Of a stretch of DNA of 64,000 nt, positions 1-64,000 are shown piece after piece. The DNA comes from a phage. A program made the translations under genes and the position numbers. The DNA is taken from NCBI GenBank assembly GCA_024613925.1, contig GCA_024613925.1_4713.1; one strand, 5' to 3'. Below the pieces are notes generated by a model. The model had not been told where the DNA came from and did not search any database. It saw nothing but the letters and a program-made list of their open reading frames with translations. How positions within the stretch are numbered: position 1 is the stretch's first letter; the number at the start of each line of letters is the position of its first letter.

Positions 1-41
1 GTAGGGAGGGCATTTATGCCGTCGTTCGATGACTTAATACA

Positions 42-1322
42 TCAGAAACGATTTACAGTACGTCCTGTCCACGCGCTCAGGATGTTGTTACGTTCCATCT
101 CAGCACGACGACGTAAACCGTTTGGCGACTGCGGTGCTTGCGGCATCCCCCATCCAGCCGGTTGCATACCCATGCCCGGCCAAGCAGCGTTATTGAACAT
201 CGTACCGTTACGTTCCGCAACACGGTTCATCAACGCATCAAACGTGCTATTACCTGCCGGTTGGTTACCGCCACTTTCCCACTGATTAGGTTGGACAGGT
301 GCGGTTTTACCTAACAGGTTATCGATCACACTGCTTGTTGCAGCAGGACGCGGTTGCATACCTTCATGTGCGGCTGCTGATGGATTTGGCTTAACCGTCG
401 GCTGTGGACGACTGTTCAGCGTTACACCCATGTTGTATTTCGCTGGCGGAATTTGACCACGATGTTGGTTAATCGGTTCAAAATCCTCGACCCAGGTAAC
501 ATCACAATAACCGTTTTCTTTACCGTCGTACTTATCACCAAACAGTTTGATAAGATTGTTCAGCGGTTCCATCAGCTTCGCGAAGCTGTGGATAAGACAA
601 TCGAAATACGGAGCATGAGGATCGCTTGACCCAGCATTGTACGTTTCGCTTACTTCACCCGCATGCGGGATAACGTACTCGACCAGGTTTCTCAGCATGT
701 TAAGATCTTTCTTGGAAATCTCAACACCACACCAGTACGTTTTCTTATCTTTCGTGCTGATGTGTTCTTCTTCCATGAACGGGAAAGTAACGACCGCAAC
801 GCGAGTCATCTTCTTACCCATGTAGGTTGCACCAGTACGACGAAGATAGATTTTGGACAGCGTATACGGCGTGTCGCGTTTCAGCCAAACAGTGACCAGT
901 TTACCCAGGGTCGTTAATGTTTTATCGCTGGCGTCCGCAAGGATGTTGAAGAACTCTTTTTGCTTCGGTCCGAAACGTTTTGCTTCTTTAGGATTGATTG
1001 CGGTTTCAACCATCCAAATCAGCATGGAGCATAGCGTGGCGTTAAAACGAACAACCATCGCACGACGCAGGAACTGAAGTACTTCCGATTCGCCGTTCAT
1101 CACGTCTTCACTTAGCGGATGGAACAGCACGCGTTCAGCCAGCTGATTTCCGGTACGAACTTCGGAAACCGGCATCAGCAACGGCATGCTTTCCACGGTA
1201 GCGGCAACCGCAACAACTTTACCATCCCCATCCGTAAAACGATATTCTAATTCGTGGGCGTCATTCTCAAAATAGTTAACGCTCTGTAGTGCTTTGCGAT
1301 AAGCTTCGATAAGCTTCGACAT
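42..1322 (-). CDS. hypothetical protein with Gln/Pro/Gly-rich C-terminal region
   Basis: 426-aa ORF; AGGAAA Shine-Dalgarno-like ~7 nt upstream of ATG; TTGACGTAAAG motif and GC hairpin just upstream. Confidence 0.55.
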   Translation of the reverse strand: MSKLIEAYRKALQSVNYFENDAHELEYRFTDGDGKVVAVAATVESMPLLMPVSEVRTGNQLAERVLFHPLSEDVMNGESEVLQFLRRAMVVRFNATLCSMLIWMVETAINPKEAKRFGPKQKEFFNILADASDKTLTTLGKLVTVWLKRDTPYTLSKIYLRRTGATYMGKKMTRVAVVTFPFMEEEHISTKDKKTYWCGVEISKKDLNMLRNLVEYVIPHAGEVSETYNAGSSDPHAPYFDCLIHSFAKLMEPLNNLIKLFGDKYDGKENGYCDVTWVEDFEPINQHRGQIPPAKYNMGVTLNSRPQPTVKPNPSAAAHEGMQPRPAATSSVIDNLLGKTAPVQPNQWESGGNQPAGNSTFDALMNRVAERNGTMFNNAAWPGMGMQPAGWGMPQAPQSPNGLRRRAEMERNNILSAWTGRTVNRF

Positions 1323-1349
1323 ATTGTATTTCCTTTTCTTTACGTCAAC

Positions 1350-1371
1350 GGTCCCCCTACAACAGGGGACC
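1350..1371 (-). terminator. GC-rich hairpin (GGTCCCC..GGGGACC) between consecutive minus-strand genes
   Basis: 7-bp inverted repeat seen in sequence; lies between stop of 1378..2964 and start of 42..1322. Confidence 0.35.
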
Positions 1372-1377
1372 TATGGA

Positions 1378-2964
1378 TTAGAAGTTGCCTTTGGTAGTTA
1401 CCGCATCCACCAGGTTAAACAAATCAACGCTCAGCTTGTACACCTCCTGCTGGCTACGGTTGAGCAGCGGGCTGTATGCAGATGGGTTGATGTTCGGCAT
1501 GGTGTACGGAATCGGTGCAGAACCGTCAACGCTGATCTTGAACTGGCTGTCCAGGAACAGGTTAATCGCGCCGCTCACCATAACCGCATTCGGGTTGTTA
1601 CCCAACATGGAGGGTAGGATATTGGTAATCATGTCAGAACGCATTTGTTCAGCAGCACGGTTACAATCGTATCCTTTAATGAACGGTACAGCGTCGGTAA
1701 CCGCAACAGCCCACTGACCAGGCATGATACCGAGTTCTGGGTGACCGTGGTTGTCAGCAATGAAACGGAACGACTCCAACATGCGATACGTCATCGCAGC
1801 AGGCATCATTGCAGCAAGCGATGAACAGTACAGCGTTGGATAATCGATCACGTCCCAGCTCTGGCTGTCGGTCGGCATCCAACCAAACTCGGTGGTTGCT
1901 GACGTACCGCGACGAGCTTCCACATACGGGAATAACGTTAAGACATCACGGATATGTTCACCAAACATCCGTTTCATGTCAGCCCAACTCAGGCTACCGC
2001 TGAAAGCGAATCCTTCATCACGCATAATCGCACCGAATACCGGATGTGCAACCAGCGGTTCTTCACGAACAGCTTGAGCAGCTTCTACGTAAATATCCTC
2101 GTTCTCTGCGCTACCTGGATGAGACCCGCTTTCGTACGTCTGACGAATAGCTCCAACATTATCGAAGGCTTTTCTTAGATAGATGGTTGGGATGTTCGTA
2201 TCAGCACTAGCTGGTTTGATTTTCTCCGTTGCGAAACACATTGCTGCTTCCACACCACGGAAAACCGGTTCCGGCTGCGGCGGATAGGATGTACGATGAA
2301 CCACGTCAGCGTAGGCGGGATCGAACTGTTGCATCACGTTCTGCATGGCTGGGTCCATGAACTGGTTATCAAAACCACCATTGCCTACCCAACGTGCTGT
2401 TGATGCATAAGTCAGCGTATCCTGAACACGAGTACTGAACTGAACATCACGATTAACAGGGTCGTATGCACCGGTCAACAGGTTCGTTGCATCCATCGGG
2501 GTTGCACGAACGATTTGCTTACCGAACATATCCGTTGTGGTTGTTTCGGTTACCTGGATTACGTTCGTGAAGAAGAACACCAGTTCATTCGGCAGATCGA
2601 TAGCACGCGTTGTAAACGCATCGAGGCTTACAGAATGGTCGGTGTATCCAGAAATGTAATGGACACGCTTGGTTCCTGGTGCGAGGGCCAAGGATTCTTC
2701 TACCGCCATCATGAAATGGAAACGGCGTGTACCCCAACCATTTGCAATCTCCGAAACCCCCTCAGGTTCTGCAGACTGTTGTAACAAACCGGTTGCAAGC
2801 TTGTTGATTGCTGATGGTGTTGTTGCCGTACCGAACCGCGTCGTGTTAATGAAGTCTTCGATGCTACGCATGCTATCTGCGTGGAATCGTAGCGGACGAC
2901 GTTGTACGTTGTTGTACGGTGCGGTTTCAACCATCAGTATTTCACGAACATTCATCGGGATCAT
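1378..2964 (-). CDS. hypothetical protein (possibly virion structural)
   Basis: 528-aa ORF; AGAGGAAAA RBS-like upstream; start abuts stop of upstream gene. Confidence 0.55.
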   Translation of the reverse strand: MIPMNVREILMVETAPYNNVQRRPLRFHADSMRSIEDFINTTRFGTATTPSAINKLATGLLQQSAEPEGVSEIANGWGTRRFHFMMAVEESLALAPGTKRVHYISGYTDHSVSLDAFTTRAIDLPNELVFFFTNVIQVTETTTTDMFGKQIVRATPMDATNLLTGAYDPVNRDVQFSTRVQDTLTYASTARWVGNGGFDNQFMDPAMQNVMQQFDPAYADVVHRTSYPPQPEPVFRGVEAAMCFATEKIKPASADTNIPTIYLRKAFDNVGAIRQTYESGSHPGSAENEDIYVEAAQAVREEPLVAHPVFGAIMRDEGFAFSGSLSWADMKRMFGEHIRDVLTLFPYVEARRGTSATTEFGWMPTDSQSWDVIDYPTLYCSSLAAMMPAAMTYRMLESFRFIADNHGHPELGIMPGQWAVAVTDAVPFIKGYDCNRAAEQMRSDMITNILPSMLGNNPNAVMVSGAINLFLDSQFKISVDGSAPIPYTMPNINPSAYSPLLNRSQQEVYKLSVDLFNLVDAVTTKGNF

Positions 2965-2965
2965 T

Positions 2966-4552
2966 TTATTTTTTTCCTCTTAAATTTACTACGTGTTCAT
3001 TTAATCGAACAACTAATTGCACAAGCTGCTGACGGATATCTGCTGGACAAAGCATCAATCCCTTACGGTCAGCTGGGACTTTCTCAAGGATTTCCGGGCC
3101 TGCTGCTGAAACATCCCAGTCCCATTCACAAAACGCATCGGCCACCATGTTAATACCGACAACCGGTAAAGTTGTACGTTCATCTTCATACATGGCGTGT
3201 GGATACAATTTATTGACAGTAATGATCTCCTGTGGTTTTAATTGGTGGATAATCTGATAAACATCGTCACGTTTAACCTGGATGCCTACGGTCAGCGCTG
3301 CCAGTTGAGGAAAACCCCAATGGTCTAATAAGCAAGCTGCAATCGCTAACGCTTTTGCCTGATGCACGGCTTCAATCGGTGCCAGACTTCTCGCCGGAAG
3401 ATGGCTATCAAGCAACCATTGTGCCAGTGCTCGGCATCCACGGTTGATTGGTTTTAACTCAACGGTGTCATCATGTTTAGCGTACGTGTATCCGTCGTAA
3501 CGTTTTGCGATACGCGCATACATGTCTTCAACTTTACCGTAAGGTGCTGTTTCGTCGACGTCGTGCAACACACGTTCCATCTGGGTAAGATACGCGATAT
3601 CAAGAATGAGTACACGCGGTGAACGTTTATCTTTCACCATCAACGCATCAATCACGCCTTGACTGTCTTCATCTTGCGCGTTCCCTCGTGGGGTTTTCTC
3701 ACGAATCGGTCCACTGAAACGTCGTTCCGTACAAAGGTTATTCACATAGCTAAAGATCAGTGTTACCAGATGCGTACAACTCACCAACACCCCATCTTTA
3801 ACGACAGGCTGTACGGCTTGGTCCAAGTCGCGTACGGCGAGACGACGGACGATGGCTTGTGAACGCAACCAACCGGGCACTTTCTCCGTCGACATGTAAT
3901 CCACGGTCATCGACAGCGTGATCTTTTTATCACCCGTCTGTGCGCGGATATAATCTTCCAGTCGGTCGTAAGCGGCGATATCATGAATGCGTGTTTTATA
4001 CATCAACGACATAGCCACTTCTTCTTTACGGACTGTCCCGTACGTTTTCCCTGCGTCAATCAGAAACTCTGCCCAAATCGGCACCATCAGACGGACGTAG
4101 ATCGCTAACGCCGTTAACTCAACGTAATCATTTCGTAAATAGGTTTTCTCAGGTATGTCATCCTCACCTAATGTTGTTTTCATGTCCGGTGGTAATTTTA
4201 CCCAACCTGGGGTATTACACAACGCCAGAATCTCTTCATACACAACCGGTTTGTAAATTTCACCAACAGCGCGACTCAACTCCTCCATTTGTTGTTGTGG
4301 AGCAATGTAGTTATCCATCGCTTCACGTGCTTTAACGAACCCTTCGAAGATGTCGTCAATTCGACGTGGGTTCTTTTGTTCTATCCAGGCGAGATACTTG
4401 TTAATCTCCCGCATCTGATTACTAGCCATATCCCCATCGATCTTGATATAACCCTGACCTGAAAATTCCACAGTACGTCCATCACGGTGTTTGATGAGGT
4501 AGTGATCCAGCTTTTCTTTTCCTTGCGTCGTAATGACGGGCACTATGTGCAT
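2966..4552 (-). CDS. hypothetical protein
   Basis: Track ORF 2966..4687 shortened to internal ATG (MHIVPV...) preceded by GAGG at ~6 nt; early-promoter motif ~55 nt upstream. Confidence 0.5.
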   Translation of the reverse strand: MHIVPVITTQGKEKLDHYLIKHRDGRTVEFSGQGYIKIDGDMASNQMREINKYLAWIEQKNPRRIDDIFEGFVKAREAMDNYIAPQQQMEELSRAVGEIYKPVVYEEILALCNTPGWVKLPPDMKTTLGEDDIPEKTYLRNDYVELTALAIYVRLMVPIWAEFLIDAGKTYGTVRKEEVAMSLMYKTRIHDIAAYDRLEDYIRAQTGDKKITLSMTVDYMSTEKVPGWLRSQAIVRRLAVRDLDQAVQPVVKDGVLVSCTHLVTLIFSYVNNLCTERRFSGPIREKTPRGNAQDEDSQGVIDALMVKDKRSPRVLILDIAYLTQMERVLHDVDETAPYGKVEDMYARIAKRYDGYTYAKHDDTVELKPINRGCRALAQWLLDSHLPARSLAPIEAVHQAKALAIAACLLDHWGFPQLAALTVGIQVKRDDVYQIIHQLKPQEIITVNKLYPHAMYEDERTTLPVVGINMVADAFCEWDWDVSAAGPEILEKVPADRKGLMLCPADIRQQLVQLVVRLNEHVVNLRGKK

Positions 4553-4599
4553 AACAACCTCTTTTCGCGGTTCCCTGTTAAAACGTCTTCTGTGACGTC

Positions 4600-4625
4600 T
4601 ACCACAAAGGTAATATAAGCGTGAA
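4600..4625 (-). promoter_or_regulatory. early-promoter-like motif (minus-strand TATATTACCTTTGTGG)
   Basis: One of four near-identical copies of ..TATATTACCT(A/T).G..TG preceded by an A/T tract; resembles recalled phiKZ early promoter consensus TATATTAC. Confidence 0.45.
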
Positions 4626-4640
4626 TAATTTTGGATTCCG

Positions 4641-4658
4641 GCTGAGTTATCGCTCAGC
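4641..4658 (-). terminator. hairpin GCTGAG-TTATCG-CTCAGC downstream of gene 4757..5545
   Basis: 6-bp inverted repeat in intergenic region, followed (on minus strand) by the early-promoter motif. Confidence 0.3.
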
Positions 4659-4756
4659 ATGCAAGGCATCCCGCCGAAGCGAGACACCTTGCACTAACGG
4701 AAAATATTCGCGTTACCTTCTGAATCGGAGACTCAGAATGCGATGCTAAAGCATGA

Positions 4757-5545
4757 TTAGAACGCTAAGCCATCAAAGGCTACGGACGGATCATCGTCGT
4801 CATTTGCGCTTGGCGCATCCCAACGGGTATCAGGGGCCGCTGAAGCCGAACTTGATGCGTTAGAGTTACCGTTGTACTGGCCGTTACCAGCATTACGGTT
4901 ACCGCCGCCGTTGTTATTGTTACGGTTATAGCTATTGTTGCCATTACTTACGCTACGGCTTTCACCGTCGAAATTGGTTGCGAGGATGCTCGGCAACACC
5001 GCACGATGAATACGTACAAATTCCAACGCACAGAGCGGAGAAACAACCCCGATCTGTAAAGGTTGACCGGACTCATCAACCAGAGCGTGGAAACGCGGTG
5101 GCTTGAATACGAATTGGATGTTCGGTTTTTGGTACGCGGTTACAGCGATATATACCGAACCATCATCGTTCTTACCAACCCATGTTGTACTTTCGGTAAC
5201 CTGTTTCTTCTTACCTGGGTTATTGCGATCGTCGATAACCTTTTCGTTCTTCATCGCAAAACGTTGGCCTGGTTTACCCTTAGCAACCTGCTCGAGGATC
5301 GCAAGCAGGTTATAGAACGCGTATGAGCTCATGCGTGCCCAAATGCTTTCAGCGCGACCCTGCTGGTCTTTACGACCAGTGTAAACCGTGATACGCGGTT
5401 GATTCTTAGCAACGCTAATTTTCAATGAGGGGATTGAATTACCGCCCTCAACCTTTTCGTCCGCCCACAGTTTCCAGTTGTTGTCGTCATACGCTGTAGG
5501 AATAATGTTTCCTTGTGGTTTACTGCCCGAATTCCAATTGCTCAT
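4757..5545 (-). CDS. hypothetical protein with Asn/Gly-rich low-complexity tail and acidic C-terminus (SSB-like tail?)
   Basis: 262-aa ORF; GAGG RBS 7 nt upstream; C-terminus ...NNNNGGGNRNAGNG...DDDDPSVAFDGLAF reminiscent of SSB linker plus acidic tip, fold not verified. Confidence 0.5.
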   Translation of the reverse strand: MSNWNSGSKPQGNIIPTAYDDNNWKLWADEKVEGGNSIPSLKISVAKNQPRITVYTGRKDQQGRAESIWARMSSYAFYNLLAILEQVAKGKPGQRFAMKNEKVIDDRNNPGKKKQVTESTTWVGKNDDGSVYIAVTAYQKPNIQFVFKPPRFHALVDESGQPLQIGVVSPLCALEFVRIHRAVLPSILATNFDGESRSVSNGNNSYNRNNNNGGGNRNAGNGQYNGNSNASSSASAAPDTRWDAPSANDDDDPSVAFDGLAF

Positions 5546-5618
5546 TTTCAGCCTCGTTACGTAGTGTGAATCAATTTCTGGTTCAGATGATAGTCAATAT
5601 TAGTTAAAAATTACAGCC

Positions 5619-6416
5619 TCAGCGGAACATGTCCAACAGAAAACGTTTTGCGAAGGGGTCACGTAACTGGTTGACACCAAAGCGTGTACGGTCTTCCGTT
5701 GTTAGTGGATTCCATTGACTCTGTTTCGCAAGATCTAATAGCATCCTTTTTATTTTCACCGGCCCACTGTTGAACTGTACGGCTTGGTCACCGAACGTTC
5801 CCAATGTCATCTTTGTAAATGGAAGGTTCGCAACCTCTGGACGATCCCCACCAGTAAGTTTGGTTGACCACTGATGTTTTCGTTTCAAAGTTCCGGTATG
5901 GCTTTCTACCAAAATAAGTTCACCAAAACCGGTTCTTGCCAACAAGTCAGAAACATAGTGCGTGGTGATATACGATGTCTTGGTTATCGCGGGTAATTTA
6001 CAATCCATCGATTCGATATTAGGGAGTCGATCTACAGACGCCATCAACCCACGATAAAGTGTAGCGAGTCCTTTTTGTTTTTCGGTGTGTGGCTCCTTAT
6101 GTATAGCGTGCGGATAAACACGCTTTATTGACGCATAGGTTGGCGCATATATCCGCAAGCGAATATGGGGAACGAGTTCATTCACCAGCTGCCTTAGCTG
6201 TAGTAACTCGTTTTGAAAATCCCCTGTTATCATCGATAATGGTAATTTATGTTGTTCAACGTCTTCAAAGCTTTCAACGAAATTGCGTGCTAAAGTACGC
6301 AGGTTGAACAACCAATCCATCGGTGTTTCTGGCTGTTGCTGTACGGCTGATAATGTTGCAGACGTACCTACCGATAAAGGATAATCACCTAACGTGCGGG
6401 CGTACATATTGCTCAT
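5619..6416 (-). CDS. hypothetical protein
   Basis: Track ORF starts at TTG (6452); internal ATG at 6416 has AAGGAG 9 nt upstream, taken as likely start. Confidence 0.5.
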   Translation of the reverse strand: MSNMYARTLGDYPLSVGTSATLSAVQQQPETPMDWLFNLRTLARNFVESFEDVEQHKLPLSMITGDFQNELLQLRQLVNELVPHIRLRIYAPTYASIKRVYPHAIHKEPHTEKQKGLATLYRGLMASVDRLPNIESMDCKLPAITKTSYITTHYVSDLLARTGFGELILVESHTGTLKRKHQWSTKLTGGDRPEVANLPFTKMTLGTFGDQAVQFNSGPVKIKRMLLDLAKQSQWNPLTTEDRTRFGVNQLRDPFAKRFLLDMFR

Positions 6417-6435
6417 ACCCCACAACTCCTTCTTA

Positions 6436-7578
6436 TCATGGCAACGTATCAAGCCAAGCAGAAACCTTTAAGGCATCAACGTTCGGGTATTTGTTACGAA
6501 TGCGTTCGACCAACAAACGCTTAACGTTGTCCTTTGTCAAGTCTCCACCTTTCTCGATAACGTTATTGACAAAACTGTTCTTTAATAGCGACTGGTTGTT
6601 CTTGGCGTCCGTTTTAATTGACCAGACAAAACCTGGATACAAAGAAGGGATAGAACGAAACGTTTTCGCCGCATCGTCTTCCTTATCACAGCGTATTCGG
6701 ATATGATCACCCTTCTTCAATGGAGCCAATTCCCGTTCCAACACGCGAATGATTTCATCTCCAACAAGACCATGCAGTTTTATCGTCTTGTAGACATCTG
6801 CTTTCTTGTTTTCAACAAATTCCCACTGGTCGTTAAACGTTTCCGTTAACATATAACGGAGGTATCCCTTCGGACCTTCTTCGCCGTGCGCCAAGCGACC
6901 AAATGAACCGCCAACCATGATACGTCCTTTCTGGGATTGTAAGTGGATATGTCCGCTCACAATCCATCCCTGGGTCTTCTCCACCATTGCGTTATACGCA
7001 TCGCTGCTATGAACACATGTTGCTTTTAACGCTTCTGGTGGAAGTTGATATTCAAACGCACCGTGCATCAGAATAAAGTCCGGCGATCCCTTCTCATCAA
7101 TAAGTCGGTTCACGGCCGACAACGTCACATCCGGGTCGTGGCTGTAGTTATCTGGAAGATAAAGTACTTTTAAACCAAAGTCTTCATCAACCATGCAGAG
7201 GTCATCGTAATAACGAACTTTCGCTCCTATCTCCATGACCTCGTTCTGTTCAACGAACCACTGACTTTGCTTCTGGTCGTGTAAATTGGTACCCTCAAGA
7301 AAGATCAATGTAATATCGTGTTTTCTCGCATACCGTAACAACCAGGTACCCCAGGCACGAACAGCAACCACGTCACTCGTCACAAATGTCGTAATACGAT
7401 CGAAGACATCGCCGCTGAACGTAATCACATCAAGCAGCGCAGGATCTTCTTTTGTAATGTAGTAACGTAGCTGACTAATCAGGTTTACTGTCGGCGTTTG
7501 ACGATGGATAAAGTGAATATCCGACAAGTTGATTCCACGTAATACCCCAGGCGTTTTATTTCGACTGAAGTCTCGCAT
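6436..7578 (-). CDS. calcineurin-like metallophosphoesterase (SbcD/Mre11-like nuclease or phosphatase)
   Basis: 380 aa; ordered motifs D-x-H (LSDIHFIH), GDxxD (FSGDVFDR), GxNxHD (EGTNLHD), H (LMHGAF), GHxH (SGHIHLQ) typical of metallophosphatase superfamily. Confidence 0.6.
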   Translation of the reverse strand: MRDFSRNKTPGVLRGINLSDIHFIHRQTPTVNLISQLRYYITKEDPALLDVITFSGDVFDRITTFVTSDVVAVRAWGTWLLRYARKHDITLIFLEGTNLHDQKQSQWFVEQNEVMEIGAKVRYYDDLCMVDEDFGLKVLYLPDNYSHDPDVTLSAVNRLIDEKGSPDFILMHGAFEYQLPPEALKATCVHSSDAYNAMVEKTQGWIVSGHIHLQSQKGRIMVGGSFGRLAHGEEGPKGYLRYMLTETFNDQWEFVENKKADVYKTIKLHGLVGDEIIRVLERELAPLKKGDHIRIRCDKEDDAAKTFRSIPSLYPGFVWSIKTDAKNNQSLLKNSFVNNVIEKGGDLTKDNVKRLLVERIRNKYPNVDALKVSAWLDTLP

Positions 7579-8360
7579 CAGAATTCCTCTAAGTTGCTGC
7601 TGCTAATAGTCCCCGTCGTAGACGGCACGTTTCTACTGCTTGCCGACGCTGTTGTTGAAGAAGTTCTGGCCAGATTCAATCCGTTTAATAACCCACGCTC
7701 TTTTACCGTACGACGTGAACCATCACGAACGTCGTAAAGGGGTACGTTATAATGGTCAAAAATCCGAAGCCATTGCACGTAATCAGCGACAACATGGTCT
7801 TTGCTTTCATTCGGGGCAAAGCGATCAAGCTGGTGGTCGACGTAAGCTTTAGCGCTTTCAGGATTGAAGTTATACTGTCGACGTGCTTTGTCCACCATCG
7901 CGAGGAAACATGTATTGGGGTCACGATTGATGTATGAACGCGTCCTGATAAAGATAGCCGGTACCGTAAACAGAACCTTGTTGTTATTCCCATCAGCAAC
8001 AATGTTAACGGCACGATGCGGTTGACCTGCTATCTTGCACCAATCGTGAACAATGGTACTGTTACTCAGCATCTCCGCGTATTCAGGATCCTGCGAAAAC
8101 ATTCCTGCGAACGGATACAAGAAATGTTTAACAAACAGCGATTCAGGCAGAATGTTGGGACGCGTCATCTCCTGTAAACCTTTTCGTAGAAGCTCGCTGT
8201 TGTCTACCAGCTCCTGCCACATATCCGGTCTTGTTTTCGGGATGGACGGGTCCTGAGCACGACGAATGCGTTCTTCTTCATTTACAACCACTACCCCAGC
8301 CGGATACCCCAATAAATCCGTTCCTTCGCTAACGTTGCTGTTAGTTTGGCGCGCCTTCAT
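7578..8360 (-). CDS. hypothetical protein
   Basis: 260-aa ORF in minus-strand gene array; start not verified. Confidence 0.45.
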   Translation of the reverse strand: MKARQTNSNVSEGTDLLGYPAGVVVVNEEERIRRAQDPSIPKTRPDMWQELVDNSELLRKGLQEMTRPNILPESLFVKHFLYPFAGMFSQDPEYAEMLSNSTIVHDWCKIAGQPHRAVNIVADGNNNKVLFTVPAIFIRTRSYINRDPNTCFLAMVDKARRQYNFNPESAKAYVDHQLDRFAPNESKDHVVADYVQWLRIFDHYNVPLYDVRDGSRRTVKERGLLNGLNLARTSSTTASASSRNVPSTTGTISSSNLEEF

Positions 8361-8748
8361 TTACTTCCTCCTGCCACTTGATAAAATTACCACGCTCGGA
8401 TCGCAGAACACCACCCAGATCGTACGATATACCTTTCTCTGTGACAATCCCACCAATCTGGAGATCGACACGTTCCGTCGTCGGATCGATATACTTGACA
8501 CGGACTTTCAATTCCACGCGATCGTAATAACGCATTAAATAATCATACAGCATCCGGTACGTCGCATCTTCCAATTTGGGTGCGCTATACTGCGATGTTG
8601 CAATGAGGTACGGTAGTGAAACGATAGAGCCTTGATAGCAATACGACTGGGAATAATTCGATATTGCGAAATTGGTCATTAACCCATCCAACTTTTTACC
8701 CGACGCGGTTAAAAAGCTCGACAGCCCAGGTAACGGATTCGATGCCAT
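8341..8748 (-). CDS. hypothetical protein
   Basis: 135-aa ORF; short overlap with upstream gene end. Confidence 0.4.
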   Translation of the reverse strand: MASNPLPGLSSFLTASGKKLDGLMTNFAISNYSQSYCYQGSIVSLPYLIATSQYSAPKLEDATYRMLYDYLMRYYDRVELKVRVKYIDPTTERVDLQIGGIVTEKGISYDLGGVLRSERGNFIKWQEEVNEGAPN

Positions 8749-8761
8749 GAGGAACTCCTCT

Positions 8762-9211
8762 TTAAGCGTAATTCATTCCAACCAATCTATCGTAGTTAGG
8801 CATATGCCCTAACTCCAGTTCGACGGGCATGGATACATTGGTGCGTGGTGCGTAAAATGTTCGCGTATGCATATCGATATACCCACAGTCCAAATAAACA
8901 ATATTGGACAACTCCGCTGGATGTTTAGGTGCGGGAATCTTTAGTCGATTATAACACTCAAGCTGCCACCAGGCATGAAAAAAGTTATTGTAGGCGTACG
9001 ATTTACTGTTGGCAACTTTAAGTCCGTAGATCACCCATAACGCCGCCATGAAGTTGGTTGCGTTAATTCGCATCGGTTGTTCATTATTGAGCATGTACGT
9101 GTAGGTAAACAACGGTGTGTTACCATCACCGAAACGCCCGACTAAGGTATTGTTCGTGTGTTCGACCTCGAAGGAAAAATGCTGGCTGCTATTGCCATCA
9201 AAATGGATCAT
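8762..9211 (-). CDS. hypothetical protein
   Basis: Track ORF 8762..9301 trimmed to ATG (MIHFDG..) preceded by GAGGAG at ~6 nt; track N-terminus overlaps a terminator hairpin. Confidence 0.45.
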   Translation of the reverse strand: MIHFDGNSSQHFSFEVEHTNNTLVGRFGDGNTPLFTYTYMLNNEQPMRINATNFMAALWVIYGLKVANSKSYAYNNFFHAWWQLECYNRLKIPAPKHPAELSNIVYLDCGYIDMHTRTFYAPRTNVSMPVELELGHMPNYDRLVGMNYA

Positions 9212-9288
9212 TCCGTTCTCCTCAAGCTTTTTCATTTCATAGAGTGGTGGAAATTCGTAGAAAGTTACAAAAATAAAAAAGAATGGGC

Positions 9289-9319
9289 AGCCTCTCCCCA
9301 CCCGAAGGTAGGGAGAGGC
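9289..9319 (-). terminator. intrinsic terminator-like hairpin with cUUCGg loop and U-rich tail (minus strand)
   Basis: GCCTCTCCC..GGGAGAGGC inverted repeat; on minus strand loop contains CTTCGG and is followed by TTCTTTTTTATTTTT. Confidence 0.45.
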
Positions 9320-9330
9320 CGCAAATATAT

Positions 9331-9795
9331 TTAAACCAAAGCTGCGATAACGTCGTTAACATTGCGGCCTCGCAACTCTGCCGCTAAACGAATAACTTCA
9401 TCCAGGGAACGGTTTGTACGAATCTTGGCCACTTTCCAATTTTCAGGATACTGTTCGAAGTTAAGCAACCAAGTCATTACCTTTGCTTGTTCCATACCGT
9501 TGAGTTTGATTGTCGTACGCGGATTGGCTTTGAACCACTTCTTGCTCAGCTGTGCCATACGGCGAACAGGGTAAGCGTAAGCGCGAGTCCAGTCTTTAGA
9601 CAGATTGTCGAGTAATTCACAGTAGCTGCTGTCGTAGTCTTTGTTGATACGACGTAATAACCAGTTGGCGGTCATCTGATAAAGTTTATCATCTTCGCGT
9701 AACCGCATACCTGCTACTGCTAAATAAATGATAAGACCTGCGCCCAGGATGAGAGACAGGATAAACAGAATTTGGGTTTCTTGTGCTAAAGTCAT
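9331..9795 (-). CDS. small membrane protein (one hydrophobic helix near N-terminus)
   Basis: ATG with GAGGA 7 nt upstream (MTLAQETQILFILSLILGAGLIIYLAV...); early-promoter motif ~90 nt upstream. Confidence 0.5.
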   Translation of the reverse strand: MTLAQETQILFILSLILGAGLIIYLAVAGMRLREDDKLYQMTANWLLRRINKDYDSSYCELLDNLSKDWTRAYAYPVRRMAQLSKKWFKANPRTTIKLNGMEQAKVMTWLLNFEQYPENWKVAKIRTNRSLDEVIRLAAELRGRNVNDVIAALV

Positions 9796-9879
9796 TTTAC
9801 TATCCTCGGATTTCATTAGGATTTAATTTCCAATATAAGGACTATGTGATATGCCTTATACAGTCGATTGATGTTGTAC

Positions 9880-9905
9880 ATCACCTAAGTAATATAGCCG
9901 TGAAA
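9880..9905 (-). promoter_or_regulatory. early-promoter-like motif (minus-strand GGCTATATTACTTAGGTG)
   Basis: Second copy of conserved TATATTAC-containing ~25-nt motif, upstream of gene 9331..9795. Confidence 0.45.
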
Positions 9906-9914
9906 AATGTTGGA

Positions 9915-10712
9915 TTAACGTGTTCTCCTATCCCGATGCGTATACGACTGAAGACCGATGTCCATATGCGGTAACGTTAGCGTCTGCCAGATCTGTCGTG
10001 CGTAGCGATCAAGCGTATGATCGTCAGTAACACAATCGACGGGTTCGATGAGGTGAGTCGTATACTGGCTTTTCTCAGAGAAAGGTTCGAGGTTAGCTGT
10101 ATCTCCTAATCCGCTTTTCACCGTGAAGACAAGACGTGTGACTATCATCGCTTTATGTTGCTGTTCATTATAACGAAGGCTGCGGTATACTGCATAGCTC
10201 CCTCCTTTTAAGCTTCGGGTATAACGAAGGTCGGAGGTCGTCTCGGAAATCTGATACAGCATCCAATCCAACGTATCTCGCCAGTACGCATCATCCACAT
10301 CAGGAACCGTAATACCGTACCGCGTAGGCAGCAATTCTAAAAGCAATTTATAAAGTCCGCGACGCAAGCCATGCTCTTCTGTTTCCGACAAGCCGTTTCC
10401 AACGTAACGTGAAATACGTGTACGTAAATACGTACGGATGAACATATTCGCCATCAGTGTTTTCACTCTGCTACTGGTATCCTCAAAGCGATCAACGCTG
10501 AAACTCGTTTCAATCAACCGTCCATTAAAATACAATGCGGCAACATACATCGCGTTATTACTATCACGTTCAATGTTTAAACGGCCGCAGATATTGGCTG
10601 CGTCGTTCATGGTAAATTCTAATTTATCGTGTTCGATACGATAGATAATATCCTCTTGGGTTGCTAGGCTCGCAATGCGACGATAGCCCGGAGAAGTACG
10701 TTTTACACTCAT
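9915..10712 (-). CDS. hypothetical protein
   Basis: Track ORF 9915..10751 trimmed to ATG (MSVKRT..) with AGGA 5 nt upstream; the track start ATG lies inside the TTTATGCCG motif. Confidence 0.45.
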   Translation of the reverse strand: MSVKRTSPGYRRIASLATQEDIIYRIEHDKLEFTMNDAANICGRLNIERDSNNAMYVAALYFNGRLIETSFSVDRFEDTSSRVKTLMANMFIRTYLRTRISRYVGNGLSETEEHGLRRGLYKLLLELLPTRYGITVPDVDDAYWRDTLDWMLYQISETTSDLRYTRSLKGGSYAVYRSLRYNEQQHKAMIVTRLVFTVKSGLGDTANLEPFSEKSQYTTHLIEPVDCVTDDHTLDRYARQIWQTLTLPHMDIGLQSYTHRDRRTR

Positions 10713-10754
10713 GATTGTCCTCGTTTTCAATTTTAAGATTGCATGCGGCATAAA

Positions 10755-10779
10755 CCCTCCCCGCCTTATGCAGGGAGGG
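10755..10779 (-). terminator. hairpin CCCTCCC..GGGAGGG followed on minus strand by TTTATGCCG
   Basis: Inverted repeat seen in sequence; member of hairpin+TTTATGCCG family. Confidence 0.4.
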
Positions 10780-10794
10780 TAGCCATTAAATGGA

Positions 10795-11433
10795 TTAACC
10801 TAATTTACCACCGGCGATATTGGTGAAATCTTCGCCATCAGGAACTTGCAGTAGGATACGTGCCATGTCCCAGTTGGTTAGTGTGATTGCTTTATCATCG
10901 ATACTCAGTTCTGGTAGGTCGAGTTCATGATCATCAAACTCGTAGGAAATACTCCACGTTTCGTCTGTTTTAGGATCGGTTATCAACACACCGTCTGTTA
11001 CACGCATGTAGTCCGGATGCAGTTCATTACTGAACGTGCTGAACGGATCGGTGTAACATTCAGCATACCCCTCGATCTGCTGACGTTGTGCCTTCGTACG
11101 TAATTCAGGGCACGCCATGATCAGTTGTCGAGATATACCGTTTGCCGCACGGAAGTCTTCCACGGTGATACATGGCATAACCACATCGTCATGGAAGATG
11201 TTCTCCGATTGTCTCAACAGCGTCTTACGGAGTTCAGCATAGTTTATCTGATTGAACGCATCGAACGTTGCTAACGATTCAGCGTAAAAATGCTTTACGT
11301 GTTCGCTTGCGCCGCCGAGGCTATTCATCAGCTTGTGGCCGTACTCCATAAAGCTTTTATCGAGACCGGAGGACATTTCTCCGAACCTCAGTGCACGATA
11401 ACTGTCTCGTCCACCTGTAAATATTTGCGCCAT
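10795..11433 (-). CDS. hypothetical protein
   Basis: 212-aa ORF with very strong AAAGGAGGA RBS overlapping the stop of the upstream exon/ORF. Confidence 0.55.
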   Translation of the reverse strand: MAQIFTGGRDSYRALRFGEMSSGLDKSFMEYGHKLMNSLGGASEHVKHFYAESLATFDAFNQINYAELRKTLLRQSENIFHDDVVMPCITVEDFRAANGISRQLIMACPELRTKAQRQQIEGYAECYTDPFSTFSNELHPDYMRVTDGVLITDPKTDETWSISYEFDDHELDLPELSIDDKAITLTNWDMARILLQVPDGEDFTNIAGGKLG

Positions 11434-11448
11434 TACAGGCGTCCTCCT

Positions 11449-11685
11449 TTAGCAATGGTTGTTAGTTGCTTCTATTTCGTCAAGATACGGTTCTACGTCA
11501 TCGCCCTCCACGAATTCGTTGAACCAACAGTCAATGGTAGAAATAACCGGCGACTGGTGTTCACATTTCTTAGATACCTTAAAAGGTACGTTATTATCCA
11601 TCATACCGAGTTCGGGTCGAAAACGCCCGAAATGTTTCGCAGTCCAAATATCTGGGACGATATGGTTGTTCATCGTAGTGTTCAG
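11449..11685 (-). CDS. RNA polymerase beta-prime N-terminal fragment (non-virion RNAP candidate), proposed exon 3
   Basis: Translation LNTTMNNHIVP.. resembles beta-prime segment (A)LMMSTNNILSP downstream of NADFDGD; in-frame stop 3 codons upstream of the track ATG and no need for own start if spliced to mini-exon; G of track ATG proposed as intron terminal G. Confidence 0.4.
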   Translation of the reverse strand: MNTTMNNHIVPDIWTAKHFGRFRPELGMMDNNVPFKVSKKCEHQSPVISTIDCWFNEFVEGDDVEPYLDEIEATNNHC

Positions 11686-12028
11686 CATGAGTCGCTACCT
11701 CATACCCGCAGCTTTACCTGCAGCTTCCGGTGTTACCGGAATGACCAGAATACATCTTATCCATATTCCAAATGGAACGTAGGACTTCCGCGCTGGATCT
11801 CGCTTGAGACCACGTATTCGTTGAACGTTCTCCTGAACGGAGCTTCGCTGCTGATCGAACATTGTCACGTACGGTAGGCGTCCCCGAAGGGATTGTCATT
11901 GAAGCCGCGTACATCCGCTACCTTGTTTCTACCTTATCGGTTCCTCTTACGAGGCGTAGCGGCCTTAGCCCTTCCCAGCAATTCACGGAATCCAAGCTCT
12001 TCCTTTCGGAAGGCAGGGCCTATGATTA
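11686..12028 (-). ncRNA. candidate group I intron B (second of tandem pair) in beta-prime gene
   Basis: Minus-strand elements in canonical order: P GAAUUGCUGGGAAGGG (~11966-11990), Q AUCAGCAGCGAAGC (~11846-11859), R GUUCAACGAAUACG (~11811-11827), S AAGAUGUAUUCUGG (~11743-11760); P/Q and R/S complementary (UUGCUG/CAGCAG; GAAUAC/GUAUUC); P9-like hairpin UCCGG-UAACA-CCGGA; 5' splice site pairing (P1) not found. Confidence 0.45.
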
Positions 12029-12041
12029 AGCGTCACCGTCG
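12029..12041 (-). CDS. proposed 13-nt mini-exon encoding (F)DGDA of the beta-prime catalytic NADFDGD motif
   Basis: Minus-strand CGACGGUGACGCU lies immediately after a G that follows the intron A S element; joined to exon 1 (..AAC GCA GAU UU) it reads N-A-D-F-D-G-D-A in frame; followed immediately by UAA. Confidence 0.4.
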
Positions 12042-12419
12042 CTGTTTATCGACTATATCTTCATCCTCGTTGCGAGGAGTCTCCCGTTTTGGTCTGTGTT
12101 TAACAGAGCCTACTCTACTCGACATCGCGTCTTTCGATAGTCTGTGAGCACACATCTTAACGAACATTCGTGGATTCCTAAACAGGTGAATGTTCTTGTT
12201 GAGATGCTTCGCTGCGGATTATTCCCGTCCTACCTCTTTTACCATATCCAGTTCATTACGCTGGCCCTCATCTGTGTCACCACGATGAGTTGGTGTGTAG
12301 TCCGATTACAGAAACTTCCCGTCAATTAGAGAGTTTTAACTATGTTCCTGTTACCAGAAACCAGATCCCGACGGTATCAATAAATCAACGTAAGTTATTG
12401 AATTTATTGAAAAAAACTG
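12042..12419 (-). ncRNA. candidate group I intron A in beta-prime gene, inserted within the NADF/DGD codons
   Basis: Exon ends in U; internal guide-like GAUCUG (~12361-12369) can pair with exon end CAGAUU including U-G wobble; P AAUUGACGGGAAG (~12315-12329), Q AAUCCGCAGCGAAGC (~12207-12223), R GCUCACAGACUAUCG (~12134-12149), S AAGAUAUAGUCGAU (~12049-12066) in order; terminal G at 12042; 3' region after S is unusually short (no obvious P9). Confidence 0.45.
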
Positions 12420-13675
12420 AAATCTGCGTTATAACCTTTGAGGATCATCACGCTTAACCCGATGGTGTTATCCTGCGGATCGCGTTTAACCTTGGTGATT
12501 TCAAGACATTGGTTACTGCTTCGGTCAAGTGATGGGTTTCGAACAAAACCACACACAATCCCATCGAACGGTGTATCAGCAATAAGCTCATCGTGCAGCT
12601 CGCTCATCATCGGATGATAATTACGGACATGTTCCGCAACGAACGCACGTGCTGCTCTCGGTGAATACCCACGATGGAATAGCTTGGATTGGATATGTTC
12701 TTTATTGGTTAAAGTAAATGGTGCGTATGGGAAATGCAGATGATAATAACGATGGTTCGCTGTTATCGAACTGATTACGGTACGCGTGGTGAATGGATGT
12801 AATGTACCTAATATGTTTTTACGTGTGATACCTTTCTTCTTACCGATGAACTCATCGAAAATCGCCGCATGGTATTGCAGCAGCTTCAATTGCACTTTCG
12901 CCATCCAGTTTTCTTTCTTTCTGGCGCTCAAAGGTGTTGTTGGATGATAGATGCTATTCAACGTACCGATAGCATCGATCGCACCTTCCATTTTGCTATC
13001 CGCATAACGACCGGTTGGCGTATTCTCGATAACGAACATCATGGCCGCAGGAAAGCTGATATACTGGCTGAAGAACTTATCACGATGGATACGGATGAAT
13101 TCTCGTAGTGTGTCAACTTTCTCCGTGTTCTTCGGTCCACGTAACGTCGGTCCTTTATACAAGATCTCCATGATGCGATCGAAGTTCTGTATAAAACTAT
13201 TTACGCCACGACGTATCCCGAATACATCGAATTGCTGCTCCAGATAGTTCTTGAGTTCGATGGGTCGTTTTACATTTGGACGGTAACTGGCATCAATGAG
13301 CCACGTCATCGTTTCAAAGCTTTTGATATTCAACTCGCTTGCCAGCACGAGATGGACCAACGGGTTAATGAACGCATCGATTCCTTCAGGAACGCGCGCC
13401 CAAACCGTCGAACGAATCTCTTGTTCTGCTGGGTAGGTTACAACCGTTTTACAGTTTGGACACACCGTGCCGAGCAGCTCACCACGATTGTAGAAACCAC
13501 AACCACATTGTGGTGTGATATCCAACGTATCGCTGGAGTAAACACGGGTGATAAAACTGTTTAATTTCTTCTTCTCTTCGACGACTTTTGTATCGTAATC
13601 GTTCAACAAAATCGGCGTAAAAGGAAGTTCTGCGAGCTGTCTATCGAAACTCACGATATCGAGCATGATGGCCAT
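12420..13675 (-). CDS. RNA polymerase beta-prime N-terminal fragment (non-virion RNAP candidate), exon 1
   Basis: Zn-ribbon CGCG..x13..CPNC like beta-prime N-terminus; GITRKNILGTLHPFTTRTVIS matches beta-prime [21 protein letters not shown]; unspliced ORF ends ...GYNADF-SFFQ-stop, i.e. stops inside the catalytic motif. Confidence 0.6.
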
Positions 13676-13717
13676 GGGGTATCTCCTACAAATGAAAAAG
13701 AACGTTAGGACGTATAA

Positions 13718-13741
13718 GGGAGGGAGGTTGCCCTCCCTCCC
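13718..13741 (-). terminator. hairpin GGGAGGGAGG-TTG-CCCTCCCTCCC downstream of chimallin candidate
   Basis: 10-bp perfect inverted repeat between stop of 13768..15663 and start of 12404..13675. Confidence 0.45.
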
Positions 13742-13767
13742 GTCAGATTACATCGAACGTTCTTCCA

Positions 13768-15663
13768 TTAGAACAGGTTGAATGCCCCACCCATGTTGTT
13801 ACCGCCAACATTCGGACGATCGCTACGTGCGTAGATGTTGCCGGAGATGTTACCCAGACCACGAGCACGTGCTGCCATGTTACCACGAACAGCGGTACCT
13901 GCCAGGTGCTGGATGTTCTCAGGACGGATGGTGAAGCCAGCATCAGCCGCAGCTTCGATCAGCGCCTGCAGTGCTAACGGATCGAAGTCGTAACGCATTG
14001 CCCAGCCGGTTTGTTCCCAGCTACCAGACAGAACACGATCAATGATTTCGTGACGAGCGACAACACGCTGAGACATCGTCATATCGGTACGGTCGAAGCT
14101 GTCTTCCCAAGCTTCTACGGTATCCGGGTTAGTGATGTTCATCATGTACAGATCGTCCATATCACGAATATCGTGACGGTGACCATCCTGGTGGTTGTAG
14201 TAACCCAGCGGGATACGGTTACCGGTAGCGTAGACCAGCGGTTGGCCGTATTGATATTTCTTGCTGAAGCAACCCAGGGTAGTATCATCGAAGGCACGGT
14301 AGAGTGCTTTGTAACCTTCGGAGATTTCTTGAACTTTACCGTCAACGTTGCCCGTAAAGATCTTCTCAGCCGCCGGGATCATACGCAGCAGCCAGCTATA
14401 CTCGCCTTCTTCCGGTACGTCGATAGAAATCAGCAGAGACGGATACAGAACCTGTTGCAGGAACTTGTAAATCTGCTCGTTGGTTTGCGTAGACAGATCC
14501 AGCGGTGCAGTCACTTCAGGATCCAGCACCATCGCCAGAGCACCTGGGTTATGCGGACCAATACCACGAGCCGCGTTGCTGATTAAAGACTGTGCCCATG
14601 CCATGCCGCTGTTCAGCGTAGCGATGGTACCAATCAGACCCAGCACGAAGCTGTTCGGTGTGAACGCATCCAGCTCCAGCGGGTAAACGCTGGTCATCAC
14701 GTAACGCGGCTGGTACTGTACAGTCGGCGGTACCGGATAGCCGTTAACCAGAACAGGGCCTTGGTTGAAGGTCGGGTTCTGCGGGCTGTAGGTCAGGTCA
14801 ATGTAACCGGTGGTGGCGACCAGACGCTGTTGACTATCGTAATCGCTCATCGCTTGACGGATGCGGTTAGAGATAGTTACAGTGATGTCAGAACGCACAG
14901 GGTTACCAACAATATCGCTGTCCTGCATACCGCTGGTGTTGTACTGAACGCTGCTGATTGGCTGATCGCTTGCCATCATGCCCAGGTTGAACTGCGGCAG
15001 ACCCAGTTTATCACCGAGACGGATTTCGATCGCGGTTTGGATTGCGTTATCTGCAGCAGACAGCAGGGTGGTTGCCAGATGCGCAGATTCAGCGGTGATT
15101 TCATTGGTCACCACAGCCAGACCAGCGATACGAACAGTACCGTTAGACTTACCGCCAATAGCTGAATACATTGCCGCCATGACTTCGTTGATGAACGTAC
15201 CGTTCAGGTTATCAACCCAGGTACGCGGTACCAGAATGTTACCATGCGGACCTTGTTCTTCACGACGCGGCAGCGGAGCCAGACCAGCAACCAGCGGCAG
15301 GACGTAACCGAAGAAGTGGTTATGATCACCAACTTTTGCACCGCTCATAACAACCAGGGTCGGATACGGTACGCTGTACTGGTTCGGGTCAACCGCAACA
15401 AAGATGAAGTCGTCTTTGAACTGGGTATCTTCCAGATATTTCTCCATCAGACGACGGAGATTCAGTACCTGCTCGGAGCCGGTATTACGGCTGATACGAC
15501 GGCTCAGTGTACGGTTGATCGTACGCATCGTATGAGTTACTTTAGGACGGTCGGCAAAATCTGCAGCGGTTTCCAGCGCCTCATCAGCACGTTGTGCGGT
15601 GCGGGTTTCAGCTGCACGAATTTCTACATTATCGTTACCGTTATTACGTACGTCTAAGCCCAT
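13768..15663 (-). CDS. chmA: candidate chimallin (phage nuclear shell protein, ChmA-like)
   Basis: 631 aa (the size recalled for chimallins); sits immediately upstream on the same strand of the beta-prime N-terminal gene, as phiKZ gp54-gp55; early-promoter motif and AAGAGGAA RBS upstream; assignment by size and synteny only, no alignment performed. Confidence 0.45.
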   Translation of the reverse strand: MGLDVRNNGNDNVEIRAAETRTAQRADEALETAADFADRPKVTHTMRTINRTLSRRISRNTGSEQVLNLRRLMEKYLEDTQFKDDFIFVAVDPNQYSVPYPTLVVMSGAKVGDHNHFFGYVLPLVAGLAPLPRREEQGPHGNILVPRTWVDNLNGTFINEVMAAMYSAIGGKSNGTVRIAGLAVVTNEITAESAHLATTLLSAADNAIQTAIEIRLGDKLGLPQFNLGMMASDQPISSVQYNTSGMQDSDIVGNPVRSDITVTISNRIRQAMSDYDSQQRLVATTGYIDLTYSPQNPTFNQGPVLVNGYPVPPTVQYQPRYVMTSVYPLELDAFTPNSFVLGLIGTIATLNSGMAWAQSLISNAARGIGPHNPGALAMVLDPEVTAPLDLSTQTNEQIYKFLQQVLYPSLLISIDVPEEGEYSWLLRMIPAAEKIFTGNVDGKVQEISEGYKALYRAFDDTTLGCFSKKYQYGQPLVYATGNRIPLGYYNHQDGHRHDIRDMDDLYMMNITNPDTVEAWEDSFDRTDMTMSQRVVARHEIIDRVLSGSWEQTGWAMRYDFDPLALQALIEAAADAGFTIRPENIQHLAGTAVRGNMAARARGLGNISGNIYARSDRPNVGGNNMGGAFNLF

Positions 15664-15727
15664 TTGGGATTCCTCTTTTCTTAAACTTTATTAAATGACG
15701 TCATTGAATCAGCTTCTACTCGCTCAT

Positions 15728-15752
15728 TCACCTAGGTAATATAACCCTGAAA
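15728..15752 (-). promoter_or_regulatory. early-promoter-like motif (minus-strand GGTTATATTACCTAGGTG) upstream of chimallin candidate
   Basis: Third copy of conserved motif, ~70-90 nt upstream of ATG at 15663; an ATGACGTCAT palindrome lies between motif and start. Confidence 0.45.
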
Positions 15753-15917
15753 TTTTTTTCAATATTGGTGTAACCACATTGAACGATATAAACCCCTAGG
15801 CGAACGCTGCCGAGAAGCAACATTCTTTCTACATATAATCAGGATATGTCTGTAAACTTTTACTTCTCTTATTGAGAGTAATGTCATATCCGTTTATTAC
15901 CTTCTTACGGAGTTCGT

Positions 15918-17012
15918 ATGTTTCGTGTTTTAAATAACCTCCCGCGAACATCATCGGGTGTGCAACCCGTCCCTCAGAAAGACTATCTAATACGCGAAGT
16001 TCAAAGAAACCTACAGACAATCCAGAACCACTATCAAGGTTTTACCTTCGCGGTTCAGAGCGATCACATCCTTGCGTTGCTGCTCGCACAGCTCCCTATG
16101 AGATACGACATCTCAGTACAAACTTACTACGACATGATTCTCGATCTTACCCCAGAATTGGGTAATCGTGTCAAGTTGACAACATCAAGATACGCGGGTA
16201 AGTTATTCGACGGTGCTTTCTATCCGGGATTGCACGAAGCTATTATCGCAACCGGTGAAAGTCGTCTTATTTCACGTGACATTCTTGACAACTGGCGTAA
16301 TTGGTCGCCGGTTAGAATCGTGACGCACCCGTACGCAAATCTTCGTTACATTCCTCTTCACCGAAAGCCGGTTGAAGAAGGACGAGGTTTTGCGGTCATT
16401 ATGGTTGATGTACCTTTATTAGCGCTACAGTATCGAATGTGGTCTTTGGTCATGGGTCATAACGTCGACGGTAAATGGGTGGTTAAAGAACCGGTTACAA
16501 GCTTCCTTGCGAGTTTTCCGTTGGTTAACGCATTATACTCACACAACGATGTTGTTATACGCAATCGTTGTTTATGGGTATCTCCGGCTAAGAATCCACT
16601 CAAATCACCCATTTACGTTAACGACCTTGATAACGTATTCAGCCAAGTCGTTCTGTCCGTACAGCATCATTTATTACGCAGAAGACGAAGCTACACCGAC
16701 ATGCTTAAACAGATACCGAGTTTATACGGGGATCAGTACCAAGCAACCCGAATGGGTTACACCGTCGATCTTCGACAAACACGATGGGCAAGGGATCTGG
16801 GTTGTCTGTCATTATGGCAACAACTCGTCACATTGCAAAACGTATCTGAAAGCGTCGGGTTCAGCAGTCAAGTCGATAATGACCTGTACCGTGCTGCCGA
16901 CCGGAGTCTAAAAGAAGGTAACTGGGAATCCTCTCCGTTACCTGGTGATTTAAGACGTGAAGTTATCGCACAGGTTGCCGACCTCTTAAAAATTCTTCCT
17001 GCTGGTGCATAA
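15918..17012 (+). CDS. hypothetical protein
   Basis: 364-aa ORF, GGAG 5-6 nt upstream of ATG; convergent with 17079..19232. Confidence 0.5.
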   Translation: MFRVLNNLPRTSSGVQPVPQKDYLIREVQRNLQTIQNHYQGFTFAVQSDHILALLLAQLPMRYDISVQTYYDMILDLTPELGNRVKLTTSRYAGKLFDGAFYPGLHEAIIATGESRLISRDILDNWRNWSPVRIVTHPYANLRYIPLHRKPVEEGRGFAVIMVDVPLLALQYRMWSLVMGHNVDGKWVVKEPVTSFLASFPLVNALYSHNDVVIRNRCLWVSPAKNPLKSPIYVNDLDNVFSQVVLSVQHHLLRRRRSYTDMLKQIPSLYGDQYQATRMGYTVDLRQTRWARDLGCLSLWQQLVTLQNVSESVGFSSQVDNDLYRAADRSLKEGNWESSPLPGDLRREVIAQVADLLKILPAGA

Positions 17013-17017
17013 TCACC

Positions 17018-17066
17018 TCCCTCTTCCCTCGCATCCTCCCAACCCGTAAGGGAAGGGAGGATGGGG
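17018..17066. terminator. GC-rich imperfect hairpin between convergent genes (bidirectional terminator candidate)
   Basis: CATCCTCCC..GGGAGGATG plus CTTCCCT/AGGGAAG complementarity seen in sequence. Confidence 0.4.
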
Positions 17067-17078
17067 TGGTGGATTATG

Positions 17079-19232
17079 TTACTCTGCGGTTTCTCGCTTC
17101 GGTAAATAACTTGCTGCGATGTCTTGGGCTAACAATGTATTGTTTTTATTCGAGATGAAAATACCGTAACTTTCCATTAACGCGTAATACGAACGAACGA
17201 GCGTAGAGATCAATCGACGAATATCCATACCTTGAATAAAGATATCAGGAAGCCCGGAGGCTTCGATCACCGGTAATGGTATCGTTAAGTTGCTTATCGT
17301 TTTCTTATCGTTACGTACAATCCAATCACGGAAACGTTGTTGTAACCCTTTATCCTCCCAGGAATCAATCCAATCGTTAAGAAGCGTTTTGTTCTTCGTC
17401 GCCAACGGCACACGAACCCCAACATAGGGTGGTTCCTGGCAATGGCCGTACGATTGAGCAAACACCTCTTCCCACATATCGTAAGACTGTTTCGTTACCG
17501 CAACATGTGGTTTCACTTTAACACGTGTTAAGAAATCAGGATCACCACGTTTCATGGACTCAACGATTTCGTTTTCTAACGAGATAATATCGTCAAGAAC
17601 CAATCGAATGCTGATCTTCTCATTACGTAACAGCTTATCCATGATACCGCACATCATGCGTTCAACACGTTTGACGATCATTTTTGGTGCTGACGCATCA
17701 CGCATAACCGGACCTTTCAATTCCAGCTTCGGTGGATTGATAGGAACCCCTTCACGCATGGTCATGTAACCGTAATAGTTTTTACCCATCGAGGTTAACG
17801 ACAGAATCAAGAACATATATTCGTTCTTCATTTCCATCACGTACATATGCTCTTTCGCTACACCGATATTACCAGAACACATCGCCATCAGATGAACCGT
17901 AATCTGCGTAACCAGATAGATAAGCGTGTTTGCTAAGCGCGTCGAAACTGGATTGATCTCCATATTTCCAAATCGCCACTGAACCCACTCCTGGCAGGTA
18001 AACACCGTCGAGTCGGTATCAGACAACACGCCCACTTCACGGATTGCCGACGGAAAAGCATAAACGCCAGCCGGTTGGTTCTCGGTACGCCAGAACGCCA
18101 TAATCAAGTCAGCATAACTTTGGATGCGTTGCAGCATTAATTTTGTTGTTGCTGCGGTAAGACGATAACCAAGCTCATTTCCTTTTTCTAGCGCTACGTA
18201 AATCGCTTCCCCATTCAAGAACTCCGTGCATTGTGCTGTAATCCAAGCGACCGTGTTGTTATCCATGGAAGCAATAATGGCTTTAGCCTCTTCCATCGTT
18301 TCAACAGGTTCGGATGCCAGCTCACACAACGAGTCAAGAAAATCTCGAACAAATTCAGGATTAAGCTCACGTAACGAGTACAGGTTATTGCTGTACATGT
18401 AGCAGGCGCGTTCCAACGGCGTTAAACCGGTAATTAACTCCCGGATAGTCAGTTCTTTCTCTGGGTCGAAAGTATACCGATGTAAGCATTTCGATACGTT
18501 AGCCCAAACCTCTTCCGGCGTAGGGTAATGCAGTTTGTATTTTACCATTACCTGCTCAATGGCTTTACGATCGCTGTTACGGACGATGCTTACGATGTTT
18601 TCAATTGCGATATCACAATCGTAATAATGGAAATTGCCCGCAAGGAAGCGTTCGTTGTTCGCATTGGCTGAACCTGAAGCACAGCGACATGTTGTCGTTA
18701 GACTCGGATGCGCAATCGGATTATAAAAAGGGTTGAACTTGGACGCCTGGGTTCCTGACAAACTGTTGTTGTCTAACTTGGTGTTGGTTTGTCGTTTATC
18801 GTGTAGCTCCGCTTCGTCTTTACGTCCGTGTGCTTGCGCTATCGACATTTGTTTCTTTTGTTTCTTACGCAACTTACCGTTTTCAACCGCAAAGTCGCTT
18901 AGCACACTGGAACGTGTTTCACGTGGATAACAGTTAGCCCACACCGGCGTGATAATTAAATTATTTTCTTTAATATCGTTGAAGTATTGGCTGAACTTGA
19001 TGACTTCTTTTTCTCGATTTCCTTCGGTACGCTGCGTTAGTACAAGGCAGTCGGGATCAACCATCCCGTATTTTCCACCAGGACGAACCGTTTCAAGAAC
19101 AAACTGCAACGCTTCCTGCTGAGATATCCCACGCATGCGCATTAAGAACAGGGTATAATCCTGTACCGCTTCTTTGGTCATATCCAACGTACGACCATAT
19201 CCGTTTTCATCGTAAAAGAACGGATTTTCCAT
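17079..19232 (-). CDS. hypothetical protein (717 aa)
   Basis: Long ORF; GGAGG 4-5 nt upstream of ATG; function not recognised. Confidence 0.55.
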   Translation of the reverse strand: MENPFFYDENGYGRTLDMTKEAVQDYTLFLMRMRGISQQEALQFVLETVRPGGKYGMVDPDCLVLTQRTEGNREKEVIKFSQYFNDIKENNLIITPVWANCYPRETRSSVLSDFAVENGKLRKKQKKQMSIAQAHGRKDEAELHDKRQTNTKLDNNSLSGTQASKFNPFYNPIAHPSLTTTCRCASGSANANNERFLAGNFHYYDCDIAIENIVSIVRNSDRKAIEQVMVKYKLHYPTPEEVWANVSKCLHRYTFDPEKELTIRELITGLTPLERACYMYSNNLYSLRELNPEFVRDFLDSLCELASEPVETMEEAKAIIASMDNNTVAWITAQCTEFLNGEAIYVALEKGNELGYRLTAATTKLMLQRIQSYADLIMAFWRTENQPAGVYAFPSAIREVGVLSDTDSTVFTCQEWVQWRFGNMEINPVSTRLANTLIYLVTQITVHLMAMCSGNIGVAKEHMYVMEMKNEYMFLILSLTSMGKNYYGYMTMREGVPINPPKLELKGPVMRDASAPKMIVKRVERMMCGIMDKLLRNEKISIRLVLDDIISLENEIVESMKRGDPDFLTRVKVKPHVAVTKQSYDMWEEVFAQSYGHCQEPPYVGVRVPLATKNKTLLNDWIDSWEDKGLQQRFRDWIVRNDKKTISNLTIPLPVIEASGLPDIFIQGMDIRRLISTLVRSYYALMESYGIFISNKNNTLLAQDIAASYLPKRETAE

Positions 19233-19307
19233 AAATCCTCCAAAAGTTATTTAGTCTGTCTACATCATCTCGTATATCTGTTAAAAAAGAAGGACGGCAT
19301 AAAAAAG

Positions 19308-19335
19308 AACCGATCCAGCCGAAGCCAGATCGGTT
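19308..19335 (-). terminator. intrinsic terminator (minus strand): hairpin with CUUCGG loop followed by CTTTTTTATGCCG
   Basis: AACCGATC..GATCGGTT stem; T6 run follows on minus strand; ~200 nt downstream of gene 19533..19946 and ~75 nt upstream of start of 17079..19232. Confidence 0.5.
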
Positions 19336-19532
19336 AAAAAAGGATAATAACTGACAGAAAGATATCGATGATGTTCGTGAAACAAGATCTTCTCTCGTGC
19401 ACAATGATGCTAGATCAGAGGGAGGTTGTAACACGAGAGGCGATTCGCCAAAGAAGGAATAAAAAACACGAATCTATCTTATTTCACTGATGGCACTAAC
19501 CACTCAAAATATATAGTACTGTATGTAAAAGT

Positions 19533-19946
19533 TTACTGATTAATCAAGTCGTTAGCAACAATCTTGGTGTAACCTGCCTGATTAAGAATTTGATTAATTT
19601 TCGTCACGTCGGTCGCATCCTCAATAACGATGCTGGGTTTATAGATCAGCGTCTTGGTAACGACGATTGTACTCTCCTTAATCCAAGGAATCCCTAGAAT
19701 CACATACTCGCCATCAGCTGTGATGACCTCGACGTAATTGTATTTCGTCGGATCGTTCGGTACACTGGACGGGAGCCGGGAATAAATCTGTTGATGAATA
19801 GCGTCTACATCACGGCCGTTGCGCACAGCCGTACGATAGTTGTACACGGCACTAATTTCTACTCCGTTGAAGTTAACCCCAAGTTCTGGGGCGTACACAT
19901 CAAAACTCACAACAGAGCCAATCTTTTCTAAATCAGAAGCTGGCAT
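19533..19946 (-). CDS. hypothetical protein
   Basis: 137-aa ORF; AAGGA 8 nt upstream of ATG. Confidence 0.5.
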   Translation of the reverse strand: MPASDLEKIGSVVSFDVYAPELGVNFNGVEISAVYNYRTAVRNGRDVDAIHQQIYSRLPSSVPNDPTKYNYVEVITADGEYVILGIPWIKESTIVVTKTLIYKPSIVIEDATDVTKINQILNQAGYTKIVANDLINQ

Positions 19947-19957
19947 AATAGCATCCT

Positions 19958-20356
19958 TTATTTAAAAATGTATTCGTATCCGAAGGTCGTCGCCGACCAG
20001 ACCCGGATAGATGATAGTGTTCCGCCACGATAAAACGTTTTTGTGAATTCCATATCCTGGGCAACACGATAATAAACACGTCCGATAATACGCACGATAA
20101 GGTTTCGTGATAACGATCTCTCCTCGCAGTATTCATCGATAAAGTCATCGTCGATATCCGATAAGACAACATCTGCAATTTCTTGCAGTAGATTCCTCAT
20201 CAGCATCTGCCTTCCTTCGGTACCCCACCCAGACAAACAGTAATCGTCTTCTGCCTGACTATAGATGTCGTTAACCGTCTGTTCGAGCAGTTGCTCAAGA
20301 TAGTAGTCATCGCGTTTTATAACGTGGCGACGGCGCTCAGTGGCGTATTTTTCCAT
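19958..20356 (-). CDS. hypothetical small acidic protein
   Basis: Track ORF 19958..20479 trimmed to internal ATG (MEKYATER..) to avoid overlap with 20317..20805; start uncertain. Confidence 0.3.
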   Translation of the reverse strand: MEKYATERRRHVIKRDDYYLEQLLEQTVNDIYSQAEDDYCLSGWGTEGRQMLMRNLLQEIADVVLSDIDDDFIDEYCEERSLSRNLIVRIIGRVYYRVAQDMEFTKTFYRGGTLSSIRVWSATTFGYEYIFK

Positions 20357-20805
20357 CCTGTGTTTCTCTTGTTCGGCGTATGTATTAACGACGCCACAGT
20401 CTTTTCTGGATCGTCCCACAATGCACGACGAAAACTGGATACTACCATAACGGTAGGATAGATTTGTACAACCTCCCATCCGTAACGATGTGCGTTAGTC
20501 GTACGTCCGACATTGAACAGACATAACTGATTTAAGAAACAGAGCTGCATCTTCGTAAACAACACCCTGTCTTCACGTTTAACGTATCCGAGGATATACG
20601 CATTCTCGAACGCCTCGCGTGACAAGACGGGTCGATTAAGATACCGTAACGCTAGTACCAACAACGTTGTTATACGCAACGGATCTTCTGGGTCATTCAT
20701 GGTGCTCAGCTCTGCTTGTAACCAGTCAGGGATAGTAACCGTCAGGCGATAGGTATCTGTTCCACGATCAACCACATTCAATGTTGAAAAAGGCAACATA
20801 TCCAT
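20317..20805 (-). CDS. hypothetical protein
   Basis: 162-aa ORF; C-terminal part overlaps next ORF in another frame. Confidence 0.3.
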   Translation of the reverse strand: MDMLPFSTLNVVDRGTDTYRLTVTIPDWLQAELSTMNDPEDPLRITTLLVLALRYLNRPVLSREAFENAYILGYVKREDRVLFTKMQLCFLNQLCLFNVGRTTNAHRYGWEVVQIYPTVMVVSSFRRALWDDPEKTVASLIHTPNKRNTGWKNTPLSAVATL

Positions 20806-21262
20806 GAATTCCTTCTAGCTCGAGGTTGTTCTCGCCGGTCTTCGGTAATAACCCACTGGCCGTTAACATCTGCGTCATCGAGTAGTCAAAGCACGGAAAT
20901 ATCAGGTTAACGGTTTCCTGGATCGCGTCAACATAACTATAAATGGCTTCATAATACTCACCGTCATGATCTACGCTAACCAGTTCCTGACACAGTTCTT
21001 CGCTTATCATTTCATATACCGGCGGATACCACGATTGAAATGGTCGCTGCATACGTAACGACCAGTACTCATACGTCGTATACTGAAGCACGTCATATGC
21101 CGATACGTTAATGCGGTCGAAGAAAGCATACTTGTCCATATGCTGATACAACATCGCCAGCACGGTTTCCAAGCACACCGATATCCGCACGCCGTCATCT
21201 TTCCCGTTAAGAAAATTAGGTTTCTGCCGATAACGCACAAATGCCGACGGCTTTGATTGCAT
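20768..21262 (-). CDS. hypothetical protein
   Basis: Track ORF 20768..21343 trimmed to ATG overlapping stop of upstream ORF. Confidence 0.35.
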   Translation of the reverse strand: MQSKPSAFVRYRQKPNFLNGKDDGVRISVCLETVLAMLYQHMDKYAFFDRINVSAYDVLQYTTYEYWSLRMQRPFQSWYPPVYEMISEELCQELVSVDHDGEYYEAIYSYVDAIQETVNLIFPCFDYSMTQMLTASGLLPKTGENNLELEGIHGYVAFFNIECG

Positions 21263-21945
21263 TATTCCACCACCAACCATAACGTCATACTCGTATCTAA
21301 CGTAAAATTGAAATGCCACCAATCTTCTACACGTGGAACCCACGTACGAAGGATTTGGTTAACTTCGCTTCGCATCACCGATAAACGACAACGAAAGTCG
21401 AACTTCTCATCATGGCCGTAGTCTTCATGCATGAAAACTTCATCCAGAACGAACTCAAGTTGCATGTCGACATCACGGCCAGAGATATTCCGTTTGTACA
21501 AATACAACTCAATCGTGTCGTAAAGCAACGTATGAATATCATAATTTCCGTTCGGTGAGAAATAAGGTAATCGCTCATCGAGCATCGAAAACAGATATTC
21601 ACTGTAGTTTAATAACGGGATGATGTACCGACGCCCTGTCTGTGGTGTGCGAATATGTATCGAAACCTGACTTGGGCGCGGAATAACCGATGGCTTAGAA
21701 TCGTCTCTCTGAAATTGCTCTAAAGATCGCAACAAAGGTGGCCGCATTGTAACTCTCCAACGCCCAATTGTAAGGCCCTTCCAACATGTGTTCCCATACG
21801 TGAATAAACTCACTACCGAAGACAGGCTCCAGCGCCATGGTGAGATTCGTAAGTTCTGACGCGGCCGCATGGTAAGCATCAACATGTCTTTCCATTGACG
21901 GATCGTCTTCATTGAAAATACGTTCTGTATCGCCAGCCCGTTCAA
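21262..21945 (-). CDS. hypothetical protein (N-terminus probably shorter than track ORF)
   Basis: 227-aa track ORF; first ~65 residues are Arg/Trp-rich and overlap the neighbouring gene, so real start is probably internal. Confidence 0.3.
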   Translation of the reverse strand: MNGLAIQNVFSMKTIRQWKDMLMLTMRPRQNLRISPWRWSLSSVVSLFTYGNTCWKGLTIGRWRVTMRPPLLRSLEQFQRDDSKPSVIPRPSQVSIHIRTPQTGRRYIIPLLNYSEYLFSMLDERLPYFSPNGNYDIHTLLYDTIELYLYKRNISGRDVDMQLEFVLDEVFMHEDYGHDEKFDFRCRLSVMRSEVNQILRTWVPRVEDWWHFNFTLDTSMTLWLVVE

Positions 21946-21988
21946 TAAGTTCGGTAATGAGATCTGTCCATGTCTCGTGACACGTCAT
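21695..21988 (-). CDS. hypothetical small acidic protein
   Basis: Track ORF 21695..22324 trimmed to MMTCHETW.. with AGGA upstream; upstream part of track ORF looks non-coding. Confidence 0.35.
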   Translation of the reverse strand: MTCHETWTDLITELIERAGDTERIFNEDDPSMERHVDAYHAAASELTNLTMALEPVFGSEFIHVWEHMLEGPYNWALESYNAATFVAIFRAISERRF

Positions 21989-22919
21989 CATTTCCTGTTC
22001 TCGACTTAGTATGCCGATGTCTGCGTGGACGCTGGACTCGAACCGGTCTAAAAGGACCCGAAGAACGTGCACCTTGTCGATGTATTTCACCGTTATCCAA
22101 GAAAGCGGTTGCCACCGACTCAGCATCCATCCGGTACTCGGGAACCCCAAACTCATATAGTACGGGTTGCACCGGACCGAAGACGGAGCGGCGTTGTTTA
22201 AATCGCTCCTTAAGGGCAAGGCCTTGTTTAATATAAACGGGTTCATTGGCGAGTTGTTCCGCTTTTCGTTTTGCGTGAGCCAATCGAAGTTCTTCCAATT
22301 GCCCAAGCCATTCAAATTGTTCATCTGTTAGCTCCTGGGGACGTTCAACAATCGCGCCAGACGGGCAGATATTGATCGTAATGTTAATTGACGGCATCGC
22401 CATCACTCGAGGATTACTATTACGTACGCGGACAACGTGTTCGGTTGCTGATTTACGATCGACGCAATACTCTGTTTCTTGGAACTCAAATGCTTTTAAC
22501 GGCGTTGGTTTTGTTTGACGTTTAGGAACGCGGCCAAGATCAACAATATAGGCATAATCGCACACACGTTCTATTCCGTAAATACGGTTATCCGACCAGT
22601 TCTTACCAAACAGCTTATTGTGATGATAAGACAGATATTCGGTTACCATACCCTGGACAACATCGAAGTCTTCTCGAAATTCAGGTTGGTACCAAATCGG
22701 GCCGAGAATATCTGCGAACGATTCATGACGATATCGAGGATCATGTCGAGTCCAGGTCATTCTCTGATTAAGATCGAAATCCACCAACAACTCGGTTAAT
22801 TGCAATTTTTCCTTCGGAGAAAGCTGGCGTTGATGATGCAAACTCAGACAATCGATAAGCGGTAATGAAACCCACGATGCTAATGTGTACAAATCGATCC
22901 TGGCTAATCTCTTGGTCAT
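21942..22919 (-). CDS. hypothetical protein
   Basis: 325-aa ORF; Arg-rich C-terminal tail overlaps next gene, so true C-terminus uncertain. Confidence 0.4.
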   Translation of the reverse strand: MTKRLARIDLYTLASWVSLPLIDCLSLHHQRQLSPKEKLQLTELLVDFDLNQRMTWTRHDPRYRHESFADILGPIWYQPEFREDFDVVQGMVTEYLSYHHNKLFGKNWSDNRIYGIERVCDYAYIVDLGRVPKRQTKPTPLKAFEFQETEYCVDRKSATEHVVRVRNSNPRVMAMPSINITINICPSGAIVERPQELTDEQFEWLGQLEELRLAHAKRKAEQLANEPVYIKQGLALKERFKQRRSVFGPVQPVLYEFGVPEYRMDAESVATAFLDNGEIHRQGARSSGPFRPVRVQRPRRHRHTKSRTGNDDVSRDMDRSHYRTY

Positions 22920-23009
22920 ACTCTTTTCCTAAGTCCCCATTGTTTATACACACGATATCTGGGAATAGTTAAAATATACGGCGTAAACGAAGCAGGAGAG
23001 TTTCTGACG

Positions 23010-23330
23010 TCATTTTCTCCCTCTTCGAATACCACCGATACCTCTTTCGTCTAAGACGTCCCAAGCACGCTTTATTTCATCCTCCGTTGCTCTGGTATCT
23101 GGAGGGACAACCATAACACAGTCGTGGAATGGCCAATGTGCGGGTCTGGGGCTCGCGAACAAATCATCCCATTCAAATGTCCATTCTTTCTTTGAGCGAT
23201 TGTAGTAGAGCGTAAGGTACGTGTTGGTATACGCTGGATAACCACGCATAACTTCAATATCCTTACGATCCCGCCGTTCCTGATCCCAATCGTTAAACCG
23301 CTTTCTTATTTTCTCCCACCACTTTCCCAT
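23010..23330 (-). CDS. hypothetical protein
   Basis: 106-aa ORF; AGGAGAAAGC RBS; hairpin+TTTATGCCG element immediately upstream. Confidence 0.5.
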   Translation of the reverse strand: MGKWWEKIRKRFNDWDQERRDRKDIEVMRGYPAYTNTYLTLYYNRSKKEWTFEWDDLFASPRPAHWPFHDCVMVVPPDTRATEDEIKRAWDVLDERGIGGIRRGRK

Positions 23331-23352
23331 GCTTTCTCCTACGCGGCATAAA

Positions 23353-23374
23353 AGCCTGCCCCGAAGGACAGGCT
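23353..23374 (-). terminator. hairpin AGCCTG..CAGGCT with CUUCGG loop, followed on minus strand by TTTATGCCG
   Basis: Inverted repeat seen in sequence between genes 23384..23584 and 23010..23330. Confidence 0.4.
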
Positions 23375-23383
23375 CGATAGAAC

Positions 23384-23584
23384 TTAACGACCATCCAATT
23401 TCAATGAAGGATGGTTGACGATATGTGCGTGTTTTGCTGGGTCATATAGCTGATATGGAAAATAGCCATGCCATTGACGGCCTTGGCATTTCGTACACAG
23501 AAACTGACCAACACCTTGTCGATTCTCGTAAGCGAGTTCGGTACTATCAACATGTTCGCAACGTTCGCAGATAAACAGCGACAT
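23384..23584 (-). CDS. small zinc-ribbon protein
   Basis: 66 aa with two CxxC pairs (CERCEH ... CTKCQG); GGGGA RBS-like; immediately downstream of PhuZ gene. Confidence 0.45.
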   Translation of the reverse strand: MSLFICERCEHVDSTELAYENRQGVGQFLCTKCQGRQWHGYFPYQLYDPAKHAHIVNHPSLKLDGR

Positions 23585-23621
23585 AGCGCATCCCCATTCA
23601 CTTGAACCTTTTGGTTCGGCA

Positions 23622-24602
23622 TTAGAAAAGCAAGAAACCGCTATTCTTCGCTTCTGCTACAGTTTCGTCACCGACTTTCGGTGCTTGTTGACGTGCGTTA
23701 CGGTGTTCGATGTAACGTTTCGCTTCGTCCGCGATTTGTTTGATAATACCCCCTAAACGATCAGTACTTAAAACAAACGACGTCGCTTCACGAATTGGGC
23801 TGCTTTCAGGCACAAAACCATCGCAGCTGTAAATAGCGCTAACGCCCATGACTTTTGTCGCGTCTTTCGGATAAAGCGTACAGAAAGCAATCGGGCTATC
23901 GTTCTCTTTCGTCCAATCGTATCCCATGAACGTATTCAGTTCGGTGATCGTTGGTTCCAAACCGGTAACACGTGGATGGTTTAAGAAGTTTTCCAGGTCA
24001 GCGCTGTCAAGACGGCGGTTCTCGCCAGAAAACAGAACACAAAGCTGGCTGATAACAACCTGCACGTCCAGGTTGACATCCTGCTCCGATTTCCCATTTT
24101 CGCCATTCATGTGATAGCTAACAATCACTGGACGTTTCAACCCTTCTGCAGCTGCCATCAGTCCTTTGAAGGTGCGATCGGCGTTGATCGTTTGACGCTC
24201 ATCATCGAACGAGGCAACGATGCAACACACCACACGTTCACCGCGTTCCAGCAGGTTAGCAACCAACGCAGGACCGGCAACAGAACCTGAACCACCGCTC
24301 AAACTAAAGACCACGATATTAAATTTACCTGGCGTATGCTTATTGAGAATACCTGGGATTTGTGAACAGATCAGTTCAGCGTTCTCGTCACGCTTCTTAC
24401 CAGAACCGTCTAACTCACGACCGGCTGCATCTTTAAAGATGTAAATATGATCGTCGCCCAGTGTGCTATCGCGTAGGTTAGCGCGGCTGGTATCGACATA
24501 CGTCATGCTGTGTAATCCTTTCGCGACTTCGCCTTCAAATGCCGAGCCGATTTCGCCACCACAACCACCGACAGCCCAAATATGTACTTGGTTCTCTTGC
24601 AT
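23622..24602 (-). CDS. phuZ: PhuZ-like phage tubulin (FtsZ/tubulin superfamily GTPase)
   Basis: 326 aa; segment FSLSGGSGSVAGPALVANLL matches the tubulin/FtsZ GGGTGSG-type signature and the PhuZ pattern YSLGGGSGSV.GP recalled from 201phi2-1; N-terminal IWAVGGCGGEIG glycine-rich loop; AGGAG RBS. Confidence 0.7.
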   Translation of the reverse strand: MQENQVHIWAVGGCGGEIGSAFEGEVAKGLHSMTYVDTSRANLRDSTLGDDHIYIFKDAAGRELDGSGKKRDENAELICSQIPGILNKHTPGKFNIVVFSLSGGSGSVAGPALVANLLERGERVVCCIVASFDDERQTINADRTFKGLMAAAEGLKRPVIVSYHMNGENGKSEQDVNLDVQVVISQLCVLFSGENRRLDSADLENFLNHPRVTGLEPTITELNTFMGYDWTKENDSPIAFCTLYPKDATKVMGVSAIYSCDGFVPESSPIREATSFVLSTDRLGGIIKQIADEAKRYIEHRNARQQAPKVGDETVAEAKNSGFLLF

Positions 24603-24666
24603 GTGAACTCCTAACTTAATATGTATTTAACGCACAATGAATCTTTCTTTGCTAAAGGGGTGACCC

Positions 24667-25509
24667 ATGGGTGCTATTGACTACAGTGTAGATCGTATCT
24701 GTCGTACAATACCGGCAGATATCCTACAGTATTGCTATATCGATCGTTACGACTGGCGTAATCGCTATCCTCGTTCCGTAGAAGACATCATTACCGATTG
24801 GGTAATCCGTAAACGGGTTATCGGCGACATCGATATCTACGGGGGACTACAAACCGTTATCCCCCTTGATGATGCAGGTGTCACTATCGAAGAAGTCACC
24901 ATTAACTGTTATGTTTTCCACATTCCGTTGGAAGCCACGCAAGGACGTTACATCACGTCTGCATTATCCATTATTTCAGGGAGCGTGAACAACTACGGAA
25001 TAAACTATAACGGGCAATGGGGTGCTTTCAACCAAACCCAGTTTCAACGTCAGCTTTGTGGGTGGAACCCCGCAAGCAACACGTTACAGCAAGGGATGAA
25101 CGCATTCGGTCCCATGAACGTTCTTAGTACAGCCAACGTTGATATCATCGCCCCTAACACCATCATGGTGAACAACGTCACGCCTGTACAATTTCCCCTG
25201 AGTCTACGTTGTTTCCTTGCCCACGATCCGGAACTTACCAACCTCAGCATGGAGGTTTGGAACGACTTCTACAAACTCTGTTTATACGCCACACAAAGCG
25301 ACATCTACAACAGAACCGTTATCCGTCTTGACAGAGGTGTTACAGCACAAGGACAAGAAGTCGGTGCATTCAAGGAATACATCGATCGCTTTGCTGATGC
25401 TGAAAACACATATCAGGAATTCCTGAACGAAACGTGGGCTGGCGTTGCTGCCTGGAACGACCCACAAACTAAACGTCGCGCCATTCGATTACAAACCGGT
25501 TACTTCTGA
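24667..25509 (+). CDS. hypothetical protein
   Basis: 280-aa ORF divergent from phuZ; AAAGGGGTGA upstream of ATG. Confidence 0.5.
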   Translation: MGAIDYSVDRICRTIPADILQYCYIDRYDWRNRYPRSVEDIITDWVIRKRVIGDIDIYGGLQTVIPLDDAGVTIEEVTINCYVFHIPLEATQGRYITSALSIISGSVNNYGINYNGQWGAFNQTQFQRQLCGWNPASNTLQQGMNAFGPMNVLSTANVDIIAPNTIMVNNVTPVQFPLSLRCFLAHDPELTNLSMEVWNDFYKLCLYATQSDIYNRTVIRLDRGVTAQGQEVGAFKEYIDRFADAENTYQEFLNETWAGVAAWNDPQTKRRAIRLQTGYF

Positions 25510-26036
25510 TTAACAACAGCTTCCTCCCTCGGTGTTTTCGAGGGAGGTATTTGCCGTTTGAACACTTTCAGCACGTTCGCAAAATCAGCAGCAATAATAC
25601 AGGCCGAGGCTGATAGCTTATTGCTGAAAATGAGATCGTCCGGTAAACAATCGAACTGAATACCATATTGCGTCTTTGTCTCATCAACGATCAGTGACGG
25701 TGTCGATCCTGTCTTCGCGATGTCGGTGATATACAAACGTAAAAATAATTCACCGTCTTCGCTATCCATAAAACGATAGGCGTTACCAGAAAACGCAACA
25801 CTTGGCGTAACGATAAATTGAACACGATCGTCGGTCGGATGGATATTTAACCAACGTTCGATATCACTGCTACTCACATTCCGCATATTTACTACGGTAA
25901 AAGCAAATAGCGTATCGTGATGTTTGGAATAATGCAGCACATACGCCGCACCTTTCTTTTTGTGAATCCCTTCAATGTATTCTATTGTCGTATAGCCGGA
26001 TTTATATAGCTTTACTTGCGGTTTATCACTCATCAT
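25500..26036 (-). CDS. hypothetical protein
   Basis: Track ORF 25500..26117 trimmed to ATG overlapping stop of upstream ORF (ATGATGA coupling). Confidence 0.35.
   Translation of the reverse strand: MMSDKPQVKLYKSGYTTIEYIEGIHKKKGAAYVLHYSKHHDTLFAFTVVNMRNVSSSDIERWLNIHPTDDRVQFIVTPSVAFSGNAYRFMDSEDGELFLRLYITDIAKTGSTPSLIVDETKTQYGIQFDCLPDDLIFSNKLSASACIIAADFANVLKVFKRQIPPSKTPREEAVVNQK
25523..25547. terminator. hairpin CCTCCCTCG..CGAGGGAGG at convergent gene ends
   Basis: 9-bp inverted repeat just after stop of plus gene 24667..25509; lies within 3' end of minus ORF. Confidence 0.35.
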
Positions 26037-26332
26037 AACAACCCTTCCCGTTTCATCGCAGCACGCATACTTGCGTAAAGCGCATTCTTCATTGCACCTG
26101 GACGCAACGGATAACAAATCTCATATCGACGTCCTTGTTTTACAGCAATTTTCCTTCCGTTCAGAAACAACGTACCATTATCCAGCAACAACTCACCTTG
26201 TAGTACCATGAGTCCTGCTTTAACATGACGTCCTTCTTCTTTCGTTAAGACCTTATAGCCGTGTTTATCCAATAACCACAATTCGTAGATACCATGCGCA
26301 GCCTTCGGCATTACTTTCTTCTTCGTCGTCAT
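26033..26332 (-). CDS. hypothetical small basic protein
   Basis: 99-aa ORF in operon-like array. Confidence 0.4.
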   Translation of the reverse strand: MTTKKKVMPKAAHGIYELWLLDKHGYKVLTKEEGRHVKAGLMVLQGELLLDNGTLFLNGRKIAVKQGRRYEICYPLRPGAMKNALYASMRAAMKREGLL

Positions 26333-26344
26333 GGAAGATCCTCC

Positions 26345-26719
26345 TTAAACTCCTTGTCGGATCATCACCAACCGGAGCATGTTGTATTCCAATGTAGCGC
26401 TTTCTAATTCGAATTCATATCGATACCAGAAATTCGGCTCTAATTGACCTACAACACATTTACGAACATCTGTCTGCACCTTCCTCGACAACACCTGTAA
26501 CAGTTGTGTTATCTCCGGCTTGAAGTAATACGCCAAACCTAACTGATCAGAATAAAACAGGCCACAATCAAAGATGGCCTGTAAAATAACATATTCAACC
26601 ATCAGGTGACGCGCATCGGGGTCAGGGAATGGTGAACGTAAAGCGAGATCTAACACATCGACAATTGGGCCGACATAAATGGCGGCACGGTACTCACGAA
26701 TAACACTGATGTTATCCAT
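26345..26719 (-). CDS. hypothetical protein
   Basis: 124-aa ORF. Confidence 0.4.
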   Translation of the reverse strand: MDNISVIREYRAAIYVGPIVDVLDLALRSPFPDPDARHLMVEYVILQAIFDCGLFYSDQLGLAYYFKPEITQLLQVLSRKVQTDVRKCVVGQLEPNFWYRYEFELESATLEYNMLRLVMIRQGV

Positions 26720-26732
26720 GATAACCTATTCG

Positions 26733-27557
26733 TTAACTGTCGCTTTCTGATGTATCAACGTAGTTGAAAATACGATCCCGTAAACACTCATAACGAGGCA
26801 ACGCACTAAGAATGATCATCTTCAACTGCATCGCGATCGATATGCGTTCTTCATCCGATGCATCATCTCCCCATTTACCCGGCTTAACCTGAATAGGTTC
26901 ATGCGGATCCTGCGGGAATATAAAACTTAACAACAGATAATCCGTACGGAACTCCCACACTTCTCGACCGTCGTTATCGGTTTCCTTACGCAACGTGAAG
27001 AGTTGACGTTCGGTGGTTGGATCCAGCATCAGCGGTCGACCACGAACAATCTCCAGTTTACGTGGGCTGACGAACGTTGTACGTTCCGGAAGGTATTTTT
27101 CAACATCATCCGTATCCAGCAAGAACAAAATGATGTCGTCGAAATACTTCGGTGCGTACGTGTGTATCGGTTCACCATCGCTATACGAAGAGATCTCTTG
27201 GAGTATTGGTGTCTTACACGAAAAGTTCTGGCATGAACCACGGGTGATCGGTAAGGTGGCCCATTGGTGTTCTGTAGACAACTCAACTGGCACCAACGGA
27301 TAATCATCGATGAAGACCACGCACGTTGTGCTAATGGGTATTCTTCCATCATTACCTGGTTCAAAAACCAAACGTATCTTACCGGTAATCAGCGCCATCT
27401 CGTCCGGCATTAAATGGCTTGCTGAACGGGCAAGCCTGAAACCGGCCGCCTGTTTATAAGGTTCAGGTTTATAGCCACGGACAATAAGAGAGACATCCGC
27501 AAGTTCAACGCTCACGAATACATCTTTGGTGTCTTCATTGTTCGTCGTTAACGTCAT
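26733..27557 (-). CDS. hypothetical protein
   Basis: 274-aa ORF. Confidence 0.45.
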   Translation of the reverse strand: MTLTTNNEDTKDVFVSVELADVSLIVRGYKPEPYKQAAGFRLARSASHLMPDEMALITGKIRLVFEPGNDGRIPISTTCVVFIDDYPLVPVELSTEHQWATLPITRGSCQNFSCKTPILQEISSYSDGEPIHTYAPKYFDDIILFLLDTDDVEKYLPERTTFVSPRKLEIVRGRPLMLDPTTERQLFTLRKETDNDGREVWEFRTDYLLLSFIFPQDPHEPIQVKPGKWGDDASDEERISIAMQLKMIILSALPRYECLRDRIFNYVDTSESDS

Positions 27558-28572
27558 TGTTCATTTTCTCCATTGCAACGAATCGTTCAAGCTCGCGTAA
27601 TAAACGCTCTTTTAACGCAGGATCAACTTCCGGAGCATGTTTATCGCGATACCATTCGGTCCCGTTGTATTGCAGGCTAACATGCCATGTTCCTAACGGG
27701 CTTTCCTCTGCAGCGGCGATGAAATTCTTAACGCCGGTTTTGGTAGGATACTCCATGATAGGAACGGCCTGCTTCAGATCCATTACGGTAAGATCCTGGA
27801 AGTTATAATCCAGAAGCGTTAATGCGCGTTTGTCGCGTAGCAGTAGCCCGCAATCTAAGATGGTGAAATCGATACCCCAGAAACGTAACTTGCCTCCAAC
27901 CCCAACAGGGGTATGGCCACGATAAACCGCGAGATAAATCTCACCTTTATCGGTTTCTTTGTTGTACCCAGCAATAAAAGCAGCTGTGATTAATGGTTGG
28001 TGTCCTTTCGCTAAGAAGGCAGGGTGGTTATGATACAACCAGTCACTACGAATCAGATCGGTAACCTGACCTAAACGTGCTGTTGGTACCATCACCGATC
28101 CCAGAGTTTCATCAACAGGAACCTGGTAATATTCAAACAGAACACCATCAATTTCTTCGGTAGCGTAAGGCGTACGTGTGGGATCGTTAAGGAGTTTACG
28201 GAGTTTTGTGTCGATTTCGTTAACACGGCTACCCTGTTCTTTCTCGCGGCTTCCGATAACAAAAGCAACAAGATTGCGTACGCTAACAAAAACATCATCT
28301 TTCTCGGTGTCGCTAAGATCAGCTTCATCAGGCATTGTTGTCCAATGTAGTGGACCTTCAACAACCTTAAGCCATTTATCTTCGCGTTCAGGATAAACAA
28401 AAGGCTTATGCACAGGAACACTGGTGTGCTGAACACGTAATAACAGATTGCATAACGATGGTAATGTTTTCTCTAGAGGCGGCACTATACCACTCGTGAC
28501 AGCGATGACGTGACGATTAAGAACAAGAGAAGCTGAATAGGTGATGTTATCTAATCCTGGTAATTGATCCAT
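27535..28572 (-). CDS. hypothetical protein (first gene after long AT-rich leader)
   Basis: 345-aa ORF preceded by ~350-bp AT-rich non-coding region. Confidence 0.5.
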   Translation of the reverse strand: MDQLPGLDNITYSASLVLNRHVIAVTSGIVPPLEKTLPSLCNLLLRVQHTSVPVHKPFVYPEREDKWLKVVEGPLHWTTMPDEADLSDTEKDDVFVSVRNLVAFVIGSREKEQGSRVNEIDTKLRKLLNDPTRTPYATEEIDGVLFEYYQVPVDETLGSVMVPTARLGQVTDLIRSDWLYHNHPAFLAKGHQPLITAAFIAGYNKETDKGEIYLAVYRGHTPVGVGGKLRFWGIDFTILDCGLLLRDKRALTLLDYNFQDLTVMDLKQAVPIMEYPTKTGVKNFIAAAEESPLGTWHVSLQYNGTEWYRDKHAPEVDPALKERLLRELERFVAMEKMNNDVNDEQ

Positions 28573-28873
28573 GATAGAAATCCTTATTGGTTGCGATTAA
28601 CATATTAAGTTTAAAAGAGGTTATGTTTTACGTCATATTCGATGTATGTATTAATGAATTAGAATACTTGTATTTTTAAGTGAGTATAATAATAGTAATA
28701 AACCTAAATTAATCTCTATTGCTTATTGTTCTATCTAAAGATAGTAAACAGATATAATGCTCCCCACCTCCCCATTCTCCCAAGTAATACTGGCCTACCG
28801 GCCCTCTCCTTTTTAAGGGAGAGAGTAAGCATTCAGTATTGCTCAAATGAATAAGCAAAACAGTATAAACTTA

Positions 28874-28897
28874 CCGTCTCGAGATAACTCGAGACGG
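28874..28897 (-). terminator. perfect palindrome CCGTCTCGAG-ATAA-CTCGAGACGG downstream of gene 28927..29280
   Basis: 10-bp stem, 4-nt loop; start of long AT-rich intergenic region. Confidence 0.4.
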
Positions 28898-28926
28898 CGT
28901 AGTAGTATCTGTTTATCTCTTTTATG

Positions 28927-29280
28927 CTAACAGCCTATTTCTGCATGAACCTTTAACGATTCGAATACATCTTCCTTCTTTATCATCGTCTTGTATAAAC
29001 GTGATTGAGCAATGATCTTTATCCATTGTTGCGGATCGCGTAAATTCACATTTTCAAAACGGGGTGGGGTATTAGCTCCGTCGAGTCGGATATACCCTAA
29101 GAGCAATCCTTCATGGTCTCCTCGACGGATTTCGATATGCGGTTTGAGGAAGACACGATTGTCTGGTGGATACCAGCTTACGGTGTAGTAATGGTTTCCT
29201 GAAACAACGAATTCGTGAACGGTTTTTGTCTCGTCATCAATGACCGCATTTACGCTGGGAATCATTAATTTTTGAAGCAT
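28927..29280 (-). CDS. hypothetical protein
   Basis: 117-aa ORF. Confidence 0.4.
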   Translation of the reverse strand: MLQKLMIPSVNAVIDDETKTVHEFVVSGNHYYTVSWYPPDNRVFLKPHIEIRRGDHEGLLLGYIRLDGANTPPRFENVNLRDPQQWIKIIAQSRLYKTMIKKEDVFESLKVHAEIGC

Positions 29281-29864
29281 GGGACATAAACCTCCATCAA
29301 CATCGCATAAAGCGCACCAAGCCCATGCAGGACTTGGTTAGGTGCAAAGGTCGGAGTGTAACATACTTGTTCGGTCGGTGCTTGTTGACGTAAGTCTAAC
29401 GGATCTCCGTTAATAAGCATCTGCAGGAGATCAGCATCATCTTGCAATGTGTCTTCATCGATATACGCATCAACACAAAGCAGTCGGTGTAACTGTTCTG
29501 GTTTAATTGAAATACCGACAACCATGCAGTTGTTGTAAGTGGCGTTGTCCAGAAAGAAGTGAATGACGCCCGCTTGAGGATCGCCACCGTAGTGAAGCCA
29601 ACGCGTAAAACCGGCCGACATCATCCATAGCGGGTTGTGTTGTAACGCGCTGACGACGCGGGTCTCGAAATCCAAACCAAACTTCTGGAAGATTGCACCC
29701 ATCTGGAAACGATCTTCATCGAGACGGTAGCGGAATATACAGGCATCCGAACCGGTTGAATTATCATACACCGAAAGATACCCACGATGGATTTCCACGG
29801 TAACATTGTTGTCGTCAAGCGTAGCGCTCGCAACGCCGTTAGAAAAGGTTGGAACAAAGCTCAT
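29265..29864 (-). CDS. hypothetical protein
   Basis: 199-aa ORF. Confidence 0.45.
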   Translation of the reverse strand: MSFVPTFSNGVASATLDDNNVTVEIHRGYLSVYDNSTGSDACIFRYRLDEDRFQMGAIFQKFGLDFETRVVSALQHNPLWMMSAGFTRWLHYGGDPQAGVIHFFLDNATYNNCMVVGISIKPEQLHRLLCVDAYIDEDTLQDDADLLQMLINGDPLDLRQQAPTEQVCYTPTFAPNQVLHGLGALYAMLMEVYVPCFKN

Positions 29865-30412
29865 CTTGTAATCCTTAATTTACCTGAATGAATTATCGTT
29901 GATGGGTCCACGACGCGACCGTATTTCGCGTTACGTAATACACGATGCCCAAAGAAGTCAGCGGTTTCCAAAACAACCGTATAACAACCCAGCTGGTGTT
30001 GGTGTCCCCAAAACCGTTCAATGGGGATCCAGCAGGGCGACATACCTTTGTGTCGCCAATCCGTAACACAGCCGAATTCAGCAAACTGTTCAGTAAACCA
30101 CTCGTCAATGTCGGTATCCGTAAAGAGAAACACGTGGTTTTTAACCAGATAAGCGAACCCAGGATAAAAAAGCTGAGGGTCATCCGGGTCACGTAGATAA
30201 ATACGAAGTTTGTCTAGCGTACCCTCGACAACGATTGTATCGGGTAATCCTGGCGGCGTGAACCGAAGTTGGAAGTTATCCTCGTTTGCCGAGGCGTTAA
30301 CCAAATACCCCAGTTGAAGGGGTCGATGCAGTTCGAAAAGGTTAAACGTTAATGCATATTCGATATACTCTAATCCTATATTCATGTCTGGCCTATGTGG
30401 TATGGTCGGCAC
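29861..30412 (-). CDS. hypothetical protein
   Basis: 183-aa ORF; ATGA-type overlap with next gene. Confidence 0.45.
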   Translation of the reverse strand: MPTIPHRPDMNIGLEYIEYALTFNLFELHRPLQLGYLVNASANEDNFQLRFTPPGLPDTIVVEGTLDKLRIYLRDPDDPQLFYPGFAYLVKNHVFLFTDTDIDEWFTEQFAEFGCVTDWRHKGMSPCWIPIERFWGHQHQLGCYTVVLETADFFGHRVLRNAKYGRVVDPSTIIHSGKLRITR

Positions 30413-30523
30413 TGCATTGCCTTCCGCGAGTGTAATCAGGAAGGTAATGTAGGTTTATTTTAATCTCCATTTCGCGATGATATGACAGTCTTTATTACGT
30501 TTACCATCTGAGGGAGCATGCTC

Positions 30524-31762
30524 ATGTCTTCTATTTTACAGGTGTTTAATGCGCATGCGGAAGGCATTGACATCGACGAGTATTTTGTTAATCAGGTTAT
30601 CCGTTACGCGACGCGCTTCCGTACGCAAGACCAAGAACATATGCGTTTTTTCGGTGGGGTTCTGTTAGGTGTACAAAAAATCCGATTCACAACAAGACAT
30701 AACGATATGTGGTTTTCCGACGTCTTGATGATGGATGAAGAAAGCTTACGGCGCGATTTGAGTAAACTGCCCTTTTACAATACGCAGACCAACCGTGTCG
30801 CCTCAAACGCCTTTAACCTAAGTTGCTGTTGGTTGCTTTATGCGATCTTCCACAGCAAACAAATCAAAAAAGAAAAGGTTCGTGAAGCCGGGATGCTTGC
30901 AGCAATGCAAGTCCTCCATTATAAATTTATTTGTGGTCTGGTAGCACGACGTTATCCTTATAACGCCGATCCGGCTATCGCCATTAAGGCGTACGATGAG
31001 TTAACACTCAAATCAGGCATCAAGCGCATGAATAGCTGGAATGAGTACATCGACGAACGCTGTAATGCCATCATTGCGCGTAATAGTACACATTTCAGTC
31101 GTTGGTCAACCCTGGAACCTGATAGCGTCGCCGAACGTTTTGTACGTGATGTGAATACCGGAATCCGTAAGGTTATCAACCGTATCACCGATACGTACTA
31201 TGCGATGTATGAAGAGGGTAAGAAGATAGGCACGTCCTCTCAAACTGTAGAGTTAGACGATGGTCTCGCTGTCCGCGATATTAAACGCAACGAAACCACT
31301 TATCGTCAATATCTGTTCGAAATCGCTTATGACCGAACAAGTTTCGTTAAACGTGAACTCATGGTCGTCATACTCGACGTGCATCATACGACCAATCTTT
31401 TATCCCTTGAGCGAGCGTTAAGCTATATCAGCGCTAACGTAGAACGACCGACAAGAGACGGAAAACAGGTCTCTCAGATGTTGCGGCTTGTAATGGAGCA
31501 TGCTATCGAGTATATCATCTTGAATAAGGTCGATATGCGCGATCTTACGTTCTTATTCTACATGCGTAACGTGTACACGTCTAACCGTACCAGCAACCCG
31601 AAACTGTTGGAACTGCGTAAAATTGGCTCTGAAGTCATTAAGAAAGCAACCAACGCGAGAAACGACGCTGAAGCTGCGGCGACGCGCACCGGTGTCTTTC
31701 TGTATATCCTGCTTCGTGTGTTTAGCCGTAACTATTACGTTCGACGTGCGATGTCACGTTAA
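30524..31762 (+). CDS. hypothetical protein
   Basis: Track start 30518; second ATG at 30524 has GAGGGAG at better spacing. Confidence 0.5.
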   Translation: MSSILQVFNAHAEGIDIDEYFVNQVIRYATRFRTQDQEHMRFFGGVLLGVQKIRFTTRHNDMWFSDVLMMDEESLRRDLSKLPFYNTQTNRVASNAFNLSCCWLLYAIFHSKQIKKEKVREAGMLAAMQVLHYKFICGLVARRYPYNADPAIAIKAYDELTLKSGIKRMNSWNEYIDERCNAIIARNSTHFSRWSTLEPDSVAERFVRDVNTGIRKVINRITDTYYAMYEEGKKIGTSSQTVELDDGLAVRDIKRNETTYRQYLFEIAYDRTSFVKRELMVVILDVHHTTNLLSLERALSYISANVERPTRDGKQVSQMLRLVMEHAIEYIILNKVDMRDLTFLFYMRNVYTSNRTSNPKLLELRKIGSEVIKKATNARNDAEAAATRTGVFLYILLRVFSRNYYVRRAMSR

Positions 31763-31914
31763 CAATGTAACGGTAAAACTTTACTGACGTTGGTTATTAT
31801 TTGAAGCATAGGGCTTCACCCAGGAGTACCATCCCTTTAAGTCGTTTGTCCTCTCCTGGTTAACTGTCGTTCTCTCACAGTGCTCGACAGACCAAAAATG
31901 CTCAGGCCTCATAG

Positions 31915-31943
31915 CCTCCTCTGGGAATGGAACCCAGAGGAGG
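31915..31943. terminator. strong hairpin CCTCCTCTGGG-AATGGAA-CCCAGAGGAGG between convergent genes
   Basis: 11-bp perfect inverted repeat. Confidence 0.45.
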
Positions 31944-31955
31944 ACTATGTTTGCC

Positions 31956-32264
31956 TTAAAATTCAATGCGACCTTTTGTCGTAAACAATACACCTCTTTG
32001 CCAACAGAAAAGATCCTCCGATTGAGCGCAAACACGAATACCCGCATCGAATAGATGTTTTGTTCTAGCGCTTAAACAATCAGGATCTTCTACATACAAC
32101 AGAAGACGTTGGCATTTATTTTGAATGCGTTCGACAAGGATATTCTTATCGCTTAAAATAAAGTGCGCGTTATCTGTTAAGTTATCGTCGGTTTCCAGCT
32201 GCTTGACGAGTTTGATTAAAATACGTAATTGCTCAAGTGTGTCATGATCAAGTGAATCACCCAT
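31956..32264 (-). CDS. hypothetical protein
   Basis: Track ORF 31956..32276 trimmed to ATG with GAGG 6 nt upstream. Confidence 0.35.
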   Translation of the reverse strand: MGDSLDHDTLEQLRILIKLVKQLETDDNLTDNAHFILSDKNILVERIQNKCQRLLLYVEDPDCLSARTKHLFDAGIRVCAQSEDLFCWQRGVLFTTKGRIEF

Positions 32265-32349
32265 GGCGTACCTCAACGTTATACGTCGTTTGTATTATAA
32301 TACGCTATCGTCTCCCCGCCTGTATTAACGGGGAGTCTGCAGACTACTC

Positions 32350-34581
32350 TTAGAAAAAACCGCCCGGACGGTATTGACCCATCGTCATCCACGCATTACG
32401 AGAAATATTCCGTTCATTCGAAGAGCGGCTTATTTGACGATAAGTATTCGCTCGTTCCTCCCTTGCTTTCGTGATCATCGCATCAATAGAAACAGCCGCT
32501 GAATCCTCCCCACGTATTTTTCCTTTATACGTAAGAAGCTCTGCCTCCAATCGATCCAAGATAAGGCCGTTGGTTTCGGTCTTAAGCAACTCATAGATTT
32601 CAGCAACGCGTTGACGTAGCTTCGCTTGCTGTTGGTTAAGATACGCTTCATACGGATCGATTTCACCCGTCACAGATGCTGGTAAACGACTCATGACTTT
32701 AAGCGGATCGATACCGTAATGAATCTGTTTCTTAGCACGCTTGATGAACCACATCGCTAACATCCATGCGAACGTCATGTCGTCGTGCATTCCATCCTGG
32801 TGGTCAACACGCCCATCTTTAATAACCAACCCAAGAATCTCTGAACACAACATCTTGTCGCGTAACTGCCCGCGGGTTTCTACAATACCTTCCATCAAGA
32901 TGTCGGAATACAACTCCATACGTTTGCGTGCATCCGTTGTGAAGCCCAAATGCCGTTTACGTTGAGCGTACCAACTTTCATCACGCATGCTCAATGGCAG
33001 TTTCAGGTCTTCGAACATCGCTGGGTTATCAGCATGTCTGTCCACAATCGTGTTGTATACACGTTTGAACACGTCGATGCCCGCTTGTCTCAGGAACTCT
33101 TCGATCGCGTCTAACAACATGATCGCACTGCTTTTACGTTCAGGAATCAACGTAACGTTCTTAAAACGCATCATGAAGTTGGCCATCCAACGAGCAAAAG
33201 AAAGCAGGCTCAGTTTATTAAAACGTCCTGTCGCGACAACTTCTGCTGTTTCCACATCCACCATCACCAAACCGATAGCGTCACGACCTATTGCGTCGCT
33301 GGTGTCTAGACCAGCAACCACCTTATTGTTCTGCATGTATGTCTCGATTTTACCTCGGGGTATATACCAGTTAATGCAGTAGCCTTCAGGTGAGATCTCG
33401 ATATGGTCGATTTCACGTTGTCCTGCCATGATCATCTCAACCATCTCAGCGGTTAACGGGCTTTCTGCTGAACCGTTGGTCCAGATGTTCATGTAGTCAC
33501 GGTCTTTCTGAAGTTTATCACCTTCCGTTTCGTTCATGGTTTTTGCTAACCATTCATCACTGAAGCCCAGCTGAGCATGGTTCCATTGTGCCCCGATCCT
33601 GACGGTCGCTTTGCTGAGCTCGCACGGTACGTTGTTCAATACCGTCTGATGCAGATGCTTTTCGTTACGGCAGTCAAAGAAACTTTCAGAGAACGGCGCT
33701 GAACGCATGAAAACTTCATAAGCCCATTTGCCTTCGCGTTTATCCAATTCACCTGCTGTTGTCGTATAGATGATACTTGTCAGGTCGCCGTTGCTTAATG
33801 CTTCATCGCGTGCCGCACCCATTGCACCGATACCAGCAGGAACAATGATTTCGATGTATTTCGTAAACGCGGTTTCGTCGCTATGGAATAGCGGGGTTGT
33901 TAGACCACGACCGATGTTTGTTGCTTGTTTCTTATCCGAACGTGGAATCTTTACCGATAACTTGTTCTTAAACCGCGTGTAGGTCACGTTCTCTTTGTTC
34001 GATGAATCCCGGCTATCCAGCGTCCAGAGATACGCAGGCAACAGATCGCGTATACTACGCACGTCTTCTACCGTTTTCGTACGGGCGTCACCGTCTTTTG
34101 TTAATTGAATAACCTCGGTGTTTCGACTACGAACATAGGTTAGATAACAGAACAACCCTAACATGGTCATGGATTTACCCGTCTGACGTATCTGTATCTG
34201 ATACCAGTTCGTTCGGGTAAATATCCCCCAGAGCATCGGAATGTTACCGCGGTTAGCACGGAATGAAATTTTGTTATCACCCGCTTTAGCCGGAACACGC
34301 ATCACTTCACGGAAGAAGTACCACGGATTAAGATAGCATTCCGCACTGATCATCTGAATCTGTTCTGACGTCAAATTCGGTGCGTGGGGATCGACACCAA
34401 TCAATCTTGGGTTTAATAACGCCATGAAAAACGCAGAGTTCCGGACACCGAATTCACGACGATACAAGATCGCTAAATCACGCCAACTTGTGTTTGTTGT
34501 TTCCCAATGTGGAACAGCCTGAGGAAAATAATCCCAATCTTCCTCAAACAGGATGATTTTCTTCGGATCGACAATCGACAT
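32350..34581 (-). CDS. terL: terminase large subunit (candidate)
   Basis: 743 aa; Walker A-like IRQTGKS and Walker B-like FHSDETAF resembling T4 gp17 SRQLGKT / YIDECAF (recalled); Asp-rich C-terminal half consistent with a nuclease domain. Confidence 0.55.
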   Translation of the reverse strand: MSIVDPKKIILFEEDWDYFPQAVPHWETTNTSWRDLAILYRREFGVRNSAFFMALLNPRLIGVDPHAPNLTSEQIQMISAECYLNPWYFFREVMRVPAKAGDNKISFRANRGNIPMLWGIFTRTNWYQIQIRQTGKSMTMLGLFCYLTYVRSRNTEVIQLTKDGDARTKTVEDVRSIRDLLPAYLWTLDSRDSSNKENVTYTRFKNKLSVKIPRSDKKQATNIGRGLTTPLFHSDETAFTKYIEIIVPAGIGAMGAARDEALSNGDLTSIIYTTTAGELDKREGKWAYEVFMRSAPFSESFFDCRNEKHLHQTVLNNVPCELSKATVRIGAQWNHAQLGFSDEWLAKTMNETEGDKLQKDRDYMNIWTNGSAESPLTAEMVEMIMAGQREIDHIEISPEGYCINWYIPRGKIETYMQNNKVVAGLDTSDAIGRDAIGLVMVDVETAEVVATGRFNKLSLLSFARWMANFMMRFKNVTLIPERKSSAIMLLDAIEEFLRQAGIDVFKRVYNTIVDRHADNPAMFEDLKLPLSMRDESWYAQRKRHLGFTTDARKRMELYSDILMEGIVETRGQLRDKMLCSEILGLVIKDGRVDHQDGMHDDMTFAWMLAMWFIKRAKKQIHYGIDPLKVMSRLPASVTGEIDPYEAYLNQQQAKLRQRVAEIYELLKTETNGLILDRLEAELLTYKGKIRGEDSAAVSIDAMITKAREERANTYRQISRSSNERNISRNAWMTMGQYRPGGFF

Positions 34582-34631
34582 ATAAACTCCTCCGATGGAG
34601 GGTGCTCGGCACCCTCCATCGTTGTATTACC

Positions 34632-36371
34632 TTATGCGACTTTACTAATAACGACTGCTGTGATACCGAGATGTAGGTCGACGCCATTCTGTACTTTAAC
34701 CCAGCGGATATACAGGTTAGCGTTATCCTGTCCCGTACCACCTGGGACGTTATTGTTCCTATTCCACTGCGAGATTTCGAAACGTTTCTGCACGTTAGGA
34801 CCAACCATGATTTCAAAGTGGGTCGGTTCTGGTGCTTTCGATTCCGTTTTCTCAAGATAGAGCGGATGTATCGGGTAGTAAAGCTGCTTCAACCATTCAC
34901 CCAGATCTGAGTGTTTGTTCGTCAAGTCAACATACGCGTTACCAGCAACATCGTAAGTAAACAACGCTTTCGTGTTACGACCGTACACATCCGTTGTCGT
35001 CGGCGTTGTTTGCGAGCTGAACGTTACTGTCCAGTAGTCACCGGATGTTGCCGAACCTGCTTGCAGTAGCGTCATTCGAATAGTCTGCGTATGACGTACG
35101 CGTTTGTAAACAGTAGGATCGACTTCATCTAACCAGATGTTGTACGCAAATTCCTGAGGTTGTCCGTATTTCTTCGGATTAAACTCAGGGCTGTTCAGCG
35201 CTAATTGTACTTTATCGGTTACGTTGTAGTATCGTTCACGGTCAACGTTATACAACCAGAACACCAGCTCGTATCCCACTGCATCAGATACCCATTGTGG
35301 ATAGCAGAACAGTTTAACACTGTAAGCCCCTTTCGCTTCTTTAGAAACGACGGTATAAGGTACGCTGATGTGTTTCACTGCGCCAGGTAACGCGTAGGAT
35401 GTGTCCTCATCATCATCCAGGTAGTAGTGTAACGCCAGCGGATGTTTGCTGTTGATGACCTGGGACGTGAAGACGTTAAGGCCGTCCAACACAACCTTGT
35501 TGCCAGTAACCGGCCAATGTTTAATGGAGCCGTCGCTGTAGGTGACTTCAGCCTGAAGGTCAACGGAATCCAGGTTGACGTTAATCGGCAACTCAAGCAG
35601 TTTGGTATCGCTGCTGCTCAGCCACGTTGATTTCAGTCGTACCCCGTCTTCCAGAATATATTTAATACCCTGATCTGGTGTGCGTACATAGTCGGTGATA
35701 CGAACAATCATACGTTTCATGGATAGCGGCTGTGGACCATCGCCATAACCTACTACCATCACCTGCTCAAAATCTTCGACGGGCTTAATGCAGTAACCTT
35801 CACGGGGTGCCCAGATGGCTTTATTTGTTCCGTCTTTGTAAGCGATAAGCTGACACGGAATGAAATCGCTGATCTTATTCCCGCTGTTATCATACATCGC
35901 ACTGATGATTTCGCCTTTAGCGCTGATGTCGGAACCGCGGAACACTGCGATACGTCGAATATCCGAGCCATGCAGATGGAAACGACGATCGATATTCATC
36001 GTAGCTGGGATCGTGTTCGTATTAATCAATACGCGCCACGTATCGTACGACCATGTCGGATCAATACCTTCGAAGGTTGTCGTCCCATCGTCCTGACCAT
36101 CGAACGGAGCAGAAAGCTGACCGATAAGTTTAAGGGTACTTAGTTTAGTGCGATCGTCTACGGCGATAACACGGTATACTGCGTTGGTATCCCAGTCTTC
36201 AACTTTATCGTCCACGTTGGGGACGTAAAGTTTCCAGTCTTCTTCAACGCCATTATAGATCTCTTTATACGCATAGGTGGTATAGCGTCTGTCGAGATCC
36301 TGAATAGCGAGTTTATCCGGATGCTGTTGTGCATAAAGCACCGGATTGGTAATCTCTCTTCCCATTATCAC
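34632..36371 (-). CDS. hypothetical protein (probable virion/morphogenesis protein)
   Basis: 579-aa ORF immediately upstream of terminase candidate. Confidence 0.5.
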   Translation of the reverse strand: MIMGREITNPVLYAQQHPDKLAIQDLDRRYTTYAYKEIYNGVEEDWKLYVPNVDDKVEDWDTNAVYRVIAVDDRTKLSTLKLIGQLSAPFDGQDDGTTTFEGIDPTWSYDTWRVLINTNTIPATMNIDRRFHLHGSDIRRIAVFRGSDISAKGEIISAMYDNSGNKISDFIPCQLIAYKDGTNKAIWAPREGYCIKPVEDFEQVMVVGYGDGPQPLSMKRMIVRITDYVRTPDQGIKYILEDGVRLKSTWLSSSDTKLLELPINVNLDSVDLQAEVTYSDGSIKHWPVTGNKVVLDGLNVFTSQVINSKHPLALHYYLDDDEDTSYALPGAVKHISVPYTVVSKEAKGAYSVKLFCYPQWVSDAVGYELVFWLYNVDRERYYNVTDKVQLALNSPEFNPKKYGQPQEFAYNIWLDEVDPTVYKRVRHTQTIRMTLLQAGSATSGDYWTVTFSSQTTPTTTDVYGRNTKALFTYDVAGNAYVDLTNKHSDLGEWLKQLYYPIHPLYLEKTESKAPEPTHFEIMVGPNVQKRFEISQWNRNNNVPGGTGQDNANLYIRWVKVQNGVDLHLGITAVVISKVA

Positions 36372-38962
36372 TCACCTTTGATTGTGTAAAACTTCGTGAA
36401 GTCCACGCGATCTTTCAAGAACTCACGACTGACGCGTTCTAAGAACCGCAGTTGTTTAACCGTAACTTCAAGCGGCGTCCAACTGTCGTGTGGATGAATA
36501 GAGACCATCCGCCAATCGTAATTACGTAACGCAGGATCGTAGTCATAGAACCATTTATACGGCTCCATGAAATCCATCAGTTTAACGTCCTGCATATCGG
36601 GATCGGGATCGATAACACCGTTGATAAGATCGTACGTTACCGCCATCAACGTTGGGCTGATAAGCTGGTATTTGTTTTCAATCGTTACCGGCGTATCATA
36701 CTTCACACGAGGGAAATACAAGGACATATAGTCTTCAACGCGTTTATCGGTTTCAAGACTTTTGTCGCGTAGATAATACGTGTCTGTGTTCACGAGACCA
36801 CGGATAGGGGCAATAACATGGTAAATCGCATAAGGCACCCCATCGTTGACTTTGATGTCGGCAGGGTATTGCGTGTCCTCTGCGGTAACCACTTCGCTAC
36901 GATCGTAAATACGTCCACCAACCACAATACGAACAACATGGTCATCACGAACATTGAACACGTCGTCGTAAGAAAGCTGATTATGCATCGTCCAACCGGT
37001 ATCGTAAACGGTTTCGCCGGTTAAGTCCGTACGTGGAAAACCGGTGCATCTCACGGTAACCGTGTGTGTGTTCCCTTCACTGAAATACCGTTTCGCGTTG
37101 ATTACGATCGTTGGCCATTTTACGATATAATCAATATCGCGTACCAAGCTGTAGCTTTTGGTTGCTCGCTCGTCACCTAACCATACTTCGATTTGACCGG
37201 GTTCGAAAGGCAGCGGATATTCAACATCAATACCCGTCGTAACATCCAACCATACGGTATGGTTACGATGTTGTATTGTGGTCTTATACGCTAAGAAGTA
37301 GGTGTCGAACAATACTAAACCGGTTTGCTTTCTTCCATCCAACGACCATTTTATTACCCCGTTCTCTTCCGTTACCACAGAAGCATCGTCGGTAACATCC
37401 TTCCATGTGTTCGCAACAGGTTGTCCGTTACGAAGGTTTACGCTATAACAGCGGTAACTCGCCCATTCACGGATTGGGACGTCGGCAACACCCATCACGT
37501 AATCAAGCGTTCTTCCACCAACACCCGATCGACCCTCAACATAGGACGTGGTTTCATATTGCGGATAAAAATGCCGACCTGCCGGATGTTGCGTGATACC
37601 CAATAATAGACCATCACTGTCGTACTCGAAGAACGTCGCATTTGCACGCAAACCCCATGGTACTTCAGCGGTAGGTGTACCCATATCGTCAGTAACGCGT
37701 TGTGGACTATCTGCAACCAGTTTTGCCATCGCGTTATACCCGTAAGCGGAGGTCACCATGTCGATCGTGATATTGCTTTCCTTATTACGCATGATGCGCG
37801 TATAATCACTGGCTTCAAGGGTACGTGCAAAGAACTCAGGTATATTAGCGTTCTGTTCTAACATCGCACCGACGATGACGTCGTCTGGAAGTTTATACAA
37901 CTCGTGGATGCGGTTATGTTCAAAGGTTAACTGCGTTTTCAAACCGCTATCACGGACAACCACTTCCAGGGTTAAATCACGAAGCGATTCTGCCCCATCA
38001 ACCCGTTCAACGAAGTAGCTGACATAATCAACAGGAATCCCGTAATCACGATGTGTGAGCATGCGGATACTATTTTCCTGGTTGGTATGGTAATAACGTC
38101 CTTTTCCGTTAGGCCCTTTCACGTAGATATCAACGTCATCACGATACCGGATCTTGGTATCCACTTCATCTTTCGGTGGATGAATAAGGTACTTGACTTT
38201 TTTGTCCAGATCGCTGTTGTACGTTTTAAGATCTTCTACACGGAAGCTGTACCGATGAACAACCGTACCGTCATAGACGACCTGAATGCTATCGCCGATC
38301 TTAAAACTTGACGGTGGGATGTCTTCAACCGCCTCGCCGTTGATACTGCAGTGCGTCCAGCCGATACCGGTTTCCTGGATCTTTTTACGCCAGGCGTATA
38401 GCTGACGCTGCCACTGTAGAACCTGCGTTGAACTGGTTACAATCCCCCCAAGGACATGCACTTCACGCCCCGTCGGTTTCGTGTATGATGGATAGCCTTC
38501 TGCGAAGTCAGCATTGAGATAAGTGCGCCAGTAATAATCACCAACGCCAAGGTCAGCGATATTCGGCTGGTCTAGCACACAGACCAGCATCGTTTCGTTT
38601 TCCAGATTACCCGTCCACGTTAATGTCAACGGGAATTCTTTACCGTCCTCGGTATAGATGTTGTAATACGATCCCTTCACCTCACAGAACTTGCTGAGTT
38701 CTCGCCACCACAACCGCCCAGCCCCGACATTAAAATCCTCTCCCATATGTCGTCCAATAACAAACACATGGAACGTATTCGTATCGTCAGGAAGATTGAA
38801 TGTACGATGCCAAGCCGTAAAGTTTTTTACTGCGCCGGTCTTTCCGGTAATACGACGCATCTTGATACGATGCTGGTTGTCCATTAATGGACGGCAGTTC
38901 ACATTCAGCGCAGCATGATTTATCAAGTATTGCGCTGTAGGATTAGAAGCGTTCAACACCAC
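36368..38962 (-). CDS. hypothetical large protein (possible portal or other structural protein)
   Basis: 864-aa ORF in terminase-proximal block; no motif recognised. Confidence 0.5.
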   Translation of the reverse strand: MVLNASNPTAQYLINHAALNVNCRPLMDNQHRIKMRRITGKTGAVKNFTAWHRTFNLPDDTNTFHVFVIGRHMGEDFNVGAGRLWWRELSKFCEVKGSYYNIYTEDGKEFPLTLTWTGNLENETMLVCVLDQPNIADLGVGDYYWRTYLNADFAEGYPSYTKPTGREVHVLGGIVTSSTQVLQWQRQLYAWRKKIQETGIGWTHCSINGEAVEDIPPSSFKIGDSIQVVYDGTVVHRYSFRVEDLKTYNSDLDKKVKYLIHPPKDEVDTKIRYRDDVDIYVKGPNGKGRYYHTNQENSIRMLTHRDYGIPVDYVSYFVERVDGAESLRDLTLEVVVRDSGLKTQLTFEHNRIHELYKLPDDVIVGAMLEQNANIPEFFARTLEASDYTRIMRNKESNITIDMVTSAYGYNAMAKLVADSPQRVTDDMGTPTAEVPWGLRANATFFEYDSDGLLLGITQHPAGRHFYPQYETTSYVEGRSGVGGRTLDYVMGVADVPIREWASYRCYSVNLRNGQPVANTWKDVTDDASVVTEENGVIKWSLDGRKQTGLVLFDTYFLAYKTTIQHRNHTVWLDVTTGIDVEYPLPFEPGQIEVWLGDERATKSYSLVRDIDYIVKWPTIVINAKRYFSEGNTHTVTVRCTGFPRTDLTGETVYDTGWTMHNQLSYDDVFNVRDDHVVRIVVGGRIYDRSEVVTAEDTQYPADIKVNDGVPYAIYHVIAPIRGLVNTDTYYLRDKSLETDKRVEDYMSLYFPRVKYDTPVTIENKYQLISPTLMAVTYDLINGVIDPDPDMQDVKLMDFMEPYKWFYDYDPALRNYDWRMVSIHPHDSWTPLEVTVKQLRFLERVSREFLKDRVDFTKFYTIKGE

Positions 38963-39890
38963 GGCATGCCTCCAGGAGGTATTTCATGTTGGCTTGGAAA
39001 TCATTGACGTCACGCGCCATACGACGCTGATCCGCCATGAGACGAGCCAACACGGTATCACGGTAACCACGATCGTGGTCGGCAGCAGAGCATAAAAGAA
39101 TAAATGTTGGTGGATGCTCTAAAGCAATCCCAGCAACTTCTTTACTATAACCCCCAACCCAACTGTAAGCGGTGATTTCAAACAACAACGCCTGGGTTAA
39201 CGTGTTCAAACGGGGACTAATATTACTTTCTTTTAATGCTGTTACGAAAGCTGCCATGTTAGGGATATAACCCAGGTTTTCGGTTACGATACCGATGCTC
39301 GCAAAATCGTAACGAAGCGTTGTCTGGATGGTGCGCACCATAGTTAGTCTTTCATTATTTGTAAGGCTATCTTTAAACAAGCAAAGATAATACCATGCTG
39401 TTATGATGGCAACATCACGACGTTGTTGAAGGTCCAGCCCTAAACGTTGTGTGATTTGTCCGCTAATCCAATCACAAAAGACACGCATCGGGATAGGGCC
39501 AAGACGTTCAAAAGGACGTGTGCCCAAGGATTCCCATCCTACCTGAAGATACGCACGTGATTGAAGAAAGTTATATTCACGTTCGTTAACAACGGTAGTA
39601 CGCGATCCTGGGCGTGAAGTATCTGTTGGGGTGCGTGCGTAAGCGCGTTGGTCGATAACAACGCGCTGTCCGTCCATCACTGTTTTAATGACCAACGGAT
39701 GGCCGAAAGAAGGGATATCGTCCAACGTATTTTTGTTGCCGATGACTTCGAGAACGGGAGTGTTTACGCCACTTTCTTCACCGGGTGCACTTAACAATCC
39801 GCCGACGTAAGCAACTTCGATAGCGGTTCGGATACGGTCAATGCCTTTTAGTTTTGTTCCAACAGTTGTGTCGTAAGGAGAGATGAACAT
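38943..39890 (-). CDS. hypothetical protein
   Basis: 315-aa ORF; TTATATGCCG ~20 nt upstream of ATG. Confidence 0.45.
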   Translation of the reverse strand: MFISPYDTTVGTKLKGIDRIRTAIEVAYVGGLLSAPGEESGVNTPVLEVIGNKNTLDDIPSFGHPLVIKTVMDGQRVVIDQRAYARTPTDTSRPGSRTTVVNEREYNFLQSRAYLQVGWESLGTRPFERLGPIPMRVFCDWISGQITQRLGLDLQQRRDVAIITAWYYLCLFKDSLTNNERLTMVRTIQTTLRYDFASIGIVTENLGYIPNMAAFVTALKESNISPRLNTLTQALLFEITAYSWVGGYSKEVAGIALEHPPTFILLCSAADHDRGYRDTVLARLMADQRRMARDVNDFQANMKYLLEACRGVERF

Positions 39891-40033
39891 ATGTAATTCC
39901 TTTATTACGGCATATAAGAAAACGGGTTAAGCACACAGATTTACGCATAATTGTAATATTTTACGTTATGCCTATGACATTGTGTCACGTGTGCAATTAT
40001 GTCATACAATTTCCTTAAATTAAGGAGAGTTCC

Positions 40034-42106
40034 ATGAGGCTTAAGAATAGCACGCCTCGCGCGATTTTTACGGGCTTTAAAGAGGGTCTTACCACGGATC
40101 CGGTTACAGCCCCAGAGATCACGCCCATTCACCTCCCGTATGTTTTCATTCAGGGTGGTCGTGGTAAAGAGGACACCTTGCTGTTAACAGGGGACGCCCT
40201 GTCTACAGTCTACGGTGAAGATATGCTGAACTACCGCAGTAAGTACGCTTCTCCAGCAACACTGATTGCTCGCCAGGCTGCTTCTACAGGTAGCGCGATC
40301 TTCACAAAACGTTTGGTTGCACCGGATGCAACGGCAGCACGCATCCGTATCGGTGTTGAAGTGGTCGCCGATAAACTGGTCGTTTACCAGCGTAACGCTG
40401 ACGGGTCTTTCAAAAAGGACACCGGCGGCAACAAAATCCCTGACGGCGATAAAACCGTTGACGGGTTGAAAATGCGTTGGGTTGTTAACCACGACAAAGA
40501 TGCCGAAACACCGAATGCTTTCGGTAAAGATGAAGTGGTTCTCGGACAACTGACTGCAACAGGTGGTGCCCAGAGCAACTACTATCCTATTCTGGATGGA
40601 TTGGTGAGCTGGCGTGGTGCTGACGGGGACAACATCGGCTTACGTCTGGAAGCACCGACCGCGCTGAGCAGTAACCCTACCCGTACCGATATTATCGAAC
40701 GCATCGGTGCTTTCCTGTACCGCATTCAGTTCGTGGAACGCAAGTCTTCACGAACTGCGCCGACGGTCATTCGTACGATCGGCGGTATGGAACAAGAAAC
40801 CTTCGCGTTGCAGGAAGGTGTTATCCAGCCTGATGACGAAACCGATCTGTCCTTCGGTAAAGTGGTCGTTGATGCCTACGAGTATAATGAAACGGGTAAC
40901 ACCCCAATCTTTGCTCCAATGGATCAGATGCATCTTTATCAGAAGAACATCGATGACGTCGTCAAGATGCTGTACGAATCTGAAAGCAAAGTTAACAACG
41001 ATCTGTTAACCGACGTCGAATTCGTCGAAGGTCAGATGAACATCTTCACCGGTGTCGATTACAACGGCATTCCGTATCAAACCATCGAAGTTCTCGATGC
41101 GGATCAGGGCGGTGCTATCTTCGACGGTACCAGCACCTTCTACGCGATCGATGGTAGCGACGGCGACGTCAGCTGGGATACCTTCGATGCGTTAGCGAAG
41201 CAGCAGTTCGAATCGTTCGGCAACATGGGCGAAGATCTGGAAGACATGGCTTTCTATCCGTTCTCTATCGTGTATGACATTGGTTACAAAGTCGACACGA
41301 AGAAAGCGATGGCAAACGTCTTGTCTCTGCGTCCGGATGTCATGATCATTGCGTCAACCCATACCTGGAAGGGTGTGGAACTGAATGTCGATGAAGAAAG
41401 CTCCATGGGCGCAATGCTGCGTAACTACTATCGTCTGCATCCAGAAAGCGTGCTTTACAATACCCCAGCCTGTCGTGCTGCCGTATTCATGCAATACGGG
41501 GAGAGCATCGAAGCGCCAAGCCTGGGTAAAGTTCCGTTGACGCTGGAAGTTGCGAATAAACTGGCAACTTACATGGGTGCTTCGGATGGTGTTATCCGTG
41601 GTACTCGCATCGATAACAACCCTGGTAACGTTGTCACAACGATGCGTAAAATCAACAAGACGTATCGTAACGCAACGGTCCGTGATCGTGATTGGGAAAA
41701 CGGCTTGAACTATGTTCAGACCTACAACCGTAATTCCAACTTCTTCCCGGCTTGGGGCACGATCTACAATAACGACCGTTCGGTATGGCGTTCGTTGATC
41801 AACGTGATCATCGGTTGCGATCTGACTCGTGTCTGCTATCGTCTCTGGGCAGAAACCACCGGTACCACAGGAATGGATGAAGCGCTGTTCCTGAAACTGA
41901 TGGGCGAACGTTTCCTGGAATACACCACGGGCCGTTACAACGACCACGTGACTGTTAAGGGGCGTTTCTACCTGGATAAAGAAGACGGCTATAACGGCTT
42001 CAGCTATCACGGCGATATCAGCCTGATCGGCGATCCAGGCATGACCGTGGGTACGTTTACCATCACCGGGCTGCGTCGTAACACCGAAGCAGCAGAAGCG
42101 GCGTAA
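40034..42106 (+). CDS. tail sheath protein (candidate)
   Basis: 690 aa, close to recalled phiKZ sheath gp29 size; strong AAGGAGAG RBS; codon usage dominated by CGT/CTG/GGT suggesting high expression; followed by ~296-aa gene as in sheath-tube pairs; no alignment done. Confidence 0.45.
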   Translation: MRLKNSTPRAIFTGFKEGLTTDPVTAPEITPIHLPYVFIQGGRGKEDTLLLTGDALSTVYGEDMLNYRSKYASPATLIARQAASTGSAIFTKRLVAPDATAARIRIGVEVVADKLVVYQRNADGSFKKDTGGNKIPDGDKTVDGLKMRWVVNHDKDAETPNAFGKDEVVLGQLTATGGAQSNYYPILDGLVSWRGADGDNIGLRLEAPTALSSNPTRTDIIERIGAFLYRIQFVERKSSRTAPTVIRTIGGMEQETFALQEGVIQPDDETDLSFGKVVVDAYEYNETGNTPIFAPMDQMHLYQKNIDDVVKMLYESESKVNNDLLTDVEFVEGQMNIFTGVDYNGIPYQTIEVLDADQGGAIFDGTSTFYAIDGSDGDVSWDTFDALAKQQFESFGNMGEDLEDMAFYPFSIVYDIGYKVDTKKAMANVLSLRPDVMIIASTHTWKGVELNVDEESSMGAMLRNYYRLHPESVLYNTPACRAAVFMQYGESIEAPSLGKVPLTLEVANKLATYMGASDGVIRGTRIDNNPGNVVTTMRKINKTYRNATVRDRDWENGLNYVQTYNRNSNFFPAWGTIYNNDRSVWRSLINVIIGCDLTRVCYRLWAETTGTTGMDEALFLKLMGERFLEYTTGRYNDHVTVKGRFYLDKEDGYNGFSYHGDISLIGDPGMTVGTFTITGLRRNTEAAEAA

Positions 42107-42121
42107 TGAGAGGAGTCCATA

Positions 42122-43012
42122 ATGCGTCCTGATAATACCCTACTCGGTGAACAGGGTGTTGGTGCTCTTAGCAACGCGGCTATGGTCGATATTCGTGCGG
42201 GTGCCCAAAACGGGTACATCAGCAATATCGGTACGTACGTTGCTAACGCCAACTACATTCCGAACCAAATGTTCTGTCTCCTGCTGGAGGCACCACGTGG
42301 TTTCAACTATCTACCTAACCCGGATGTACAGATTGGTTATCTGAAGGCGCTGGTAGAAGAGGTTGCGCATTCGATTACCGGTCTGCAACGCGGACTGGAA
42401 GTTGAATTCGTTAGCGTCCCGGTTTCTGGTTCCGGTGAAATCCAGGAAGAAGTCTCTGACGTTAAACGTCCTCGCTCTAACCCGACTTTCGGGATCTATG
42501 AGAAAGAAGGTCGTTCCGTTAGTTACTTCCTGGAACAATGGATCACGTATCTGTTGATGGATCCGGATGCCAAATATCCGATGTTGTCGTCTATCGTATC
42601 CACCGGTGGTCCAACCGACCTGCTGGCGGATTATCGTAGCGCAACAATGCTGTTCGTTGAGCCAGACCGTCAACACAAGAAAGTGGTTAACGCCTGGCTG
42701 TGCACGAACATGATGCCTCACGGTACCGGTGACTGGACATCACGTCGTAACAAGAACGATGCGCCAAACGTGGTAGAATTGAGCATTCAGTTCACTGCGT
42801 TAACACAGACCAACTATGGCGTGCGTGCTTTTGCACAACGTCTGCTGGATAAGATGAACCTGCTTAAAGTGAACCCGGATTTCCGTCCGGCTTATCTGAG
42901 TGACATCGATCCGGCTGTGGCAGCGCAGAAGGTTGGCTATACCTTCGACTTTGATAACAACGATACCTTTGAGGTACCGAATACTTATCAAAACGTAACA
43001 CCTCGCGTGTAA
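42122..43012 (+). CDS. tail tube protein (candidate)
   Basis: 296-aa ORF 15 nt downstream of sheath candidate, GAGGAG RBS, followed by strong terminator. Confidence 0.4.
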   Translation: MRPDNTLLGEQGVGALSNAAMVDIRAGAQNGYISNIGTYVANANYIPNQMFCLLLEAPRGFNYLPNPDVQIGYLKALVEEVAHSITGLQRGLEVEFVSVPVSGSGEIQEEVSDVKRPRSNPTFGIYEKEGRSVSYFLEQWITYLLMDPDAKYPMLSSIVSTGGPTDLLADYRSATMLFVEPDRQHKKVVNAWLCTNMMPHGTGDWTSRRNKNDAPNVVELSIQFTALTQTNYGVRAFAQRLLDKMNLLKVNPDFRPAYLSDIDPAVAAQKVGYTFDFDNNDTFEVPNTYQNVTPRV

Positions 43013-43039
43013 CGTAAAAAAAAAAAGCATATTAACCTC

Positions 43040-43076
43040 CCTTCCTTCCCTAGCCGTCAAGGCCGGGGAAGGAAGG
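43040..43076. terminator. bidirectional terminator: A11 tract, hairpin CCTTCCTTCCC..GGGAAGGAAGG, TTTATGGTTTATTT
   Basis: 10-bp stem flanked by A-run (5') and T-rich run (3') between convergent genes. Confidence 0.55.
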
Positions 43077-43088
43077 TTTATGGTTTAT

Positions 43089-43628
43089 TTACTGTGTGTT
43101 CTTAGCTTCACGAATGAAAATGACATCAGGATATTCTTGGGATTCAATGAATTCAGGATTACGATAACGACGAATATGACGCATCGTTGTACAAGCAAGT
43201 TTGTAAAGATGTTCCTCCTCACGTTGTGTTAATAACATCAGTTGCGCGTCTGGAATCACGAACGGGAGTCTTTCACGCACATATTCCTGAAGGTCATCGA
43301 GATCATCGTGATGAATGCCCTCTGAGAGCTTATATAACGCTTCCAGCAATTCTAATCCACCGAACTGGTAACTTCCTATTGTTGTCTTAAACAGTGCGCC
43401 AGAACGCGTGGTGGATGCTCTATCGGCGACATCGTATTGTTCTAACATATATCCGTAGACCATGCTACGTCGATCCAGTGTATCCGTAACGAGATTACGC
43501 CACCGTTCCAATCTTTCGAGCGCTTTGTCGATAGAGTAAACGATCATGCCATGTTCATCCAACTCTTCCGCAATACCCAATAGTTCGTTGTTGTTAGGTT
43601 TTGCTGCACCGATAAGAAAAACACTCAT
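43089..43628 (-). CDS. hypothetical protein
   Basis: 179-aa ORF; ATGA overlap with upstream ORF. Confidence 0.45.
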   Translation of the reverse strand: MSVFLIGAAKPNNNELLGIAEELDEHGMIVYSIDKALERLERWRNLVTDTLDRRSMVYGYMLEQYDVADRASTTRSGALFKTTIGSYQFGGLELLEALYKLSEGIHHDDLDDLQEYVRERLPFVIPDAQLMLLTQREEEHLYKLACTTMRHIRRYRNPEFIESQEYPDVIFIREAKNTQ

Positions 43629-44041
43629 TACTCAAACTCCTTATTCCAAAACTCGATTAATGAATCGAGCTGTTCCTTACTGGTTATCTCACCTCCCCTA
43701 ACAAAATGAAATCGTTCTTGAATGGCGATCTTTTCCAGGATATCGGTAAGCAAATGACGGTGACAGAAATTTCCTGCAGGACAATAACACCCTAACACCA
43801 CAACCGGATGGGAGAATAAAGCCAGCCACTCCGATGTATGATCAACAAAGCTTTTGCGCATAAGCGTGTAATAGCCTGAGGTATATTCATCCTCGGTTAA
43901 CGTTTTTGATTTGATTCCTGTAACAAGTTCCCACGATGGTGCGAAGAGTGGGTTACCTGTTTTCACCGTCGTGTCCAGTAGGAACGCTCGTGTGTCTGAA
44001 AGCCAACGATATTTGGCTAATTGAAGGGTGTATAAAAACAC
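43628..44041 (-). CDS. hypothetical protein (Cys/His cluster CYCPAGNFCHRH)
   Basis: 137-aa track ORF begins at GTG; true start uncertain. Confidence 0.35.
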   Translation of the reverse strand: MFLYTLQLAKYRWLSDTRAFLLDTTVKTGNPLFAPSWELVTGIKSKTLTEDEYTSGYYTLMRKSFVDHTSEWLALFSHPVVVLGCYCPAGNFCHRHLLTDILEKIAIQERFHFVRGGEITSKEQLDSLIEFWNKEFE

Positions 44042-44144
44042 AGCGCTAACCCCAAAGGATAAAAATAAAACCTTGACATAACCACCACCGCAACCCCATA
44101 CAGGGCTACGGTGGGGTCATACAGAGAGACGTGTTAGGTTACAA

Positions 44145-44624
44145 TCAGTCTTTCAGCAGCTCAGCCGCATACGCACTGATGTTGTCGCGAATATGCTTAA
44201 CCTGAGTTGTCGGGAAAGATTTCTTATACGCGGTGGTCAGGCGTCCGTAAACCTGTTTCTTCTCGTTAGAGCCGAAACCAACTTCAGCGCTACGTTGAAC
44301 CGTTGCGGACACAACGTCTTTGCCCAGCGGCAGGGTTACAGAAACAACGTCAACCTGTTTGTTATCCGCCATGAACTGCGCGCCAACGCGGCCAACCGCC
44401 AGACCGTGAGCCAGACCGATATCGGTGGTCAGTTTCTGTGCTTTTTCCAGGATTTCTTTTTCTTCCGGCGTTACCAGAGTACCCAGGAAATCACTACCTA
44501 ACTTCTGGCTACCAGATTCGTCCAGTTTAATACCAGCGGCGATTTTATCAGAAAGAGCCTGAACTTCCGGACGTACGTTAGAAGTGGTTTCAGTCGCTAC
44601 GGTGGTTTCTACAGCTTCAGACAT
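44145..44624 (-). CDS. hypothetical abundant early protein
   Basis: 159 aa; GGAG 7 nt upstream; early-promoter motif ~125 nt upstream; codon usage looks highly optimised. Confidence 0.5.
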   Translation of the reverse strand: MSEAVETTVATETTSNVRPEVQALSDKIAAGIKLDESGSQKLGSDFLGTLVTPEEKEILEKAQKLTTDIGLAHGLAVGRVGAQFMADNKQVDVVSVTLPLGKDVVSATVQRSAEVGFGSNEKKQVYGRLTTAYKKSFPTTQVKHIRDNISAYAAELLKD

Positions 44625-44739
44625 GTTAATACTCCAATTAGTTTTTTCGATCGATCAAAAGGATAAAATCAGAAGATTCTTTCTTCATAGGGAAAACACA
44701 AGTCGGTTAAGGTTTACTTCTTAAACTCCTTGCGTTCTA

Positions 44740-44762
44740 TCAGTTAGGTAATATAGACCTCA
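44740..44762 (-). promoter_or_regulatory. early-promoter-like motif (minus-strand GTCTATATTACCTAACTG)
   Basis: Fourth copy of conserved motif; overlaps stop codon of upstream gene 44760..45560. Confidence 0.45.
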
Positions 44763-45560
44763 ACTTTTTTCCAATAATGCCGCAACGTTCCGCGCGAAAC
44801 GAATTACCTTGTAATTGCGGGTCTGTTTGATATCTTCTTCCCCATCACTGTCACCTTCTGACGGATCTTCCCACATGAAGTCTTGTTCGTCCGCTTTCTG
44901 TAAGTAGCGGTATAACTGCACCATGCTGCGTGCGGTCGGAGAGATAGCGCGAAGCTCATCCAATTCTTCATCCGTCAACAGAACGTGCGATGAACGCAGC
45001 GGCTCCATTGTCGTATTACACAACAGACGAATCAGCAGATCGACGCACGGAATAACAGAACCTGGCGATGCGATTTCTGGATGTAACGTATAACCCCAAT
45101 ATACGGTGTTAAAATACGTCAAAACAGCAGGTAGTGACGGATGTTCCATCGCACGGCCAATTTGTTGTCTTACGATAGATGCACGATCGTTCAACACATC
45201 GAAAGTAATCTGCTGCGGTTCCATAACCGCAAGTGAAATACCGTACGCGTCAGCCACGCCCAGGATTTCATGAAGGGTCGAACGTTCTTCTTCGGCGGAT
45301 ATTGTCCCGATTGCTTTACGCCCTGCAAGGTCAATCAGCATCGGTGAAACAGCTTCTTTAACCGCATTAAAAGAAGCCTGGTAAGCGTGTTTGTGAATAT
45401 ACAGTGTCCACGCTAATGCGCGCTCAGCCGCATGAAGCAGATCGACATAAGACAGTTCTTGATGGCATGGGCCATACACACTCACAGCAAGCTTGGTGGC
45501 TTTCTCAGAGGCTTGCATAATAACATCTGGTGATTTAGGCATATCGCGTTCTTCTTGCAT
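44760..45560 (-). CDS. hypothetical protein
   Basis: 266-aa ORF; hairpin+TTTATGCCG element ~100 nt upstream. Confidence 0.5.
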   Translation of the reverse strand: MQEERDMPKSPDVIMQASEKATKLAVSVYGPCHQELSYVDLLHAAERALAWTLYIHKHAYQASFNAVKEAVSPMLIDLAGRKAIGTISAEEERSTLHEILGVADAYGISLAVMEPQQITFDVLNDRASIVRQQIGRAMEHPSLPAVLTYFNTVYWGYTLHPEIASPGSVIPCVDLLIRLLCNTTMEPLRSSHVLLTDEELDELRAISPTARSMVQLYRYLQKADEQDFMWEDPSEGDSDGEEDIKQTRNYKVIRFARNVAALLEKS

Positions 45561-45663
45561 CTTTTTAAATTCCTACTTAACAATAAAGTTCATATACGGC
45601 GTATGTATCCGTAGAATAATGGGTTCTGGTAAGATCTTACATCAAAATGACGGCATAAAAAGT

Positions 45664-45691
45664 ACCTCCTTACCCACATGGGTAAGGAGGT
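45664..45691 (-). terminator. hairpin ACCTCCTTACCC..GGGTAAGGAGGT followed on minus strand by ACTTTTTATGCCG
   Basis: 12-bp stem; T5 run on minus strand. Confidence 0.5.
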
Positions 45692-45842
45692 TCGTCCATC
45701 ACGACGAAAGGACGTTATGTGACGCGGTGTCCATAACGGCCCTGGTAGCAGGCATTAAAGATAACAAAAAGGATGTAAGTTGAGCTAAACCACCTAAATA
45801 CGGTAACGATTACTTCCGTACACAATATAACGCAACATCTTT

Positions 45843-46652
45843 TTACCAATGATTAAAGCTGCCCGCTTTAACGACGTCGCAACGCAGATGGTTACGTAAC
45901 TGATCCAGGAAGACAACCGGACTGTCGCCAGACAACATAGCCAGCGCGTGTTGACCGCCTGAACGAACAACAAGCTCATCAACCATTGGTGCTGTAATCG
46001 GGAGATCATACGCATCCATGATTGCTTTAGCTTGTTGTTCTACGTCTTTCTGGAACCCTTCCATCGTCGGAGAGTCATATTTGGTTGCAAACTCGATCCC
46101 TGGCAAGTTAACGTAATCATAAGTCATGACGCGGGTCATAACACGACGGCGCTCACGTTGCCAGATCTGAGGATCGGTTAACGCGCGAACCGAAAAACAC
46201 ACGTTCACCAGCGGCGTTTCAAAATCTTTACGTAATGGATCGCCGTACGGCCCGCAAGGAATAACATCCCCCATCACCATCACGACAGGACGCCCACGAC
46301 GATCACGTCCAGCTTCTTCTAACCAAATCTTAGAAAAACAGTGGCTCACCTTCGTTTCTTCGATTCGTAATGCTCGCTGCAAAAAGCTGGTTGCATCCTG
46401 ACCGATCTCTGGTTTAGGGTGACCGTATTCCCCTTTCAACGAACGATTGCGTGCGTTTGTTTGCAATAAGCTGTTTTCCAGGAACAACGGTTTCGAACGC
46501 TCAAGTTCGTAATACTCTTCGGTATTGTTAAAACAGTTAAATCCGCCTATAACACAGGTGTAGGCACCGTCAGCATTAGGACGGATAATACCTTTCTTAT
46601 TCACACCAAGATAACTGGTGCAAACAAGATTACTAATTGGTGGTTGCATCAT
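45843..46652 (-). CDS. hypothetical protein
   Basis: 269-aa ORF; AAAGGGG upstream; TTGACGTAAAAG motif ~45 nt upstream. Confidence 0.5.
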   Translation of the reverse strand: MMQPPISNLVCTSYLGVNKKGIIRPNADGAYTCVIGGFNCFNNTEEYYELERSKPLFLENSLLQTNARNRSLKGEYGHPKPEIGQDATSFLQRALRIEETKVSHCFSKIWLEEAGRDRRGRPVVMVMGDVIPCGPYGDPLRKDFETPLVNVCFSVRALTDPQIWQRERRRVMTRVMTYDYVNLPGIEFATKYDSPTMEGFQKDVEQQAKAIMDAYDLPITAPMVDELVVRSGGQHALAMLSGDSPVVFLDQLRNHLRCDVVKAGSFNHW

Positions 46653-46731
46653 AACCCCTTTATAAGCAACTGAGTGAAAAAAGCGTTACATTCCCGCTTT
46701 TACGTCAAGAAGGTGACGCGTAAGCGTTATA

Positions 46732-47463
46732 TCACCATTCATACGATCCGGCGCACTGATGCCCCAATAGTACCAACGCGTCGTCTTTGGCCGCCAGATA
46801 TTTTTCTAACGTTATCCGTGAAACAGACACATTAGAGAAATCCATCACCCCTAAGCGATGATCGTAATGGTTAATTTGCATCCGGTAATAACCTTTCTTT
46901 ACCACCAGAAACTCACCTTGACGCAACCATAGCGGAACGTTATCAACCTCCGCATGGATATAAAACACCGGACATTCTGTCGTAACGGAGTTTTCCTTCC
47001 CATCGCTATCTGTAATCTTCCCTTTGGGAACAGCCGCGATAAAACATTCTCCGATACGCTCGGTTTGGTACCCGTTTGGATAGCGCGGATCGTGAAATAA
47101 CCAATGTTCGTCGCTAATATCAACATCGGATAATAACGTACGATGCGGACGTAGGGCGATATCAAACGGAACACGATAGATAACGTACCCACCTAACCAA
47201 TGGGCTAAATGACCACCAGAATAGTACTGCTTGATTGCGGTACTGTATCCGTATATACAACCCATCAAACTGCTAGATACACAGATCCTTGGAAACGACC
47301 CGTCTTCCATACGCAAGGTACGTTGTGGGATACGCGGCATCATCGTTTTCAGTTCGGTATCGGTGCTAATATGCAATAAACCGAAAGGAAGCGTTTTACT
47401 CGGCACCCACGCGCAACGTTCCATAATCGCTCTTGGGACAATAGTCTCGATAGACGATAACAT
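46732..47463 (-). CDS. hypothetical protein
   Basis: 243-aa ORF. Confidence 0.45.
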   Translation of the reverse strand: MLSSIETIVPRAIMERCAWVPSKTLPFGLLHISTDTELKTMMPRIPQRTLRMEDGSFPRICVSSSLMGCIYGYSTAIKQYYSGGHLAHWLGGYVIYRVPFDIALRPHRTLLSDVDISDEHWLFHDPRYPNGYQTERIGECFIAAVPKGKITDSDGKENSVTTECPVFYIHAEVDNVPLWLRQGEFLVVKKGYYRMQINHYDHRLGVMDFSNVSVSRITLEKYLAAKDDALVLLGHQCAGSYEW

Positions 47464-47464
47464 A

Positions 47465-48175
47465 TCACCCCCTCAGAATCGCTTCTGTTTCGCTGATCGT
47501 ATCCGCAGGATAAACCAAACTACTATCGATTGCGTTATTCACGTAACCACCCATTAAGTTGGTGATGGTGTTTGTACCACTATCGATAATGTTTCGTAAT
47601 CCGATATCGATGGCTTTTAAGGTGCTGCGTTCCTCATCCGAAAGCAGACGCCACGCTCGACGACGATCGTTGGGGTCACGTGTGGTGATAGACGCCAGAA
47701 CAGAATAGATGCTGCTGTCTGCGTTCAATTTAACGCCCGCCAATTTCGCTGACGTATAGAGCAGCTGATATTTTTCTTTTTCGGTGTACCACCATGGCAC
47801 CTTACCGAGCGTATAGATCTCGTTATACATCAGCCATGGGAAAGAGTTTCGCATCACGACATCGGTTGACACCAACACCGTGTCGCCGGGAAGAAACACA
47901 AATTCATAAAACGGCTGACCATCCATGGTAATCTCACGGATGTCAGACGGGTCGATATGGAGCTGGGTCAATGCGTGGCTGACACCATACTGACCATCGG
48001 GAAGAATAATCGGGCAGCACGCACAAACCCGGTTCTCACTCCCGATGATAGATAAACCCAATCCCTCGTAACGGACGGGTGTCAGAATCGAACACCCGCC
48101 ACGAGTAACAACAGATTTATCTTCTTGTATGTCCCAGTCCGCAAGCACCGCAGCACCGTTGCGGACAAGCGCCAT
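47465..48175 (-). CDS. hypothetical protein
   Basis: 236-aa ORF, 1-nt gap to neighbours (operon-like). Confidence 0.45.
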   Translation of the reverse strand: MALVRNGAAVLADWDIQEDKSVVTRGGCSILTPVRYEGLGLSIIGSENRVCACCPIILPDGQYGVSHALTQLHIDPSDIREITMDGQPFYEFVFLPGDTVLVSTDVVMRNSFPWLMYNEIYTLGKVPWWYTEKEKYQLLYTSAKLAGVKLNADSSIYSVLASITTRDPNDRRRAWRLLSDEERSTLKAIDIGLRNIIDSGTNTITNLMGGYVNNAIDSSLVYPADTISETEAILRG

Positions 48176-49699
48176 TTACACCTCGCTAACCTGGATAACG
48201 TAAAGCTGTTGGGCCACGTAATCGGTGGTCAGATGCATTGTTGCGATGGTCGCAGCTTCGAATACCGTGAGTTCAGGACGTTCACGCATAATCAAATCGA
48301 TCTCGTCGATGAGACGGTTAACGCCTTGAGCGTCTTCGTGATGCATGGTTTTCACGTACAGCGTACGGAAATACTGCTGGAAGTTAGCTACGTCGGTATC
48401 GGTAAGGGTAGCAACTTCACCACGTACGATTTCCATAACCTTCTTACGGGTATCTTCATCGAGGTCCACTGTAATCAGGTCAGCAAATACGCCCTGCAAT
48501 GCCAACGCGTATGCACGTAAACGGTTTGCAGCTTGCTGGCTGGCTTTCATGTTGATGTAGTTACGGTAATGTTGCATGAAACCAGCACCGTTAGCCAACA
48601 GTTCGTCTTTACTGATGAGTTCGCGTTCTAACAGGACAGCTGCGGTCAGTGCTTCCGGCGAACCACCTTCTTGCAGATAACCCATGTAGACATCTGCGTT
48701 AACGAAAATCGTCATCGCTGACGCGTCTTCAGCACGTTGAATCTGAGAAGCTGACGGTGCAGAAAGAATCAGTTCACCACGCTCCATACGCAGGATACGA
48801 TCACGACCGACGCGGGCCATCCCGTTGATCGCCGCAGCACGAGCTTGTTGCATTTTAGCGCGGTAGTTTTCAAGCATCATGTCGTTGCCGTCCTGGATAT
48901 CTTCCAGCAGGTTAACGGCCCACATATAGCAGAGGAATGCAGGAGTTGCCGCAGCGCGGGAACCGTGGAATGCAACATTATCGCTATCCGGATATGTAAT
49001 CAGATAAGCGGTGTTGTTTGAAGAAGGAGCAGAACCACGGAAGAAATAGTTGTAGATGTCTTCCAGTGCCTGATCGCTCATCCCTTCCGTCGCTTGCTGC
49101 ACAAAACGATCCAGGTTTTCATTACCGGTATACAGCAACGTACGCAGCTTATCACCGGTGATAAACGCAAGCTTTCCGGTTGGGGTGAAATCGTTATTAA
49201 TCGAAATCAAGCCGTTGAGGTCGTAATCGCTAACTAAGGTCTGGTACTCTTCGGAGTTATAAAACTCAGGATAGTAACTCAGACTTACTGTCGGGATCAG
49301 TTTCGGTGCCAGGATGATCGAATCGATACGTTTTTCCAGTTCCGGGTACAGCGCACGGCATTTCGGCAGGATGGTATTACGCGCCAACTCTTTGGCATAC
49401 ACCACTTTTTCCACCACGTCTTGAACTGCGGTCTGTAAAACTTCATCGTGGATATAAACCTCGCGTTCGCTGGCAGGTGCTACAGCGCCATCTTCGGTTT
49501 CATCAAGTGTTTCAGCAACAACCATACGTTCAGCACTAAGCTGCACCAACGCATCCGCGTCTTCCGGTGGCTGGTTCCAATGCATGGTTTCACAAACCGC
49601 GGCTAACGGCGTACCTGGAATGGCTGCGACGATTTGGTTACGTTTGATAAACCCTTCGACAATGGGTTCAACGGCATAAACGGTTTTATTGGTGATCAT
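48176..49699 (-). CDS. hypothetical protein
   Basis: 507-aa ORF. Confidence 0.5.
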   Translation of the reverse strand: MITNKTVYAVEPIVEGFIKRNQIVAAIPGTPLAAVCETMHWNQPPEDADALVQLSAERMVVAETLDETEDGAVAPASEREVYIHDEVLQTAVQDVVEKVVYAKELARNTILPKCRALYPELEKRIDSIILAPKLIPTVSLSYYPEFYNSEEYQTLVSDYDLNGLISINNDFTPTGKLAFITGDKLRTLLYTGNENLDRFVQQATEGMSDQALEDIYNYFFRGSAPSSNNTAYLITYPDSDNVAFHGSRAAATPAFLCYMWAVNLLEDIQDGNDMMLENYRAKMQQARAAAINGMARVGRDRILRMERGELILSAPSASQIQRAEDASAMTIFVNADVYMGYLQEGGSPEALTAAVLLERELISKDELLANGAGFMQHYRNYINMKASQQAANRLRAYALALQGVFADLITVDLDEDTRKKVMEIVRGEVATLTDTDVANFQQYFRTLYVKTMHHEDAQGVNRLIDEIDLIMRERPELTVFEAATIATMHLTTDYVAQQLYVIQVSEV

Positions 49700-49932
49700 T
49701 ACTGCGCTCCCTCCAACGCATTACTACCTACGGGTTCTTTGGTTTCCAGACGGCTGTTTAAGCGCGCAGCAACCGCATCTTCCAATCCCAACGGCATAAC
49801 CTTTTTGTTCACGTCAGGATCGGCGGCATCATTACCAACGGTTTGACGTACGACCTCAGCAACCAACGTTACCGCGTTCGTCAGCGCAACAAAGCTCGCT
49901 GCCCGAGCTGTGTTAAGTTGTTCTTGGTTCAT
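49699..49932 (-). CDS. hypothetical small protein
   Basis: 77-aa ORF with AGGAAAAG upstream and the palindrome CTTGACGTACGTCAAG ~35 nt upstream. Confidence 0.35.
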   Translation of the reverse strand: MNQEQLNTARAASFVALTNAVTLVAEVVRQTVGNDAADPDVNKKVMPLGLEDAVAARLNSRLETKEPVGSNALEGAQ

Positions 49933-50007
49933 TCACTTTTCCTTTTAATGTCAGAGCATCGCATTCTTGACGTACGTCAAGAAGGTATTGCGTTCAGCGA
50001 AATAAAC

Positions 50008-50033
50008 GAGCAGGGGCATGAAGCCCCTTGCTC
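50008..50033 (-). terminator. hairpin immediately downstream of beta-subunit stop codon
   Basis: GAGCAGGGGC..GCCCCTTGCTC inverted repeat. Confidence 0.4.
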
Positions 50034-51143
50034 TTATTTAGCGTCGTTAAAGTAAATATCAACAGCTCGTTCCGTTGCGTAGAGGAGACCAAGATTCACA
50101 GTCCCAACCACTTCCGGTGAACCGATGATACGGTTAGCGATACTGGTGCCACTGAAGATAGCATCAAGGGTGTGCCCGTCTTCGGTTTTGTTCACACCAT
50201 GACCCACGGAAGAGACAACGGATTTCGCTTGTGCTGCGAAGGTACCTTTATCACCCATCCCCGCACCAAGGTCGTAACGCATGAAAATACGGATAGCGAT
50301 CTGGTTCTCGCCTAACGGATTGCCGTCTATTCTCACGTTACTATTGTTGATACGCCCTGTTGCTGCCTCGTTGAGTTTCAGTTCCTTAACGCGTTTAGCT
50401 CGCGCTTTATCCGCTTCACCGACGAGCGCCGCCATGGTTTCACTCATATCCTCAATCTGAGCACGGTACAGTACATCGATCTGTACAACTTCACCATGAA
50501 CGTCAGCACGTGGGTTATACTGACTCATACGACGTAATGCTTCAACGGCTTCCTGACTCTCATCACTCAGATCGGTTGCAATCGGTTCTTCCAGTGTTGC
50601 AAGAATCGTTCGTGGTTCAACGTGATCACCGATTTTCACAAGACCACGAATATTGAGATGGGCGTCAACGATGAGCGTACGGCTCTTAATCGATGGTGTT
50701 ACGAGACGATCGGCAAGATTGTCGAAGATATACGAACTGTCCTCGTGCGTCTCTGGAATATCCAGAATACCGACAAGAGACAGCACACCTGCGCGCCAAA
50801 CAACCTGGCCTGGGTTCCACCAATCGCGTTTGAAATAAAGACGATGGAAAACCACCACATCCTGATCCTTAACGCGATCCCCGACTTTATAATCGGTAAT
50901 GAGATCGTGAGGATAATACTTACCTGGCCCTTTCCCGATTATCGTACCGAGCTGGAAAACCTCTTCCCCTAACTCTGGATCGTCGTATTGTATCGTAAGC
51001 GCAGTTTTGGTGACCTTCTTAACAACACCATCGCCTTGGGCGGCGGCCGCGAAGAGTTTACCAACACGATGCGCGATAACAGTCTCACCGCCGGTGCGCC
51101 ACGGTTGTACATCGTAACCCTCAGCGGCAATCATGCGGTTGTG
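50034..51143 (-). CDS. RNA polymerase beta subunit (virion RNAP candidate), proposed exon 2
   Basis: Track ORF 50034..51164 starts at TTG with no RBS; from HNRMIAAEG it resembles beta ANRALMGANMQRQ, then TGGETVIAHRVGKLFAAAAQGDGVVKKV vs [26 protein letters not shown], and GDKGTFAAQAKSVVS vs GDKMAGRHGNKGVIS (E. coli beta recalled). Confidence 0.5.
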   Translation of the reverse strand, partial: HNRMIAAEGYDVQPWRTGGETVIAHRVGKLFAAAAQGDGVVKKVTKTALTIQYDDPELGEEVFQLGTIIGKGPGKYYPHDLITDYKVGDRVKDQDVVVFHRLYFKRDWWNPGQVVWRAGVLSLVGILDIPETHEDSSYIFDNLADRLVTPSIKSRTLIVDAHLNIRGLVKIGDHVEPRTILATLEEPIATDLSDESQEAVEALRRMSQYNPRADVHGEVVQIDVLYRAQIEDMSETMAALVGEADKARAKRVKELKLNEAATGRINNSNVRIDGNPLGENQIAIRIFMRYDLGAGMGDKGTFAAQAKSVVSSVGHGVNKTEDGHTLDAIFSGTSIANRIIGSPEVVGTVNLGLLYATERAVDIYFNDAK

Positions 51144-51656
51144 CTGTATACCTATAAATACCAATCTCTTGGGCGAATTTAGTTCTTATTCAACATAATC
51201 GTACTATTACCAGAATAAGACTGAGATTAGATTGTTCAGATAAGGTCGTTAATCTTATCCCGGAGGCGACGATAGGCACATCACCTCCCGCTTGCGCTCT
51301 CACGCAAGAGCAGACTATATCACATCTCGTTTCAAACGGTGCTTCTTCAGCACCTCAACGAGAGTTCACTTCTTCCCAGCGCATCCAGCGCCATTCTCTT
51401 ATCCAAGGAGAATGCCTCACTCGAGGGGTACAGGGGGATGAATCCCTTAGTCGTTGAACCTTTACCTTAGAACGCTTCACAGCGATCCTTAGGTACTTGG
51501 CTGCGGATTGTCCTTAAGCTATTATCTGTTTTTATAACCATACCGTCTTTCTTTTCAGAATCCGTTTTGGTCGATAACAGCGATGGATGTCTTCGCAATT
51601 CAGTGAATCTCATCTACATGTCGCCACATAGACGGACCCTGCTATTAAAAGCGTTA
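51144..51656 (-). ncRNA. candidate group I intron in RNAP beta gene, inserted at conserved HDD/ANR motif
   Basis: 513 nt with no ORF; minus-strand P AAUUGCGAAGACAUCC (~51583-51602), Q AAUCCGCAGCC (~51495-51513), R GUUCAACGACUAAGG (~51436-51466), S GUGAUAUAGUCUG (~51305-51326) in order; UUGCG/CGCAG and GACUA/UAGUC complementary; exon 1 ends in U followed by UAA; G precedes exon 2; splice keeps frame (..DRDD-HNRM..); P1 pairing not identified. Confidence 0.5.
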
Positions 51657-54600
51657 ATCATCTCTATCAGCAGCAGGTACTGCAAGCGCCGACGTACTCA
51701 TTATTGACGAGCTACCATCCGTTTTCTCGTCGTAAGGTTTCGTTTCACCGTATACAGACACAATGTTTGCGTTAGGTGCGAGGTAAGCAGAAATACCTAC
51801 GTCCCCACTATCCTTCGTACCTTCGGATACAACACCAATGTCCGACTTGTCGTATTCACGATCGCGTGCGCGTCGAAGCGATGTCTTTGAACGACCCCCG
51901 ATACCGGTCATCGTCGCTTCTTCACCCTGCTTGATATCCAGCATCGGGTTGGTTTCATCGATTACGATGGAAGCGCTGTCGTCGAGAATCTGGTTCCAGA
52001 CGCTTACCGGACTGATTGAGATTTTCTGGCGGTTTCCTTGACTGCTGTTCTCATTCTGACGAATAGCGCCAACCAGATCCTTATACACCAACTCAGCGAA
52101 CTTATCGTACGTTTTAAAACGTTGGTAGTTCACATCGTTCGTGTTAGGTGCCCAATCATCCAGAAGCAGTTCGACGGCACGCAGTAACAACATGGCGAAA
52201 TCGGTAGGTTCTCCCATGTTCTGCAGCAACGTACGGCTTACCGGATCAACGAAAAGACGCTCCATGAGTTCAAGTTCGCGTAAATGGCGAACCTTAAGTC
52301 CAGCCCCATCGACAACGTTAAAATAGATATCTCGATTGTCAAAAGCGCCGCGAGCGTAACCAATGTAGTTACGGTATTCGTTAAACCCACCCAGCAACAA
52401 CGTCGTCATGCGATCGTCTTTACTGAAGATCAGACTTTCGTCGTCAAAGCTCACCGCGAATTCATCGGGTGCTAACCCCATACGAGAGCCGCGAGGTACC
52501 GTACGATAGTTCGCTTTAAGATGTTCTAATAACGGGGTAAGCCCACCCAGATAACTTAGAACAACACCGACCGGAATACGTACACCCATGAATTCAAGAT
52601 CGGCGGCTTCGATCGGCATCTTAGCCGCATTGATACCGAAGAAATCAGGGAACGTCCCTACAGGTGTTGGTGTTTGTCCTGACTGACAGATATAGAGCTG
52701 ATTGCGTTTATCGATTGCTAAGAATTCACCCAGCGTGTTACGCGCAAACGTCAGGAGTCCTTCGGCTAACTGTTCGTTGAACCGATCTTCCCCAATGAAC
52801 TCCGGCAATGTCTTTGTATCGAGACGTATATCCCAATCAGCAAATTGGATTTGGGTATAGTTGCGTGCAAGCACAGCGAAGTAATACGGAACTTTGACAG
52901 CTGGATCAAAGACGTTACCACGTTTCAACGTGGTTAAGGGTGAGGACTTATCGTAATACATCGCCGTAAGTTGACGTGTTAGCCAACGACCCGCATTATT
53001 AACGACACGCTCTGAACGTTTAACAAACACCTTACCGTAGGCGGTACTCAACGCAACTTCAGATGACGATACCTTTCTAATAGGTTTATCAACACGTTGT
53101 TTACGCATCCGGTATTTGATGCCGTTAACGACATAAATGCCGTCCTTACGAACCTTCGGCAACATCACCGGGAACGTGGTCGGGACACCGCCTACAGGAG
53201 CCAGTTTAATCGTGATGACTTGATAATCCCCCATCACGTCAACAACATCTTCAACTTTATATCCCGTGACAGGGTAACCTGCCTGCTGTACCGCAACGAC
53301 GGCAGCTGCGATGTCCTTTTGCATTACGTGTTCAACGTAATGTTTATCCCACACCGCAAGCGTCGATTTACACAGGCTCTTATCGACGATAACATCCGCT
53401 TCCGGCATAACCTTTGCAGGCGCTAATTTTGCGGCTTTTGGTTTAACTTCAACATACTCAGCAAGTGTTAATCCAGAACCGTCGGGTGCTTCGATTTCAT
53501 GGATGGCGTCAGCATTACGCATCGCTGCTTTATATTGGACACCGCTTAACTGACCCGCATCCGCCAGATCGCTCGCGCGTACCAACACCGCATCCGATAA
53601 CGACTGAATATATTCGCCATGCGTTTTCGGTAACGTTGCCGCGTCAAAGACATCAACCTTTTCTTCTTCGGTATCGTCGGTAACGACTTCGAAGAGATCG
53701 TCGGTAATGTCCTGATCTTCATCGGGCTGGAAATCTGGTTGTACTTCTACCCCGGGTACTTCACGGACATCTTCGAACGAGCGTTCTACAATGGCGTTCC
53801 ACGCATCGGCATCATCGTCTTCATCCGACCCACCGACCAACTCCGCTTCTAACTCGTCGGGATCAAGAACGGTAGCGAGATCCTCACCGTTAGGAAGCAC
53901 GACGTCGCGATCATCATACTCCGCATCCGGGCTGTCCGCAAGAATATCTCGCTCTTGACGAAGAACCTGTTCCTCTTCTTGTTTCTGTTCTTCTTCATTC
54001 GCGCTCTGCGACCACAGACGTGTTACCGCCATCATCCAACGACGTTGGAAGGTTTCAAGTGTCGTTTTATCGAGTTCTTCCCCTTCCTTCACAAGTCCGG
54101 TACGCCATTCTTCCAGCAGGCCGAGATTCAGCGTAAAGAAGTACACACCGTCTGTAAATACGATGTTAAGCTTATCCAGCGTGGCTCTGTCTAACGAAGC
54201 CATCGTGCTGTTCTCACGATCGGTTCCCAACCAGCGGAAGAAGTCAAAGAACGACAGCTCCTCCGGTGTGGCGAAATTCATGAGGTTATTACGGGTCGGT
54301 GCCTGTTGCGTGGTACGCATCAACGAAATCTTCGGCAATGTTGACGGTATACGGAACAACAAAAAGTGTTGGCGATCGCTTTGCTGTGCGATTTCGTTGG
54401 CTTTCGACCAAATTGTTTTACGTACGTTGAACCATTCATCATACCAACGGGTGAGCGTTGGACGATAAATGTACATGTGGTTAAGATGCGCGTAGTTAGC
54501 AACGATCTGAGCGTTGATGTTTTTCTCCACCGTGCTTAGATCGGTAACCAAACGAAAACGACGATGTGATGCACGATAATCCAATTTCGCTCGTGGGAGT

Positions 54601-54863
54601 TGGAATCGTTGATCACGTCGAGGTGCACCCTGTTTGGTTGCGAGATCATCAGCAAACGAAATCCATAGTTGAGCACTTTCTTTACTCAGCATGTATTCGT
54701 TTTCTGGAGGACCTATCAATGAAGGATCCGTTGCGGTGTAATGATAGACAGCATAACGCGGCAGCTGCAATAGCTGCACTAAACGTAATCTTGGTGATAG
54801 TAACTCTTGGTAGCGTCTGACACCAAACTGTCGGTAGTAATCAAGGTATTTAAGTTTTGCCAT
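51657..54863 (-). CDS. RNA polymerase beta subunit (virion RNAP candidate), exon 1
   Basis: 1069 aa; C-terminal DETNPMLDIKQGEEATMTGIGGRS resembles beta Rif-region [24 protein letters not shown]; ends ..SALAVPAADRDD like ..ASLIPFLEHDD; AGLKVRHLRELELMERL resembles VGLVRVERAVKERL; GGAG RBS; long acidic insert. Confidence 0.5.
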
Positions 54864-54866
54864 GGG

Positions 54867-56513
54867 TTAGGCTCCACGAGGTCCCGTTAAGTTGCGTAAT
54901 AGGAACGCAACCGTATCGTAACCAATATCAATGTTGAATTTATTTTTACCACTTACCCAGAAAGCTCGCTTCTTGTGCGAGTTGGTAATTTCGTCAATAG
55001 CTTCCATGGAATAAAGAACGTTAACCGAGACCGTATCACCGTCGAAGTCCGCCCCGAGGCCAGCTAGAAACACCTGGCCGACTTGGGTCGTTTCTACAAA
55101 TGACGCTTTCAATGACCAATCTGGGTATTCCCATGCCATATACCGATCGCCTTCTAACGGTTGCCAATCGACACCGAGTTCTCTTCTTGGCTTCGTGTTA
55201 ACTGTCGTCCGCACATAGCAGGTTAACGGTATAACTGATTGCATTCCCGATACTGGATAACGTGTCACCATCGCACCGAGTTTATTCCAAAGATGATAAC
55301 CGCTCAGATAAACCAATTCGCAGTATGTAACCGGATGAACATTAGCGCCAGGTTTGTTCAGCATCTCTGGGGGTATTTCACTCATGCCACGGAATAACCG
55401 AAACGAATCGTTGTTCACATAGACGAGGCAAAGATAACGCCCATTAACCATGATAGGTTCGTTACGCACACCAGGATCGCTTAGCGTGTTCAGTAAACGT
55501 TCGATACCGTCCCACGTTGTAAAGTCATCGATGGTATCTGGGTCTAACGTGACGCGTTCACGTTCCATCGTTTCGGTATCGATAAGCTCAGCTTCAGTAA
55601 CATCACGAACAAATATTTCCTGCAAAATCCCCGTACGTAATGCGTGCTGTGTGATAGGAAGAGCAGCCTTGCTCATCTGATATAGACCAAGTTGTACTGA
55701 TGTACACGAAGTCTGGTTCGGTGAGCCGAGAACCTCTGTAGTTGGGATGACAGCCGAAATAACGTTACGGGTTGAGTTCCAAACGCGACGTGAACCGAAC
55801 TTCCCTTGGAAGATCCCTTTCTTACCTTGGAACATATCCAACAACAAAGCGTAGATATCGTTGAATGTTCTCTGTAAGCTCCAGCGCTGGCCGTCGTAAA
55901 CGGGATCGGAATAATCTTTTAATCCATCAGGGACGGTGTTAGAAATTGCAAGGAAACGACGATACAACTCCGTGATTTCTTGCTCGCTTTCATACCCGCC
56001 TTCTTTTACTTCTATTTCACGTAAGCCTGCAGGTAATACCAGTAAGTGACGGGTCATCGCTTTGAACATGTTCTCTTCGACAACTTTAATTCGTAGCTCT
56101 CGTTGAGCTGAACCCGTTGAAACGAACTTGATATCCGCGACGTGTTGTGCAAAGAACCCGTATCCTGTTTGTCCTGTTAACGCATCAGACGCAACGAAGT
56201 CGCGTTGTTCAGGATCCCAACGAGCATACGCCTTTCCCGACATGATATCACCATAGAGGTGTTTTAGTCGAATGAGGCGGTCGTAAATGACAGGGTGCAG
56301 GATTTCAACCTTGCATTCAATCACCGCAAATCGACGGTCTCGATCTTCACTACCTGCACTACCAAAGATGGTGTAAGAATAGAAACCATCATCGTGGAAA
56401 TTACCGGTGCTTGGGTCACGAATGCTCATGCTCGTGATCTTGGGGAGAAAACGTAACTGCTGTTTATCGAGGTGTAAAATACTAATGTTAAACGGCTCTC
56501 TGACTTTAGCCAT
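54867..56513 (-). CDS. RNA polymerase beta-prime N-terminal fragment (virion RNAP candidate)
   Basis: Contains intact catalytic motif GADFDGDTVSV (NADFDGD family) and GKKGIFQGKFGSRRVWNSTRNVISAVIP matching [24 protein letters not shown]; track ORF trimmed to ATG (MAKVRE..) with GGAG 8 nt upstream; adjacent and divergent to giant lysozyme-domain gene as phiKZ gp180/gp181. Confidence 0.6.
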   Translation of the reverse strand: MAKVREPFNISILHLDKQQLRFLPKITSMSIRDPSTGNFHDDGFYSYTIFGSAGSEDRDRRFAVIECKVEILHPVIYDRLIRLKHLYGDIMSGKAYARWDPEQRDFVASDALTGQTGYGFFAQHVADIKFVSTGSAQRELRIKVVEENMFKAMTRHLLVLPAGLREIEVKEGGYESEQEITELYRRFLAISNTVPDGLKDYSDPVYDGQRWSLQRTFNDIYALLLDMFQGKKGIFQGKFGSRRVWNSTRNVISAVIPTTEVLGSPNQTSCTSVQLGLYQMSKAALPITQHALRTGILQEIFVRDVTEAELIDTETMERERVTLDPDTIDDFTTWDGIERLLNTLSDPGVRNEPIMVNGRYLCLVYVNNDSFRLFRGMSEIPPEMLNKPGANVHPVTYCELVYLSGYHLWNKLGAMVTRYPVSGMQSVIPLTCYVRTTVNTKPRRELGVDWQPLEGDRYMAWEYPDWSLKASFVETTQVGQVFLAGLGADFDGDTVSVNVLYSMEAIDEITNSHKKRAFWVSGKNKFNIDIGYDTVAFLLRNLTGPRGA

Positions 56514-56758
56514 GGAGACACTCCTCTTTACCACCACCGGCTGCGGCGGTATCATCTGAACACACGAGAGACGTAATGGGTGATGGCGTCACCCATCGCT
56601 TCCTTGCCTGATGCCAGGAAGTTATTAGGTTACGTGCCTGCTTGATAAAATCAAGCAGGCGATGTGTGAAGTTACGCTTCAACATTATCAATGCCGAAGG
56701 TAAGCTTCGTGCATCACGTTCCAACGTAACATGGGAACGTATCGAACTGGAGGTATAC

Positions 56759-59700
56759 ATGGTAGATAAAACCCGTGTTGAGGGTGATGATAATTGGGAT
56801 AACTGGGATGATGACTTCTCCCTGGATCTCGATTTTGATGAGCCTAAAGACGATCGTAAGCCAATAACACGCTTTGCGGTAGGGGCGGTTAAAGGTGCTG
56901 CTGAGGATCTTACTTCCTACGAAAGAATGAAGGAGATCGCCAGAAACGCATTGCCTAAGGGCTACAGCGACGGTATGGATCTTATTGATTCCGCCGTCGG
57001 ATCCACGAAGGAACTATACAATGAAGCCGTTCGTGACGTTCTTCCTAAGGTCCAAAGCTCAAAACGGTTAGCAGCACAACTAACCAAGAAATACCGTGCG
57101 AGCATGCCCGATTTCTCGAAGAAAATTCTCGAGCAATGGGAGCGAGAAGCCAAGGAAGAAGACGAACGTAAACAGGCTGAAGCAGAACTCAAGCAACGCA
57201 TGGCGAGCGCGGGAGATAATGAAATCGCCCGTAAGGTTGCCGAAGCGTTAGGCGAATCAGCAAACCAAAGCGCGGATCAGTTTGCCGAACAGCAAGCAAA
57301 AGAAAGTATCCGTGACGATATCGCTGACAAACGGTACGCTGTAACCAACAAACAAATGAGTGCGATGCAAGAAGGCGTCGCCAAGATGGTTGGTTTCAAC
57401 AATGAATTCGCTGCGCGCTACATGCGTAAAAGCCTGGAACTGAAATATCGTTCCTTAGCGATTCAACGTGCAAGTTTTGATCAGCATAAAAAGTTAGCCG
57501 AAGTCTATATCGGTTTATTACAAAACATCCAGAAGAACACGGCTTTACCTGATGCGGCTAAAGCGAAAATGTCGGAAGAATTCCGTCGTAGTGCATACCA
57601 ACGTTTCTTTGGTAATACGTTAGATGCGATGAGTTCTTTCGAGAACCGTTTCTTTGCCGATGTTAAGAAAAACCTATCCAGGAACATCGTCGGAGCTTTA
57701 TCGGGATTCGCTGAAAGCAGTCGAGACGCACTGTCTGGCCTCGCCGAAGTGAAAGACGGTATGTCCATGATGGATGGAATTGGTTCGGAAGGCGATATAA
57801 AGGAGATGAAGGGGAGAATGCTGGGCCAGCTTATCGGCACGGCAGTAACCCCATGGCTTGCCGAGAAAGGATCGACAGCACTACGTGATTTTGCAAAACG
57901 CCATCCTAACTCAAAAATCGCATCCGCAATAAAAACCATTGATGCTGGTGGCGATGCGGCCGCATTTACCAGTCGTAACATCGGTAAAATTCTTCAAGAG
58001 GACATTCGGAAAAACCAGTTTAATCTCAGCGATCCGTGGTATAAACGTTTCTTACGGGATACCGGAAGCATGATGTTCAACATGGACACCGGACGTAACT
58101 TCCGTGTGATGAACGACACCGCTGAAACACTGGCGGAGCAAACGTCTTTCGACGGTTTAACTTACCGCAGCATCAATGAAGTTATTCCTGGTTTTCTTGC
58201 ACGCATTCTGAAAAGCAGTGAAGGCATCCGTACGGGAAACAGCGATCCTGACTACGAGGTCTATGACAGCATCAGCGGGCAATTCGTGGCTCAGCGCACG
58301 CGTGAACAAAGCGTCAATGACACGCTGTTTAACAAACGTACATTTGGTTATTACGCCAGCCGTTTCAACGAGGTTATCTCGGTCATCGATCCCGATAAGA
58401 AATTATCGGATAACGCAAGAAAAGGATTAGCAAAACAGCTAGCTCGTGACAGCGACGCAAACATTGCATTCGACCCGGCTCGTTTTACGGATGAAAGCAA
58501 CTTCGATCGTAGTATCGACCGTGACGCTATTAAGGAACTTTCTAATTACTTCCGTAACCGTTACGGTATCGACTACGTACCCGATGAAAAAGGACAACGC
58601 CATCAGGTCATTGGAAACCGCGGGCAATATTACACGGAACGTAACCGAGCTGACCTTCGCTACGGTAATTTGAAATCGTTACAACCGGATATCCAGCGTA
58701 ACCTTAACCTACTGAAACGTACTGGTGACGTCCAATATCTGGAACGGATTGGGATTGTAACGAGAAATAGCGACGGAAGCTACTCGGTTAATCACGATCG
58801 GTATTTCTCTGAAATCGATCGATACATCGACCGACCGGAGTACGCTGAACGCAGTGATGTTAATACGCGATTAACCGCTCAGGAAACAAGAGCGCTGGCG
58901 CTGGGTTATCGTGACGCAAAACCATCAGTTGATGACGTGCAAAATGCGGGTCGGCCACACATCGATCGTAAGGCTGTTGGAACAGTAACCGTTGATGAAA
59001 ACATCGGTTACGATAAATGGTGGAACGACACAGGTGTTATCACCACATCGCTTGAAGAACAGAATCGAGCGTGGCAAGAGCTTTATCTCGAAGCGTTATC
59101 TGAAGCATCCGAACAACGTACTGAAATGCTTGCGTTGCTGAAAGCCATTTCTGAGAAAGACTGGTCTAATAACGTTTCGTTGGATGGCGAAGATGTACCT
59201 GAAGGTGCGGCACCCATTTCATTTATCGATCGCGCCAAACAAAAACTCGGTGCACGCAACCTCTTTAAAGGCGGTCGTAATCTCCTCTGGAAAGGAATTA
59301 AAAATACCGCACGTCTGGGTGTTAAAGGCGCACGCTGGGGTGCAGAACGCACGTTGGGCAGTTTGGTAAATTCTGGCCGACGCATTATCAATTTCAACCG
59401 TTTTGTGTTCGGTGCATTATCCAAGGTTGATCAGGTTCCGTTTGACATTTACGTTAAAGGGGAATCCCAGCCACGCATATTGGCTGCCAAACTTCGTCAG
59501 GGGTTATACTTCGACGAAGCGACAGGAAAAGCTGTAAAACGGATGAAGGATATCAAAGGTCCACTCGTTGATGCGGATGGAAATATCGTAATCAGTAACG
59601 AGGATATCGAGAAAGGGTTGGTCACTCGCGCTGGTCGTGCCTTTGAGAATTCAGGACTTAAGGCGTGGGCACGTGAAGGTCTTAATGGAATCACAACGGT

Positions 59701-62700
59701 ATTAAGTCTGCCACGGATGTTAAAACGCGGTGCGGTCGAGATCTACAAACAGCTTGACAAAACACCCGACGTTTACGTCAAGGGAGAATCAACGCCTCGT
59801 CTGTTGTCCACGGTGTTAGCAGCGGGTGGGTATTTCCGTCGGTCGGATGGACAAGTCATCAAAAATCTTGAAGACATCGATGGTGATGTTGTTGATGCAC
59901 AAGGTAACGTCGTACTTACGCTTGCCGATATGCAGAAAGGACTTGTCGATAAATACGGTAAAGCGGTTCGTCGCTTAAAAGAAAAGCTCATCAACTTCGG
60001 TGTAAAAGCTTTTACGTTACCGTTAACGCTGCTGCGTAAGACGAAGGACATCCTTAAAGCCCTTCCAGGTAAAACCGTTAACGGTCTACGACGGATGGGA
60101 TTAAATTTCCAATCACCTGACGCATTACTGGTGGGAACAACGTCGAGCATGGTAGATCGTCTCGATGCGATTTATAAGCTCCTCGACCAGCGTATGCCGG
60201 GAGGCGATAAGGATTACCGCGATTGGAATGGCGATGGTGTTCGAGAAGGATCGTTGGAAGACCTGAAACGTAAGCGCGCGGCCAAGGAAAACGGTAAGGA
60301 TGACACCGGCAAAGATTCCGGTAAAGGAGAAGAAAAGGAGAAGAAACGAGGATTACTCGGAAGCCTTTTCGATATGCTTGGCGATACCGCATTAGGTAAA
60401 CGACTCATGGCGAGTCCGCTTGGAAAAATTCTAGGTGGTCTTGGGGCGGTGTTAAGCGGCGGAGCATCGTTAACCGGATTGTTGGGTAAGGGTCTCATTA
60501 GTGGAACCGGCGCGCTAGTCAAGGGAGGACTAAGTGTGGCAGGATGGTTAGGACGTGGTGCGTTAATGGCGGGCGGGGCCGCATTGAACGCCGTTGGTGG
60601 GTTATCGGGATTAGGTGCATTCCTCATCTCACCTGTTGGGCTTGCTATTGCAGGTGGTGCATTGGCTGCTTATGCTGGATGGAAGATCTATCAGCATTTC
60701 GCCGAGAAGCCTGACCCGATGCAGAAGCTCCGTCTTATTGCATACGGTGCAAAAGGGGACGATAAAGACTTCAATAAGAAGCTGCTTGCGACAGAAACAT
60801 ACCTCACCGACCATGTGGTTATGACCGGGGATACCATCGGATTCGATCCGAAAGCCGATTCTGAAAAGATTCTCGAAATCTGGGAATTGTCCCTGGAAGA
60901 TTCCGACCGAATGAACGAATGGAAACGCTGGTATCTGCATCGTTTTATTCCTGTTTTCGCTCGCGCGTACAAACTCTGGAAAGAGCATATGCCGGACGAG
61001 AAGAAATACATGGAAATGGATAAATATCCAAACGGTGAGAACAAAGTGAAATGGTCGGAAGCGTTTATCTGGCCTTCCGATAGTCCTGACGGTCCGTATT
61101 ACGTCGAAGCTAACCCGTTGGGTTCTTCTGGTGCGACGCGTTATATTGCTGGTCAAGACGTCAAAACCTTGATGCTGAAACAACTCGAAGCCATCAAGAA
61201 AGAGTACCAGAATCAGATCAAACAATACACTCATGATGAGGCTATTGCTGATTGGTCACGGATGTCTGACACACAACGTAAATCCGTTGCGCCTAACGCA
61301 TTACGCGGTCAGAAAGCGTCGTTACGTTTTAACGATAAGCGTTACAACAGCGCTGGCGCTAAAGGACGACAGAAGCTTGACGCAACCGCCGTTATTGAAA
61401 GCGTAGACCGCCGTGGTAGGAAATGGGTTGCTGGTGGATACATCGATGAACTCACCAGTCTCCGTGTTCGCGCGTACGGTATCAAGGTTCCGTTGTTAAG
61501 TCAGATAAAAGTGCTGATGGAACTTGAAGACGCCGTAGAACCCGGCGTTGTCGCTGAAGGTAAAGGTGTTAAATACGGTGGCGATCTTGTTGCGCTCTAC
61601 AAGAAATTCGCGACGAAGTTCGGAAGAGACGTTAACAGCAAGCGGGATCAGGATATCTGGTTTGCTTGGATGAATAACCGTTTCCTACCCGTCTTTTTAA
61701 CCTACTACCAACAAGTTAGCGAAATGGGCGGTCAAGGTCTTCTGTCCGACGTGGTACAGAACCTGAAAGACAGCCAACGTTGGGAAATCGGTGAAGCACT
61801 TGTCGCAACGCAATACCGTGATGAGAAAGGTACACTGCAGCCTGTATGGTCCTGGAATAGTTGTGGTTTCTCCGGTACTGAAGCTAACACCATCAGCAGT
61901 TCAACAAAGAGCCAACTCGATCTGTTAAAAGAATATGCGGATAAAGAGAAGGTTCGTGAGAAGAACGCGGAAGCATCGCAAGAGGATACCGATAAATTAT
62001 CGAAGATCCAAGAGCTGATGATGAAGCAGGCTGGGTACGAGAAGAAAGACGGTGTCTGGCAGAAGAAATCTCGCATTACCGGCGGGATGAGTAACTCCGA
62101 AGCGAATTACAACCCCAGTGGGAATAGGGTGGGTGAAAGCAGCTTTACGGCTTCGGCTACCTCCAATGCGGGATTAGGGTCAACCGGCGATGTTACTGGA
62201 TTGCCTAACATGGGCTTACAGAAACCTGCAACGGGACCAGGTCCTGAAGCTGGACGTCGTGCGCTTGTTAAATCCGCTGTAAAACGCGGCATTACCGATC
62301 CAATGGAAATGGCGATGTTCCTTGCGAATATCGAACATGAATCGGGGAACTACACTCACGTACGTGAGGGGAACTATAAGACACCAGAGCGTCTTAAACA
62401 GGTCTTCCCTTACAAATTCCGTGATGTGCAGGATGCCGCACAGACGATCAGCATGGGGCCGGAAGCGGTATTCGAACGTGTGTACGGTAATCGTAAAGAT
62501 CTCGGAAACACACAGAAAGGGGACGGGGCGAAGTATTTAGGGCGTGGCTTCATTCAGGTTACCGGTAAAGCTAACTACGCTCGTTTGTCTAAGACCTTGA
62601 ATAAGGATCTTGTCAGCGATCCGACCTACCTGGAAACGCCGGAAGGTGCAGCGGAAGGTAGTGTTGCATGGTGGCTCAACCGAGGTAACGTATTACGCGA

Positions 62701-63424
62701 TCCCGCAAAACGGGGTGACGTACGCCAAGTTCGTTATCTGGTTAACGGCGGCTATAACGGATTACGTGATGTTGAACAACGTTCTGCTTATTGGATTCAG
62801 GCGGCTAAGAACGGCACCCTGAAGAAAATGATGGACGAGTTATCAGGGTCAACATCGGACGATCAAGCTGAAGGACCGACCACTGCCGAACAGGTGAAGA
62901 ACGAAGCAGCACAAGAGGCAAACGGAACACCTGCTGTAAGCAACGATCCGCAAGCTCCAGCGCCTTCTACCACCCCTGAAGCTAAACCGTCTGCGGCTGC
63001 CGGGACGGCTCCAGCGCCAGGAGAAGCATCGCCGACACCTGGAAGTTTCGAAACAGCAAAAGCCGCGGCAGGACAACCGACATCAACTCCAGCACCTAGC
63101 GATTTGCCGTCAAACCCGGGCGCAAATCGAGGGATATCGGTTCCGAATACGCCTGCACAGGTTGCGCAGTCTGCGACACAAACATCGGTTGCAAGTGAGA
63201 ACTTCTACGGCAGCGCAGGTGAAATTCTCCGACAGCAGCTGACCACACAGCAGAACATCGAGAAGAACACCGGTAGAACCAATGAACTTATTTCGGAATT
63301 AATCCAAGCCGTTAAAGGTTCTTCTATCGGTAAGGGTTCTGCAGGTCCTTCTCAACAACAGACGATGTCGCTACCTAATCGTCCGCAAGGAATCTCTCCA
63401 ACACGGACAAGGTACGCACAGTAG
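56759..63424 (+). CDS. giant virion-associated protein with glycine-rich membrane-like segment and GH19-type lysozyme domain (phiKZ gp181-like; tape-measure/cell-puncturing candidate)
   Basis: Track ORF begins at TTG (56642); ATG at 56759 has GGAGG 6 nt upstream; ~2221 aa; lysozyme motifs FLANIEHESGNY ... GDGAKYLGRGFIQVTGKANY; Gly/Ala-rich hydrophobic stretch ~100 aa; internal ~106-aa tandem repeat (YVKGES.PR.L...); Pro/Thr/Ala-rich linker near C-terminus. Confidence 0.6.
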   Translation: MVDKTRVEGDDNWDNWDDDFSLDLDFDEPKDDRKPITRFAVGAVKGAAEDLTSYERMKEIARNALPKGYSDGMDLIDSAVGSTKELYNEAVRDVLPKVQSSKRLAAQLTKKYRASMPDFSKKILEQWEREAKEEDERKQAEAELKQRMASAGDNEIARKVAEALGESANQSADQFAEQQAKESIRDDIADKRYAVTNKQMSAMQEGVAKMVGFNNEFAARYMRKSLELKYRSLAIQRASFDQHKKLAEVYIGLLQNIQKNTALPDAAKAKMSEEFRRSAYQRFFGNTLDAMSSFENRFFADVKKNLSRNIVGALSGFAESSRDALSGLAEVKDGMSMMDGIGSEGDIKEMKGRMLGQLIGTAVTPWLAEKGSTALRDFAKRHPNSKIASAIKTIDAGGDAAAFTSRNIGKILQEDIRKNQFNLSDPWYKRFLRDTGSMMFNMDTGRNFRVMNDTAETLAEQTSFDGLTYRSINEVIPGFLARILKSSEGIRTGNSDPDYEVYDSISGQFVAQRTREQSVNDTLFNKRTFGYYASRFNEVISVIDPDKKLSDNARKGLAKQLARDSDANIAFDPARFTDESNFDRSIDRDAIKELSNYFRNRYGIDYVPDEKGQRHQVIGNRGQYYTERNRADLRYGNLKSLQPDIQRNLNLLKRTGDVQYLERIGIVTRNSDGSYSVNHDRYFSEIDRYIDRPEYAERSDVNTRLTAQETRALALGYRDAKPSVDDVQNAGRPHIDRKAVGTVTVDENIGYDKWWNDTGVITTSLEEQNRAWQELYLEALSEASEQRTEMLALLKAISEKDWSNNVSLDGEDVPEGAAPISFIDRAKQKLGARNLFKGGRNLLWKGIKNTARLGVKGARWGAERTLGSLVNSGRRIINFNRFVFGALSKVDQVPFDIYVKGESQPRILAAKLRQGLYFDEATGKAVKRMKDIKGPLVDADGNIVISNEDIEKGLVTRAGRAFENSGLKAWAREGLNGITTVLSLPRMLKRGAVEIYKQLDKTPDVYVKGESTPRLLSTVLAAGGYFRRSDGQVIKNLEDIDGDVVDAQGNVVLTLADMQKGLVDKYGKAVRRLKEKLINFGVKAFTLPLTLLRKTKDILKALPGKTVNGLRRMGLNFQSPDALLVGTTSSMVDRLDAIYKLLDQRMPGGDKDYRDWNGDGVREGSLEDLKRKRAAKENGKDDTGKDSGKGEEKEKKRGLLGSLFDMLGDTALGKRLMASPLGKILGGLGAVLSGGASLTGLLGKGLISGTGALVKGGLSVAGWLGRGALMAGGAALNAVGGLSGLGAFLISPVGLAIAGGALAAYAGWKIYQHFAEKPDPMQKLRLIAYGAKGDDKDFNKKLLATETYLTDHVVMTGDTIGFDPKADSEKILEIWELSLEDSDRMNEWKRWYLHRFIPVFARAYKLWKEHMPDEKKYMEMDKYPNGENKVKWSEAFIWPSDSPDGPYYVEANPLGSSGATRYIAGQDVKTLMLKQLEAIKKEYQNQIKQYTHDEAIADWSRMSDTQRKSVAPNALRGQKASLRFNDKRYNSAGAKGRQKLDATAVIESVDRRGRKWVAGGYIDELTSLRVRAYGIKVPLLSQIKVLMELEDAVEPGVVAEGKGVKYGGDLVALYKKFATKFGRDVNSKRDQDIWFAWMNNRFLPVFLTYYQQVSEMGGQGLLSDVVQNLKDSQRWEIGEALVATQYRDEKGTLQPVWSWNSCGFSGTEANTISSSTKSQLDLLKEYADKEKVREKNAEASQEDTDKLSKIQELMMKQAGYEKKDGVWQKKSRITGGMSNSEANYNPSGNRVGESSFTASATSNAGLGSTGDVTGLPNMGLQKPATGPGPEAGRRALVKSAVKRGITDPMEMAMFLANIEHESGNYTHVREGNYKTPERLKQVFPYKFRDVQDAAQTISMGPEAVFERVYGNRKDLGNTQKGDGAKYLGRGFIQVTGKANYARLSKTLNKDLVSDPTYLETPEGAAEGSVAWWLNRGNVLRDPAKRGDVRQVRYLVNGGYNGLRDVEQRSAYWIQAAKNGTLKKMMDELSGSTSDDQAEGPTTAEQVKNEAAQEANGTPAVSNDPQAPAPSTTPEAKPSAAAGTAPAPGEASPTPGSFETAKAAAGQPTSTPAPSDLPSNPGANRGISVPNTPAQVAQSATQTSVASENFYGSAGEILRQQLTTQQNIEKNTGRTNELISELIQAVKGSSIGKGSAGPSQQQTMSLPNRPQGISPTRTRYAQ

Positions 63425-63435
63425 TCATTAGTTAA

Positions 63436-63454
63436 GGGCGGGAGATTCCCGCCC
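63436..63454 (+). terminator. hairpin GGGCGGGA-GATT-CCCGCCC after giant gene
   Basis: 7-bp GC stem followed by TCTTCTTG. Confidence 0.4.
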
Positions 63455-63473
63455 TCTTCTTGAGGAATGTTAC

Positions 63474-64000
63474 ATGGGTATTCTTGTTCAAAACGCCCTA
63501 ATAACCAAACAAGCGTTTTTATTACCTGGCGATAGCAGCACGCTTAGTGCTGACATGATTAAAGCGAGACATACACCGTATTCCTACGATAACGTCGATG
63601 ATACCACCTTAGGTGGGAACTGGGTGCTTAACCCGCCACCGCAATACACCAAATTTGCCGACATCAAAGAACGCCGACGTGCGGTTATGCCGGGATCAAC
63701 AGGCATGGGTCGAGGCTACAGTGAAAGCATTAACAGCTTTAAAGAAGTCGTTACGTTACGATTCGGTAAACCTCGCTTTACAGGCGCAAGTATCTTCTTT
63801 ACTGATTTCTACGATGCGGATGTTGCCGTAACGGTTAAAACCGGTCGCGATCCCGGTATTCTTTATTACGCAGCCAAAGCGTATACCACCGTTCTTTCTT
63901 ACCTCACGCCTCTACCTTACCTGTATATGGTTGGACGTATTGGTCGATATTTCCTGGGTAAACCTACCAGTCAATATTACTATCAAGTACCAACCATGCA
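63474..64000 (+). CDS. hypothetical protein, 3' end truncated by window edge
   Basis: ATG at 63474 with GAGGAA upstream; open frame (MGILVQNALITKQAF..) runs to end of window without stop; absent from ORF track because incomplete. Confidence 0.45.
   Translation, partial: MGILVQNALITKQAFLLPGDSSTLSADMIKARHTPYSYDNVDDTTLGGNWVLNPPPQYTKFADIKERRRAVMPGSTGMGRGYSESINSFKEVVTLRFGKPRFTGASIFFTDFYDADVAVTVKTGRDPGILYYAAKAYTTVLSYLTPLPYLYMVGRIGRYFLGKPTSQYYYQVPTM

Follow-up and report, generated by a model that had tools for sequence, protein, structure and literature searches.

Genes assigned to two multisubunit RNA polymerases, with group I introns in conserved motifs, in a Goslar-like jumbo phage

The DNA analysed here, a stretch of 64,000 nucleotides hereafter referred to as the window, very probably comes from a Goslar-like, chimallin-encoding jumbo phage that has genes for two separate multisubunit RNA polymerases (RNAPs), one virion and one non-virion. 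Its nucleotide identity to Escherichia phage Goslar (NC_048170) is 94-97%, and the sequence confirms it as a close relative of this E. coli jumbo phage, nucleus-forming and phiKZ-like. That phiKZ-like phages have two RNAPs, one packaged and one not, has been textbook knowledge since 2014-2015, and since the pair has been annotated and studied in Goslar, the core finding is already known biology and adds nothing new. By analogy with phiKZ and Goslar, the virion RNAP would be carried inside the head, enter the cell with the injected DNA and transcribe the early genes. The non-virion RNAP would be made during infection and would transcribe later genes inside the phage nucleus. RNA self-splicing would be required to read two of the three RNAP genes in the window.

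When nine large ORFs were compared with Pfam, chimallin and the DNA polymerase were matched, and an RNAP domain was found in none of the three RNAP proteins; PHROGs, the PDB and profiles were therefore needed to recognise these genes. The original prediction, made from the letters alone, had recognised these very divergent polymerase genes that Pfam missed. The positions of all features are given in Table 1.

Table 1 Features of the RNAP loci in the window.
Feature	Position	Strand	Assignment or basis
Non-virion RNAP beta'-N exon 3, 74 codons + stop, starts MNNHIVPD	11449..11673	-	phrog_2987
Group I intron 2, 355 nt, no ORF	11674..12028	-	RF00028 alignment and covariation
13-nt micro-exon CGACGGTGACGCT, encodes (F)DGDA, two of three catalytic aspartates	12029..12041	-	
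Group I intron 1, 378 nt, no ORF	12042..12419	-	Rfam RF00028, guide-sequence pairing
Non-virion RNAP beta'-N exon 1, ends ...GYNADF, Phe codon split TT/C	12420..13675	-	phiKZ gp55 orthologue
Zinc-binding motif C57-x-C59-x12-C72-x2-C75	13451..13507	-	Read from sequence
Chimallin (phage nucleus shell protein)	13768..15663	-	Pfam PF25677, E 4e-28; directly upstream of non-virion beta'-N
Virion RNAP beta exon 2, 379 codons + stop, starts PKRLVFIGIQHNRM	50034..51173	-	phrog_3148
Group I intron, 483 nt, no ORF, in DRDD/PKR	51174..51656	-	Rfam RF00028
Virion RNAP beta exon 1, 1069 codons, ends ...AVPAADRDD	51657..54863	-	phiKZ gp178 orthologue
Virion RNAP beta'-N gene, 548 aa	54867..56513	-	Orthologue of phiKZ gp180 and Goslar gp205; intron-free here
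DFDGD codons, residues 489-493, Mg-binding aspartate triad	55035..55049	-	Read from sequence
phiKZ gp181-like large tail-associated protein	56642..63424	+	Divergent neighbour of virion beta'-N; synteny with phiKZ gp181, Goslar gp204

Genes of the two polymerases

The virion RNAP beta'-N protein matches phrog_2986 over its full length (E 8e-178) and aligns, also over its full length, with phiKZ gp180 at 38% identity (BLASTP E 3e-103). The program-made ORF extends further, to an ATG at 56555. The start at 56513, where the original prediction had placed it on the minus strand, is the correct one because the Shine-Dalgarno sequence AAGAGGAG lies 8 nt upstream of this ATG, and because the alignment to gp180 and the annotation of Goslar gp205 both begin there. 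As a single sequence, the protein finds AR9 in the PDB with an E value of 4e-4. The profile of its family matches 91 distinct PDB sequences, and all of the 60 listed are RNAP large-subunit (beta'/gamma) chains. The best match among the solved structures is the non-virion beta'-N of AR9 (PDB 7S00 chain d; 8e-22), a distant relative from a Bacillus phage, a phage of a different host group, while the E. coli and plastid chains score about 1e-11. The motif GADFDGD is contiguous (residues 487-493) and includes the DFDGD that had been described as intact. The family alignment shows no variation at D489, D491, G492 and D493; at position 490 it has F or Y. The zinc-site cysteines (CxCx12CxxC) are absent from the virion beta'-N; its family is without the zinc motif, so the missing cysteines are no disqualifier for its identity as a beta' protein.

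The virion beta'-N gene is followed immediately by the beta gene. Its first exon covers positions 2-1050 of the 1424 positions of phrog_3148 (E 1e-290) and its second exon positions 1055-1420 (E 2e-118). The beta protein aligns over its full length with phiKZ gp178 at 29% identity; the alignment of exon 1 (BLASTP E 4e-145) stops at D1072 of gp178, which corresponds to D1069 of the beta protein in the window. Searches of the PDB with the two beta halves as single sequences found nothing relevant, so that a two-sequence profile was needed; with this profile, the region of exon 2 matches RNAP beta chains only (Taq beta 5.5e-6). As had been predicted, structural genes surround the pair. The neighbours correspond to phiKZ gp175-gp177 and gp181, and the synteny with phiKZ is complete, comprising the gp181-like gene, gp180, gp178, gp177, gp176 and the head protease.

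The other beta'-N gene is of the phiKZ gp55 type. Its exon 1 matches the solved non-virion RNAP chain of phiKZ (PDB 7OGP_A) with an E value of 4e-62 and covers positions 1-419 of the 478 positions of phrog_2987 (E 2e-117); the AR9 chain in the PDB is matched at 3e-8. The zinc ribbon proposed for this ORF is present, with all four cysteines invariant in the family alignment and the same CxCx12CxxC spacing as in the zinc-binding domain of E. coli beta'. The chimallin candidate beside it was identified as such; its counterpart in Goslar is gp246, annotated as nuclear shell protein. The order of chimallin and beta'-N is the same as that of phiKZ gp54-gp55, and the phiKZ gene (gp55 and gp56.1, 7OGP chain A) is likewise adjacent to chimallin and likewise has a group I intron in NADFDGD.

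Compared directly with each other, the two beta'-N proteins give a BLASTP E value of 0.33, and a profile-profile comparison gives 93% probability and E 3e-7. The two ORFs are members of different, very divergent beta'-N families, and each maps to one phiKZ polymerase. Both paralogues, and not just one, thus match RNAP, and the proposed pairing of a virion with a non-virion enzyme agrees with their orthology to subunits of different phiKZ enzymes. The annotation of phiKZ gp178 and gp180 as head structural proteins is consistent with packaging. In Goslar, gp205 and gp207, whose orthologues in the window are 92-95% identical, were detected in virions by mass spectrometry (bioRxiv 10.64898/2026.04.21.720040). 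By analogy, the gp180-/gp178-type RNAP of the phage in the window would be packaged in its virions.

Two beta'-N paralogues could also serve as alternative subunits of one polymerase, or one of them could be a non-functional duplicate, and the three RNAP genes in the window are indeed too few to count complete subunit sets. We regard this as extremely unlikely. Each gene has its 1:1 orthologue among the subunits of a phiKZ enzyme that was purified or solved separately (PMC7598289), the full aspartate triad is found in both paralogues, and the two families have been retained in very nearly the same set of phage genomes (about 307-309 records for each family). Moreover, the five virion RNAP subunits in Goslar virions include gp205 and gp207 (bioRxiv 10.64898/2026.04.21.720040).

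The other subunits of both RNAPs lie outside the window. Between 1 and 45560, no further RNAP genes were found when the ORFs of 250 aa or more were scanned with PHROGs, and the large ORFs at 45843-49699 and 56642-63424, outside these scans, were judged by synteny only. By PHROG and synteny, none of the other four non-virion RNAP subunits (gp68, gp71-73, gp74 and gp123 types) is in the window. In Goslar, a further gene annotated as 'RNA polymerase beta subunit' (gp171) lies just left of the window.

Introns in the catalytic motifs

Introns had been proposed in conserved motifs of the virion beta and of the non-virion beta' genes. Both locations hold, but the single intron envisaged for beta' has to be replaced by two. 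The slashes used below mark intron positions.

With RF00028, the intron of the beta gene reaches 56.2 bits (E 1.4e-11), which exceeds the gathering score of 50. It lies in the motif DRDD/PKR, which corresponds to the EHDDANR region of E. coli beta, and its boundaries are fixed by the uninterrupted gp207 of Goslar, which has the same length as the spliced product (1448 aa). The predicted spliced junction is GATGAT/CCCAAG. The last base of the intron is G, and no convincing P1 helix was found.

The non-virion beta'-N gene is predicted to consist of three exons, not two. The ORF reads past 12420 to a stop at 12404 (...GYNADF-SFFQ followed by the stop), and 12420, as placed in the original prediction, is the 5' splice site. 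The motif NADFDGD is complete only after exon 1, a 13-nt exon and exon 3 are joined. In a scan of the whole window, intron 1 scores 44.6 bits with RF00028, below the gathering score (E 4e-8). Its guide sequence CCGUCG-GGAUCUG (CCGUCGGGAUCUG), at 12362..12374, pairs at 7 of 7 positions with the 5' exon CAGAUUU (P1), with a U.G at the splice site, and at 6 of 6 with the 3' exon CGACGG (P10). The micro-exon follows directly, and in frame, after the terminal G of this intron. It fills exactly positions 420-423 of phrog_2987, the four that are missing between the two ORFs, and restores NADFDGDA, the form found in intron-less homologues. The same 13-nt exon is present in Goslar and in L020. A single long intron (12419..11674) was rejected because its product would lack DGD.

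Intron 2 aligns over the full RF00028 model, with 17.6 bits (gathering score 50) and an E value of 0.03 when scanned alone; its homologues in L019 score 28 and 26 bits. It has a 5-bp P1 hairpin with a U.G, and its last base is G. Distant blastn searches of phage genomes with intron 2 returned Goslar and short core matches only, and its relatives were located through a protein search in IMG/VR. In the alignment of four sequences, of which three are effectively distinct and from which the structure itself was derived, 98.3% of the cells of 105 pairs are paired, and 33 pairs have changed on both sides, compared with 1-2 in slid controls. P7, in the P3/P7 pseudoknot, has three different sequences that all pair. 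Both the core and the 3' tail of the phiKZ gp55 intron are homologous to intron 2. An RF00028 scan of the whole window, with E values up to 0.1, found no other introns.

Exon 3 is recognised by positions 424-475 of phrog_2987, which align from Met6 of a 79-aa ORF, and its alignment to the phiKZ sequence DGDQLNLTLMPD is gap-free. Intron 2 thus probably has its 3' splice site just before ATG 11673. The assembled coding sequence has 1494 nt, is in frame and encodes 497 aa, with the predicted junctions ...GCAGATTT/CGACGGTGACGCT/ATGAACAAC (GATTT/CGACGGTGACGCT/ATGAAC) and the predicted junction peptide GYNADFDGDAMNNHIVPDIWTAK.

In an alternative model, exon 3 would begin 12 nt earlier, at CTG 11685, with intron 2 at 12028..11686 and a product of 501 aa that reads DGDA-LNTT-MNNH. 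The CTG start is likewise in frame and preceded by a G, and it gives DGDAL as in Eowyn and Xoo-sp14; however, the product would have four residues inserted in comparison with all homologues, and the PHROG profile puts Met6 of the ORF directly after DGDA. In addition, CUGAACACUACG shares homology with intron sequence, namely with the tails of the phiKZ intron and of the L019 introns, and the counterpart tail in L019 (TTGAAGATATTG) lacks a usable frame context. We prefer ATG 11673 on account of the PHROG register, the alignment free of gaps and the homology between the intron tails, and the CTG start is unlikely. A more radical reading, in which the gene is not spliced at all, we consider very unlikely. 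The locus would then be a pseudogene truncated at NADF, or a natural split into polypeptides of 423 and 79 aa, and the 13-mer would be coincidental. The Goslar annotation, where gp247 and gp185 imply separate polypeptides, can be cited for such a split, as can the in-frame stop after NADF-SFFQ, the ATG of the 79-aa ORF itself, the Rfam scores of introns 1 and 2 below the gathering threshold, and the fact that split RNAP polypeptides are known in jumbo phages (PMC7598289). The unspliced product, however, would be without two of the three catalytic aspartates. A coincidental 13-mer, moreover, would have to lie in frame after a terminal G with full pairing to a guide next to P1, and GAYGGNGAY is rare, with only 17 occurrences in 128 kb of both strands. 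The compensatory change in intron 2 is strong, and 251 of 307 phage records have a contiguous homologue that covers at least 80% of the spliced protein and reads straight across the junctions. Furthermore, three other genomes with different intron layouts give the same 497-aa protein, apart from one residue in Goslar. The three-exon model, with exon 3 starting at ATG 11673, therefore replaces the split of this gene into gp247, gp186 and gp185 in the Goslar record, which annotates a single intron at each locus and gives exon 3 its own entry as a hypothetical protein (gp185). Under the three-exon model, 13-nt exons between self-splicing introns may carry essential catalytic residues.

Intron variation among relatives

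Goslar has the same gene order as the window, and also has the same two introns and the 13-nt exon in its non-virion beta'-N gene; the spliced protein, with gp247 as exon 1, is 497/498 identical to that of the window. Near its 3' end, intron 1 of Goslar has a 1065-bp insertion (at 12043-12046) with the HNH gene gp186, which the window is without. In the virion beta'-N gene of Goslar, D/FDGD is the site of a 2044-nt intron that contains the HNH gene gp206; the window has none there, whereas the beta gene, uninterrupted in Goslar, has its 483-nt intron in the window. The site GxD/FDGD is where the intron is found in Goslar, in phiKZ and in contig UViG_3300045988.

In phiKZ, gp55 has one intron, at N/ADFDGD, with the HNH gene gp56, while the window has two endonuclease-free introns, at NADF/DGD and DGDA/M. 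The phiKZ gene gp180 is interrupted after GAD by an intron that holds gp179, whereas its counterpart in the window is contiguous. Conversely, gp178 is contiguous, and the beta gene of the window has its intron after the residue equivalent to D1072. An intron occupies the same site in PhiPA3 gp211/gp209, after the second Asp of a conserved DD (PMC11620839), but it has the HNH endonuclease gp210 (Birkholz et al. 2024, PMC11620839), and the beta intron of the window has no endonuclease gene. Experiments with PhiPA3 and phiKZ have demonstrated homing at this insertion site (PMC11620839).

Among four Goslar-like genomes, the intron and homing-endonuclease content differs at six sites in three RNAP genes. 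In this population of E. coli phages, which are about 95-97% identical, introns are found at four different positions inside GYNADFDGDA/M, up to three in a row, with micro-exons of 13, 13 and 18 nt; in one contig, GYNADFDGDA is interrupted by three introns, with two exons of 13 nt. These four exon-intron architectures yield a protein of 497 aa, with the same sequence in three genomes and a single differing residue in Goslar. The presence of introns or endonucleases varies at two more sites, which lie in the genes for virion RNAP beta' and beta. HNH and NUMOD1 endonucleases lie inside the corresponding introns of relatives, for instance a 403-aa HNH/NUMOD1 ORF in the beta intron of the sister contig UViG_3300011560, whereas the introns of the window are endonuclease-free.

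Catalytic motifs would offer invariant targets to HNH homing endonucleases, which may explain why the introns lie there. We consider it fairly probable that independent group I introns have piled up in the NADFDGD codons of the non-virion beta' gene; the pattern would then be the footprint of an ongoing intron/endonuclease contest during co-infection, such as has been shown for PhiPA3 against phiKZ. A literature search found no reports on Goslar introns or on micro-exons between phage group I introns; its coverage was incomplete, so this absence is weak evidence of novelty. The four near-identical genomes, with six intron sites in three RNAP genes, form a natural comparison set, and because their introns differ, intron-mediated competition is directly testable in an E. 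coli phage system.

Two beta' paralogues and their polymerases

Escherichia phage vB_EcoM_Goslar is a phiKZ-like, nucleus-forming jumbo phage. It was the sole megablast match (94.1% for 51000-57000 and 97.3% for 8000-20000), and the window, whose counterpart there is the stretch at about 156-221 kb, comes from a relative of Goslar and not from Goslar itself. Two more Goslar-like contigs, UViG_3300011560 and UViG_3300045988, were found in IMG/VR, neither of them identical to the window.

The two beta'-N ORFs are confirmed, both on the minus strand. Pfam gave no match in either the 548-aa or the 423-aa protein, so other libraries were needed. The mechanical start of the first ORF is 56555; the ATG at 56513 has a AAGAGGAG ribosome-binding site and coincides with the start of phiKZ gp180 and of Goslar gp205. 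The resulting protein aligns with the whole of phrog_2986 (E 8e-178) and is 38% identical to phiKZ gp180 (E 3e-103). As a single sequence it has weak PDB matches to AR9 and plastid beta' (E 4e-4 to 4e-3), and the doubt that these leave is removed by a profile of a six-sequence alignment of the family. This profile matched 91 distinct PDB sequences, and all 60 of those listed are RNAP large-subunit (beta'/gamma) chains, with E-values of 8e-22 for AR9 and about 1e-11 for E. coli and plastid. The 423-aa ORF matches PDB 7OGP_A (E 4e-62), which is phiKZ gp55, the subunit that forms beta'-N in the structure of the non-virion RNAP, as well as AR9 beta' (E 3e-8) and phrog_2987 (E 2e-117). Its zinc motif, C57-x-C59-x12-C72-x2-C75, is invariant among homologues. 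The two paralogues are barely similar (BLASTP E 0.33), and hhalign aligned their profiles (93%, E 3e-7) over a segment ending in GKKG...TRNVI(S/T). Each family has about 307-309 phage records, in the same genera.

The gene order around the first ORF is that of phiKZ gp181/gp180/gp178/gp177/gp176/protease, while chimallin followed by beta'-N repeats phiKZ gp54-gp55. The phiKZ record annotates gp178 and gp180 as head proteins, and Goslar gp205 and gp207 were found in purified virions, among five virion RNAP subunits (bioRxiv 10.64898/2026.04.21.720040). This orthology and the published data on close relatives assign 54867..56513 to the putative virion enzyme and 12420..13675 to the putative non-virion enzyme.

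The original observation is thus confirmed, and its reading as two multisubunit RNAPs is supported, both paralogues having RNAP homology and each matching a different phiKZ subunit. Its supporting features, an intact DFDGD beside a beta gene, a zinc site beside chimallin and a virion/non-virion pair as in phiKZ, were all recovered. As stated, the finding was already known, as were HNH-bearing introns in phiKZ gp55, gp71-73 and gp180, 201phi2-1 gp273/274 and PhiPA3 gp209/211 (PMC7598289, PMC11512511, PMC11620839). Introns had been proposed in beta of one set and beta' of the other; both genes are interrupted in conserved motifs, and the count has to be amended, the beta' gene having two. The moderately interesting remainder would be a corrected, predicted gene model and a pile-up of introns at the catalytic motif.

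Coordinates of features in the window
Feature	Position (strand)	Size	Remark
Virion beta'-N gene	54867..56513 (-)	548 aa	GADFDGD, residues 487-493
Virion beta, first ORF	51654..54863 (-)	1069 aa	PHROG positions 2-1050
Virion beta intron	51174..51656	483 nt	Group I, Rfam 56.2 bits
Virion beta, second ORF	50034..51164 (-)	376 aa	Positions 1055-1420 of the same PHROG
Chimallin gene	13768..15663
Non-virion beta'-N exon 1	12420..13675 (-)		PHROG positions 1-419
Intron 1	12042..12419	378 nt	Rfam 44.6 bits, E 4e-8 over whole window
Micro-exon	12029..12041	13 nt	CGACGGTGACGCT
Intron 2	11674..12028	355 nt	Rfam 17.6 bits, E 0.03, full model
Exon 3	from ATG 11673		PHROG positions 424-475
Terminase large subunit	32350..34581 (-)	743 aa
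RF00114-like match	57490..57595 (+)		25.8 bits, E 0.075

The intron in the virion beta gene

The two beta ORFs together correspond to Goslar's single 1448-aa gp207, and comparison with this uninterrupted gene set the bounds of the intron. The predicted join, ...DRDD + PKRLVF..., gives 1448 aa; phiKZ gp178 reads EHDD-PKR here, its D1072 being D1069 of the window. A profile of the region matched only RNAP beta chains, over EHDDANR (Taq beta 5.5e-6). The insertion site is identical to that of the PhiPA3 intron with gp210, an HNH endonuclease that nicks phiKZ gp178 (PMC11620839).

In the codons flanking the intron (51657..51670 and 51150..51173, compared with 6140..6200 of Goslar locus L001), most third positions differ, mostly synonymously: GAT AGA GAT GAT/CCC AAG AGA TTG in the window against GAC CGT GAC GAT GGA AAA CGT CTG in Goslar. 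The single residue change is P for G, in a gene about 95% identical around it. This looks like what co-conversion in intron homing would leave, a tract from a divergent intron donor. In UViG_3300011560 the intron, ORF-free in the window, holds a 403-aa ORF (L021 13936..15147) that matches NUMOD1, I-TevI DNA-binding and, weakly, HNH_3; this ORF probably encodes the homing endonuclease of the DD/P site.

A three-exon model of the non-virion beta'-N gene

The gene is predicted to have three exons. The ORF from 13675 reads ...GYNADF-SFFQ-stop and ends at 12404; position 12420, where it had originally been ended, is the predicted 5' splice site. Exon 1 ends in ...GAT TT. The intron 1 guide, CCGUCG-GGAUCUG, forms 7/7 pairs with CAGAUUU at the end of the 5' exon, where the cleavage-site pair is U.G, and 6/6 with the next exon, CGACGG; the terminal intron base is G. 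The micro-exon completes F and codes DGDA, exactly the four positions between exons 1 and 3 in the PHROG profile. Rfam gives homologues of intron 2 from a sister contig 26-28 bits, and the 3' half of intron 2 shows clear homology to the intron of phiKZ gp55 (itself 75.6 bits). A four-sequence alignment of this family supports a complete group I fold (P1-P9 and the P7 pseudoknot), with 98.3% of cells paired and 33 pairs in which both sides differ, where slid controls have 1-2. The predicted joined CDS (1494 nt, 497 aa) reads GYNADFDGDAMNNHIVPD and aligns gap-free both to NADFDGDQLNLTLMPD of phiKZ and to homologues that lack introns.

Intron layouts and records of the relatives

Exons assembled from Goslar and the two IMG/VR contigs give the same 497-aa protein despite differing architectures (497/498 aligned identities to the window product for Goslar and 498/498 for each contig, stop included).

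Introns (+) at each site, marked by a slash
Gene, site	Window	Goslar	UViG_3300011560	UViG_3300045988
Non-virion beta', Tyr codon T/AT	-	-	-	+
Non-virion beta', NA/D	-	-	+ (72% identical to intron 2)	-
Non-virion beta', F codon TT/C	+ (no ORF)	+ (1440 nt, HNH gp186)	-	+ (no ORF)
Non-virion beta', DGDA/M	+	+	+	+
Virion beta', GxD/FDGD	-	+ (2044 nt, HNH gp206)	-	+ (about 510 nt, no ORF)
Virion beta, DD/P	+ (483 nt)	-	+ (403-aa HNH/NUMOD1 ORF)	+

UViG_3300045988_173921 (L020 5244..6365) has three consecutive group I introns of 365, 376 and 355 nt within the GYNADFDGDA codons; between them lie two exons of 13 nt each, ATAATGCAGATTT and CGACGGTGACGCT. Rfam backs the first intron (30.3 bits) and the second (46.5 bits), and joining the exons yields a protein with 100% identity to the window product. 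In UViG_3300011560_000001 (L019 5252..5976), the NA/D intron is followed by an 18-nt exon, GACTTTGACGGTGATGCC, and an intron 2 homologue. In this copy the exon ends in GCC, which would place a C-G pair at the splice site, where U.G is usual. ACGCY/ and the guide GGC are common to the two insertion sites, suggesting that a single intron family has also colonised another site close by. The non-virion beta' intron lies at N/ADFDGD in phiKZ (L008 1377..2737, with HNH gp56) and at NADFDG/D in Erwinia phage pEa_SNUABM_54 (L006 4270..5900, with a 334-aa ORF). Taking these phages together, at least six different intron positions fall inside a coding stretch of about 30 nt. In the literature searched, no description of tandem introns, micro-exons or polymorphism among Goslar-like phages was found.

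The Goslar record (NC_048170; L001, L002) marks one Intron_gpI per locus and calls the beta' genes 'RNA polymerase beta subunit'. Its gp205 runs 27 codons into the intron, and the 60-codon second exon of gp205 is unannotated; gp185 is really exon 3 of gp247, and the 13-nt exon and second intron are absent.

In window 55087..60000, where the virion beta'-N gene and the first part of the gp181-like gene lie, identity to Goslar and to the IMG/VR contigs is only 90-92%, against 95-97% in the adjoining regions; recombination or diversification may be locally concentrated here, beside the intron site. Within the gp181-like ORF, a match to RF00114 (ribosomal S15 leader), below the gathering score of 39.5, recurs at the equivalent place in the sister-contig loci L021 (32.1 bits) and L022 (28 bits), and is probably chance or a conserved local hairpin. 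Terminase PHROG matches to the large subunit are confined to residues 9-212, with none elsewhere at E up to 1e-5. Goslar gp171 (153597..155765; L011 1..766), a further 'RNA polymerase beta subunit' gene, lies just outside window position 1, so the window cuts through a region with more polymerase subunits.
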